A stretch of 64,000 nucleotides of DNA from Octopus bimaculoides (lineage: Eukaryota), in the NCBI RefSeq assembly GCF_001194135.2, contig NC_068996.1, positions 25,273,122-25,337,121 of the forward strand, in the 5' to 3' direction. The notes under the pieces are model-generated. The model was not told the origin of the DNA. It ran no database searches and saw only the letters and a list, made by a program, of their open reading frames with translations. Below, piece by piece: positions 1 to 64,000 of this stretch (position 1 is the stretch's first letter; every line of letters starts with the position of its first letter). Both the position numbers and the translations under genes were made by a program.

Positions 1-369
1 AAAGAGAGATAGGTTGGAAACAGAGATTGAGAAAGATAGAAAGCAAAAGCCAGAGTTAGCAATGGAGGTGTGACAGGCGAAAAGCGAAAAAATGAGATTA
101 TAAAGAGACAATGAGTGAGAAGAAAACACAAGAAAGCGTAACGGGAGGGAGGAGAGGGAAAACAAAGGAGAAAGATAAAGATTAAATAAAGGAATATGAT
201 ATAGACAGAAGGAAGGGTTGGGGAATGCAACTTTTATGTGATGTGAACAGATTAGGCTGGAAACGAAGAGATGAAACCAGCAAACAAGTCTAAAAGGATG
301 TGATTAGACAATGGAATAGATTTAGAAAGAGATGCAAGTCCAGTAGAAAAAAGTGAGGAGTAAGTAGGC

Positions 370-1760
370 AGTTGTACACACGTACAAACGAACTCGTAAG
401 AGTGCCAAATCGATAAAAGAGATGGTAGTCGTGCTCCCACTTCAATAGATTTGCATAGGAAAGTGTCCAAATGGAAAGTGTAGGTATAATTAAAATAAGG
501 CAAGTACATTAGAGGTATAAGCAGGCATTCTGCACAAACAAGAAAAACCATACAGTCTATATTATAGACTCCTTACGTAAAAGGGCCAAGTGTATAAGAG
601 AGGGCAGTTCTGCACATTATAAGATTTCTCTCTTTTTAATAGATTTCCAAGGGAAAATGTACTGATGAAAAATGTAGATATAGCGAAATAAGGCGAGTTC
701 GTTAGAGAAGGTGTAAGCAGGCATTCGTTCAAAGTGTACAATCGAAAAGGTGAAGGGGAATCTGTTGGAGAGAAAGGGTAGTGTAAGTAAATAGTCGTAC
801 ACGCAGGATACAAATAGAAAAGGCAAGTGATAATTATGCAAGGGAAGAAGTAAGTCTATTACGCAGAGAGCATGGGAGAGAGAAAGTGAGCGAGGAAGAG
901 CGAGAGAGAAAGAGAAAGAATAAACGTATGCAGTGTACAAACGAAAAAGGTATTAATAATGGAGAAGGCAAGTCTATTACAAAGAGAGCAGTCGCACGTA
1001 CAGCATACAAACGAAAAGGCAAATGATAATTAACACAGTAAGGAAGGAAAGAGAGAGAGCAATCATATGCAGTATTCACAAGAAAAAGGCAAGAGTTAAT
1101 AATGGAAAAAGTAAGTCTGTTACGAAGAGAGCAGGCGTACGTACAGCGTACAAACGAAAAGGCAAATAATAACGTAGTAAGGAAGGAAACGACTGCTATA
1201 CACACAGAATGAGAGAGAGAGAGAGAGAGCAGTCGTACACGTGAACTGAACAAACGAAAAAGGTGTTAATGAGAGAGAAGGCAAATTTGTTGTAGTGAGT
1301 AGCTGCATACACAAGTGTAGAAACAAAAAGGGAGAAACTAAGTCTGTTATACAGAAGGAAAAAGAGAGACAGAGAGAGACCACAGTCGTACACATAGTGT
1401 ACAAACGTAAAAGAAAAAAAAGGCGAGCTATAATAGATACAATAAAAGATAAGTGTGTTAAAGATAGAGACACAGCACTCATGCATATAGCATACAAACG
1501 AAAAGAGACGGGTGATACCACGTAGAATGAAAGAGAAGTTAAGACTACTATCTGTAACAGTCATGCCTTCTCCCTTACTATATGTGTTATATAATAAAGG
1601 CAAGACTTACAAAGAGAAAAGAGAGACAGAACCGTCGTACAGTGTACAAACAGAAAAAAGGCGAATATAAACAAATATAGTAAAGGAGAAGACGAGACTA
1701 AGAGAGAGGGAGAGAGAGACTAGTCATACACTTTGTACGAAAAATGTGTATTTTGGCGAA
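370..1760. repeat. Degenerate purine-rich repeat array upstream of the KLC promoter
   Basis: About 10 copies of (GTG/CG/CA)TACAAACGAAAA(A)GG at ~382, 734, 933, 1004, 1147, 1248, 1397, 1491, 1642 and 1734. AAGTCTRTTAC recurs at ~852, 970, 1112 and 1340. 930-1050 resembles 1069-1189. Confidence 0.7.
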
Positions 1761-1959
1761 CTGAGAGCAGCAGCAGTAGGCAGTCGTTCACAGGCAAAAA
1801 AATAAAAGTGTTTATTAGAGACAGACAAAGTAATAAGGACAGAAAGGGAGAGAATAAAAAAAGGCGATACAACCATAGTAAGTAAGGGAGTAGGCTAGTA
1901 TTAAAGAGAGAGAGATAGAGAGGGAGAGGGAGAGTGTTATATGTGGGTAGTAGTAAGAG

Positions 1960-2100
1960 ATCGGTCGGTCGGTTAATATACATATGCAAATATATGCATA
2001 CACTGTCAGTGTACGTGATAGAGAGAGAGAGAGAGAGAGAGGGAAAAAAGAAAGAAAGAAAGTGTGTACAGCGTTGAACCGAGTCGGACGGCCATCTTGG
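1960..2100. promoter_or_regulatory. Putative KLC core promoter region
   Basis: CpG-dense. Contains a perfect octamer ATGCAAAT at 1984-1991, a near-palindrome TACACTGTCAGTGTA at ~1999-2013, a (GA)n tract, and a YY1-type motif CGGCCATCTTGG at 2089-2100. These are motif matches only. Confidence 0.45.
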
Positions 2101-2121
2101 TTTCTATATATGACAGAGCAG
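2062..2121 (+). other. KLC: Probable first (leader) exon of KLC; TSS not resolvable
   Basis: Consensus donor CAG|GTAAGT at 2121/2122 follows a CpG-rich stretch. Plus-strand composition switches from purine-rich to pyrimidine-rich immediately after it. Confidence 0.55.
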
Positions 2122-3355
2122 GTAAGTAACAAGTCCATGATTAAGTAATAATAATAACTTAACACATAAATTGGAATAACGACAAACTAACTAATTTAAC
2201 ATATTGGTTTTTTTCCTGTGCGTAGGTGAGGTTCGATTTTCTTTTGGACACTTATTTACCAATGTTTCTTCCACATTTTTTTTTCTGAGTGTGTGTGCGG
2301 CTTCGAATTCCTCCTTGAATTTCTCCTCTCCTCTATCCTGTTCTCTCTTTCTGTCTCTCTCCCTCTCTGTATATGTCTGAATAAAATCTGTTAAGCTTTT
2401 TCTATATTTTATCCCCAGTTTTATTTTTCTTTCAGTATATTCTTCCCTTCATCCCTAAATTGTTTGTCTTTCTCATCTGATTTTCCCAATTCTGTTGCAT
2501 TAACAACTTAAATTTTCCTCCTTGCTGAGTGTTTCATTCCGTCTGTCTATCTACCTAATTGTCTAATTATTTAAACTTCACACACACTAATATAAATATG
2601 CATATATGATTTATATATCTATAATGTATGTGTTTGTATATGTTGTCTGTATATTAAACTTTTCCATCCAATATTTACGTAAAAAACTCAGTCCTCCCTC
2701 CCTACTTTCACCTACCCACTAATATAATATATTTCACAGATTATTATAAATATTATACCTGATCCACCCACTTCAACAGCAAATTTCTCTGAGGACCAAA
2801 CCTTAACACAAACCCTAAACACATACACACACACACAAACACATATATATATAATATATATAAAAGGTTATGAGTCATCGAGGTCTTGTTTTAATATAAA
2901 GATAAGCTGACTAAAAGTGTCTTTTCTATCTTTTTCTCTTCCCACGACTGTCTTACTGTCTGGCTTTTTTAAAGTTTTATGAAAGCATATTACGGTTGTA
3001 TATTGCTATCTTCTTATCCGTTTCCCTCAAGTAAGTTTCATTAATGATCAGTTGCAACCATAACTTTCGTCTTAACATTTATATATAAGGAATTTATCAA
3101 ATCCATTCAGTGTAATATGTCTGTTTTATATAGATATATATAGAGATTCTCAGCTTTTTTAGCTGCTATTTCTGAACTTCGGTATATGGTGAAGCAAATA
3201 ATAGCTGATCCCTTAATTATGTTTATATATAGAGAGATAGATATATAAATAATTTTACCGAGTATTAAAATGCATTACCTAATATTTTTGTAAGTAGGCG
3301 GAAATAGTTTAGTTGAAACAATAACCGATCACCAAAGTTAAATTGTGTGTATGTA

Positions 3356-3392
<37 letters not shown>

Positions 3393-4967
3393 CTTACGCA
3401 CAGATACATATACACATGTGTATTGTTGATCCATCTATTAATGATGAAAATTTAGCCTGCCTTTCTGTAATTTGGTATACACCAGTGCTGTTCTCGAATG
3501 AAAGAAAGAATTAAGAAAAAAAGGAAGAGAAAAGGCTATACATTCTACTAGCTTCGACTAACTGGAAGCTTCCTCAGATATCATCGTTCTAGCATATTTG
3601 GACATCGACCCACATCTTTTCCCTTTTAAATCGTATTTTCTTTTATCCCACTCGACATAGTTACTTTGAATCAAAAGAAAAAAAAAACCCATAGATCAAC
3701 AAACCAAAATTTAATTTTAAACCACTCCTACCTCCCTCCATGAGACCAAGCACACGTACTTGCTTTTTAAATTATCACCACTCTTTACGTACATGCTCCT
3801 CTCGTCATGTTTAAATTCTTAATTTGGTAAGTGTGTGTCCCTTCCTGTATGTCTGAGTGCTTTTTTTTGTATTATTTTCATTTATCGAATCATTTTTGTA
3901 ATTTATTATGATAATGTTGCAACGGTCTTGACTCTAAATGTATACTTATATATCACTATTTTTATTGTAAATTTTTGAGTCTAACGTTTTGTTTATCTCT
4001 CTCTTAAATTTTAGTTTGTCTGATTCACTAAATCTCATGTCACTATTGTTGTTTTATGCTTGTTAATTGCTGTCGCTGCATCTCTAATTAAAAACGGGAC
4101 GGAGCTATATATATATATATATACACACACACACTTTTATGATGTTTTTCAAATGCCGATGATTGTAACTGTCATATATATAAATATATACATGTCCTGA
4201 GGGTGTTTTTCTCACGGAATTCGCATTGTAATTAGGCGATCAAAGCATATACAGTTTTTGAAAATAGAATCCGTTATATATATATATATATATATATATA
4301 CATACACACACTTGTGTATACCTCTTGTTTTGTATATGTACATGTATTCACTTTTTTTAGACATCACAGTATTGAGAGGTATTTTTATTAGTTGTAGTTG
4401 CTAAAGAATTTGCTATTGCGTTTGCAAAAATGATCATCCCTGGCTGCCAACCTTAGAAGCAATGGCAATAACAATTGAAACAACAATCATTAAGCCAGAT
4501 CGTTGCTTACATATTCATAAAATATAACATTCCACCTCCATAAAACAACCCGAAGCAAAACGTCAGTCGATCGATCCATCGATCAATAACCAACAATTGT
4601 TCATTTTGGCTCTCTTTTATGATATATATTTTTTCTTACTTCTGTTTATAGTACCTTCTATGGAATGGAACAAAACCATTAAGAAACTAGGAATTAAAGA
4701 TATCGACCAAAAGTACAGACGAAACTGAATTTGGCCGACCTTGTCTTTTAATTGTAGAGAAAAAAAAGTACCATAACCTTTCTCAAAGTATTGACTTGTC
4801 GAGCTGTTGTCATCCTATGTGTTCTTGGCTCAACCGTTTTAATATATTATATACACTTTAAAATAAGATATTTCTATATTTCCTTTCTTCGGAGAAGAGA
4901 GAAGGGTTGTTTATATTGCCACTGAGAGCTTTCTTTCGTACCTAATTTTGTGGTTTGGATGTTGCAG

Positions 4968-4997
4968 TGTCACTGACAACATGGGGGCAGTATACAG
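4968..4997 (+). CDS. KLC: Candidate 30-nt KLC start exon coding MGAVY(R), with ATG at 4981
   Basis: Branch-like CCTAAT at 4941-4946, acceptor TTGCAG|, Kozak-like ACAACATGG, and donor CAG|GTGAGA in phase 2. The phase is compatible with the 8748 exon and with 62825. The pyrimidine tract is weak. Confidence 0.5.
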
Positions 4998-5246
4998 GTG
5001 AGAAGAAAGTATTACATATCTATGTATTATATGTGTATGTGTGTGTGTGCTCGCGCGTGGTTTTTTAAAAATTAGTTTTAATTAAAAGAAAAATAATATT
5101 AATGTCACACACTTCGTTGACAAATTACTGTCAGTCGTTTGAAAGCATCTGTTCTAAATTTCAAATTATTTGAGTAAATTCTCCTCAGCTGTGAAGATGG
5201 ATTGTCAATCATATATATGTAAACACACACATACATACATACATAC

Positions 5247-5314
<68 letters not shown>

Positions 5315-6460
5315 ATAAACAGGAATCAGTTCATGTTGATCATGATGTCATTTGACAAAAACAAATGTTGATATCAACTTGATAGACAAGCAAACTGTTG
5401 ATTCGTTTTGTTTGTATCATGTCGATTATTTATTATTTCTTTTTCTGTTTGTAGTTGAGAATTTTGCTTGCTTTTTATTCTTCGTTTTCTGTCGCCGTCA
5501 TTCTTTTAGTTCCAAAGGTTTATTTTAGTTCTTATCGGTTTATGTTCGCTTCCTCCACCCCTGTTTATTTTCATTGCTTTTTTTTTTTTTTCATTTTCTT
5601 CCAAATTTTGAGATTTTCCACTCCCTGAGGCATATTTTTCATCAATTCGTTTTTATCCTAATGTAGTTTTGAAAGCATCTTCGAAAATAATTACATCTTT
5701 TACTGGTTCCAGCAACTATCTGGAATTGTCAGCTATTTGGGATAATTATTTCACCGAATGCAAACCACAGTGGTGCTTTATGTTATATAAACGGTTTCAT
5801 CATAAATAAATCTGTCATGGACATGAGATCTGTATAGAGATGAGTTGAGAAAAATTATAGCTGAAAGTATTTTCACTTATGGCATTCCATCACTTTTTCT
5901 CCCTCCCCCTTGAGATAAAATCTGCATTTAATCATTTAAGACTAGGGATTTAATGCTTGAGATAACTAAAGCAAAGCAAAACGGAGATTAGTGTGATGTG
6001 TATACCAATTATTATGGTTAACTGAACATAATATAGGAAGAGAGAGAACTAAAACAAGGATTCTCGAGTTAGTTGTAGATTTGAATTTAATTAATGGTAA
6101 TTTTTTTTTGAAATTACAATGTTGACATTGTTACTAAATTATGTTGGAAGAAATCTCATTTACTAGAAATGTGGATGTAAATAGTTTAGGTGAGCTGTAA
6201 CACCTAATATCAGAGAATGGTGTCTGGTGTCCTCTCCAGGTACTAAAAGTATTGGATCACAGAAGTCCTTCAGACTTTACGGGGAAGAGAAGTGTTATTA
6301 GCATAATATGCATGCATGTACGCATGAACTAAGCCTTTAATTAAAAAAAAGAAGTATATGGTATTGTTTACAGAACTTCAAAACCTGTAATTTTATAATT
6401 ATAGCATAAAACAAGTGTGTATGTGCATGTATGTAATATGCACACATACATACACCATTG

Positions 6461-6632
6461 ACAGTCGATGTTGGCTTGTTTACATCCCCATTACTTAGCT
6501 GTTCGGCAAAACAGACCTATGCAATAAGTACCAAACTTAGAAATAACTAGAGGTCATTTTGTTTGACTAAGCCCTTCTAGGCGGAGCCCCAACATGGTCA
6601 CAGTCCAGTGACAGAAACGAGTAAAAGATAAA
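6461..6632 (+). mobile_element. Older isolated 3' module of SINE family A
   Basis: Aligns by eye to 6885-7034 and ends GAGTAAAAGA. Confidence 0.75.
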
Positions 6633-6658
6633 AGAATATATATATATATATATATAAT

Positions 6659-7034
6659 AGGCGCAGGAGTGGCTGTGTGGTAAGTAGCTTGCATACCAAC
6701 CACATGGTTCCGGGTTCAGTCCCACTGCGTGGCACCTTGGGCAAGTGTCTTCTACTATAGCCTCGGGCCGACCAAAGCCTTGTGAGTGGATTTGGTAGAT
6801 GGAAACTGAAAGAAGCCCGTCGTATATATATATATGTATGTGTGTGTGTTTGTGTCTGTGTTTGTCCCCCTAGCATTGCTTGACAACCGATGCTGGTGTG
6901 TTTATGTACCCGTCACTTAGCGGTTTGGCAAAAGAGACCGATAGAATAAGTACTAGGCTTACAAAGAATAAGTCCCCGGGTCGATTTGCTCGACTAAAGG
7001 CGGTGCTCCAGCATGGCTGCAGTCAAATGACTGA
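6659..7034 (+). mobile_element. Near full-length, well-preserved octopus tRNA-derived SINE (family A, tail type 1); 3' end cut by a gap
   Basis: A-box-like TGGCTGTGTGG, B-box-like GGTTCAGTCC, CORE-like GCACCTTGGGCAAGTGTCTT, an internal (TA/TG)n, and a 3' module ending CAGTCAAATGACTGA. CpGs are intact. It has many diverged relatives in the window. Confidence 0.9.
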
Positions 7035-7415
7035 NNNNNNNNNNNNNNNNNNNNNNNNNNNNNNNNNNNNNNNNNNNNNNNNNNNNNNNNNNNNNNNNNN
7101 NNNNNNNNNNNNNNNNNNNNNNNNNNNNNNNNNNNNNNNNNNNNNNNNNNNNNNNNNNNNNNNNNNNNNNNNNNNNNNNNNNNNNNNNNNNNNNNNNNNN
7201 NNNNNNNNNNNNNNNNNNNNNNNNNNNNNNNNNNNNNNNNNNNNNNNNNNNNNNNNNNNNNNNNNNNNNNNNNNNNNNNNNNNNNNNNNNNNNNNNNNNN
7301 NNNNNNNNNNNNNNNNNNNNNNNNNNNNNNNNNNNNNNNNNNNNNNNNNNNNNNNNNNNNNNNNNNNNNNNNNNNNNNNNNNNNNNNNNNNNNNNNNNNN
7401 NNNNNNNNNNNNNNN
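7035..7415. other. Assembly gap (others at 34888-34909, 45212-45238, 47598-47896, 51899-52235, 61328-61660)
   Basis: Runs of N, mostly flanked by microsatellites or repeats. Confidence 1.
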
Positions 7416-7452
<37 letters not shown>

Positions 7453-8747
7453 CATACCCATACATACGCTAACATAAACCTATTTTCTATACTATACCCC
7501 TCACACACATAATATATGTGTATTTGTGTGTGTGGAGGGGAGTGTTCGGATATATTTGTAAGATAGTATTACTTTAAATTAAAATGTTTATGATTTGTAG
7601 TTCTATATGTGAAAAATATTCAGTATTTTCATTTCTAGATTATTAATTAGAGCTATACTTCAAATTTCACGAGTTTCGAGCATCCTATATTCTATTAATT
7701 AACACGCAGTAGTACAAAAACGACCAAATAGATCCCTCCCCGCTCCATCTGCAATATCAATTTATTGGATAAAACTGTTCTCTCTGCTCCACACATAGAC
7801 AGACATATATCGATTATTTAATTGTAAACAGTACTACCTGTTCATTATCTCCCTTTTATTTGTATAGAAGTTGGCAGGACAGGTTTACTCCAGCTATGAG
7901 TTTTGATTTTGATATTAGTGTACGTTGTTGTTGTTGCCTGGACAGAATTAGTATCAAATTTATTGTTAGCTTTTCTTCCAGTAACCACTTTCCTACCTAT
8001 TACCCTCTTTATTTTATTTTCTTTCTTCCTTCTCCACAACCATATTTTTTTTCTAATATATTAAACTTTTAATTAATATGCTTAATTTGAAACTTCACAC
8101 ATCAATAATTATTTCTTTGCTTTTTTTTTCACCTCTTAAAATTTAAAATTGCTAATTATCTTTTAAAATTATTTCTGGTATTTTTTTTTTTTTTTTTTTT
8201 GCAATACTGTTGCTTGTCTATCAGACTAAGATATTCCCTTTGGAGGTTTGAATTTTCCTATTTTTAATACTAATATTATAATTATTATTACTATTATTGG
8301 GTGCATTTTGGAAAATAAATTGATAGGTTAAATTCTCTTTTATTTTATAATAGATTTAGGTATTGTAAATTATATTTATCTACATTTGTATATTGACAAT
8401 ACTATAAATAAAAAAAATCCTCATAATTTTTTAATGATTTATTCTTTGTGTATATAAAATATACATTTGTTAATATATGTTTTAACAGTGTATAATTTAG
8501 GTATGTAGACATCTAGTGATGCTTCATTAAAGCCAACAACTTTGTTTCTGTATTTCAAAAGAGATATTCACAGACTATTTAAATTGAAATACTTGAACAC
8601 AGAATACTAATTAAATTATGTTAGAATAACGATCGCATTAGAGTGTTGGCATGCTGGTTTGTCCGAAGATGATTTAGAATGGCTGTATAAATTAAGTCAT
8701 TAGCGATGGCATGTATTATTGCTTCTCTTACTTGCTTATTTTTACAG

Positions 8748-8789
8748 ACCATGTGAAATCACCATGGAAAACAAAGAATTAGAAGAAAG
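8748..8789 (+). CDS. KLC: Candidate 42-nt symmetric KLC exon coding (R)PCEITMENKELEE(R); contains its own ACCATGG start at 8764
   Basis: Acceptor CTTATTTTTACAG| and donor AAG|GTAATT. Phase 2-2, open in the KLC frame. Confidence 0.6.
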
Positions 8790-9073
8790 GTAATTACATG
8801 ATATTTTCTTAGTAGAATTAACTTTCACTGTCAATGTAATCATTGATATTATGAAATAGAAAACAAAACGTCAAACTTAACTCTTTACTTTTTTTTATTG
8901 TGCAACTCATTGTGTAGCTAATAACTAGAAGTTGAGGTGTAACTGTGTGGTTAAGATTTTCACTTCACAACCACATGGTTTGATTTCACTGCATGACATC
9001 TACAGTTGATGAATGTCATGTCAGTCGAAACTGCTGAAGCCTTTTGCTTGTGTGTATGTGTGAGTATCATGAT

Positions 9074-9124
<51 letters not shown>

Positions 9125-9606
9125 ATGTGGATTTTTTTCCTCCGTTTTATGTGTTTTTCAATGCTAAAAATAGTTTGAATATATATTATTAATGCATTGT
9201 TTTACAGCCAGATGCCTTTTTTGTTGCTAACCCTTATCTGTTTTTCAAGTAAGGGCCTTTTCCACTCATCTTGAAAAGTGCAGAGCTCCCTGATGATTTT
9301 GTTGATTGGGAAATGACAACAGAGTATGTCATGCAACTTGGCAATTTTTCATTATCTCTCTCTCTCTCTCTCACATACACATCTTAGTTTCCTAACCCTC
9401 AATTCTGTACCCCACTCAGAGTCTCTTGTCTTGCAGGTGCTGGTGCCATGTAAAAAGCACCTCTGAAGTTGTTGGCATTAGGAAAGGCATCCAAAGCAGA
9501 CATAGAATCTGGTGCAGCCCTCTAGCTCATCTCTTCATATTGAACTGTCCAACCCATGCCAGCATGGAAAAAGGGATGTTAAATGATTATATAAGATGGG
9601 TTTTGT

Positions 9607-9762
9607 ACAGTTTTTGTTTACCAGATTCATTTGCAAGATATTGGTCAGCCTGGGGCTATAGTTGAAGACACTTGCCCAAGGTGCTGCACAGTGTGATTGA
9701 ACCAAGAACCATGAACCACATGGTTGCGAAGTGAACTTCTTAACCACACAGCTATGTCTGTA
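9607..9762 (-). mobile_element. SINE family A head/CORE fragment
   Basis: GAAGACACTTGCCCAAGGTGC...CTTAACCACACAGC is the reverse complement of the 6659 head. Confidence 0.8.
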
Positions 9763-12700
9763 TACAGTTTGTGTGTGTGTGTTTTTTACACTGATGTAAA
9801 AACTCTTGTTTATGTTGTGTTCCTTTACGTCCCATAACTTAGTTTGATAAGTGCTGGGAAGGGGTGGGTGTGCAATGTAATTGACTAAACCCTTGGCGGA
9901 AGTGCCCTGGCACGGTCACAAACCAATGACTAGTAAAAGAGTATAATATTTGTGTCTTTAAAGCAATTCATATTTGCTCTTTTAAATTTTTAATTTTGTT
10001 CTTGTAAAATTTACATTGAAGTAAATGAGTTCGCATCTGCCTACACATGTATGTATGTCATCATCGTTTAATGTGTTTCCCATGCTGGCATGGGTTGTAT
10101 GGTTTGACAGGAGTTGGCAAGACAGAGGAATGTGCCAAGCTCCAATGTTTGCTATGGCTGGATGTCCTTCCTAATGCCAACTGCTTTACAGTGGACTGGG
10201 TACTTTTTATTGCATGAGCATCAATAAGGTCTCCAAGTAATTTGCCAGACAAAGATTCAACTGGGAGTGGGGAGTAATATTGAGTGAGGTAGCTGTGTGC
10301 TAGGTTACGAGAGATAAAACTATGATAGAAGGATAGATAGGTGTCTTGCTACCCTATTTTGAGGAGAGAGACATGATGATGGTAAATTTATGCCAGGGTG
10401 TACTCGTGTATGTGTGTCTGGGTAATATATAAATAACATCCCCAAATTGTTTTCATGCTGATTGTGTTAGCTTCTGTAATTTTCTTGACCTTGTACAGCA
10501 ATCATTCATCCTTAGCTTCCTTATTACCCAGAATATAGTATGAAAATAACTTGTCTGGCATGTTTTTTTTTTATTTGACAATGCTATGATATCGTTCGTT
10601 ATATTTTCCTTTTTACAAATCAGCTATCTGTGTAATTCTTCACACTGATAGTTTATACGCATATGTTATATTTTGCACTATACTCAAAAACATCCGTTTG
10701 TATTTTGATTATAATGTAATTCAACGTCTCCCACTTCTCTCTCTCTCTCTCTCATTCACTGAAACACGGAACCTCTTTGTCCTAGGTAAACAATGTCGTC
10801 TTCCATCTTCATAATCAGCACACATTTAAAAGCATCATACTCACTTTATAGTTTATATCCTATTTCAACACTAAGTTCACATAACTAAAACTGTACTACA
10901 AAAGTTGAGGCTTCTTGCTTCACAATCAGTACCCATCTTACATTAACATGTAAAATTTGTTAGGTTTTTCCAACCAAAATATTGGATTAACACATGTCTA
11001 TATGAAATCTTTCTCAGTAAGGGAATAAAATTTGACAGACTGAAAGGTCCAAAGTTTATCACCACTCTCCATGACATTGCTGTGTCGAAGGCCAAAATTC
11101 TTAAATCACCCAGTTTTATATATCCACAACGAGTCCCTCATTCATGATTGAGTGGTAGCAACTTGTAATTGACAAGCATTTCATTAACATACAGTGTTTA
11201 GCAACATTGTATTATGTCTTGGAGAAGATTGGTTTCTACATAGAATAAGCATACTGTATATATACTCTTTGCACACACATGCATGCACAAACACACACAC
11301 ACACAATCTGCTATCTAATGTAATATATAACTCAGGGTTAATGAGAAATGTAATTTAGTAAATTCCTTTGGTTTATATATTATGGTTTGACTTTCTCAAG
11401 GATTGTTAGTTAATCATTAGTCTTTTACTGGGCTACATATTCTATCTTCCTAATGATTCACTTACTATGTCTTTGGTTGGAAGGATGTTGGTTATATTTT
11501 TTGATCAATCCGAATAGAAAAGACAAAAAAAAAACCTGTGTGGTTTACATGTCTTTCTATTTCATTTGACTTTCCTGATTGGTATATTGAAGCAAGGAAT
11601 CTATTTAAAAACATCTACTTCAATAGGTTGCTTGATTTTAGAGGAGATATGGGTTTGAATTCTGTAAGCAAGTAAGGCAGCTACAATTAACAAGTTTTGA
11701 TAGGGAATTTAGTGTCTGCACTACAATATTGGAATGTATTTATATGCTGGTAGTGTAAATAAATTTACATTACTTTAAGAGTTGATGTGTTCTAGTTTTT
11801 ATTTGATCTCTGTGTAGCTGTTAAATGACTTGAGAGAAATTTCTATTCAGCTTTATAGAAATAGAAATATCTTGAAACATTCACCACCCACCATTCATAA
11901 GATATAAATTGGAGAATAAGTAGAAGAGTGTGATAAGTGATAGAAGCAATTGTGAGATTGTTGAACCGCCTTTTATCAGCACTTTCATTGGTTAACCACA
12001 ATCTGCCCGTCTGTTCACTCTTAAAATATTATTCAGACCTTGAATACTTTCAATCAATAATATGTCTGCAAGATTAGGCCTAACCTGAAGCTAAACACCA
12101 AATAAATAAGGCTATCACTATTTAAAAAAATAGAGAGGCAAAACGAAATAAATACTAAAAGGTGTTTTGTCCTGAACACTGATGTTTCTGCCGTGACCTA
12201 TTTAAAGTATTTTTTTGTGTTTCTATATGAGAAAAAGAGAATAACATGCCCAGCCAGTGTGCTTATATTCAAAGGATAAAAGGAAAATATTATCTTTCTT
12301 GGAAACAGGGTTGGTGACAGGAAGAGCATCAAGCTGTAGAAAATCTGCTTTAGTGAACTTCATGTGCCATGCAAGCATCGAAAACCAGATTTTAAACTAT
12401 TATATATGTGTGTATGTATGCATATATATTCCATGTAAACCATGTGTCCTGTTCTGTGCATTTGAAGATCAGTGGAATTTTATAAAAAAAGACCTTTATT
12501 TGAAAAACAGTTGGTAATTATTAGTGACAGGCAGGATGTTCCTCCAAATTTTTTCTTTTTTCAAGACCTTAACATTTTGATACTCTTCTCATAACCAATC
12601 ACTTTGCAGTATGTGGCGTGTTGCATTCTGTGATACCACCAACTCTAGAAAGGTTGTCTACAGTGGACTAAAAAGTCCATTCTACCTTATTTCTGTTATG

Positions 12701-14943
12701 TATTACAGACTGTCTTTAAGATTGCCTGCATATAGCTTGTGGAGTCTATTTTATTCATTCCTTCATTTTTGTCTTTGTAAATAGACCCGCATACATGTGC
12801 ATACGTGCGCACATACACATACACACACAATTTAGGTGGGAAGCTGCATAAGTGATTCAGGAGCATGGAACTCATGGCCCTTGAGTTATTGGTGTAGCTG
12901 TACTGCTAAATAGTGGTGAAACTATATGTATATGCTTTACTTGAGTTTTATTACTGTTTGTACTGCTAAACAGGGTGGCTTTGCTTTTTATCCTTTGAAG
13001 GTTAGTAAAATATTTTATGTATTGAGATCAATATAGTCCCCTATACCCTTGAAGGTGTAGTTGCTCCATCATGGTCATAGTTATTAATGAAACCAGTAAA
13101 AGGTTTTTTTAAAAAAAAGCATATATATGTAAATATGTATATGTAAATTTCAAAATGCATACCAGCAAGAAATTTAGAGCAGCAACAGAACAAATTATCA
13201 GCTTTAAATAGAGAGATAAAATTTACATCTATAGATTTAATACATTTTGCTAGTTTATATCTCCAAAATGTATATCATCATCATCATCATTTAACGCCCA
13301 TATTTCAGCTTGACTTTGAATTCTGAGAGAGGCAGCTTTATGCTGGGAAATGAGCAGTTGAAGTATGAGGGAAATGGCTAGAGCAGAACAGATTTCTTGC
13401 TGTTAGAGGAGCTAAATGGCTTCTCAAATTCTACAAGATATGGTGTTGGTGAAGTGATAGGGGTGGAGTGAGGAAGAGAGAACAGGTACTGAGGTGAATG
13501 TATGGAGTCCTCAAGGAATGAGGTGAGTAAAAAGTGAGTGGAGACAGAACTGGGAGTGTGTATTGGAGAGTGAGAGATGTGTGAATAAATTAATGAAGAA
13601 TAAGTGTTGAATGGATAAATAGGGAAGGGTAAGTGACAATTGTAGAGACTGGATTGGGTTGAGAATGGATGTAGTGAATGGTGGATAATGGATGGGGGTA
13701 AAAGTATCAGAATACTAATGATGATACAGTAGACAAGGGAAAGAAGAGAGAGAAAAAAATGATGTATGGATGCATAGGCTGTAAAAATAAATTTATATGC
13801 ATTTTTGTTTGAAGCACTTCATAGATAAACATTAAACAGTGACTCCTATGAAAATTACCCCAAGAGTTATTTTAAATTTAAGGAAAAAGGAAAATGAAGA
13901 ACAAAAATATTTACCGCAATAAATTGTGTTAAAATTGGTGCACTTACCAAAATGCAGAATTGTCACTTTATGTATGTCTTTTAAAGGCTCAGGTTAATTT
14001 ATCTCTGGAACAGTGATTTCTTCTGTGATGAAGTGCATGAGATATTTATGAAATTGCATTATTTTAGAACCTTGCCCTTGGTCTGTTGTCTAAATGCATT
14101 CTCTAACATGTCAATCATCAATATTTCATCTTGGCTTTATAGATTCAGTCTCTCTCTCTCTCTTATTTTTCAAAAATTCTGTCATTGGTCTTAGATTTCT
14201 GAAATTTTGATTTATCTTATTTGTTGTTTTCTTTTACTTATCTGATATCTTGTTCATTAATTCGCAACAAAAAAACAAAATTTGAAATACTACAGTTCTA
14301 ATCAGTTTCTGTGTACTGCTTCAGGTACAGTATATACACATAGTCTTTCTGTTCCTCTTTGCAGAATCCAATTATTACTTTCACCCACATTTTCTTTTTT
14401 AGATTGTTTTTCATGCTTTGATGAATCTTCACTGCCATTATTGATATAATTTTAAAACATTTTTTAGGATATTCTTGCACTGTATGTTTGGTAGATAGTT
14501 CTAATGTCTTAAGTTTACTAATGGTATGGCCTTATGCCTTGATGTAGCAACTTCTTGAAGACTAAGTCAGTTTAACGTAGTCTTCCTTTCTCCAGCAATT
14601 CCTGTTCTGAGTTGAGTTATATAGGTGATGGACCAGGCCATTTAAGACTTAAGTATCTTTCCCATGGACACATTGCAGTGCTGGTGATAGAATACAAACT
14701 GCTGACCTCAACTTTTATTGATTTAATCATCTGCTATCTTCTAATTTTGCTCTATTTATTTCATTGTCTTTCATTCTTTGTATTTTTGGCAAATGACAAT
14801 GGTGCTACTCTGTTAGTGTATTATGTATGTGTATGATTATTCAGTCCTTCTTCAGTTAAGCCTACTTACAGTAATGCTTTCTTTGTTCCTACTACATTCT
14901 TTCATTAACAACAACTATATTGCTTTACAAGTAACATATTAGA

Positions 14944-15130
14944 GGCAAGATGGCCAAGTGGATATGGTTTGAGCGTAGTGTTTTACGTAAATAAGTTGCT
15001 GGGTTCAAACCTACCATCAGCACTGCAGCATGTTTATGGCAAAAGTCCTTAAGTCTTAAATGCCTCAGTCCACTACTAATATACTCCAGAATAGGAATTG
15101 CTGAAGTGGAATGAACTACGTTAAGCTAAT
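14944..15130 (+). mobile_element. Fourth tRNA-headed SINE-like element (Leu/Ser-tRNA-like head)
   Basis: GGCAAGATGGCCAAGTGG (A-box) and GGGTTCAAACC (B-box), then a non-tRNA body. An inverted copy of the body lies at ~14563-14715. Confidence 0.6.
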
Positions 15131-15371
15131 TTTATCATCATCATTTTCCCTGTTTGTATAGTCAGACAGAATTTGCTGGGGCAGATTTTCTACTGCCAAA
15201 TATCCTCTCTCTCTCAACAGTTCTCGTCTGTTTCCATTTAAAGTAATATGAGCTGACATGTTTTCTCAGAAGATTGGAAATGAAGGACACCACTTGCATG
15301 ACAATGACACTTTTTTTACAACTATTACACAAATCCAAGGCAAGGAGACAGTAACACACATTACATGCATG

Positions 15372-15521
15372 AGGTGCTTCTTTCAGTTTCTGTCTACCAA
15401 ATCCTGGTCAGACCAGGGATATAGTAGATGTTGAAGACACTTGCTCAAGGTGTCACGCAGTGGGACTGACCCTCAGACCATGTGGTTTGGAAGCAAACTT
15501 CTCATCACACAATCATGCCTG
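15372..15521 (-). mobile_element. SINE family A head/CORE fragment
   Basis: CTTCTTTCAGTTTCTGTCTACCAAATCC...GAAGACACTTGCTCAAGGTGTCACGCAGTGGGACTGA. Confidence 0.8.
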
Positions 15522-16363
15522 TCCTTTAAGTCTTCAAAAATATACTTCAGAGTAATTTCATCAAAGAAAAGTGGACCTCAACAAGATTTATATGTAAAAC
15601 CTACAGAGCAAGAAAACAAGGTTCAGCACAGTCTAGTGTGGTGCTCTATTATTTGAACCACTTTGCCTTTGGTTTTTTTTTTTTCACCCAGTTGTTGACA
15701 TTTACTTTGTAGTGGTAGTGGTGGGGGTTCTTCTGTCTGTGGAAGAGACTTTTGTCACTGGAACCATCGTGAACTTGAGACATGAACTAAGATTTATTTC
15801 AATCAATGAATCACACAGGAAAGATGTTTCCATTATTTGTTACTTTAGGATGGTGGAATTTCAGAATTGCTAGTATTGGACAAAAACACCTTGCAGTTTT
15901 TATTTTTTTATACTCTGATCCTAACCCTGCTGAGGTCGTCTTCACTTTTCATCCATCCAGAAGCCAGTAAAATAAAGTGCTCATTGACTACTGGGGTTGA
16001 TTGAATCAATTAATTTCAGTTCTTGTATCTGTCAGAAACAATTAGTATCTCTTTGCTAAGTCTCCTGCTGAAATAAACCACAAATCTTGTGTGTGAGAGG
16101 AGCATACTCCTTCCACAAACAGTAAAACTCTTCCTGCTATTCACCTCATACTTTATCTCCTATTCCTCCCTCTCAATCAAAGAGACTCTTCAGTCTTGTA
16201 AGTTACAAGGTGACCTCAGTAGTGTAGGAAAGACATCCAGTGGTAGAAATGACGGAACTGTAACACTGGAGCACATAGCCCTCTGAAGTATTGGATCCTA
16301 TCAAAATGTCCCACTAGCACAGAAAGTACACATTGTGTGTCTGTGTGCGTCTGCCTGCCTTAT

Positions 16364-16423
16364 TAGATAGCTGTTGACTCTCTTGAATATATGTAGATAG
16401 CTGTTGACTCTCTTGAATATATG
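16364..16423. repeat. Perfect 30-bp tandem duplication
   Basis: TAGATAGCTGTTGACTCTCTTGAATATATG occurs twice in tandem. Confidence 0.95.
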
Positions 16424-16684
16424 TTTTTTCATCTGCAAGGTGTCCAAAAATCCCTCTCCCCTCTACCAATCAGGACCGGTGGAGTTACTGGTTTAGTCAC
16501 TGATGAGCTGACCATGGAACATGCCTGTTTTACCGGACAACGTTACCAGTAGTACTCACTAGTAACCAAACACAGACGTGTACACGTGGGTTAGCATTTG
16601 GGTATACCAGTTCACATTTTTGTTTTATGCATGTATACTATATGTTTACACTATTCTGAAACTGGGGGTGCTCCTGCTGCAATA

Positions 16685-17967
16685 TGTGATCTTTTCTGTT
16701 GCTGTCACAGATTTTGAAATTTTAAAATTATGTGAAAATTTCCAAGTTTGGTATATTGATGTAATTTTTCACTCCAAATTTGATTTTGTTTTTCACTTGT
16801 CCCAGAAAAATTTTAGAAAAATGTTATAGAGGTTTATAGTTTAATTAATTTTATCTAAACGGAAAGGATTTAAAAGCTGGCATTTCTCAATAATACCTGT
16901 CTATCACAAAATTGATGACAACAAAAGTTGTAAGAAGTTTTAAGTTTTGATGAATAAAGTCATGTGAAATGGTGGAACAGGCATATAAACAAATTAAAAA
17001 GGAAAAAAAAATCTTCAATGAATTTTTTTAAATTACAAAGAACAAATAAAACTAAGTAATACTACTGTAGTATAGTTCACATAAGCTATTAATACATTTC
17101 TTGTAGTGAAAATTCAAAAATGAAAGTTTGAGATGCACTCTAGAAGTTTTTCAAACAAATTACAATTTTCATATCTCTTGTGCCACATAAACTCGAAGTT
17201 ATGTCAGCCATAGAACAGTATTGTTTATTCCCTTGTTTTACACAGACCCATTACTTTTTCTCATTTGTTGCAAGTTGGTGCCATTAATAAATTCAACACT
17301 GAGGTTCACTGTTCTGTGTTGAAAATTATAACCATCAATTTCAGGAATGTGAGAGTAGGCCCTCCACAACTCACTGAAAATTGGTTCCTGGAAGAACCAA
17401 CTGATATATGCATTCTTCTGGCATGTTGCAATTCCGATATGGCACCACATAAAGAAAACCTGTGGTTTAGTGAGACACTCTGAAAACCCGTTACTTGAGT
17501 AGCAAGCACCCTTCCTCAGTTGTAATTACATCTTGGGAAGTCTGTTTTGTTTATCTCAGTTTTCCCACAACTACCAATCTGAACTGGGTTTTGAACAAGT
17601 CCTCTGCACATATTTCATGAACATAGCTGTTGTAATTAACAGCTGTACAGTGGCCCATCCCCATTTCTTAAATGCAAAACCAGACTCAAGTTAATTCCTT
17701 GACCCAACCTTGCATCCTTTTTGGGAGCAGGTTACAGCTTGGCTTGTTGCTATGGAAACTGGTATCAATGTGTCTGTGGCTTTCAATTGGCTAAAATTGC
17801 CTAAAATTTGCAAACTTCAAAAGCTATTAACTTTTTATTGATTTATGGCTAAAATGAATTTCATTTTCATAATTAGCATACAAAATTACATCAGTACACC
17901 AAATTTGAAAACAATTGGAACAAAATTATAAAAATATAAAATTGTGACAGCAACAGAAAAGATCCCC
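16685..17967. mobile_element. Non-autonomous DNA transposon with long terminal inverted repeats (~1.28 kb), superfamily unassigned
   Basis: 16688-16709 (GATCTTTTCTGTTGCTGTCACA) is the exact reverse complement of 17943-17964. Looser inverted similarity continues for ~60 nt inward. No clear TSD or transposase motif. Confidence 0.75.
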
Positions 17968-18404
17968 ATTATGTCCTGTAACTTAGTGGTCTGACAACTA
18001 AAGGTCAATAAAATAAGTATGAAACTGAAATGAATACTGTAGTCAATCATATGAATCACAGTTTGAAGTTTGTCTTTTTTTTTTCTTTTTTGTTATATCA
18101 ACAATGATACAACAATTATATATCAGTTTGTACAATGGACCAATTTAGGTGATGTGCAGTAATTAAGATTTCAATGGTAATGCATTGCGAATGATTATCA
18201 AATCTAAATTCTGGTTTGTGCTCATGAAATTACCATTAGAATTTTAATTTCTAACAGAAAATTAATCGTACAAAAATTATTTCAGCGATGGACTGAGGGA
18301 ATGTTTATATAAAATGACTGTTGTAAAAGATGTTGTTGTTTCTTATTTTTGAAAATGTGTTTACTAAAATGATTGTAATTGGCATATATTTTACACTGAT
18401 TCAT

Positions 18405-18650
18405 TGGTATGACTGTGATTAAGAAGTTTTCTTCCCAGTCACATTGTTTCGGGCTCAGTCCCACTGTGTGGCACCTTGGGCAGGTGTCTTCCATTATAAC
18501 CTCTGGCTAATCAAAGCCTTGTGAATTGATTTGATAGAAGGAAGCTGAAGGAAGCCTGTTGTGTGTGAATGTATTTGTGTCTCCTTGTCTTGACAATGCT
18601 TGATTGCTGTAAATGAATGTCATTCGTTTCCAATATTCTGTGAAAACATA
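18405..18650 (+). mobile_element. SINE family A (tail type 2, truncated)
   Basis: CAGTCCCACTGTGTGGCACCTTGGGCAGGTGTCTT...AAAGCCTTGTGA followed by the alternative CCTTGTCTTGACA module. Confidence 0.8.
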
Positions 18651-18716
18651 TCATCAAAAATTTTTAATAAACCATTCAATCATGGAAAATAGGGTATTCA
18701 AATAATTGATGTTTCA

Positions 18717-18943
18717 CCCTTTAGCATTTAGACCAACCATATCTGGCCCAAATATTCTTCCTGTTTTATGTTCAAACTGGTCAGATCTAGTCTCATTCCT
18801 ACCCTACAATGTCATTCTAAAACTAATCAGTCACATCATCAAAATCTTGGAGGTATGAGATAATACAGGATTAACTCAAAATGATGTGAGTAAATAAGCA
18901 GTACATTTGACAGACTGTGTGAGATGAGGAATGTTTAATTTAG
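18717..18943. mobile_element. Degenerate inverted copy of the 61780 MITE family
   Basis: Starts CCCTTTAGCATTT. Internal CCCTACAATGTCATTCTAAAA is the reverse complement of TTTTAGAATGACATTGTAGGG in the 61780 copy. Confidence 0.65.
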
Positions 18944-21224
18944 TTATGTAAGACTTCCATAAAGTGAAGTTATTAATCTATATTTCTTATGTGAATCCAA
19001 ACCTAATTGCATTTATCCAAAGGAAAAAAAAAAGTCTTGTTTTAAAGGTTAGTTTAGTTAGAGGATCACAAAACTCTGGCTTCCTTCTAAAAAAGACTTC
19101 TGTTGATTCTAGGAAAATGTTCAGGCATTTTTTTTTTATGTATGACTTTTGTCTAAATGTGGCTGTTTCTGTTAGTTTTTGAAACATCATCTGTTGAGAA
19201 ATGTCAATGTACCTGAAGAAATAATAGTTAAATTTCCCTCAAAAAAAAAAAAAAAAAAAGAGGCACATTAGATAACAATGCACTTCCAAAAAGACTGGAA
19301 TGTCTTTGATAATTGGTCAGTAGGTCAGTTCAGTTAAGGTTGAGCTAGCATTAGGCTATAATCTTGACTTGTTCCTTAAGTTAGTTATTAAAAAGAAACC
19401 CCACCATCGTCAAAAATCAGTAGTTTGTTCTCATTTTCTCTGTTCAAATGATTAAAAGTCAAGTGAATGGCTCATCTGTTAATTATAGGTTATTTAATAA
19501 TTAGAGAGAGAGAGAGAGAAGTTGGCTGAGATCATAAAATTCTAGATTAGGCACAAGCAACCATTTTTGAGAAATGAGACATTCAAGTTGATTGCACTAT
19601 TAAAGAAATTCATGCTGATTTTTTTTTTATTGGCATTTCATTCAGAAAGTCCTGTGAGCCACTGTTGACCCATGATTGTTCCACATTAAATGTCTTCAAA
19701 ATATTTTGTCCTAAGTTCTGGATTCAAGGCTTGATGTTATTGATTGGCTTTCAATTCTCCCAGTTAAATTTGTTCCAGTATTTTATTGGTCTCTGTTTCT
19801 GTGACTGAATTGTTACACTATACCCTCCACCCAGCAACTGTTTATGAAGTAACAAAAATGATGGGAAATTATAAGCTTAAACTTTGCTGTTCATCATTCT
19901 GGAACTGATAAAAACAACAAATATCATTTCTCCCCCAAACATTGCTTGTCTCTGTAGACAAGGGGTTAAAAATAAACTGTTTATCTAAATGTCGACTCCC
20001 AAAACTTGTAGATAATTTTTGGAGACAAGTGTATAGAATAGTTAGGGCTCTTGTGTCACAGTGTATCAGGTTCATTGCTAGTGTTGATGCCATGATAAAA
20101 TGTACCCTGTACATACAGTGTAGGGTTGAGAGGACATTTTTTTTTTGTTATGCTAGGGATATGACAGCTTCTCTAGTGCTGACTGCGATATGACATGCAC
20201 CCAGTATACTTTGTAAAATCATTTGTGTTTGGAATGTCATGCAGCCATAGGAACCATGCCAAAAATGGAATGTTTTGTGCAAGATCTGGCCTTCCAACTT
20301 GTCTAAAGGGACAATAGCTCCAAATGAGAATTGGTCAAATTGTGATGACCTGTCCAGCCATGCCAGCATAGAAAGTGGATTTAAAATGAATTTGGTACAG
20401 TGCGTGGACAGAATGTAGTTAACACTAGATGAAATGGTTTACATGTTTCTTTTTTGTTTTCAGCTCAATCTCAACAACTTTTCACCATTTTCACTTCAGT
20501 AAAGTATTCAGTAATACACTGAGTCAATGTAATTCACTGTGATACTCCTGTTAAAGTATATGTCCTCTGTTTAAGCAAGGAATCGCTGTTGTTTTAGTAG
20601 GATTCCAATTGTTTGGTAGATAGGGTTATTCACATATGCTATCTCTAATGGTTGCTTCCACTGAATTCTTATTTTATAAATATGGAGATATGTCTTAAAA
20701 TATAAATAATATAATTTTCATGATATAATTAATGGGTGGATGAGTTGTGGTAAACTTGTTACAAGAAATAGTGTTGGTTTTAGAAACAAATTTGAATATC
20801 TCAGCAAGGTTGGATGGAAAATGACTAAAATAGATAAAATTCTATCAAAGATCTATGTGTAGATTCTTTGTGAAAATGTAATAACTTTTTGTTCATTTTA
20901 TTCTAAGAATGAATGAAAATCTATTAAAATATGCTTATTAATTTTATTGAATCAATTATAATTGAACTACTGTTATGACAATGTTGCAGTTTCACTGATT
21001 TAAATTTAAAGGTCATACAGTATCATCACAATTTTAACATCCATTTTTTCTATGCTTGCATGGGGCATACAAAATTTGTTAAAGTAGATATTTCTATGAC
21101 TAGATGCTCTTCCTGTTGCCAACCTTCACTTGTTTTCAGGCAAAGTTATATTTCCTATGGTCAGACACCTTTTTTTATGTAAGGCTGGAAACACAACATC
21201 GCTTGTATGCCAACACACACATGG

Positions 21225-21530
21225 CACATGGCTCAGTGGTTAGTGTCAGGTTCACAATCATGAGGTAGTGAGTTTGATTCCTGGACTGGGCTGTGTGTTG
21301 TGTTCTTGAGCAAGACACTTTGTTTTATGTTGCTCCAATTCACTCAGCTATAAAAATGAGTTGTGATGTCACTAATGCCAAACTGTATTGGCCTTTGCCT
21401 TTCATTGGATAACATCAGTGGTGTGTAGAGGCGAGGCCGGTATGCATGGGCAACTACTGGTTTTCCACAAACAACCTTGCTTGGACTTGTACTTTGGGGG
21501 GTAACTTTCTAGGTGCAATCCCATGTTCCA
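21225..21530 (+). mobile_element. Third tRNA-derived SINE family (C)
   Basis: A-box TGGCTCAGTGG, B-box-like GAGTTTGATTCC, then TCTTGAGCAAGACACTT...GCTCCAATTCACTCAGCT. Confidence 0.65.
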
Positions 21531-23029
21531 CTCATTTCCTGTCTACCAGATTCATTCACAAGGCTTTGGTTAGTATGGGACTATGGAAAAAGCCACTTTG
21601 CCTAGGTGCTACACAATGGGATTGAACCCTAGACCACATATGATGATGCAAGATTCTTAACCACTCAACCATGCCTGTGCCTTGACATTCACCCCACCTG
21701 AAACTTCCATTCACTGGTTCCACCTTCAAATCTGACATAGCTACGACGTCATCATATTTCTAGATAAAAGCTTGTCAACTTGATGTTTTTTTTAATCTTT
21801 TCATAAAACAAAACAGCTGTAGAGAAGAAATTTAAATCACTAATCTGGTTATAGTTCAGAAAACTTAATCCTTTCTTTGGTTAATAGTGGAATATAATTG
21901 ATGCGTAATGGTTAATTTTTAAATGCTATGTGACCTTGTGTGTGACTGTGAGTCTGTTTCTGTATCTTTTATCATTTGCTTGTTTCAGTCATTGGACTGT
22001 GACTATACTGGGACACCATCTTGAAGGATTTTAGTTGAACAGGTCTACACCAGTACTTATTTTTTAAAGCCTGACGCTTATTTTGTCAGTCTCTTTTGTC
22101 AAACTGTCATACTATGAGGACATAAACACCAGTTGTCAAGTGGTGTGGAGCAGGGGATAAATATTAGTACACACACACACCTCTCTGTCTCTGTATATCT
22201 ATCCATCCATCCATCCATTTATTTATCTATCTATCCATTTCTCTATCCATCCATCCATCCATCTGTCTATTTATTTAGTCATCTTTCTACCCATCTGGCC
22301 ATCCAATGGTCTTCCATGTGGTTTCCATCTATCAAATTCATTTACAAGGCATGCATTGGTCATTCAGGTGTGTGATGTAAAAAAATTTATTTAGGAAATT
22401 TTCTTTGCTTACACACACCATTGAAATTTTGGGGTAGCTATTAGCTGTAATGGAAGACATGATAAGTAACAGTAATCTCTTAAGGAAGTGTGTGTGTGTG
22501 ATTCCATTTCACTTCTTAGAAGAACCATTTCATTTATGCTGCTAATTCTTATAGGCGAGGTTTCAAATTTTCATTTCCTCTACTTTACAAATCTGAAGTG
22601 TTAGGTTTTATTTAGAAACACAGTTTATATAAGTCAATTAATTAAGAAATTTCTACATTGTGTTTAAATTTACTGCTGCTTTCTGTAGTAGCCCAATTGC
22701 CATCAAATACAAATACCCTGTCTTTGAAATAGTCACTCTCTAGCTGATTCAGTGTGTGTGTGTGTAGTCACTTGACTTGCTCACTGTGACAACTATAATA
22801 ATGTACTTCACATTGTCATAAGTATTACTATAGCTAGAATACTATTTTATTTTGGTTAGCTACATGTGAATTATAGGTCTGGTGAGGCAAAGCTGATTGG
22901 AGGTTACTATTCACTCACATCAAATGAGTGAGTGGGTTGCCTCTAAATTATATTGTTTTCATCCCAGAAATAGCTGTGCATGAAAATATTAATAATAAAA
23001 ATAACAATAATAGTTTCAAAAATTTAGTG

Positions 23030-23230
23030 CAAGCCACTAATTTTTTAGGAGGAGTGGGTTAGTCAGTTATGTTGACCCTAGTGCTCAACTGATACTTCAT
23101 TTTATAGACTCTGCAAGCATGAAAGCCAAAGTTGACCTCGGTGGAATTTGAACTCGGAACTTAATGAGTTTGAAAAAAGCAGCTAAGCATTTCATCCAAT
23201 GTGCTAATGATTTTGCCTGCTTGCTGCCTT
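23030..23230 (-). mobile_element. SINE family B copy
   Basis: AAAGTTGACCTCGGTGGAATTTGAACTCGGAAC...GCTAAGCATTTC...GCTAATGATTTTGCC is the reverse complement of the 29638 type. Confidence 0.75.
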
Positions 23231-24780
23231 TATAATTATAATAATAACAACAATAATGGTGGTGTTGGTGGTAGTAATGTTGGCTGAGATGACTTTTCAT
23301 AAAAGGAAATCACCTGTTACTGAGGAGTCATACTTAGTCTGTGTTGGTGGAACAAGTTTTACTGCTCTTTATTATTTATATTACAAGTGTGAACGCTCTC
23401 TTTCTCTCTGTCCTTTACACAAGCACACACATACACACACAAGCACAGGCAAACATTCCCAAGACAGTTTGAGAGCACCAATAAGTGATAGTCATTTAGT
23501 AATTAAAATCTGATAAAATCTAAAGTTGAATTATTTTCTCAGATGAAATTTAGTAATTTTGATTGGTCATACTATTTCATCTGTCTGTTTGCAAATGTGT
23601 GTTGTGTATATGTACACCATTTTCTCTGTCTACCCCTCACACTCTACCTGTATGTACATCGACATTAAGTGTATTAGTGACTCATTTCTCCTACAGCAGG
23701 TGATGAGATAGCTGCACATACTTCTTCATACAAGTTGTAGTCGTGCATTAAGACAAGCTGACCTCTCCCTCCCTTTCTTTTCATTTTATCTTTCTCTCTC
23801 CTTTCTCTCTCTCTCTCTCTCTCTGTTTCTCCCTTTTCCTTTCTTTCCTCACTCTCATGTATGACACAAGTAAATTGAGAAAGTATTTTTCTTTTATAAC
23901 ACAATCAGAAAACCAGCAGTCATTAATGAAACCTCTTTTTTCGGAAGACTTACTTTTTATCCTTTCACTTCAAAGAATTTTGGTTTGTAAACATGCTCCC
24001 CCTGTTTGTACCATCATTTATTTTTCTTACTTTCTACCATGAAATTTGCAATTGTACTATTGTGATTTAAACAATTTCTTGACAACAACTGTGTAAAATT
24101 ATGTCCATTTGCATAACTTTTTATTTTTACATTAGCTATAGCACATTTTCTTTAGTGAAGATCATTGGCATATTGAGATGTTCATAACATTTCTCAAAGG
24201 TATTAAAACTTTTCACTCAAAAGCATTTCATTGGAAATTAAATTCTTCCCCTCTGCACTTGTCATGTGAGAACTTTAATGATTTTTTTAAGCAAAAGTTT
24301 TGCAAATAACTATTGTTAAATTTGATGTGTGTTATAAATTGAGCATTCTAAGAATTTTTGATTATTTGAATTAAGTTGTGGAATTGGTAGCAATAACATC
24401 AAAACTTGATTTAATATGACTATTCAATTTAAACAATTTTGTTAGCAAAAAATTTAAGTTTTTGGTTAAATAATTTGCCATTTAAGTTAAGTTAAAATTT
24501 TTTAGTTGTAAAATATTTCAATAAGTTTAGATTACTCTTCACACCTTGATTTTTCTCCACATTTTAATCATGTACATCATCATCCTTCATCATGGTTGAA
24601 AAACGAATCCTAACTAGTTGGGATTATTTTAATAACCTGATATATACATGTATATACATACACATATTGAATTTTTCTTGTATCTTGACTCAAGTAATGT
24701 ATTTCATATAAACTTTGAGCTGTCTTATAGTTATATATGGGTGTGTGTGTGTGTATATATATATATATCAATATATATAT

Positions 24781-24860
24781 CATCATCATCATCATCATCA
24801 TCGTTTAACGTCCGCTTTCCATGCTAGCATGGGTTGGACGATTTGACTGAGGACTGGTGA
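24781..24860 (-). mobile_element. Short, 5'-truncated, apparently young retroposon end with a (GAT)n tail, inserted in a (TA)n run
   Basis: (CAT)7 CGTTTAACGTCCGCTTTCCATGCTAGCATGGGTTGGACG with intact CpGs. The same tail recurs in diverged form at ~10057, ~13275, ~9550 and ~28430. Confidence 0.75.
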
Positions 24861-26528
24861 TATATATATATATATATATGTATGTGTGTATGCATATATA
24901 GATAGATATGCATGTATGTATGTATATTTAAATTTATATTTAAATTCTCAGTCCTCCGTAGATGAAAACTATAACATCTTCATGTCATAGTTTTTTCTGT
25001 GCAAAATAGTATCAGCTGGTTGCAAGTCTGTTGAACAGTTTTTATTCAGAGATTTCTTTCTCCTAGATGATTGTCTTCACTACAACTGGTGAGAACCATC
25101 TATTGATGACTAAGCTCAATGGCCATTGACTCCTGAGTTCTTCCACATCTTTGATGTGTCCTATTTCTCATCCTGTGGGGTGTTCCAAAAATCACCCTCC
25201 TCATCAAGCAAGCTTGGTGGAGTTGCAAGTTTAGTTGTCAACCATGCAACAGCTTGTACTGGGTCACATGTTACCAGTTGAGCAAGAACAACTTGACACA
25301 CAAGAGTGGCCTGACATATATGTATATATGCATGCATGTGTGTATGCATATTGCTTCAAATTTTTATACAAGGCCAGCAATTTTAGGAGAAGCGGGTTAG
25401 TCAGTTACATCTACCCTAATATTTGACAGATGTATTTATTGACTCTGAAAGGATGAAAGGGAAAACTTACTTTAACAGGATTTGAACTCAATACAAAAAG
25501 CCATAAGAAATGTCACTAAGCATTTTGTCTGATACACTAACAGTTCTACTTGCTTGCCTTTTATGTGTTCATCCATTTTAGGTCAGTTGATTAAATTTAT
25601 ATGGAAGTTTTAATATGTAATATTGTATTTAAAGAATATTAAAGAAAAGTAATTTCTTTTATATATAAAATTATAAATAAAAATGAGTTCTGTTAGTATA
25701 TTAGATTATGTGTGTGTATGCGTGTGTGGAGAGAAGGAAGCTGAATTTTATGAAACCCACCAATATACAGATTTGTAGAATTGAGCTGTTTCCTGGTATT
25801 TGTCTTCCATTTTGTGCATTTATTCTTTTTCCAACTATAGAAATTCCAGTTTCTATATATGAAAGAATCTAAATTTCTTTCATTTTATTTAAGCTGTGAA
25901 ATATTTGTAGTAAAAAAGTGAAATTATCATAAGTTATTAAATCTAGTGATAGAAAAAATTTTTTTTTTTTGCTGATAATAGAATTGATGTAGATAATATG
26001 ATGAAGGTATAATGATGGCTCTTTTGCATGACATCTTCACAACTATTGCACTGGATTCTCTTCATTAATTAATTTTAATTTCTTATTCGGTGGTAAACTT
26101 TTAACCTAATCTAATTTTGATTATAGGGTAATTAATTAGTTTTCTGTTAAAGCTTAAGTTGAACTCTGAGGAATCAGTCCGTGTCAAGGCAATTCTATAT
26201 CACATTTCGAATTAGTCTTTAACTAGAGTCCATGCACTTTTACTACAATTATCATACTAAGGCTTTTATACATTTTTATTTTATTTTTATCTTTCTTCCT
26301 AACTTTTTAGAAGGGCTACTTATTCAGCGTTTTTAGAAAATAAAAATAAAATAAAAAGTAATTATCCACTGATCTTTTGACAGTTAATGATATGGAGACT
26401 TTGGTCGACAGGCAACTTATTGAGTCTTCTTGTTGAAGATGATGAGACATTTGTTGTTTGAATTAGTCTATTTTTACCTTGGACTCAAAGGTGACTGAAA
26501 CAAAGCAGGCTGTGGTAGTGGAACATGA

Positions 26529-26561
<33 letters not shown>

Positions 26562-28199
26562 AAAGTGCAAGAGAGTTTAGTATAGGGTGGTCATTAACAA
26601 AGGACTTTAATACATTGTTGTTGGAGAGAAGGGTAGTGGTAGTGGCTTGAAGTAGAAAATACATTGGCTGATAAACTTATTTCTTTTGGTGATTAACATA
26701 ATTTGATATTTCTTTCAATAAACATAGACAATCACTTAACTAGGAAGTGAATGAATAATTTCATTTTTTTTTTTGTATCTAATCTAATAACGACTACTCA
26801 TGGACAGCAAACAATACCCCATCTTTTGATATTTGTTTTTAAAAGCTGGAAATGTTTGCTAAATTATAATTGACATGACTCATTAATTTCCCTTAATATT
26901 ATAGAAAAGAAAAGGTAAATAATGGCTTTAAAATCAACCACATATTAATGTTGCTAATATCAATTTCCTCTTCAGTGCTTAGATATTCAAAATATATTGT
27001 GCTTTTCTTATAAATATTTTCCCCATAAGTCATTATTTACTAAATATAAGGTTATTGCTGATTAATTGTGAGAAAATATATCTTAATAAAACTCTGTGAG
27101 TCTAATTCACATAATAGGTTTTTAAATGAGGTTTTGTTTTTGGTGAGGAACAAAAAGGGAAAATATATCAAATCAACTGAATGCTTTGAGAAAAATATTC
27201 ATTTAAAATATATTTCTGAAAATAAATTAATTACTTAATGTGATTTTGTATTTGAATATTATAGCATAAATTTAACAGCAAGTCATACCGACCTGGTAAA
27301 AGTGATTTAAAGTTATTTCTTACATAAATACAAAACCTTAGATTTATGGTGGTGGTGGGAATAAGTTTTTCTATGTGTGTATTAGTTCATGAGAGGTTAA
27401 GTAGCATCGGTCGTGAATTGAAACTCATTCTACCTTCAGTTGGTGCTTATCAGTAGTTTAAAATGTTAGAAATAAACAAGATTGGTATTTTAATAACAGT
27501 CTTTTATGCATTTTCCTTCATAGTACTGTATAAAGAAATTAAAAAAATAAAACAGAATTTTGTTTCATAAAATAACTAATTTTTTTTTGTTAATATTTTA
27601 ATCATTTAACATAATTGTAAACTTTTAAGAATTATGGATGTCTGTTACCTCTTCGTTACATTTTAATATAAAACTGTTTAATAAGATTAGTCACCAAAGC
27701 TGATATATATTAACATCTAAAATGTACACTGCATTGAAAAGTGAGTAGTTATAAGGCTTTTTCTGAATTATGATTTCATCTATCTGATAATTTTTAAAAA
27801 ATATCGTAGAATATATTGTTTAGGTAATGTCTGTAGGATAAGTAGTTTGGCAGAATTTGCAGACTCTATTTCCTTTTGTCAACTTATGGAAGAATTTGAA
27901 TTTGGTAATATGACTTAATCTTTTCACTGCTTTTTGTGACTTTAGTTAAATACAACAGCCTGTTAAGAAATTTAACTAGTCAAATTAAACAGTATCTATA
28001 AAACTTTATTTTCCAACATTAATTTATTTACTCAGGGAACCAAGTAGCATTGCAAGAGTTAATGTAAATGCATGATAGCTGTATCTTACTCTTTGCAAAT
28101 ATGTAAACTGTTTCACTTTGAGGGGTTGCAATTTTTTGGCTTAAATGACTGCATCTGTTTTTAAAATTCCTTGTCTTACAAGTTGTTTGGTGACTCTGC

Positions 28200-28449
28200 C
28201 AGTGCTAGTGCCACGTAAAAAGCATCCAGTCCACACTATGAAGTGGCTGGTATTTGGAAGGGCATCCTGCTGTAAAAACCATGCCAAACCTGACCTCACC
28301 TGTGCTGGTGCCATGTATTAAACACTCAGTCCACTCTGCAGGTTGGTTGGTGTTAGGAAGGTCATTCAGCCATAAAAACCATGCCAAGACAGTCACAATA
28401 GACTAGGGTAGTCTTCTACCTAGCTGGCAGATGTTAAACAATGATGACA
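28200..28449 (+). mobile_element. Retroposon 3' fragment with a tandemly duplicated ~85-bp module
   Basis: Two copies of GCTRGTGCCAYGTA...GGAAGG(G/T)CAT(C/T)C...TAAAAACCATGCCAA, then GATGTTAAACAATGATGA. Confidence 0.7.
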
Positions 28450-29116
28450 GACAGTAAATATCAAATGAATCTCTGTCAGTTTTGATGATGGAAATTCAGC
28501 TGTTCAGTCAACTGAATTACCTACTAGTTGAATTAAAATTCAAGTGTCCTAATATTCTACAGCTACATGTACCCTTAATGTAATCCTCAGGCAGAATCAA
28601 TATGACACAGTATGTGACAAGGCTGGATTTTTCAAATTACAGGTATAGTCCATTCTGCACAGTTTCTATCTAACCAGTTTCATTCACACAGTTTGGAATG
28701 ACTTTAGGCAGAGGTTAAAAAACAAAAACAAATTTGCTGTAGGTGCTGCATAGTGGGATCAAACCTAGAACCTTGTGATTCCAAATAGAACTTGTTAACC
28801 TTTCAATCACGTTACATCTAATGTAGCACTGATGATGACACGACGAGACTTTGTCTGGAGAGAAAATGGTTCATATGTTCATATTGTTTATGTATTTGCT
28901 ATGAAGTATCAATATAGCTCACACTTCCTTCAAAATATAAAATTGTTGGCCCATCTGACATTACTGCCTGAAGGTGATGACAGATAATTGCATTTATTTC
29001 TTATTGTTTCATGTCACAAGTGACATTAATCAGCAATATTATTATGTAGCTGTTCTGGTAGAAACATTAAGACTTTAAATTGATGTTGATACAATTAGAA
29101 ATTATAAGTTTCAATT

Positions 29117-29118
<2 letters not shown>

Positions 29119-29168
<50 letters not shown>
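29119..29168. repeat. (TG)25 microsatellite
   Basis: Direct reading. Confidence 0.95.
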
Positions 29169-29170
<2 letters not shown>

Positions 29171-29637
29171 AAAGAGAGAGAGAGATAATAACCAATTGGG
29201 TAACAAAATAAATTTAGTAAAACCATGTTTTGAAGGTTAAATTTAAATGTCTATTTCAGACTCAATCCAGGAAATGCATTTGTAGTCCAAATTGAGAAAC
29301 ATGTTCACACGCACATACATGGAAAATTTTAATTATTTTGTTAGTCTTTATATTTTTAAAAATTCATAATTGTTTTTGGCATAAATGCTTGCTTTTGTTT
29401 AAGCCCCGAGTCTGACATAACCAAGTAGAGCTTTAATCAAAGAATTTCTGGTCAATGCCATTGTCTTTTGATGATTAGCTTGAACTACATTATTCTATGT
29501 GGTAGGGTGTGACTTGAGAGAAACTTAGTTGGTATTTCTAGCAGGTTGAGTAACTATATAGGAGGCTTCATTGTTGTGTAGTTCTGTTAAGAGGTGGTAA
29601 AATCAAGTGATTTACTCTCAATATATTACTGATACTA

Positions 29638-29830
29638 AGGTGAGGAGCTGACAGAGTCATTAGCATGTCTGGCTTAGTAGTGTCTTTACATTCTGAGTTC
29701 AAATTCTGCTGAGGTCAGCTTTTCTTTTCATCCTTTTGGAGTTGATAAAATAAGTACCAGTTGACCACAGGGTGGAAATAATCAACTTACTCCTTCCCCC
29801 CACATTTCTGGCCTTATGCCAAAATTTGAA
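29638..29830 (+). mobile_element. Second octopus SINE family (B)
   Basis: AAGGTGAGGAGCTGACAGAGTCATTAGC...TTCTGAGTTCAAATTCTGCTGAGGTC...ATAAGTACCAGTTG. Inverse copies at ~23030-23230, ~25370-25560 and ~41210-41320. Confidence 0.75.
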
Positions 29831-30989
29831 AGCAATAAATTACTGATACTGATTTTACTAACTCAATCAATGGAAGCCAAATCAAAATGCACAATTTTTT
29901 TTATACTTTTATTATTCATATAGTGAAAATTCTTTTGATTATTCAAATTATGTTTTCAGTAGTTGTTTTTTGTGGATCATCTAATGTCTCCATAATTTCT
30001 GACTTTTCAGTTAAGTTATAGCTGTTCTTCACAGATGTTTTTCAATTATTTAGCATTTTCTTAGAGTTGTGTTGAATTGAACCAAAGACATGAAAGTGAG
30101 CATAGCCAAAACTAAGCTACTTAACTGTATTAGAGACTGACTGCATGAAGGAAGTAGTCTGGTGCTTGTCTCAGAAACAAATTACCAGCTTCATTGGTGT
30201 ATTCTTAGTTGATGGAATATGTCTTTAGTCAGTTCAGAAAAATTAACTATTCTTTTAAGTATATCAATTAAATTAGACTGGAATATGAATCATAAACTAT
30301 GCCTCTGAATTTCTTGGTTGACTTGCTTTCTGTAAAAGATATCTTCTATATAGGTGGTAATGTTCAGTTTGAGGTACATGTAAGATATTCCATAATCTAC
30401 TTCTGCAAGAAGCAAAATGTTTCTTGTTCTGTTTGTCTGTCCTTCTCTTTCTCCCTCCTTCCCTCTATGAGCAGACTAAGGAGTGGGACAATATGTAAGA
30501 TAGCGTATACTAGGAGTTTGAATTCTCTAAAGAGGAATTAGATGTGCAGTGCTTAGATGAGAGAAAAACTGAATGCAAGCAAAGATAAGTGATTCAGAGG
30601 ACAAGCAGATATTTGGTTGGATGACGTAAATGGAGGATTTAATGGGGGAGTGAGGTGGTGGTAAAAATGTTTATTTGCAGTGAAAGAACAGATATTACTG
30701 ATTTGTGAACTCTGGTTTTACAGAGGCGATTTTGCAGTCCAAAATGAGGAAGGTTTATTTGGTTTCTGTAAACATATCCTGCTAATGTCATCATGTTAAA
30801 ACAGGCATAAAAGTTACCTTCAGCAATAAATTATTTACTAGAACTTTCTATTATAGGTGGATGTCGAGACAATATGTCTCAAAGGGCATTATTGATTAGC
30901 TGAGATGTTATGATGCCTAAGTAGTCAATAGTGAAGTAATAGCATTGATACTATGTTATTGCTGTTTAAATTTGGGTTCCTGTCAGTTA

Positions 30990-31405
30990 TCATCATCATC
31001 ATTATTTTTGTTGATTTTTAATTTTCATTTTTTCCATCTTTGCATGGTTTGGAAGGAATTCATTTTGGCAGAATTTCTATGTCTGGATGTCCTTTCTATT
31101 ATCAACTCTCACCTCTTTCTAAGTAAGGTAATAATTCTCACTGGCCAGACATTTTTCATGGAAGATTGGAAACAAAGGACGCCATTCGTAGGACAGTAAC
31201 ACTCTTTTACATCTGTTATGCAATGTCAAGACAGAGATTCTAACATATATATGATGAGTTTCTTTCAGTTTTTGACTACCAAATTCCATTCACACAGCAT
31301 TGGTCAGCTCAAGGCTATAGTAGAGGGTGCTAACCACTGTATCATGCAGTGGACTGAACCTGGAGCCATGTAGCAAACTTCTTAACCACATAGCCATACT
31401 TGTCC
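30990..31405 (-). mobile_element. Full-length diverged SINE family A, tail type 2 with (GAT)n end
   Basis: (CAT)n at the left end, GGATGTCCTTTC module, CTTAACCACATAGCCATAC head at the right end. Confidence 0.75.
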
Positions 31406-32066
31406 AGCAATTTTTATTTAATGGAAATTTGTGTGTGGAGAAGAGTGAGTAAGAGAGTTTTAGATACTCAGATTAGCAGCTCAATTATATCCATAAGACA
31501 ATAACCAATCAGCTAAAATCATCACATGCGTGCACGCTCTATGGTACAGGTATTTGGTTTAATCGTCTCTTGAATTCTTTTGACGACTAAGCATATTTCA
31601 CATTCCTTTCACTGCATCACAATGGTGAGATTTTCTTTTCAAGGCCAGAATAAAGTTGTTGACACCATACTTTGTACAAATATTAGATACACCAGAGTAT
31701 TGCTTCCACATCTAAGATAGTTCTATCACATAGATTTATTTGGTCAGTTCTTTATTTAGCTCTCTTTATTATTATTTCTTTTTAAGTCTTTCTATCATAA
31801 CTGTAAGTTTTCTGTCCCTGAATTTGCTAACTCTGTGTACCATTTTTTCATAAATCCTGTCTTTCTTCCTTCTTAGATCTGAGTGGACTCCACTAAAGGC
31901 TCTGCACCTTACACCTCAACACATAACTCATTTCTTCTGGTTCAGTTCTGCATTTTTTCTGAACTTCAAACTAAACATAATCTGACATTGCTTTTAATAT
32001 TAAATGAGATTAAGCTGATAACAAAATCATTAAGGTACACAATACTGTGTATATTAATGTCCACTT

Positions 32067-32513
32067 GGTACAGGTGTGGGTATGTAGTTAAGAAGCTCAT
32101 TTAGGAACCATGTGGATGGAGATTTGTTCCCGTTATGTGGACATTATCAGCTGGTGTCCTCTACTATGTTTGCAAGTTGACCAATACCTTGTGAGTGAAA
32201 TTTTGTAAATGGAAACTCTGTTTTGTATGTATGTATAGATATGCGTGTGTAAGAAACAGCCTGTATTCCCCTTGTCTATGCACTCTGATTGTAAACACAG
32301 TTACTTTTCATGTAAATAGTGTTATTTGTTTGCAGTCCTCTTCAACTGCATGTCTAGGTTATTTGTTTGATAGACAAGAGGAAATATTACCTTGCTTGGA
32401 AACAGGTGAGGGTCAATGACAGGAAGAGTATCTGGCTGTACAAAAGTGTCTCAACATCTTGTCTGATTCATGCAAGCCTGGAAAAGTAGATGTTAAGATA
32501 TGATGATGATGAT
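32067..32513 (+). mobile_element. Full-length diverged SINE family A, tail type 2 with (GAT)n end
   Basis: Head GGTACAGGTGTGGGTATGTAGTTAAGAAG, module GGAAACAGGTGAGGGTCAATGACAGGAAGAG, tail GTTAAGATATGATGATGATGAT. Confidence 0.75.
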
Positions 32514-33394
32514 TAATGTCCAATAAATATTGAACATTTTAATTTATTTTTTTACACTTGATATTTTTATAAGATCTCAAATCAAGTATTTGCTTTGTGT
32601 TAGGAATGTTTTGGCATGACTAAATTAACCTCTGGCTTTTGTCTAATTATACACTTAATATATTTAAATTTGTATTTAAACCATATTATAAGAAATCATT
32701 TTAGAAATGGGAACAGCAATGTTGGTTTAGGCTTGTAGGCACAGTCAAAAAGTTTGTGGAAAACTGGTGTGTTATTTTATTTTTAAAGTTACCTAGCAGT
32801 TTAAATTTATGTGCCTGATGATAAATCCAGCTTTTGTAAACAATCCAAACTGCAACATTTCCGAGATTAGTAGCTATAAATATATCTGAATTTTGTATAA
32901 TATTGTAAGCTTCTATCATGCTCCATTTGTTGAACATGCTAGTTTTTCAGACTTGCATGTGACTTTCATCTTATGCTGGGATTCTTTCAAGTAATTGCAT
33001 ATGTTGTTCATCATAGCTCGACTGAATGCTCTGTGTATACTGTATATACAGGGTTTGCTTTTAATGTGTGTAATAGAGGGTTCTTATTTTTTTCTTTGTA
33101 TCTTATTGCTTATGGAAAGGCAAGGATTTGGTAGAAACTAACTTATGTGGTCTTTAATGTAGTGAGCATCAAATACTTAGATACTTACATGATGAAGTAT
33201 CACAAATTAATCATTTCACCAAGTGCCAGAGACATACTTTGGTCTTATTAAACCTCCTCAGTAACTTGCCAAAACTGTTAAAGTAATAGTCATTGAGCTA
33301 ATTATGTCTTTTCCTTGTAACCTTATTTTTAATTATGTATTAAATTCTTATATTAAATATGTTAACAGTAATTTAACTATTATTTCTCATGCAG

Positions 33395-33407
33395 ATGGCG
33401 TCTACAA
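33395..33407 (+). CDS. KLC: Candidate 13-nt microexon coding (R)WRLQ
   Basis: TATTATTTCTCATGCAG|ATGGCGTCTACAA|GTAATT. It keeps frame only together with the 14-nt exon at 34234. Confidence 0.45.
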
Positions 33408-34233
33408 GTAATTCAGTGATTTAGGTTTTAAAATATACTAATTTTTCATGCCTACTGGTATATATTTACTTAGTGATTCAGTATCTTGCAATTATGGTGA
33501 AATCTGTTTTATTGAAGAGGTTTCATAATATTGAAACATGTTTACAGTTGTCTCCCATACTTAAGTGATAAAATAATAATAGTCGATTAAGTTAAGGTTT
33601 TTTTTTTTGTTAGTATACTATTTATATTTTTCAGTTAGGTAATTAATACTATATTAAATGCTACATAGTTTTGTCCTTCATATATTCGGGTGTGACTTTG
33701 CTTTTCACTCATTCAAAATTGATAAAATCTGTAATATTTTACCACATTACAGTCAACTTGGCCCCTCACTTGTAAAAATTGTTTTTGTGCCTATCTGAAA
33801 AAAAGGGGTAAATAAATGATACTATTGACACAGACAGTAAAACAGCTGGTCTACTTGTAGTAAAATAGCTGAACTACTTGTTACCGCTGTACTTTTGTTT
33901 GCTGTCTTAACAATTTAAGATTAACCACTCTTGCAATACACTTTTCCATTTTCTCTTCCTGGAAATAAGTACTAGTTGCACATGCACACACACACACACA
34001 TTAAGTTCAACGACTGTGTTTCTATTTACTCTCAAAAGAAATAGCATCGTTGTATCTAAAACAGAAGATCCCATTATGCGTGTATGCAAACAAAACACAG
34101 TACTATTCTTGCTCCACCCAATGCCGATTATGTCCCCTAAGTAAGAGCAAATACAAATGCTATTACTTTTAGTGAGTCATTGGAAATCATTATTTGCAGA
34201 AAAGTTTTTTTTTTTTATTATTATTTATTGCAG

Positions 34234-34247
34234 GATCCATTGACAAC
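34234..34247 (+). CDS. KLC: Candidate 14-nt microexon coding DPLT(T)
   Basis: T-rich tract plus TTGCAG|GATCCATTGACAAC|GTATTG. The donor is weak. 13+14=27 nt restores phase 2. Confidence 0.4.
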
Positions 34248-35269
34248 GTATTGTTCCATGTACTTGAAGCACAAATTGTCCATCTTGTATGGGTTTTGAA
34301 TATTGACTAATATTTAAGTTTGTACTTTGTCTTGTCTTATAGATCAGGCAAATGTGAAATGGGAGGGCTACTGAAGAGGACAAATGCTCTCTCTGTATCA
34401 TTTCGATTTAACGAAACAATTATAATGCTGCATTTTTATTATTATTATTATTATTATTATTACATCAATAAACGAACAAGCTGTTAGAAAGCATGAATGA
34501 CTCGGCATCAAAACCGGTTAGCACTTTCAGTTTAACCACACCCATACTTGCAGTCACATATACACACACATCCACATTTATTTTTGTGTGTGTGTGCCCA
34601 CATATACATACACACTTTTAGCATGTACAAGACAAGGAAGGAATCTATGAATTGACTTATTTTATTTACATCATTATAATAGTTGTCACGTAGATATGTG
34701 CAACATGAATGCCAATAGCAACTGTTATGACTAAAAATATTGATTTTTTTTTTCTTTTTACTTGCTGATAGAAACCCAGACTAGACAGACAGAATGGAGT
34801 TTTTTTTTTGTTTTTTCTTTTTTTGTCTTAGGAAACAAAAAAGTATTTGTTGTACTGTCTTAAGCTTATATATATATATATATATATNNNNNNNNNNNNN
34901 NNNNNNNNNTATATATATAAATGATGATGATGATGACAATTATAGTAATAATCAATAATACTATTTTCTAACTTTGGCACAGTACCTCTTATTTGGGAGG
35001 GAATATGTCACTTTCTGTACTGGTCTGATATAAATATTGAGTAAAGAGAAATGGAAAAAATGAAATCCAGTCGAGTAGAGTTTCAACTCCCTAGAAATTA
35101 CAAAGAACCTTATTAGATGGGAACAAATTATTTATACTGCAGGGACACAATAATATATATTTCACTCTGGTGCTCCAGCATGACTACAGCTGTATGGTTG
35201 AAATGTATGAAAGAATATTATATATGTAGTGTGTGTATGTGTTTGTGTTGTGTATATATGTATACCTAT

Positions 35270-35300
<31 letters not shown>

Positions 35301-35904
35301 CAGAATGAAAGTTGGAATACTTAAATTATCTACTTAAAATTCCACCTTTTCTTTTGTTATAAGAATTGCTAAAATGTATTTTTTCCCAAACTCTTAGATG
35401 AACTATAATACTTCTAAGATATGTCAGAATTTTGTGTGTGTGCATGTATGTGGATAGGTGGGTGGTTGATAGGCTGAGTGAAGTGGGGGATAGTGGCAAA
35501 GTAGAACTTGGGATAATCCAAAACGTCATTTATTATTTCTATTCAAGTAGGTTGCTAGGATAATCTTTTTTAAATCCTGTTACAGCCTATCTAAAACTCT
35601 TAATTAAAATCTATTTTTAATGCTTATCATATTTGGCTTACAACCCTTTTTAATAGAGTTTAGTTGTCTTTTATCTATTGTCAGCATTATCTTTGTTTAA
35701 AATTATTCTTAAACTTGTCCTATGTCGTTGCTTTGAATAAATGTAAGTAGAAACTATTTCTTGGTTAAAACCTGAAGATTATTTTTGAGAAATGACATAC
35801 CACAAATTATATTGCAATGATCTTTTGCATTTTGTTTGTGTGTGTGGATGCTTTTGGATCCACACGTACACAGAGGTATGCAAGCATGCACACACACATT
35901 CACA

Positions 35905-35935
<31 letters not shown>

Positions 35936-36534
35936 TAAAATTGTGCATGCGTGTGCATGTAGTTATAAAAATCTGTTGGTAACAGAGGTGACCATCATTA
36001 TTGAATATAAAGTACTAAGTATGAGTAACATTTGTAAAGTGAAAAGGCTTGGTCAGTATCTGTGTTTATATCTGGAGTGGGAGAGTACTCCATATATGAA
36101 GCATATATATTTTATTAAAAGCTGAAGCTTCTTGAATTGTAACACTGAATTTTCACATTACAGATTATTTAACTTCTTCTGAGTGTGTGTATGTATGCAT
36201 AATACATGTAATTATATATGGAAAGTGTGTGTAGGTGTGTGTGGATGGATTGTTTGGTGAATATTTTGTATTTACAAAGTGTCTGTATATTTTATTAGAG
36301 GTTCGTGCTTCTTGATTTCTAATTCTAATTTTCACATTACAGGTTTGTGCATGTGTGTGCGTGTGTGGAACAGTCAGAACAAATTTAATTAAAAGGAAAT
36401 TTATTTAATCTGCTTGAATGAATGTTTTTGTTTTATTAATTTTTTTTATATCTTCTAATGGGACATTATACATTTATCAAAGTTTAACAATCCTGACATT
36501 GTTTTTAAACATTTTATTTTTCTGCTTTTATCAG

Positions 36535-36546
36535 ATATTTATTGAG
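36535..36546 (+). CDS. KLC: Candidate 12-nt symmetric microexon coding (x)YLL(R)
   Basis: Branch-like CCTGAC at 36492-36497, tract ATTTTATTTTTCTGCTTTTATCAG|ATATTTATTGAG|GTAAGC. Strong donor, phase 2-2, no stop. Confidence 0.6.
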
Positions 36547-36619
36547 GTAAGCATCTTTTAGTAGAATAGGCTCTTTGCTACTAATTTCTTTATTAAATTA
36601 TTTTGCATGGTACTTTTCC

Positions 36620-36665
<46 letters not shown>

Positions 36666-38297
36666 AATTCGTTATTGTAATTAATCTTTACTTTTCATTC
36701 TTTTTTTCAAAGTTCTGCTTGTTCAGTAATTTTTAAATTTATTTCTGTCTTTAATATAATAGTCTGAACTTTTAAAACTAAACTTGATTTATTGAAGTTA
36801 ATCATCTTGTGTTCAAATTTATTTTGGCGTATTTGTGTGCATATTTGTGTATGAGTGCATTGGTTGTTTTCTATGTATAAATAATATATGATTAAAATTT
36901 TGCTTATTCCTTTAATACTTTCTTTCTTAAAGTAACATTTTTAGACTCTTTTTCCCCCCCTCTTCTTTTTAGTTAATTGGTTAAGATTCATGTTTTTTGT
37001 AGTGTTTATTTTTGTCTCTTCCTTGCATGTTTCTGAAGAACTTCATTGTTAAATTTAATCTTCTAAGAATTTGTTGAGATATGAATAAAATATTCTTTCA
37101 TTAGAACTGTTTAATCTATTTTTCCATTGCTTCCTCTATTTTTATTCTCTCTTTCAATTATTTTCCCAATTTGAAAAACAAAAAAATTCCTTCTAGAATA
37201 ATGTGGAGGTAACCTCCTGTGTAGCTAAGTGGGCACTGAAACAAAAGTGAGTTGGAACAGAGAGATCTGTTATTCTAGTATAGTTGTTTTGGTGTTAGCA
37301 GTCTGATAAATATCAAGTTGCCTATGATAATAACTCTGAAATGTGTAAAAACACCATTACATCCTTAGACATATAAATATTAGTAAAAACCATCATATGA
37401 CAATCTTCTGGGTCAAAGGTTTTAAGTGAAAAGAAACCCAGATCCTTGATGTGCTAATAATCTGAATGACTGTAAGAATATGACAAATTTTCCAAAATGG
37501 CTTCAATGAATTTGTAAACATATTGGAGGCTTATGAAGCATATTTAAAAATGCCTAATAATGTAAATTTCTCACTTACAGTTCAGTTCGTGAATATGCCC
37601 AGTCTCTAAGTACATGGTAGCTCAAATTTTAGCATAGGTTACTGACTTCCTATTGAGTATTGAAATACAATTTTCTCTTCTTCCACAGCACAGGTCTATA
37701 TATAAATAATATAGATTTAAACAAGCCAAAGTCTTGGAGAGAAAAAAAATTCTTACTGCCAACATGCTTCTCTCTGTCGCTGACAATATCCATGAATTTA
37801 CACAGGATCCTCTAGATGGTCTCTCAGTTTGCTTATTAGATACAAATTAAATTATCTTCAAACTACATCTTAAAAAAAAGACATGTCATCTGAAAATATG
37901 AGAAGCCATGGTTGGCTTACTTGATTAGAATTGATATCATTATCATCCACAATCTGTGAGGGAGCACTGAGTCTTCTAATATTCCTTGCTCTTAATATTT
38001 GCCCCACCTCTGCATCTTCACAAAAAATTGAAAATACCCTTGATAACTGGTATAAAGTATCAGGACTGATATTTGACACTTTTAACAGCTTCACAAAAAG
38101 TAAAACCTGAAGAATTTAAGATTCTCTGTTCTGTCTTGTATTTTACCCTAAAATCTTTCAGTTTATTTACTTAAATAATTTACTCAGTCATCCACCATAT
38201 TTGATTTAGTAGCTCTCAATCAATAGCAGTTACAAACCAGTATTTTTTATTTTTTTAATTTTTTTTCTCAAGAACTTTGAAAGTTTTTTTTGGCCTT

Positions 38298-38337
38298 TGA
38301 CATCAACCTGTTCATATTGACATTAACCTGTTCATAT
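38298..38337. repeat. 20-bp tandem duplication with 1 mismatch
   Basis: TGACATCAACCTGTTCATAT followed by TGACATTAACCTGTTCATAT. Confidence 0.9.
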
Positions 38338-41300
38338 TCAGCATACTCTGTCAGATGTAATGCTATTTATTCACATTGTTTTGAATTAATCACGCATTAT
38401 CTCATAACTGAGATTTCTGCGATGTGACAGCTGAACTAAATAAGATGTTTTTTGACCAGTTTTCCATCATATTCCATCTTTCTCCCGTACCCTGCTATTA
38501 TGCTTGTGATGTCATGAGACAACCGCAGCATAATAATTTAAGAGTGGTTTCAGAATGCTCCTAAGTTAATGATGACACTACAATATATTATACACAAGCT
38601 CCATTCATATGCAGTATCACCATGTGCTGGCATATCTTCAACTTGGGCCATAAAAATAAATAAATAAATAACCTTTCCTTATACTAAAACCAACAGTTGA
38701 CAACACTACATCCCTTTACTTCATTTACTTGTGAACAATACAGCTAAAACCATCATAAATCCCTTACAAATAGTTTACCTTGCAGTCAGTCACTAGCACC
38801 CTCTCACAATGCCCTACATAACCAAGGCTGCTCTACAGTTACTAAGCCTTTCAAAATGTCATTTCTCCTACACATTAACATTCTAGGCCACACCCAAGAA
38901 GAGATATATGCTAAGCAAGTCTTTGCTTACTAATAGACTCAGTGAGATCTCTGACTCCTCCCAAAAATTTGTTTTTCCTTGTCTTCACTTTACAACTAAC
39001 CGGTATAATATTCCCAAATTTTCTGAACATTGTCAACTTTATATTACTGTTATCACTCCCTTTTGTATGGTATGCCATACAATTTGCCCAATGTTTTTTT
39101 TTTTCTCCAGAGTCTCACATCTGTCTGGTATTTTATCTGTCTATGATTTCTTTCCATCTACTTGAAACAGTAACCCACAATTGAGCTGTCACCCATCACA
39201 CCCCTCTCTTTCTTGCTCTACCAACTTCTACAACAATTATTGCTTTTCTAAATATTATTGACTATTACACCTCATTCTTTATGACTCCTTTCTAGAACTG
39301 CTGGCAACAATAGTCACTGTTCCGGATATTGCTGTCATACTTGCATATTTCCATACAATATCTCTCTGAAAGATTCCCTCTTAGCATTATTTTCCTACAG
39401 TTACTCTAAAAAACTACCTGCTCTTACAGATACTACTTTTTTTCCCCCCAGTCACATTTGTCTAGTATTTCCTCTTGGTATATTACTTTCATCCCATAAC
39501 AGTTTATAACAAATATTAATCTTGCTAACCCTTTTCATTCCTTGTTATTCCTGGTAGTTGGAATTCACGACAGCAAATAAGCTATGGGTGCTGCCCATCT
39601 TATTCCAAAGATTTTTTTCAATATCTCAAGAGAAAAAAAAAATTATGCAGCTTGTAATTTGTTTTCATTTTAAATATGGTTTGACTATCCTAAAGGCTTA
39701 TATTTCGGATAGCAGTGAAATAGCTTCATGTGGGAATTGAAACTGGATCAACACTGGCACCATACATCACTGTTTTCTACATGCTGAACAAATATCCAAG
39801 ATCAAATTTCATATATTTTTCTAAAATATATGGTATGCAAGAAAACAAGATATATTAGTGGGTAATCAAATCTAGAATTGAACTAATGTGTGATCAAAGG
39901 GTTAACTATATACAAAGAGATCTTGATGGTATTTGCATCTGCATATAAACACCTCAGTTACTATCACTGTACAAGTCCGTAATCTTTTATTCTGGCACTG
40001 ATACTTCTGAGATTATATTAATTCTAACTTTTGTAAAGTTTCAAGTTTCATCAGATTGCAGTGCTATTTCCTCAAGACTAATTGTAGCCAAGATTTTAAT
40101 AAGGCTGATGTTTTGTTGTAGTCATATAAAAGGGTAGTAATCAATTCTGTTTGAACAAAGAGCCAAAGGTTTCAGTCCAACCAAATTCTTATTTTTTATA
40201 TCCCCTCATGTTTATTCTTCATGTGAAGCATCAACAATTTAACTCTTTTGTTATATTTCTTTTAAAATAACACTGCTGTTGCTTCAATTAATTTTGAAAA
40301 TAATGAATTTATGGGGAGAAAAAATTACCATTATTAAGCCAGTATTTGGAACATGGATTGACATGAAATTTGGATGGAAATTTTTAGCTCATTTTACAAG
40401 ATGAAGTTCCTATCCTTGAACGGGCTATGTTCTGTGCTACTTGGCATGTGTAACACTCGTGTAGTTTCTTACTGTATTTTTACATATAGATCAAACAAAT
40501 TACTTGTGTTTTGTACAAACTAGATATATTTACCATGATTATAGATCTTTTTAACATATATATTTGACCTACTGTATCTGAGACACTACATACACTATGA
40601 AACTTAATTGTCATTTCTAGCAAAGTTTCATTGTTGATCTGTCGTATTTCAGTGAAGAAATAAATCAATATTATCAGTAGTATTCTCTATTCATATCTAA
40701 GAATAGGTGGGTGTGTGCAATATACATAGACACATATTTGCAGGACTGAAATAAATATGAATATTACAAAGTCTAGCTGTAAGAGGAATGCAAATGTAAA
40801 CCTGTTCTTTCTCTGCTCTTGATGTGTGGAAAAAGTGTGAAGGAACCTTCCAATGGACTGTTTCATGGAGACTCACCCTCCTTTTTTTCCCCCCATATAT
40901 TAAAAAGCATTGTAGTAATGTTTTTACAGTTCTTATTTCTCTTGTAGCTTGGTATTGTAATATTCAGATTTATTCCACTTCTGATTCATGCTGTGTTGTA
41001 CGTAAAGTTTACACTTTTTAATTAATGACAACCTGTCAAAAGCACAGATATGAAAACTAGTCTATCCATTATGGCGATGGCTTAATTTACGACAGCTCCA
41101 TACAGCTACTGAAACACTGTTCCATTTGAGTTCATGAAATTGAACATGTGACATATAATGAATTGTGATTTTAGCACGAAGACAGGAGTAGTTAGTTGAA
41201 TACATTGACATTGATACTGGACTGATATTTAATTTTATCAATCCCAAAAGGATGTATGGCTAAGTTGACCTTGTTGGATTTGAATTCAGAACATAAAGGG

Positions 41301-41480
41301 CTGGAACAACTACCACAAATAATTTTACCTTGGGTATTTTGAGTAGAATTGCAGAACAGTGGAATAGCTTGCTGGGAGTTTATAACTACTTAGTAGCACA
41401 GAAACCTAACCATTATGTGTGTCAGTGTATATGTTTCTGAGTAGGTATCTGTGTATTTTGACAGATACAGATATAGCGAG

Positions 41481-41502
41481 CACACACGCGTGCGCGCGCG
41501 CG

Positions 41503-41548
<46 letters not shown>
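41481..41548. repeat. Alternating pyrimidine-purine tract with a (CG)n core and (CA)n tail
   Basis: CACACACGCGTGCGCGCGCGCGCACGCACACA... is uninterrupted YR alternation. Confidence 0.9.
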
Positions 41549-41549
<1 letters not shown>

Positions 41550-41914
41550 CTCCAAAAAATATAAATTTAAAACTGACTTTAAACATCTGTATCTAAATTA
41601 AAGCCTATAAGAAATGCAAGTAATTGTATTTTTTAAATAGCGTAGTATTTGGTGTAGATTAAGATATTTTCAAAGCTATAAATGTTTATAGATTGCAATA
41701 AAAATCTAGGATTGTATCATTGACTGAAAGCTTATTTCTAAATATATTAATGTCCAAATTTTTTTTTGTTTTTGCTTTTCATCCTTCCAAGATTGATAAA
41801 ATAAACACCAAGTCAATATAATTGACTGATCTTTTCTCAAAATTTGTAGTTATTTTAATATTTCAGAAACTACTGAAGTCAGCAAGTTCAGATGCTTTTA
41901 TTTTAACATTTAAA

Positions 41915-42163
41915 AGGTGCAGGCATGGTTATGTGGTTAAGAAGTTTGCTTTACAACCATATGGTTTCAGGTTCTGCCCACTGTGTGACACTTTGGGCAA
42001 GTGTCTTCTAACCATAGTGCCGAACTGACCAATGCTTTGTAAGTGAATTTGGTTTGTCAATATTGCAGTGACTTAGCAGTTCAGCAAAAATGACTAAGAG
42101 GATAAGCATTGGGTTTGATTTATTTGAATAAACCATTTGAAGTGGTACCCCTGCATGGCTGCA
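41915..42163 (+). mobile_element. SINE family A copy with an internal deletion
   Basis: Head AGGTGCAGGCATGGTTATGTGGTTAAGAAG, CORE-like TTTGGGCAAGTGTCTTCT, tail GCATGGCTGCA. Confidence 0.8.
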
Positions 42164-42170
42164 TATTTAC

Positions 42171-42545
42171 CTTTTACTTATTTCACTCATTAGACTGCAA
42201 CCATGCTGAGACACTGCCTTGAAGAATTTTTTACTCAAATGAATCAACCCCAGTACTTGATTTTTTTTTCTTTCAAAGTCTGGTTTTTGTTTTCTTGGTC
42301 CCTTTTACTAAACTGTTAAGTAATGGGGATGTAAACACAGCAGAACAGGTTGTCAAGTGGTGGTAGGGCACAAACACACAAACACACACACATATGACTG
42401 TCTTCTTTCAGTTTCCATCTACCAAATCCATTCACAAGGCTTTGGTCAGCCTGAAGCTATGATAGAAGACACTTGCCCAAGGTGCCACACAGTGGGACTG
42501 AACCTGGAACCATGTCATTGGGAAGCAAGCTTCTTACCACACACA
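42171..42545 (-). mobile_element. Full-length SINE family A copy, tail type 1
   Basis: Reverse complement of the 6659 element from the tail (CTTTTACTTATTTCACTCATT) to the head (GCTTCTTACCACAC). Confidence 0.85.
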
Positions 42546-44448
42546 CACAACCTACCCATCTAGTCAACAAGGTGGCAACATCAGAAGGCCACAACAATGT
42601 AGAGTGCATTGTTAGTAGTGATGTATAACATCTGACAGGCTGATTGATAGTCACACACACACACACACACCCACGCACGTTATATATTTGTAATTAAGAA
42701 GTTTGGAGTGAAACCAGATTTGTGGTAGGAATGCATTAGGCCAAACAATTGGTTGTGAAAAGCCCATCGTGTTTGTGTGCTTTCCACATGAGCAAGAAAA
42801 ATGTGTGGTATGGTTCTATAATGTAGTTCAACTCTCAAAGTTAAGCGTTGTCCAGTGTAAATTTTACCTGTGTCCACTTTTCCATGCTTGTATGTGTCAG
42901 ATGCCTTTTCTGTCACCAACCCTCACCTGTTTCCAAGCAAGACAGTGTTTCCCTATAGTCAGTCTTGTTTTCATAGAAAACTGGAAATGAGAAACATTGG
43001 TTGTATGGTGGTGAAACTCTTTTATCTCTATTGCATAATGTTAGCACAAGGAAAGCTGAACACACACATTCACAGTTTCTTTCAGCTTCTGTGTATCAAA
43101 TCCCTTCTTAAGGTTTTGGTCAGGCTGATGCTTTAGTAGGACTCTTGGTTAAAGTGCCATGCAGTGGGACTGAACCAGAAACCATGTAGTTGAGAAGAAA
43201 ACTTCTTGATCTTGTAACCATACCTCTACCTATATATACAGTGTGTAGTGTGTTTATGTATTTATTGTATACATACATGTGTTTATGTGTATATTGTACA
43301 CGTATGTGTTTATATATTGTATACATACACGTGTGTTTATCTTTATGTATATGCATCTATTGGGTGCAGTGTGTATTGTGTAGTATTTTAGGTGACTAGT
43401 GAGAGTGGAGGGAGTTGTAGCTATTTATTGTCCTTAAATTATGGGCTTCTCATGAGGCTTCTCACAAATTAGAAATTAGAAATGTACCCATTACAAGCTA
43501 CTGTATATTTTTGAAATTTCACATGATTTTGTTTTATTATTTTCTGCTACCATAAACTGTCAATGTTATCTAGGACATCTCAGGAAGTAAATAATAATAC
43601 ATGAATTTTTTTCATTTTTATTATTAATCAAGTATTATGTACAAGCCTCTAAATTCATATATACCAAATATTCATTAAAAATAATAGCTCTGTGTACATG
43701 TATTGTACTATGGGACCTTACATAAAGTTGACTGAATTAAGAACCAATGAAATTACAAAGTTAAAAGCTAGTGGAATTTTCCGGGTTCAGAACCACTGAA
43801 ATTAATTGATTTTTCTTTTCATTAGATATTAAAGGGATATTAAAGTAACTTTAAGAATATAAATATGTATTGACATTAATCTATTTCAAAGTTTCTTTTG
43901 CATCATACTTTTCATTTGATTTTTTTGTCTTGAAATCTAACTCTGTCTTCTTCTGTCTTACACATTTATCTCAGTTATAATAGATCAATTACTGAAGATG
44001 AGCATTGTACATTCTAAATACAAACATGTCTAGGGAGGTTTAAGTCCTCAAAATTAAGCAAAGAAGCTATCCCCAATAAGACTGACTGGTCTTATTCAAG
44101 TGAGCAATAGACAATGTAGAATGGCATGGAGCTTATCTTTAAAACTAATTGGTGAAAGTAACAGTGTTGATTTTATTCAACTTTCTCATCAAAGCCTGTT
44201 CTACTTGGTTGGTAAGTCTGAGTTGACATTCACAATCCTAGTTACTACATTACTTCTTTCTTTCTCTATGTCTCTGTATTTAAAAAAAAGTTTATTTCAC
44301 AACCACATGACCCCTGATTCAGTCCCACTGTGTAGTACCTTTGGAAAGTGTCAAACTGAACTGGAACGACCACTACCTTGTGAGTGAATTGGTCAGACAG
44401 AAACTGTATAGAGCCTCTCTTTTCTCTCTCTCATACGGTGTGTGTGTT

Positions 44449-44495
<47 letters not shown>

Positions 44496-45770
44496 TTGCC
44501 ATCTGGGAATATAGTTCTGTGAAGAGGTTAAATAACATTGAAGCATGTCTCCTGCTGCTACTGGTTACTTGCTTTTAGATTTTGAACACTCCCCTTACTG
44601 AGATTCTTCTCTCCTACTTCTGTGGATACATTCAGTTGAAAGTTTTTTAGCTCACTATATTACATAAGATCCCATTGTATATATAGATTATTTCATGTTG
44701 TAGACAGAAAGGATATGTTTATCTTTTGTTGTGATAATTCAGAAGACATATGCATATATCATAAGGATGAGGAACCTGATCAGTAAATATTGAGTTGAAT
44801 AAGAATTTGTTTCCAAAATTTTTACTAATTTTATTTTCGTCCTCCTTATCCTTCCTCATGTAAACCTCATCTGCCATCTTAAACAAGACTCTCAAATAGG
44901 CTTCAGTGGAGTTTGAAAACTTAGTTTCTTTCAACAACAGTTTGCCATATTTGTTTGTATCAAAGAAATATTCTTGCACATGAATGGAAGTAAAACTGTC
45001 AGACGTTAGAGATGTTTAGGTCTTTCTCTCTTTGATTTGTGAAAGCCTTACATGTGTTAGCAAAACTGTAATTCCTTAAGACCAGAAAATATTATTTGAG
45101 TACTAACTGTTACTAACTTACTACAAGGCTCAGGCTAAGGTAAGACTTCCATTGAAATACTGCCTGCATCTACTGGTCACTGCTGTTGCTTCTCTCTCTC
45201 CCCTCCCCTCCNNNNNNNNNNNNNNNNNNNNNNNNNNNCTCTCTCCCCCCTCTCTCACACATTTTAGACTACTGATAAAAGATAGCCACTCAACAAAGAT
45301 TGGTGAAGATTCAATTACTGACATACTAAATCAATGTAAACAAGCCATATCGTGCATCCTACACTCTTCTAAAAATATACTTCTAGTTATACTATTTGCA
45401 AACCAAAAAAATATTGATGGTGATGTTCTAGAAAGTTTTTGGTTGTAGATTTGCTTGATCAAAGCTGACTTGTGGCTATTCTGCTACAGCTCCATTTACC
45501 TCCCAACTCACTAGCTGCACATTTTTTTTCACTCAAAAACCATAGTGTGTCTATTCCTGTCATCCTTAGATCTACCCTACTCACCAAACATTCAGTCCAA
45601 TTGCCTGGAATTTACCTGTCCAACCTTTATATTTTTTTTAAAGCCTCCATACATACATTTACTTGCAGATGTTCAAACTGAATGCTAATAACGTTCATCT
45701 CAACAGTTTGAAAATTTGCAACAATCATGGGCATTGTTGTGCCACCATCTTGTCAACTCGTATATAATAC

Positions 45771-46092
45771 CTTTTTACTTGTTTCAGTTATTGAACTGTG
45801 ACTATGCTCAGGCATCCCCTTGAAGAGTTTAGATATTTTAAAGTCTAGCACTTACTCTGTGGGTCCCTTTTGCCAAACCTATAAATATAGTGACATAAAC
45901 AAATCCATATCAGTTTTCAAGTGATGGTAGGGGTACACAACACACACGTTTTTTTTGGAATAATGATTGTTGAAGCACATCATATACAGCTACCAAATCC
46001 ACTCAGAAGGAATTGGTTGGCCCAGTAGAAGACAATTGCACATTGGGACTGAACCCAAGACCACATGTTTGTGGAGCAAGCTTCTTAGACAA
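45771..46092 (-). mobile_element. Diverged SINE family A copy, tail type 1
   Basis: TTTTACTTGTTTCAGTTATTG...TGGGACTGAACCCAAGACCACATG. Confidence 0.75.
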
Positions 46093-47435
46093 CCAAACCT
46101 GCTTTTATTTCCACAAACGTATTCAAAATTGGATACCTCTGGGGTGAGGGCAAACAAGATATCATTAAGAAAAGATGTGGTTGTGTGTGCTATACAATAG
46201 TTTTACTAGTATACCACTTGTAAAATCCAGGTTTATTACTATCTTTCAGTAATTCTTAATCTTCCTGCTTCAAGCTAGTTCTCTCTTTCCTTTCTACTCT
46301 GTCAATCCCCTGCTTATCTGTTTATTTGTCTTATCTATCTCTATAACACTTTCTTTCTCTGTCTTAGAACTTACTCAGCACAACCACTGGTTTCCCCATC
46401 TCCATGATGGTAGGAAGCTTTCAAAAGAGCTGAACAGTAGGAGGCGTGACATGAAGATTAAATGCAGCAAACAAAAAGGAAATGTGCATGACTTTGTGTG
46501 TGTGTCTGTATCTGTCTGTGTGTAACACTTGAAAAATAACATAATTAAAAAAAGTGTTTAATTTGGTTGTGTTTTATGCAAGAATTATATAGGTGGATGC
46601 TGTTGAGGTGCCATCATTAAAATTAAGGAAGTCGATACTGATGTAAGTTGTGAACTTTATGCTATTGTAGCTAAAATAACAGGCAGCAAAGTTTGAAAGT
46701 GTAAATGTTTGTCATTATTTTGATTACATTAGATTATATACACCACAATATTAACTTAGAAATTTACTCACACTCTTTGTCAACAGCATATAAAGGCATA
46801 ATTAAGGGAGGAAACTTATGGAGGATTATAATATTTATTGTTTAATATAGAGACAGGAAAAATGTTTTTGTCTCTGACGTTTAATTTGAGAACAACATTG
46901 GTGAGAAGAATATGAAAGTGTGGGAGTCTTTTTTTTTCTATTGATATTGAGCAAATTGTCCCAAATGTTTGGGACAAATAAACATCCCCTTTTTTTAAAT
47001 GGTTGTTTGTGTGTTACAATTTTTAGTAGGACATTTTGAAGTTTAACATTACAGGATTGTGGATTTAGTTCAGTTACCTAAAATTTACACTACAAAATAC
47101 AATTTTTTACAAGTATACGAATTTCTAATAAGTCAACATTGTGTTAGTATACTAAAATGTACATTTTTCGTAATCATTTATAATAACTGAATGAATGAAT
47201 GAATGAACATGTGAGAAAGGTACATTTCAAATTTGTGTACAAATAAGCAGCAGGATGTAACTAGTACCTATGATTTAAAAATTGAAAAGAATTTGAAATT
47301 TGAGCAGATATTCACAACTATCTTTTGATCTTGGTCTCTCTTAATATATGTGTATGTATGTATGTATTTCTATTTCTATATATAGCTCTCTCTCTCTCTC
47401 TCTCTTTTTCTCTCTCTCTCTCTCTCTTTCTCTCT

Positions 47436-47474
<39 letters not shown>

Positions 47475-47896
47475 AAATGAGATGAAATGAAATTATTTGA
47501 ATTGCTGGATTGTTTCATGAAAAGTTCATAAAGTATTTTTCAGCCTTCACAGACTGTTGTGTTTGAAGTATATTTAAGCAAAAACAGTTATTTGCAANNN
47601 NNNNNNNNNNNNNNNNNNNNNNNNNNNNNNNNNNNNNNNNNNNNNNNNNNNNNNNNNNNNNNNNNNNNNNNNNNNNNNNNNNNNNNNNNNNNNNNNNNNN
47701 NNNNNNNNNNNNNNNNNNNNNNNNNNNNNNNNNNNNNNNNNNNNNNNNNNNNNNNNNNNNNNNNNNNNNNNNNNNNNNNNNNNNNNNNNNNNNNNNNNNN
47801 NNNNNNNNNNNNNNNNNNNNNNNNNNNNNNNNNNNNNNNNNNNNNNNNNNNNNNNNNNNNNNNNNNNNNNNNNNNNNNNNNNNNNNNNNNNNNNNN

Positions 47897-49099
47897 TTCT
47901 TTTTTAATCTAAAATATACTCTCCTTCATTTTCTGCAATGCTCTTCCATCTATCTGGTAGACTTATAAGGCCCCTTTTCCAAAATTCACTTGCCCATGAT
48001 GAAAAATACTCCTCCAGTACTGTTCTGACCTCGTCTACGGAATTCATATTTTTTCCATCCAAATGATTTTGAAGACTGCGGAATAAATGATAATCAGATG
48101 GGGGAAATGTCCAGGAAATATGGTGGGTGGGGCATTGTTTCCCATTCAAACTGCTCCAGCCTTTAGAATGTCATTCTCACTGTATGTGGCCAAACATTAT
48201 CCTGATGGAAGAACATCTTTCGTCTTGAAACCAAAGATGGTCGTTTTTCTTCTAGCACTGAGTTAAGTTGTTCAAGCTGCTCACAATAGACCTCCTTTGT
48301 TATCATTTGGTTTGGGTTTAATAGTTCAAAGTGGACTAAACTTTTCATATCCCACCAAACAGATAACAACACTTCACGTGAGTGAAAACCTTCTTTAGCC
48401 TGGAGTGCCAGTGTTTCTCTTTTTCCTATCCACTCTCTTCAGTGTTTGACATTTTTATAGAGGACCCATTTCTCATCATCAATCACTATTCAGTCCAAAA
48501 ATCGTTCATTCAGATGTGACAGCAAAGAAAAGCACACATTTACTCTCTGCTCTTGATTAGACTCAGAAAGTTTGTGAGAGACCCACTGACCCAATTTGCT
48601 AACTTTTCTGATGGTATGCATGTGTCGATGAATGGTTGAATGAGCAAATCTAAGCTTCTTTGCTAGTTCCTCAACAGTTATGATGGGATTTTGTTCCAAT
48701 AGATATTGCAAGACGTCCTCGTTGAGCTCTACAGATCTTCCGTGACGAGGCTCATCTTCTACGCTGCTGTATCTGGCTCAGAATTTCTGGAACCACTTTT
48801 GACTCTGGCCTACACTTATTGTCCAATCCCCATATACTGCATTAATATTCTGTGCACTTTCCGTTGTGTTGTTGTTCTTATTGAACTCATAAAGCAAAAT
48901 ATGCTGAATATGCTCTTTTGTCACTTCCATTATAGCTTTGAAAAAATAACTGTTAGACTCGAACTGCACTAAGAATAAGTACAAGATAAAATTACTACCT
49001 GGTTTTATAGCAAGTTGATGCAGGTAGTTTATCCTGTTCCCCCTCCAACTTTTAGTTCATGCAGTTGAAAAAAACCGCATTATTTATGGGATGATCCAA
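47897..49099 (-). mobile_element. Decayed mariner (DD34D) DNA transposon; the right end lies in the assembly gap
   Basis: Minus-strand transposase 48930 to 47904 carries HTH-like HILLYEF...WFQKF, GQWVSHKL, IDDEKW, VWWD, HQDN and HPPYFLDISPSDYHLF. The second and third catalytic Asp are 34 residues apart after correcting one +1 frameshift. There are four in-frame stops. TIR-like end TTGGATCATCCCATAAATAATGCGGTTTT (49099 down to ~49071) is flanked by TA. Confidence 0.93.
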
Positions 49100-49353
49100 T
49101 ATATATATGTGTGTGTGTATGACTATTCATCATCGCTATTTTATCTTTCATAATTCCATGCTTGCATTGGGTTTGACAATTCCTTGAAGCAGATTTTCTA
49201 AGGCTAGATATCTTTCCTGTCACTGGCCACCACCTCTTTCCAAGTAAATTCATTCCTCCTCATAGTTGGATGTATTTCCATGAAAAATTAGGAACAAAAG
49301 TCATTGCTTGTATGGCAATGACAGTGGTTTATAACTCTTGTGCAATGCCAATT

Positions 49354-49391
<38 letters not shown>

Positions 49392-49597
49392 TCTTTCTCT
49401 CTCTCTTTTACTTCCACTTTCCGTCTACCATATCCCCTATCCCCTCAGGTTTTGAAGGAAGGTCGTTGCCTATGGCCCTTAATATGGTGTCAAAAACTGA
49501 TGGGAAGTATAAGAGAGAAAGCTAGCCTCAGCTGGAGACCTGGCCTGAATTCTTGCAGAGTGGACTTATTAAAGACACCCATGATGGTCTTTGTTTT

Positions 49598-49602
<5 letters not shown>

Positions 49603-49654
<52 letters not shown>
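49603..49654. repeat. (CA)n microsatellite
   Basis: Direct reading. Confidence 0.95.
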
Positions 49655-49660
<6 letters not shown>

Positions 49661-50371
49661 AATGTGTGTGTGAATGTATATGAATGACCTATCAGTGTTG
49701 TATATTGAGAACAAATAGGATGACCAAAAATTATAATGGGAGACTATGGATATCTTCTGCTAATCTGTTGGTTGGTACTTGCTGGCATCTAATTTTTTAA
49801 TAACTTTGGTAGTATTTAACCTTGTTGGTGAGAAATATATATTCTGTTTCTACACCAAAAAGTCATGTTAACAATTCACACTGGATTTGAAGCTGTACTT
49901 TAGTTGCAATTCTTCATATGAGAATGTAACATGATTTAAATTATCTTGAGAATGTGAATAATTTCAGTTAGTTGTGAGCTAGTCACATGTTTATTGTAAT
50001 AGAGGATGCTTTAGTAACACAGATATGTAATGTGAGAATAGTTGTTATTTAGCTCCAGTCAGTCAATCGGGTTGGCTTATACATAGAAGACAAGCCCATC
50101 ATGACCTTACTGTCTTTTTAGAATAAGTCTAGGACTACATTATCTGTCTTTCCTGTATTAAGGTATTGAAATGTGCTTTGAGAAGATTTGGTTGTTTTTT
50201 TTTCTAGCAGGTCATGCATCAATATAGAGATTCCAGTGCTGTATCTTCTTGTGGAGTAAACTGTTTAGCTCCAGATCAGCCTTCACTGAGCAGATCAGTT
50301 ACCACTGCCAGACATGATGCATCTAAAATTATATTGTCCAAGGTGTCTTTCTTTTTCTTTTTGTAAGACAT

Positions 50372-50678
50372 AGGTGCGGGCATGGTCATGTGGTAAGAAG
50401 TTTGGTTCCCAACCACATGGTTCTGGCTTCAGTCCCACTGTTTGGCATGTTGGGCAAGTGTGTGTCTCTGTCTGTCCCCACCAGCACTTGACAACTGGTG
50501 TTGGTGTGTTTACAGCTAAGTGAATTGCTAAGTTAAATCTTAGCAGCTCACAAAAGAAACAGATAAAATATCAGGCTTAAAAAAATAATAATGATAGGGT
50601 TGATTCATTTGATTAAAACTCTTCAAAGTGGTGCCCCAGTATGGCCACAGTCTAATGACTGAAACAAACTTGTAAAAG
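50372..50678 (+). mobile_element. SINE family A copy, tail type 1
   Basis: Head AGGTGCGGGCATGGTCATGTGGTAAGAAG, TTCAGTCCCACTG, tail GCCCCAGTATGGCCACAGTCTAATGACTGAAACAA. Confidence 0.8.
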
Positions 50679-51848
50679 GTAAAAGGCATTTGAGTGTGGT
50701 TCAAGGGAAATCTAGCACTGTTAACTAGCAATAAAATGTGGTTTCCCTCATTGGTACATGGGTGAATGATAACCAAATAGGATAACTCAAAAGAAGACAA
50801 GTTTAGCCAGTGTTCTATTTGGCAAAGCTTTCAGCTGACTAAAAATTGGTACATTTGTAGACATCTGATATTGTGTGTATTGTGTCTGTCTGTTATAAGA
50901 TACCGTATAAAAATAAAATAATAGCTATGAATGATATAAAGGTTTTAGTAAAACTTACCACATTGCCAGAAGCTTTCTTATTTTCCCTTTTCTTTTCTTT
51001 CCCTTCTTTTATTTTTGAGATTATTATATTTTCTTAATTTCTTTAAGTTTCCATAAAAACTGAAATCAGTTTCAGATATAAAACAAAAAACTTATTTAAT
51101 TTATTTAGAAATTTAACAACTATCTAAAACTCTATTGTAGTATTAAGGAAAGAAATCTTGTCTATTTGCTTGAAACTGAAGCAAATACAATCAAACTATT
51201 CCAGTTTTGCCTGGTTGTACTAAGAAACACAAATTCTACTGTTAAAACGAATGCTTTTCTATTGTTGAATTGGTTAGAAAGCTAATATATACTGTATATC
51301 TTTCACAGCAGTGATTATGACATCTTAGAGGTGGTCACATATGTAGCAGTTGGGAAAAGGATTTTGTGTGATTGATCTTCGTAACTTCAAGCACACAACA
51401 TATAGAGACAAAGAAAAGAAGATGAAGGATTTTAAAATCCAAGTAGTTTGTACCATATTTTGGACAGGATACACTTAATTTCAATAAATGTATTAAATAA
51501 TTATCAATTTAGTAAAATAACTTTGTCATTATTAAGATAATGTTTGGGACATACACTAGCATGAAATTTTGATGGAAGGTTTTAATTTAAATCGTTTTAA
51601 ATCATAAAATTTATATCATAAAACTAAGTTGTGGTTTCAAACAGTTTGTTATCAAAAGGGTTGATGGAAACTTGAAAAAAAAACATTCTTTTGAATTGAT
51701 TTCAAATGTACTTCATGAATTGTGTAGGATTTGAAGTAAAAAATGGAATTTTCATTAAAGCTAGTTCATACATGTGTATGTGTGTGCATGTATTTATATA
51801 TATGTATACACACAGACACACTATATCTGTATGTGTATATATATACAC

Positions 51849-51895
<47 letters not shown>

Positions 51896-54432
51896 TATNN
51901 NNNNNNNNNNNNNNNNNNNNNNNNNNNNNNNNNNNNNNNNNNNNNNNNNNNNNNNNNNNNNNNNNNNNNNNNNNNNNNNNNNNNNNNNNNNNNNNNNNNN
52001 NNNNNNNNNNNNNNNNNNNNNNNNNNNNNNNNNNNNNNNNNNNNNNNNNNNNNNNNNNNNNNNNNNNNNNNNNNNNNNNNNNNNNNNNNNNNNNNNNNNN
52101 NNNNNNNNNNNNNNNNNNNNNNNNNNNNNNNNNNNNNNNNNNNNNNNNNNNNNNNNNNNNNNNNNNNNNNNNNNNNNNNNNNNNNNNNNNNNNNNNNNNN
52201 NNNNNNNNNNNNNNNNNNNNNNNNNNNNNNNNNNNACATACTAAAGCACATACTCACACTCATTTATAGATATATAGATTGATGTAAGCATTTCTTGTTT
52301 GTGATCAGTCTCATTGTGACATAGTTGGACTGAACCTGTGAAAAAAAAAAAAAGGCACCATGGTGCCAGAGGTAAAAAAAAAGAAGAAACAGCAGAAAAC
52401 TACTGGTGTTGGTTTGTTTATATTCCCATAACTTAGCAGTACAACAAGATGACTCCGGTAGAATAAACACTGAACTTAAGACAAGTACTGGGGTTAGTGT
52501 GATCAACTAAGCCTTCTAGTCATTGCTCCAGCATGGCCACATTCCAGTGACGGAAACCAGTAAAATAAAAGAATTATGTGTTTATATGTATATGGAGAAG
52601 AAATAGCAAATGGAGAGGATGTCTGTAGTTGAGTCAGTAGAACTTGAAGTCATGATGTAATCAGTAGTTTTATCGGGACATTATGGTGTTAATGTCCACA
52701 TTAGTTGTCAATCATGCAATATATAATGTAGTGTGTGTGTTGCCAGTATTTAATGTAAGCTAAATTGGGGGGAACCATGTTGCTGACTAGTTTGTATGGT
52801 TCCTGCTTTATAAATCTGTATTCCATATTATTATCTCATTCATTCAAGGCACTCCACATTCTTACCAAAGTTATTAAAGAAATTATTATTAAAACTAAAC
52901 TTCAAAATAAATGTATATAACCTTCATCAGAATCTCTGACATTTTATCTTCCAGTGTAGTTAGCGTTTCTGTGATGTGTTTATGCATATATTTAAGCATT
53001 ATTCATATTGTATTTCAATGGGTTGTTTTTCATTACTTTTTTAAATACTTTACTTTGGAAAGAAATGACAAAAGACATCAAATATAAATTCACTTGAGTG
53101 TTGTTCTTTCAATTTTTTTTTCTTATCAAATATTTAGAAATTTTAAAATGACTGCTTAAAATACTTAAATTTACAACTTATTTATCACATAACATTTATG
53201 TATGTATAAAAGATAGATATAAGCTTTATTTAATAGTTTTTGTTTGTTTGAAAGATGGTTGTCTTAAAAGAAAAACTTTGATTAAAATACATTTATTTTT
53301 TTTGCTTTTTATTTAAAGCTTATTTGAAATTTACTTAAGTATGTAACAATACAAATTGTATAAATTTTTTTCTTAAAAAAAAGAAAATTTGAAAAAATAA
53401 ACTAGTTTCAAAGTATTTCTTTCTGATAAAAAAAAAAGAAAAGAAAAATGAAACATGATTAGTAATGTTATAATTTATTTATTAAAATAAATTAAGAACC
53501 AATAGAATTTCATTTTTTAATGTTTTTTTTTCGTTTTTTGTTGTTTTTTTTCCATAAATTTCTTCAAAATAACCAACTGTTGACTGTTTCATTCCATCTG
53601 TGGTGCAACTACTGTTTAAAGATGCTGTGCTCTAATTAATTAGTTCCTAATTATTCTGCTCTGCAAATGCCTGTATTGTTCCTGTCATTATTGAAATGGC
53701 TGGGAAGAATACAAACATGACTCCAGTAAATAAAAAGAATATAATGTTTAGTAATAATGATGGTGTGGGAGGAGGAGAGAGAAAATAGTGATGCTGAAAA
53801 GGAAAATGTGTGTATATGTATTAATGTAAAAAATGGTAAAATTTTGTTCCTGAACCTTTTACATTGCAGACAAATAAACATTTATATTCCTTTCCTATAA
53901 AACATTATCTGAATCTTTAGTGTTTTAAAAATATATATATATATGCATCTGTAGAGAAGCAACATTATATTCGCTAGGCTTGTCTCTGTTCATAAATTAT
54001 CTCTCACATGATGTCACTTATCTGCTTCACTATTCTAGTTGGTTCTACTGCTATGAAGCTATAGTGGAGCGAGATAGATTTAGAAAAAATCAATATGCCA
54101 GCTGTGGTGGTTGTATAGCTGCAATAATTATTCCAATGGATTGCTCCCTATCAGTAGCTGAAACATCTACTATCGTGGTGGTGGGTGCTATGGTGTTTCT
54201 AGCACACTTGTCAGCGTATATTCACTAGTTGCATGCAATCAAACAGTTGAAATTGCTTATTTCCAACTGTTGCTCTTAGCGATTTTATTTATCTTATTAT
54301 AATAATTTTAATCAGTGATTGTCATTAGGTGTAGTTTGGTTTGTCTATTAAGCGATAAAAAAAAGGGGGAGAAATTATTCATTTCTATAAAGATTGCGTA
54401 TTTCACTCCTGCCCTGTCTTCCCCCCCTTTAG

Positions 54433-54539
54433 CATCAGTGAGCATGCCCTGTGTGCTAGTCAACTGTTTCTGCCATGGTGGTTACCGAGTGGAGAACTCA
54501 GATCTAGCAGAGATCCTGAGCACTACACTTCACTTGGCG
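54433..54539 (+). other. KLC: 5' leader of the MEVTQ exon (possible acceptor at 54432, or part of an alternative first exon)
   Basis: Pyrimidine tract CCTGCCCTGTCTTCCCCCCCTTTAG ends at 54432. The leader has an in-frame upstream ATG at 54444 and an out-of-frame GCCATGG uORF at 54475-54507. Confidence 0.5.
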
Positions 54540-54574
54540 ATGGAAGTTACACAAACAGTAAAATCATATCGAAT
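54540..54574 (+). CDS. KLC: KLC alternative start exon coding MEVTQTVKSYR(I)
   Basis: ATG GAA GTT ACA CAA ACA GTA AAA TCA TAT CGA AT|GTAAGT is a strong phase-2 donor. Joined to 62825 it gives MEVTQTVKSYRIKKIEEIGKMTALSQ, which as I recall is the N-terminus of squid (Doryteuthis) KLC. This is from memory, not a database search. Confidence 0.9.
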
Positions 54575-54830
54575 GTAAGTTTTAGCTTCAACATGGCTAC
54601 CATTTTAGTTCATTTTTCCATTTATAATAATTACAAAATTAACCTGTTGCTAGGCATTTTTCTAGATATATTTATTCTCTACTTTCTCTTTCCTCTTTGT
54701 ATTAGTTTCCTATCACCACTGAATTGACTTATAAAATACTGAGTTATTCTTACACAATGAGAACAATAAATTTAATTTATATTTCCAGCGTGTGTATATA
54801 TGTATATATTTATTTTGTTTTATATTTGTA

Positions 54831-54873
<43 letters not shown>

Positions 54874-55594
54874 GTATTTGTGCAATATAGAGATTTTAAT
54901 CATCAATCTTTTGTGACATTTGTAAAATATTTGAAGAAACCTTCCATATTGGGTTTTATATTGATGATGTACACAGATGAATGTAATTTCATATATCTAT
55001 TTAATTTTTTTTTTTTCTTCATTCAGTCATTGAGGGAAATTACATTGCAGTTTACATATGTATAGATATGTGTTTTGCGCGTGTGTGTCAATTGATAGAA
55101 AATTGTTTGTTTGATGTACAAATGATGTGGCTATAACACTGCTATATTGTTTGAAACAAATAGACTCAGCTTCTCTGATAATTAAAGAAAAAAAGCAACA
55201 ATGTGTAGATGATCTACAGATATTCCTTTATATTAAATTACATGTACTGCCTGATCTTTTCTATATATTTCATAAAAAAAAGGTTGTTTCTATGAATGAA
55301 AGCTTATACATATTGAATTTATAAATGTCATATATTTTAATATCCAATAACATTGGATGTTTAAAATAATAAGCCAGTTTGTTGTGGGGTGGATTTTCCT
55401 GGTTTCTTTGAAAATAGATAAATTTGTTCATGTCTCTCTCTCTCTCTCTCTCCTCTTTTAATAAAATTTATTTCATCATATAAGAATCATTTTATATTCT
55501 ATTGAAGGTTTTATATTGCATGTTACTAAGTATTTATTGAGATATATCATCAGTTGACACTTCTGGTTTAGCTTCATTTACTCATCTTATTTGA

Positions 55595-55596
<2 letters not shown>

Positions 55597-55685
<89 letters not shown>
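55597..55685. repeat. (TC)n microsatellite, ~44 units
   Basis: Direct reading. Confidence 0.95.
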
Positions 55686-55689
<4 letters not shown>

Positions 55690-58600
55690 AAAATATCACT
55701 GTACTCTAGAGAAGCCATGTTGGATTTATTTTTAGGGTAATATAGCAGTTATTTTGTTTCACATTCACTGAACATACATTTCATACCTAGGATATTACAA
55801 TTAATTTTGTGGTCACTAGATTTAGTTTGTTGCTTCAGTTGACACATATACCCACTGACTGACACTCACATACATACACACAAATATACATATGAAGAAG
55901 GGAGAAAAATATTTCACTAAGCTACTGCCAACTGCATTGTAATCTTTATTCTTTTAATGATTAATTCCCATGATTACAAAAAAATAAAAATAATAATTTA
56001 TCTTTGTCAGATTATATATATGTACTCTCATTTTTCCAATTATAAAAACATAACAATCTGTGCCTTAATCACTCATAAGGTCACAATGCTATTTTATACT
56101 TCAAAATGTTTTTTCCAGTTAAAACTACCATAAATTTTTTTTCAATTTCAAAATATCAGTTGTACTCTCATTTAATGAAAATAATAAGATTTTACTTTAT
56201 ATTTCTATGCAGATAGTATACCCAAATTTCTGATTTCAATGTTCTAGCTGTTAAATTTTCCATAATTCAAGTGAAATATAAACATGGCTGCCAATAAATA
56301 AGATTCTCTCTGTTTCTCTTACTAGATTTACTATTGTATATAATAGGCTTATGGTTTCATTTGCTACTCAGGATTATTTCAAATTTTTTTTTTTTTTTTT
56401 GCTTTCAATCTCTTTTCCACTCATCTGATTTCATTTATTTATTTTTTTCATTAGTACCTGCTAATAGTACCTTGATTGATTCATCTAACAATTGCTCTCT
56501 TCTATTAGCCTATTCAATTTTTTCTTTTTCTTTTTATCATTTACTTCAATTAATTGAATCTTTAGGTTTCTTTATTTCTTGTATGCATTCATATGTGGGT
56601 CGGGAGGTTTGCTTGCCAGCATCTTAATAAATTAGATATTAACGAAGTGAAAGTGAATGACTGTATAAATGTGTATGGACAATTTCTTTCATTGATTTCT
56701 TGTGGGATGTTGCTTTACCCAGTTTCAAACAGATCTTTATCAATACACTATTCTATTCACAAAAACCCACTGTCGTAAATGTATAGAATCCCTATAGAAA
56801 ATTCTTTTAAATGCTATTTACAATTTAGCTGTTTAAGTTATCTTGTAACATTTCTAGAGAAATGAAGACCTTAGTTTCCTTGTCACACAAATATTAAATG
56901 CTTCCCTTTCTCTGGACTTGTGTATGATGGTATGAAGCATAATCAATTTTTAAGTGAAGCCATTGGTTATATTTTAGTTGTTTGCTTTTCATCTTCTTTC
57001 TGGTCATTTCACAATCTCTTCTTTGTAGTTTACCAATGTTTCGGACAAGGTCATCAATATTCAAAATGGCAACTAGCTCTTGTTGTTATTATTATTATTA
57101 CTGTTAGGATAATTGAGCTAAATTGATGTCAACGTTGAATAGTCAGATAAAATGATTTAAAGTATTAAGTTTGGTGTCCCATTAAGACTGTCATTACTTT
57201 TTATTTTATTTTTTAACATCTAGTTAAAAATTTTTCAAGAGGTAAGATATATGTTAGTATTTGTATTAAATGAGTTATTGACTGTGCAGCTTTAAGAATT
57301 CCCTATTTTCATTTACAAAACCATCTTGTTAAAGCTCTCTGCATTATATCCTCTCACGTATTAATTAGTATGTTTATTAATGACTGTTTATTAATATGAT
57401 GCGAGATTGTCCTGTCAGTTGCCAATTTATTCAAAAGTTTGCTTTGTAGCCTCTGTTATCAAATAGTTGCTTGCTTGTAGCAAGTGTTATTATTCTGTTT
57501 GACATTTATTGAGACTGAAGCAATTATTGCTACTCAGTGCAGCTAGTGCTATTGACTAGTCTCAGGGGCGATGTTTCTATGCAAAATGTACTTTTACTTT
57601 TACTTTCATTTAGGCTGTAATGGTAAACATCAATTCTACATTGACTTACATGTGGTATACTGAATGTCTGTGTCTATAATTTTAAGGATGAAGTTAGTAG
57701 AAATGTTTGATATATAGTCAGTCTGTCACAACAGAATATTCTTAGTTCTATGAATTTTTAATCAAGTTGTTTTTAGTTGATATGCTGATGTACACCTGTT
57801 TGGCTTTTATTGACCTAGGTGCATAGTTTAGTCACACGATTGTCAAGTAGATCTGAAGTATTAAGAACCTGTTCTCTGTAGAGATAGTTCTTCTTTTGTG
57901 TATGTGTGTGTTATGTCTTATACTGGCAGAATAATGAACTGTAAATCTTTTTCTAATTTTATTTTTTTCTAATCATGTGACTAAGTAACTGATTATAATT
58001 ATTTCTGTTTCCTTGATTCCTAGGCATGATTATTGACTCATTGTTTTAGTAACACACAATCACAAATTATTAAAGGGTATATACATCAGTGGTTTTATAA
58101 ATTCATAATGTACCAGTAAGTATTGCTAGCTTTTTTTTTTAAAGTTATCAAGGAAATGAGCATGGTTCACTAATTAAATTAATAGAAATAAGACTGTTAT
58201 ATTAGTGTTTAAATTGTATAAGAGTGAGAAGACTGGAATTTTTAATTTGTATATTACAATTTTTTTACATTTTTGTATTATGATTTTTACACGATAGGCT
58301 TCAGTTGCTAAGTTTTTTAAGTTACTAAAATTACTAAGAATACATTATTTAAATTGATTGTTTTAAATTGTGCATGTGTGTGCCTGTGCATACATATATT
58401 ATGCATTGTTAACAATTGTTACTTTTAATCGATACTCTATTATCAATCATATCAAAATAAGATAATGAAACTGTCAATCATAAAAAATCATGGCATTTTA
58501 AGTCTGGGCCAGGTCGTATTACCCATAATTTATATTTTAAGGTCCATAAAATCAATACCAGTACAACACTTGGGTAAAATCAGTCAGCAAAAATTACAAG

Positions 58601-61600
58601 TCAAAAGGAACAAGTGTCTCTATCAGAAAAAAAAAAAACAATAAAATTCTTAAACAATAAGAATTTTGTGTTTTACAGTGCTTTGCAAACATCCTGTAAA
58701 GATCATTCTGTCCCTAGAGTTGCGAAGAATGACTCATCTTTTATGTCCGGGTTTGGGTAGTGTTTGAATAATGTAACAGCCAAACCATCATTGAGCAGTG
58801 ATATAATGTTGGAGTCTAGCATTACAACAAATACTGAAATTAATTTTTCATGTCTCTTTCCTTCTGATGATAAACTAGTTATCTTCATTAATAAGTAGTT
58901 TTTATTGATTCCTAACATGCATACAAAAAATTGTAAATAATGCTGTAAAGAAGTTAATTCATTTATTAAATAAAATCTGAAATTTCATGCTGTTTGACGT
59001 TAACTATTAACAGCTCATTAGCAGAAATCCAATGTATATTTTCTTGCTCATTGTATGTGTTTCATACTATTTTCATGTCTAGTTTTGTTTTTAATATGAT
59101 TGCAGTATCCTTTCTTATAAATTTTACAACTCTTGAAATTCTTTATAAGATCACAAGCTTAATATTTTTAATGGATTCAGATATTCAACAAAGTTTTCTT
59201 AAAAAATGAAATAAAAAATATTAGCTCAGATTATCATCAGTGGTCATCATTCCCAGTTTTGTTATTGGAATAATTAGCCTCAATTTGCTTACTCTTTCTG
59301 ACAGTTCCAATTAAGGATATTTTAAATTGAACTTTGTTTTATAAATACAAGAAATGTGGTTAAAACAAATCATACCGCCCCCTGACAAAGTATTCTCTAT
59401 ATTCTGGCAAAGCAAAGGAACTGTTTTTACTCTGGGACCTGACTGCATTTCAAGCAAGGCCTGGGAATAACTAATAGGCATTGTAGTAAGGAATTCTGTT
59501 GAATTGAAGCCAGACCATGTCTTCAGCATTTTAAGTGTTAATAATAAGAAACTTATGTTCAAGAAATTGTCCTAGTAAACCTAATAGTGAAAAATCTTTA
59601 GAAAGATAATTTAAAATTTTGTTTATAATGGAAACATGTCAGTGATAGTTTGTACAGTTTATTGCTTTTTTTTTTTATAAAAAAGATTTAAGCAATTTGT
59701 TATTTGCATAGTTTAGATACCAATCCTTTACATTATTATCAATATGTAAATCTTTCCTTTCTGTAATTAAATTCATCACATTGCCTTCTTTTGAAAAGAT
59801 GCTCTATGTAGAGAATGTTTCTTCCTCACAGTTCTTGTATAGTGACAAGCTTTTACTATTTGTTCTCAACACAGTTTCACCAGTTTATTATTTTCCTTCA
59901 TCCATCCCCTCCTATCCTTGCTGATGTTTCGTTCCATCAGTTACTGCATGTGCATGCATGCTTAATGAGAATATATGTGTATATATATATATATTTGTAT
60001 GTGCAAGCATGTACGTATCTATGTGTGTAGTTGGTTCTTAATAGTTATTAAATCTTTTTTACATTGTTATTTGCTATTTCAGTAAAAAATGTAGCAGTCA
60101 AATAATACAGTTAAATATAATGGCTATCTTACATAAATGTATTTTCAGTATAGTAGTTAGTTACCTAGCCATAAAGCTACATCAGCTGACAAAAAAAGTG
60201 ACAGATTGGTGAGGTTTTAAAAAAATTCTTCATTTGAAACACCTTTTTGTTTTCTCCATCCTCTGTACTCATTTCAGTAATACAAAACAGTTTTTAATTG
60301 GTATTTATATTTTAATAAAATCCATTATTCTATGGAAAGCAGTCTCCTCATTATTGTTACCTAGTAACCATTGGTAATAATAGAAAAGAGAAAATCAATA
60401 AAGTAATTCTGAATAGTCTCCAACATATAGGTTATAAATGTTGATTAGATTGATGTATTAGAATATTTTAGAATCTGGTTGTGAAGTAAATATCCTCGTT
60501 TTGGTTTAGTAGCGGGAGAGATGAGGTCTGGTGGGGTGGAAATGGGATGGAGAAATGGTGGTGGTGGACAGGGGAAATTTTGGCAGGCAGACAAATTTTA
60601 ATGAGATTTCTCTTGAATGTATAATGAAATAATAGAATACTTTGCATAGTAGAAAATATTTACCATTGCTCCACGGTATGATTGTGAATTTAATTAGTTT
60701 TGTTGTTATAATAATCAGCATTATTAATGTAAAGATGACTAACGAAGGTAGGGATGATAAATAAGGATGACTAAGGAAGTAGAAAACTCTTAATGGATTG
60801 TTTACAGTATCACGCTGCTCTTAGTTCAATTAATACCTGGGTTGACTGTCATTATGGGGGTCAATAAAATAAGCAATAGGTGTGTATGTGTGTGCGTAAG
60901 TATGCAGTCTGCACAAAAGATTTGGGTGTGGATTTGTAATACTGGTTTATGAGTACACATACACACGCATAACTTATCTATTTATTTATATGGTTTTTCA
61001 TTTGACTATATAACCCTTGGGAAATATTTTCCTTCTCCCAATTTATATATATAGAAACCATATCTTTATTTTAAGAAATGAGATTTTTTTTCTGTCTTTC
61101 TGGTAGGAACCTTGACTTCTGGATAGCTAAAGAAATCTGAATTGCTTTAAGAAAACAATTTTTGTATACTGTAATCTCTCTCCCCACTTCTTCTCCATTT
61201 CCATCTCTCTCTTTCCTTCTCTCCCCCCTCTCTCACACACATACAAATATATCTAGATTATGGTTAATCGATATTAGGACCACTTGCAGTTGAGTCATTC
61301 TCAAAAACAATGTATGTGTATAGGAGGNNNNNNNNNNNNNNNNNNNNNNNNNNNNNNNNNNNNNNNNNNNNNNNNNNNNNNNNNNNNNNNNNNNNNNNNN
61401 NNNNNNNNNNNNNNNNNNNNNNNNNNNNNNNNNNNNNNNNNNNNNNNNNNNNNNNNNNNNNNNNNNNNNNNNNNNNNNNNNNNNNNNNNNNNNNNNNNNN
61501 NNNNNNNNNNNNNNNNNNNNNNNNNNNNNNNNNNNNNNNNNNNNNNNNNNNNNNNNNNNNNNNNNNNNNNNNNNNNNNNNNNNNNNNNNNNNNNNNNNNN

Positions 61601-61779
61601 NNNNNNNNNNNNNNNNNNNNNNNNNNNNNNNNNNNNNNNNNNNNNNNNNNNNNNNNNNNNATATATTAAATAACAATAAAGCTGATATTTTGATATTCAT
61701 TCTATATTCCATATTAGTTATTCTATATTCATTATTAGTTAATACCAGTAGATTTGTTTTTATAAATTGTTTTCCTTAA

Positions 61780-61997
61780 CCCTTTAGCATTCAGATTACT
61801 CTGTGAAATATAATGTTTATTTATTCACATTGTTTTGAATTAATCATGCATTATCTTGTAGCTTTGAGGTTTTGATGATGTGATTGTATATTTTTAGAAT
61901 GACATTGTAGGGTAGGTGTAAGAGGCCAGATGTTGATAGTTTGAACGTAAAGCAATAGAATATTTGAGTTGGATGTGGCAGTTTAAATGTTAATGGG
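61780..61997. mobile_element. piggyBac-like MITE (218 bp)
   Basis: TTAA|CCCTTTAGCATT ... AATGTTAATGGG|TTAA gives TTAA duplications at 61776-79 and 61998-62001 with CCC/GGG termini. Related copies lie at ~18717-18943 (opposite orientation) and ~38340-38430 (partial). Confidence 0.75.
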
Positions 61998-62167
61998 TTA
62001 ATGTATGAAGTTCTTATATTTTACAGTCATACACTGCGCTGCTATTTACTACTACTGAATCATATCCTTGTTGTTTATTCAAGCTTCTTTGATTTGTGAC
62101 ATTAAGTGTGTGTGTGTTTATAATTTGGCAGAGCTTATCTACTCTGAGTTTCGCTTGTAGGCGCACA

Positions 62168-62202
62168 GGGTCTTAGGCAAGTTACGACTTGCCTGAAGAC
62201 CC
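62168..62202 (+). other. 15-bp stem hairpin with a TACG loop
   Basis: GGGTCTTAGGCAAGT-TACG-ACTTGCCT(G)AAGACCC is perfectly complementary except for one bulged G. Confidence 0.8.
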
Positions 62203-62329
62203 ATACACACCCAGGCAAAATTCAGAATAGCAAGAGACTGACTTGACCAAAATAAAAAAAATATTATCGATCTTTACTATGATATCAAGTGCTTTTTTTT
62301 TTCTGTCAGTGAACACTAAATGGATGGAG

Positions 62330-62548
62330 GTGTGTGTGTGTGTGCATACATACATGTGTGTGTATGTGTACATGCATGTATGTGTGAGTGAGTGTACATG
62401 CATGTGAGTGAGTGTAGATGCATGCATGTGTGAGTGTGCATGCATGCATGTGTGAGTACATGTGTGTGTGTATATGCATGTGTGTGTGTATATGCATGTG
62501 TGTGAGTGTATGTGTGTGTGTGTGTGTGTGTACATGTGTGTGTGTGTT
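62330..62548 (+). repeat. Complex TG-rich low-complexity tract with 9 TGCATG motifs
   Basis: TGCATG at 62373, 62399, 62419, 62423, 62437, 62441, 62445, 62475 and 62493. Confidence 0.85.
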
Positions 62549-62824
62549 AGCAATGTTTCTATGGTTTTTCTCTTAGAATCAGATGATTACTTTATAATAC
62601 TACATTATCAGACTATCTCTTACTCTTTCAAACTGCTTGATAATTTATTTCTAAACTTTTTTTCCAGTCTTCCTGATCTATAATTTTTGTCCCTTTTATA
62701 ATAATTAATCTTAATAGATTACTATTCCAATGTAGAACATTCTAAACTTTTAGTTCTTCTTACATATTCTTATTATTATTCTAATATTATATATATTTTT
62801 TTTTTTGTTCTTGCTATTTTGCAG

Positions 62825-63068
62825 AAAGAAAATTGAAGAGATTGGCAAGATGACTGCCTTATCTCAGGAGGATATTATCTCCAACACCAGGACAGTTATT
62901 CAGGGATTAGAAACTCTGAAAAATGAACATAATCAAATACTCTATAGTCTCCTAAATTCTATGAAGACCATCAAGAAGGAGAATGGGGACACAAACTTAG
63001 TGGAAGAGAAAACAAATATTCTCAAGAAATCTGTAGATTCTATTGAACTGGGGCTTGGAGAAGCTCAG
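62825..63068 (+). CDS. KLC: Kinesin light chain, first large coding exon (start of the N-terminal heptad-repeat/KHC-binding region); the gene continues beyond the window
   Basis: Translation (x)KKIEEIGKMTALSQEDIISNTRTVIQGLETLKNEHNQILYSLLNSMKTIKKENGDTNLVEEKTNILKKSVDSIELGLGEAQ matches the KLC N-terminal pattern (SQ.EII..T..VIQGL..LKNEH...IELGLGEAQ). Polypyrimidine tract plus TGCAG acceptor ends at 62824; donor CAG|GTACGA at 63069. The 244 nt enter in phase 2 and exit in phase 0. The conserved Met is at 62850. Confidence 0.97.
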
Positions 63069-64000
63069 GTACGACCACTTTTTTGTTTCATATTTCTTTC
63101 CTTTCCTATACAAAGATTTTTTTTTTCTGTTTTGATTTTTTTTTTATAAAATCAAGCTCATGCTTTATATTTCATTGTATTTAGTTTTAAGATTATGATA
63201 TTGAATTTCTCTTTTGAAGTATGCTGAATGTTTATTTTATTACAGCCATTTTATATCTGTTATTGAGTAGATAAAAAAGGAAAAAAATCATCTATTTCAC
63301 TTCTGCACCAGTATCCCTGTGTCTTGTAGGTCTTTATTTATGATGGTCTTTTAACTTGTATTTTTAGAACAAGCCACTTAAACTGTTGTTACAGTGTCAT
63401 GTAGAATTAAGAAATCTTATTTGAGCATAATCTCCCAAATTATCTGTTTTAATATTGCTGGCTTATGGATTAGATTTATCTTTTTAAAAAATTTTCCAAA
63501 TTATGTTTTATTATACAAAGATGTTTAACTATTAAGGAAAAAATATTTTGATTTTTATCATTAAACCCTAATGTCTTTTCATTTTTTTTTCATTTTCTTT
63601 TTACTTTTTCCCTCCCATTGAGGACTTACTTTTGGAAGCAATGTCAGTGGTTTTCAGGTTCTTAGGAATAATTCTTCAGTGATTCAAGAGAAACGGGATT
63701 TCACAAGTGTTCTTATTAATCTTCAGTACATAAATGTTTTTCTCCTATATTTGTTGAAATTATATATTCAAGGTTATTAATACTTTCAAGGTATCAATCA
63801 ACCTGAAGCTATGGTTGAAGGCACTTGCTTAGTGAGATTGAACCTGGAAACCTGGTTGTGAAGTGAACTTTTTATCAAAAGTAATTAACATGAATATAGG
63901 CAAAGCTGTATGATTATTTGCAATAGAGAAGTTGTCTGGCTCTGTGTAGCTGACATTTGTTTAACAATCATGATTGTGATGCCAGGATCAAATCCTGCTA

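What the first reader, a model, noticed from the sequence alone, without database searches (positions are those of the whole stretch)
33380..36610. Three candidate microexons share a TGC-at-acceptor plus downstream-ACTAAT signature
Seen: the acceptors are CTCATGCAG, TTATTGCAG and TCTGCTTTTATCAG. ACTAAT lies 30, 59 and 34 nt after the three exons (33437, 34306, 36580). TGCATG lies at 36604, ~58 nt after the 12-nt exon. Established: intronic UGC close to the 3' splice site is the element used by SRRM4/eMIC-domain proteins for neural microexons. ACUAAY is the QKI/How (STAR) site and UGCAUG the RBFOX site; both typically enhance inclusion from downstream positions. Inference: the three are co-regulated, tissue-specific microexons. 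This signature was not used to pick them, so it is partly independent support. In two of the three the TGC is part of the TGCAG acceptor itself, which weakens that part.
Basis: partly seen in the sequence, partly recalled or inferred. Interest (0 to 1): 0.7.

Follow-up and report, generated by a model that had tools for sequence, protein, structure and literature searches.

The report
Look-alike microexons in kinesin intron
Three tiny exon-like stretches deep inside the 54-kb first intron of a mollusc (octopus-like) kinesin light chain gene do carry the motifs described, but nothing beyond sequence coincidence shows they are used; only the 12-base one looks like a plausible real microexon.

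Summary
Every string and coordinate in the finding is correct. The stretch lies in what is very probably intron 1 (8790-62824, + strand) of a kinesin light chain (KLC) gene. That intron sits between a short first coding exon (MENKELEE, 8764-8789; inferred) and the conserved second exon (62825-63068; shown).

ACTAAT is rare after decoys: 2.1% of 3,994 AG-(9-30)-GT decoys in the intron. A selection-free test is much weaker. Among 28 comparably strong decoys, ACTAAT follows 3 (p=0.021) and ranks only 43rd of all hexamers.

None of the three ACTAAT has the QKI half-site. TGCAG is also the acceptor of the constitutive exon 2. The 13- and 14-nt candidates each give a stop codon unless both are included, and their donors are moderate and poor.

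The 12-nt candidate is different. It has the best acceptor/donor pair in the intron, is in frame, and has a 52-nt AG-free zone, a UGC at -12, and ACUAAU and UGCAUG downstream.

No transcript or orthologous sequence could be reached, so usage is untested. Most likely these are chance pseudoexons (~0.76). The 12-nt exon may be real (~0.15). All three being co-regulated is unlikely (~0.02).

The parts
8748..8789 (+). Putative first coding exon of the kinesin light chain gene. The acceptor-like sequence is tttttacag|ACC. The coding sequence runs from ATG 8764 to 8789 and reads MENKELEE plus the two bases AG (phase 2). The donor is AAG|GTAATT.
   Evidence: Sequence. It joins exon 2 in frame to give MENKELEERKKIEEIGKMTALSQ.... 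It has the Kozak context ACCATGG and a donor score of 8.4 bits. It is one of 21 ATG/phase-2/donor units in the window, and the only one that has a charged coiled-coil-like peptide and sits at the CpG step. This exon is inferred, not shown.
8790..62824 (+). Putative KLC intron 1, 54 kb, phase 2. It is strongly CpG-depleted and contains all three candidates.
   Evidence: CpG observed/expected falls from 0.6-0.9 (1-8 kb) to about 0.1-0.2 (9-64 kb). Exon 2 has a conserved acceptor, and the sequence just after it is coding.
33395..33407 (+). Candidate 1: 13-nt AG...GT unit ATGGCGTCTACAA. The acceptor is ctcaTGCag, the donor CAA|GTAATT.
   Evidence: Acceptor 9.7 bits, donor 5.2 bits. Included alone it shifts the frame into a TGA in exon 2. 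The AG-free zone upstream is 26 nt.
33437..33442 (+). ACTAAT (in context TACTAAT), 30 nt after candidate 1.
   Evidence: No UAAY half-site within 24 nt on either side. It equally matches the branch-point consensus, and an AG follows at +37.
34234..34247 (+). Candidate 2: 14-nt AG...GT unit GATCCATTGACAAC. The acceptor is ttatTGCag, the donor AAC|GTATTG.
   Evidence: Acceptor 9.4 bits, donor 0.0 bits. The neighbouring GT at 34260 gives a better donor (1.9 bits), which would make a 26-nt unit. Included alone it reads AGG ATC CAT TGA, an in-frame stop.
34306..34311 (+). ACTAAT, 59 nt after candidate 2.
   Evidence: No half-site. It is followed by a pyrimidine-rich stretch and an AG at +37, so it can also be read as a branch-point look-alike.
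34888..34909 (.). Assembly gap (22 N) inside a (TA)n microsatellite, between candidates 2 and 3.
   Evidence: The same repeat lies on both sides, one base out of register. The gap has no bearing on any candidate or motif.
36535..36546 (+). Candidate 3: 12-nt AG...GT unit ATATTTATTGAG. The acceptor is ttcTGCttttatcag, with the TGC at 36523-36525. The donor is GAG|GTAAGC.
   Evidence: Acceptor 10.1 bits and donor 10.1 bits. It is the only pair in the intron at or above 10/10, against 0.07 expected in order-1 Markov simulations and 0 on the minus strand. The AG-free zone is 52 nt, the 93rd percentile. It is in frame and would insert four residues, giving EE-RYLL-RKK.
36580..36585 (+). ACTAAT (in context TACTAAT), 34 nt after candidate 3.
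   Evidence: No half-site.
36604..36609 (+). TGCATG (RBFOX-type hexamer), 58 nt after candidate 3.
   Evidence: The background rate is 4.7% of decoys.
62825..63068 (+). KLC second coding exon. It starts in phase (A + KKIEEIGKMTALSQEDII...LGLGEAQ). The acceptor is ttttgcag, the donor CAG|GTACGA.
   Evidence: PDB kinesin light chain 1 (9pmb_C) matches at E=9.5e-18. About 70 homologous genomic ORFs were found. The 25 nt before the internal ATG change only synonymously in L003, L004 and L005. KKIEEIGK is kept in many distant ORFs, including ones that lack that Met.

Best explanation
The 3.2-kb stretch is ordinary deep-intronic sequence in the long first intron of a kinesin light chain gene. It is AT-rich (about 31% G+C), T-rich on the sense strand, and full of microsatellites. 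Sequence of this kind throws up many AG...GT pairs preceded by pyrimidine runs. The three units are such pseudoexons. The shared ACTAAT and TGC are coincidences that look meaningful because these short AT-rich words have names: QKI site or branch-point consensus, and SRRM4 site or the common TGCAG acceptor. They are normally not spliced into KLC mRNA.

Shown: the gene, exon 2, the coding phase at its start, the motif positions and the decoy statistics.
Inferred: exon 1, the intron extent, and non-usage of the candidates.
For: - The intron + strand holds 48 units of 3-30 nt with scores at least as good as the weakest candidate. The minus strand holds 14, and order-1 Markov simulations give 23.
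- In the selection-free test, ACTAAT follows 3 of 28 strong decoys (p=0.021) and ranks 43rd among hexamers.
- No ACTAAT has the UAAY half-site, whereas 16 of 32 ACTAAY in the window do. The bipartite site is described in PMC9786888.
- TGC within 20 nt upstream is seen at 17% of decoys. TGCAG is the acceptor of the constitutive exon 2 here and in L005.
- Candidates 1 and 2 are 13 and 14 nt. Each alone gives a premature stop. Their donors score 5.2 and 0.0 bits.
- No homologue of any ORF around the candidates was found among 5.8 billion proteins, and there are no repeat copies in the window. Nothing marks the stretch as conserved or special.
Against: - If the picks were truly blind to the motif, three of three with ACTAAT (2% background) is improbable.
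- All three ACTAAT-positive strong decoys are also TGC-positive (about 0.003, post hoc).
- Candidate 3 is the best-scoring pair in 54 kb (0.07 expected) and has the full microexon layout.
- No expression or conservation test could be run, so non-usage is inferred, not shown.
Confidence: 0.76

Rival explanations
1. Only the 12-nt unit (36535-36546) is a genuine alternative microexon of KLC. When included it inserts four residues (RYLL, with the flanking Arg codon rebuilt) between MENKELEE and KKIEEIGK, at the extreme N-terminus ahead of the heavy-chain-binding coiled coil. Inclusion would be helped by an eMIC/SRRM-type factor at the UGC at -12, and by RBFOX (UGCAUG +58) and/or a STAR protein (ACUAAU +34) downstream.
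For: - It is the best acceptor/donor pair in the intron (10.1/10.1 bits; 0.07 expected by simulation, 0 on the minus strand).
- It is a multiple of three and open in the KLC phase.
- It has a 52-nt AG-free zone with a CTGAC branch-like site about 40 nt upstream, a pyrimidine tract and then a UGC before the AG. This is the layout described for SRRM3/4-dependent microexons: distant branch point and pyrimidine tract, UGC between them and the AG, strong 5' splice site (bioRxiv 10.1101/2024.09.17.613571).
- TGCATG and ACTAAT lie within 60 nt downstream.
Against: - All thresholds were set after seeing the candidate.
- There is no transcript or conservation evidence.
- The exon itself is 83% A+T, with no obvious enhancer.
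- To my knowledge, KLC isoform diversity in squid, sea urchin and vertebrates is C-terminal, not N-terminal.
- Nothing was found in the literature searches.
Confidence: 0.15
2. One reading: all three units are co-regulated, tissue-specific microexons. The 13- and 14-nt exons are always included together (27 nt, RWRLQDPLT-type insert), with or without the 12-nt exon, under combined SRRM4/eMIC, QKI/How and RBFOX control.
For: - The combinations c1+c2 and c1+c2+c3 are open in the KLC phase.
- All three have TGC within 20 nt upstream and ACTAAT within 60 nt downstream, a pair of marks seen at 0.65% of decoys.
- Only these three among the strong decoys have ACTAAT.
Against: - It requires obligatory co-inclusion of two exons 826 nt apart, each of which alone causes a stop.
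- Candidate 2's donor scores 0.0 bits and candidate 1's 5.2 bits.
- Frame openness over about 14 codons is expected roughly 35% of the time at this base composition (my calculation).
- There are no QKI half-sites.
- The hexamer rank is 43.
Confidence: 0.02
3. The ACTAAT words act as branch points (SF1/U2 sites, consensus UACUAAC) for cryptic or unannotated 3' splice sites just downstream, rather than as QKI enhancers of the upstream units.
For: - Two of the three read TACTAAT.
- At 33437 and 34306 a pyrimidine-rich stretch and an AG follow at +37 from the motif start.
- SF1 and QKI are reported to compete for ACUAA branch sites (PMC13004596; title and abstract seen).
Against: - No exon-like ORF, donor or conservation follows those AGs.
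- At 36580 no AG follows within 80 nt.
- Words like these are expected by chance in AT-rich DNA.
Confidence: 0.03

Closest known systems
Pseudoexons / decoy splice-site pairs in long introns
   Same: The units are short AG...GT pairs with decent pyrimidine tracts, deep in a 54-kb intron. They are as numerous as expected for T-rich sense-strand sequence (48 comparable units on the + strand). There is no conservation or coding signal around them.
   Different: Candidate 3 scores higher than any other pair in the intron, and it carries several named regulatory words at canonical distances.
SRRM4/SRRM3 (eMIC-domain) dependent neural microexons
   Same: The sizes (12-14 nt) are in range. A UGC lies within 20 nt of the acceptor AG at all three. 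Candidate 3 also has the distant branch-like site, the order pyrimidine tract then UGC then AG, and a strong 5' splice site, as described in 10.1101/2024.09.17.613571.
   Different: Two of the three are not multiples of three, and each alone introduces a stop. Two have moderate or poor 5' splice sites. In two, the UGC is just the UGCAG acceptor, which is also used by the constitutive exon 2. Neural inclusion, factor dependence and flank conservation are untested.
QKI/How (STAR family) response element, and the SF1 branch-point consensus UACUAAC
   Same: The core ACUAAU lies in the downstream intron at +30 to +59, a position from which QKI can promote inclusion (Capzb exon 9, cited in PMC9786888).
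   Different: The defined element is bipartite (NACUAAY plus UAAY within 20 nt), and the half-site is absent at all three. The same word is equally a branch-point match.
RBFOX downstream intronic enhancer (UGCAUG)
   Same: One exact UGCAUG lies 58 nt downstream of candidate 3.
   Different: It is a single copy at one candidate only. 4.7% of decoys have one in the same window. Conservation, the usual criterion, is untestable here.

Membership tests
Alternatively spliced microexon (any kind) | The unit is present in mature mRNA, shown by junction reads or cDNA. | not testable with these tools
   The protein libraries hold only genomic ORFs of mollusc KLC and no spliced mollusc product. A paper with an Octopus bimaculoides splicing data set was found, but none of its supplements are held.
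Alternatively spliced microexon (any kind) | It lies inside a transcribed intron, on the sense strand of a gene. | tested here: met
   KLC exon 2 is at 62825-63068 (+) and starts in coding phase. A CpG-depleted domain runs from about 8.5 kb to 64 kb. Putative exon 1 is at 8764-8789. The intron's 5' boundary is inferred.
Alternatively spliced microexon (any kind) | Inclusion preserves the reading frame, as is typical for coding microexons. | tested here: inconclusive
   The 12-nt unit preserves it. The 13-nt unit alone leads to a TGA in exon 2. The 14-nt unit alone has an internal TGA. Only c1+c2 together keep the frame.
SRRM4/eMIC-dependent microexon | A UGC lies between the pyrimidine tract or branch point and the acceptor AG. 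| tested here: met
   TGC is at -5..-3 (candidates 1 and 2, as TGCAG) and at -12..-10 (candidate 3). The mark has little weight: 17% of decoys have one, and the constitutive exon 2 also uses TGCAG.
SRRM4/eMIC-dependent microexon | A strong 5' splice site, plus a branch point and pyrimidine tract displaced from the AG (long AG-free zone). | tested here: inconclusive
   Candidate 3 meets it: donor 10.1 bits and a 52-nt AG-free zone. Candidates 1 and 2 do not: donors 5.2 and 0.0 bits, AG-free zones of 26 and 29 nt. The scoring matrices are approximate, written from memory of published frequencies.
SRRM4/eMIC-dependent microexon | High conservation of the flanking intron sequence, and neural-specific, factor-dependent inclusion. 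| not testable with these tools
   The closest relative (L001, about 90% identical in the intron next to exon 2) is held only as contigs of about 1 kb that can be reached through proteins. No ORF near the candidates has a hit.
QKI/How response element | The core NACUAAY is present. | tested here: met
   ACTAAT at 33437, 34306 and 36580.
QKI/How response element | A half-site UAAY lies within about 20 nt of the core (bipartite element; PMC9786888). | tested here: not met
   There is none within 24 nt on either side at any of the three. 16 of 32 ACTAAY in the window have one.
RBFOX-regulated exon | A (U)GCAUG in the proximal downstream intron, usually conserved. | tested here: inconclusive
   It is present once, at +58 of candidate 3 only. 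The background rate is 4.7%. Conservation is not testable.
Kinesin light chain gene (host gene) | An N-terminal heptad-repeat region homologous to KLC. | tested here: met
   Exon 2 matches human KLC1 residues QDEII...SEAQ at E=9.5e-18. There are 306 representative homologues at E<=0.001, including full-length vertebrate KLCs. The TPR exons lie outside the window.

The most novel reading that the evidence does not exclude
At least the 12-nt unit is a real, regulated microexon. It would insert four residues at the very N-terminus of a cephalopod kinesin light chain and would be recognised through the bilaterian eMIC-type layout together with downstream RBFOX and STAR-protein sites. In the extreme version, the 13+14-nt pair is a coupled two-exon cassette in the same intron.
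Probability: 0.15. Interest if true: 0.4.

Novelty: not a real feature. Interest (0 to 1): 0.15.

Why it matters
If the 12-nt exon were real, it would be an example of the ancestral neural microexon programme in a lophotrochozoan motor-protein adaptor. It would also be an N-terminal KLC isoform, whereas known KLC diversity is C-terminal. That would be of moderate interest to people working on splicing evolution and axonal transport.

As it stands, the value is mainly methodological. Short AT-rich motifs with names (ACUAAY, UGC, UGCAUG) recur next to splice-like pairs in AT-rich introns often enough that sharing them is not evidence of co-regulation.

A useful by-product is the gene model. The KLC start codon lies in a tiny upstream exon, and the 25 nt before the apparent ATG of exon 2 are coding.

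Tried and rejected
1. Orthologous sequence around the candidates. I concatenated 21 low-complexity-masked ORFs from 32.7-36.9 kb and searched 5.8 billion proteins. There were no hits. The negative is weak, because only called ORFs are indexed.
2. An exact 23-mer of candidate 3 in JGI metagenome contigs: 0 hits.
3. Short-word BLAST of the candidates against the four loci held at that point (L001-L004), and a search for a 12-nt YLL-type unit upstream of exon 2 in L003: only noise.
4. Transcript-derived KLC proteins that would show the exon 1/2 junction or inserts. Both protein libraries hold only genomic ORFs for molluscs.
5. Exon 1 in two other molluscs within 10 kb upstream of exon 2 (L003, L005): not found, so the intron is long there too.
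6. Pfam on all + strand ORFs of at least 50 aa between 1 and about 49 kb: no family, so there is no sign of another + strand gene. The rest of the + strand and the whole minus strand were not scanned this way.
7. Repeat origin. The candidates have no other copy in the window.
8. Recursive-splicing reading of candidate 3: rejected. Joining exon 1 to ATATTT does not rebuild a 5' splice site. Only two weak AG|GTRA sites exist in the intron.
9. Literature on octopus microexons. One preprint includes O. bimaculoides, but its supplements are not held and it does not mention KLC.
Full report
**1. Observation**

Every string and coordinate in the finding is right.
- The three AG...GT units are 33395-33407 (13 nt, ATGGCGTCTACAA), 34234-34247 (14 nt, GATCCATTGACAAC) and 36535-36546 (12 nt, ATATTTATTGAG).
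- Their acceptors are ctcaTGCag, ttatTGCag and tTCTGCttttatcag.
- ACTAAT starts 30, 59 and 34 nt after the units. TGCATG starts 58 nt after the third.

The assembly gap at 34888-34909 sits between units 2 and 3, inside a (TA)n microsatellite that continues on both sides. The repeat is one base out of register across 22 N, as expected for an estimated length. No candidate, motif or reading frame crosses the gap. It affects only the nominal 2.3-kb spacing.

**2. What the region is**

*Sequence type.* The window is eukaryotic: 31% G+C, many (TA)n and (CA)n runs, six assembly gaps. A 186-nt segment at 6650-6835 has twelve diverged matches of 39-165 nt in the window. From memory it resembles an abundant octopus SINE, but the organism was not tested.

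*Exon 2.* The one clear exon is 62825-63068 on the + strand.
- It encodes KKIEEIGKMTALSQEDII...LGLGEAQ.
- It matches human kinesin light chain 1 in the PDB at E=9.5e-18.
- It has about 70 homologous genomic ORFs from other, mostly mollusc-like, assemblies.
- The exon has a conserved acceptor.

*Phase at the start of exon 2.* The 25 nt between that acceptor and the apparent start ATG are coding.
- In three other species they differ only at third codon positions: AAA/AAG, GAA/GAG, ATT/ATC.
- KKIEEIGK persists in distant ORFs, some of which lack that methionine.

So the true start lies in an upstream exon that ends in phase 2.

*Exon 1.* The best candidate is 8764-8789.
- It reads ACCATGG AAAACAAAGAATTAGAAGAAAG|gtaatt, that is MENKELEE plus AG.
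- It joins exon 2 to read MENKELEERKKIEEIGKM....
- It sits exactly where CpG observed/expected drops from 0.6-0.9 to 0.1-0.2, and the ratio then stays low to the end of the window. I read that pattern as the start of a germline-methylated gene body.
- Twenty other ATG/phase-2/donor units exist in the window. None has a KLC-like peptide or this position.

*Intron 1.* I therefore place the finding inside KLC intron 1 (8790-62824, 54 kb, phase 2). Exon 2 and its phase are shown. Exon 1 and the intron's 5' end are inferred.

*Other genes.* No Pfam family hits any + strand ORF of at least 50 aa between 1 and about 49 kb. The rest of the + strand and the minus strand were not scanned this way.

**3. 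Consequences of inclusion**

- The 12-nt unit alone is in frame and gives EE-RYLL-RKK.
- The 13-nt unit alone shifts the frame into a TGA in exon 2.
- The 14-nt unit alone reads AGG ATC CAT TGA, an in-frame stop.
- Only 13+14 together (27 nt), with or without the 12-nt unit, stay open.

At this base composition, about 14 codons stay open roughly 35% of the time by my calculation. The open frame is therefore weak evidence.

**4. Splice-signal quality**

I scored sites with approximate metazoan position weight matrices written from memory. The scores are therefore relative only.

| Unit | Acceptor (bits) | Donor (bits) | AG-free zone upstream (nt) |
|---|---|---|---|
| 13 nt (33395-33407) | 9.7 | 5.2 | 26 |
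| 14 nt (34234-34247) | 9.4 | 0.0 | 29 |
| 12 nt (36535-36546) | 10.1 | 10.1 | 52 (93rd percentile) |
| KLC exon 2, for comparison | 9.7 | not scored (coordinate slip) | 71 |

- The intron + strand holds 48 units of 3-30 nt at least as good as the weakest candidate. The minus strand holds 14, and order-1 Markov simulations give 23±6. This reflects the T-rich sense strand.
- At 10/10 bits or better, the 12-nt unit is the only pair. The simulations expect 0.07, and the minus strand has 0.
- The 12-nt unit also has a CTGAC branch-like site about 40 nt upstream, then a pyrimidine tract, then UGC at -12. This is the arrangement described for SRRM3/4-dependent microexons (10.1101/2024.09.17.613571).

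**5. The shared signature**

*Decoy rates.* These are the background rates among the 3,994 AG-(9-30)-GT decoys in the intron:

| Mark | Share of decoys |
|---|---|
| ACTAAT starting within 60 nt downstream | 2.1% |
| ACTAAY starting within 60 nt downstream | 2.6% |
| TGCATG starting within 60 nt downstream | 4.7% |
| TGC within 20 nt upstream | 17% |
| TGC upstream and ACTAAY downstream together | 0.65% |

Random decoy triples share any hexamer downstream only 4-6% of the time.

*Selection.* These figures assume that the three units were picked blind, which cannot be verified. A test that does not depend on the picks takes one decoy per acceptor and keeps the 28 with scores comparable to the candidates.
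- ACTAAT follows 3 of them (p=0.021).
- It ranks 43rd among hexamers. ATTGAC, TAATAT, ATTAAT and others are more enriched.
- With a few dozen named splicing-regulator hexamers, finding one of them at that rank is unremarkable.

*Residual oddity.* The three ACTAAT-positive decoys are all among the five TGC-positive ones. That gives about 0.003, but the motifs and distance windows were chosen post hoc.

*Against specific function:*
- None of the ACTAAT has the UAAY half-site of the bipartite QKI element, whereas 16 of 32 ACTAAY in the window do.
- Two of them read TACTAAT, which is equally the branch-point consensus that SF1 and QKI compete for.
- TGCAG is also the acceptor of the constitutive exon 2, here and in L005.

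**6. What could not be tested**

- No transcript-derived mollusc KLC exists in either protein library.
- The closest relative (L001, about 90% identical in the intron next to exon 2) is held only as contigs of about 1 kb that can be reached through proteins. None of 21 ORFs around the candidates has a hit.
- An exact-word scan of metagenome contigs found nothing.
- A preprint that includes Octopus bimaculoides splicing data has no supplements held.

Usage and conservation, the two decisive criteria, therefore remain open.

**7. Verdict**

- The most likely explanation (about 0.76) is chance pseudoexons in a long AT-rich intron, with named short motifs nearby by coincidence.
- The 12-nt unit deserves a junction-read check (about 0.15 that it is real). 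It is the single best microexon-like pair in 54 kb, is in frame, and has the complete eMIC-type layout plus UGCAUG downstream.
- The 13- and 14-nt units fail several expectations. The three-exon co-regulation reading is unlikely (about 0.02).
- If the 12-nt exon were real, it would be a new member of a known kind: a neural-type microexon in a cephalopod KLC. It would not be a new mechanism.

Noticed in passing
window 62800-62850; L003 9970-10010; L004 about 290-340; L005 9970-10010: The 25 nt between the exon 2 acceptor and the apparent KLC start ATG are coding. Only synonymous third-position changes separate the species, and KKIEEIGK persists in distant ORFs that lack the Met. Gene models that start KLC at MTALSQ would be truncated.
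   Followed up: yes
window 8748-8789: A tiny putative first coding exon of KLC (MENKELEE, phase 2) with Kozak ACCATGG. A two-codon upstream ORF (ATGTGA) lies 13 nt before it. The exon also has an acceptor-like tttttacag in front, so a further 5'UTR exon may lie upstream.
   Followed up: partly
window 1-9000 versus 9000-64000: There is a sharp step in CpG observed/expected, from 0.6-0.9 to 0.1-0.2, at about 8-9 kb. I read it as the border between unmethylated upstream DNA and a germline-methylated gene body. Local CpG bumps occur at 34-35 kb, 41-42 kb, 48-49 kb and 54-55 kb, and may mark younger insertions.
   Followed up: partly
window 6650-6835 and matches at 9588, 15376, 18420, 21542, 31245, 32179, 41908, 42392, 43077, 44300, 45987, 50370: A 186-nt SINE-like segment has twelve diverged matches (68-89% identity, 39-165 nt long) in both orientations. 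From memory it resembles an abundant octopus SINE. This is the only hint at the organism, and it was not tested.
   Followed up: partly
window 47904-48711 (-): Two ORFs look like remnants of a mariner/Tc1-type transposase (...PPSDYHLFRSLQNHLDGKN...). Pfam gave only weak helix-turn-helix hits for one and nothing for the other, so the naming rests on memory.
   Followed up: partly
window 1-2200: A purine-rich block (GC skew +0.38, AT skew +0.39) has long overlapping ORFs on both strands, which suggests a tandem or satellite-like repeat. It was not analysed.
   Followed up: no
window 36106-36166 and 36286-36345: A 61-nt direct repeat (80% identity) lies 180 nt apart. Each copy ends in ...ttttcacattacag, an acceptor-like sequence, just upstream of candidate 3.
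   Followed up: no
window 10786 and 23700: These are the only two AG|GTRA junctions in the intron with a fair pyrimidine tract (8.9 and 9.6 bits). They are possible recursive-splicing ratchet points for the 54-kb intron, but they are weak and untested.
   Followed up: no
window 7035-7415, 45212-45238, 47598-47896, 51899-52235, 61328-61660: There are five further assembly gaps. At least the gaps at 7035-7415 and 51899-52235 are bordered by microsatellite sequence, like the gap inside the finding.
   Followed up: no
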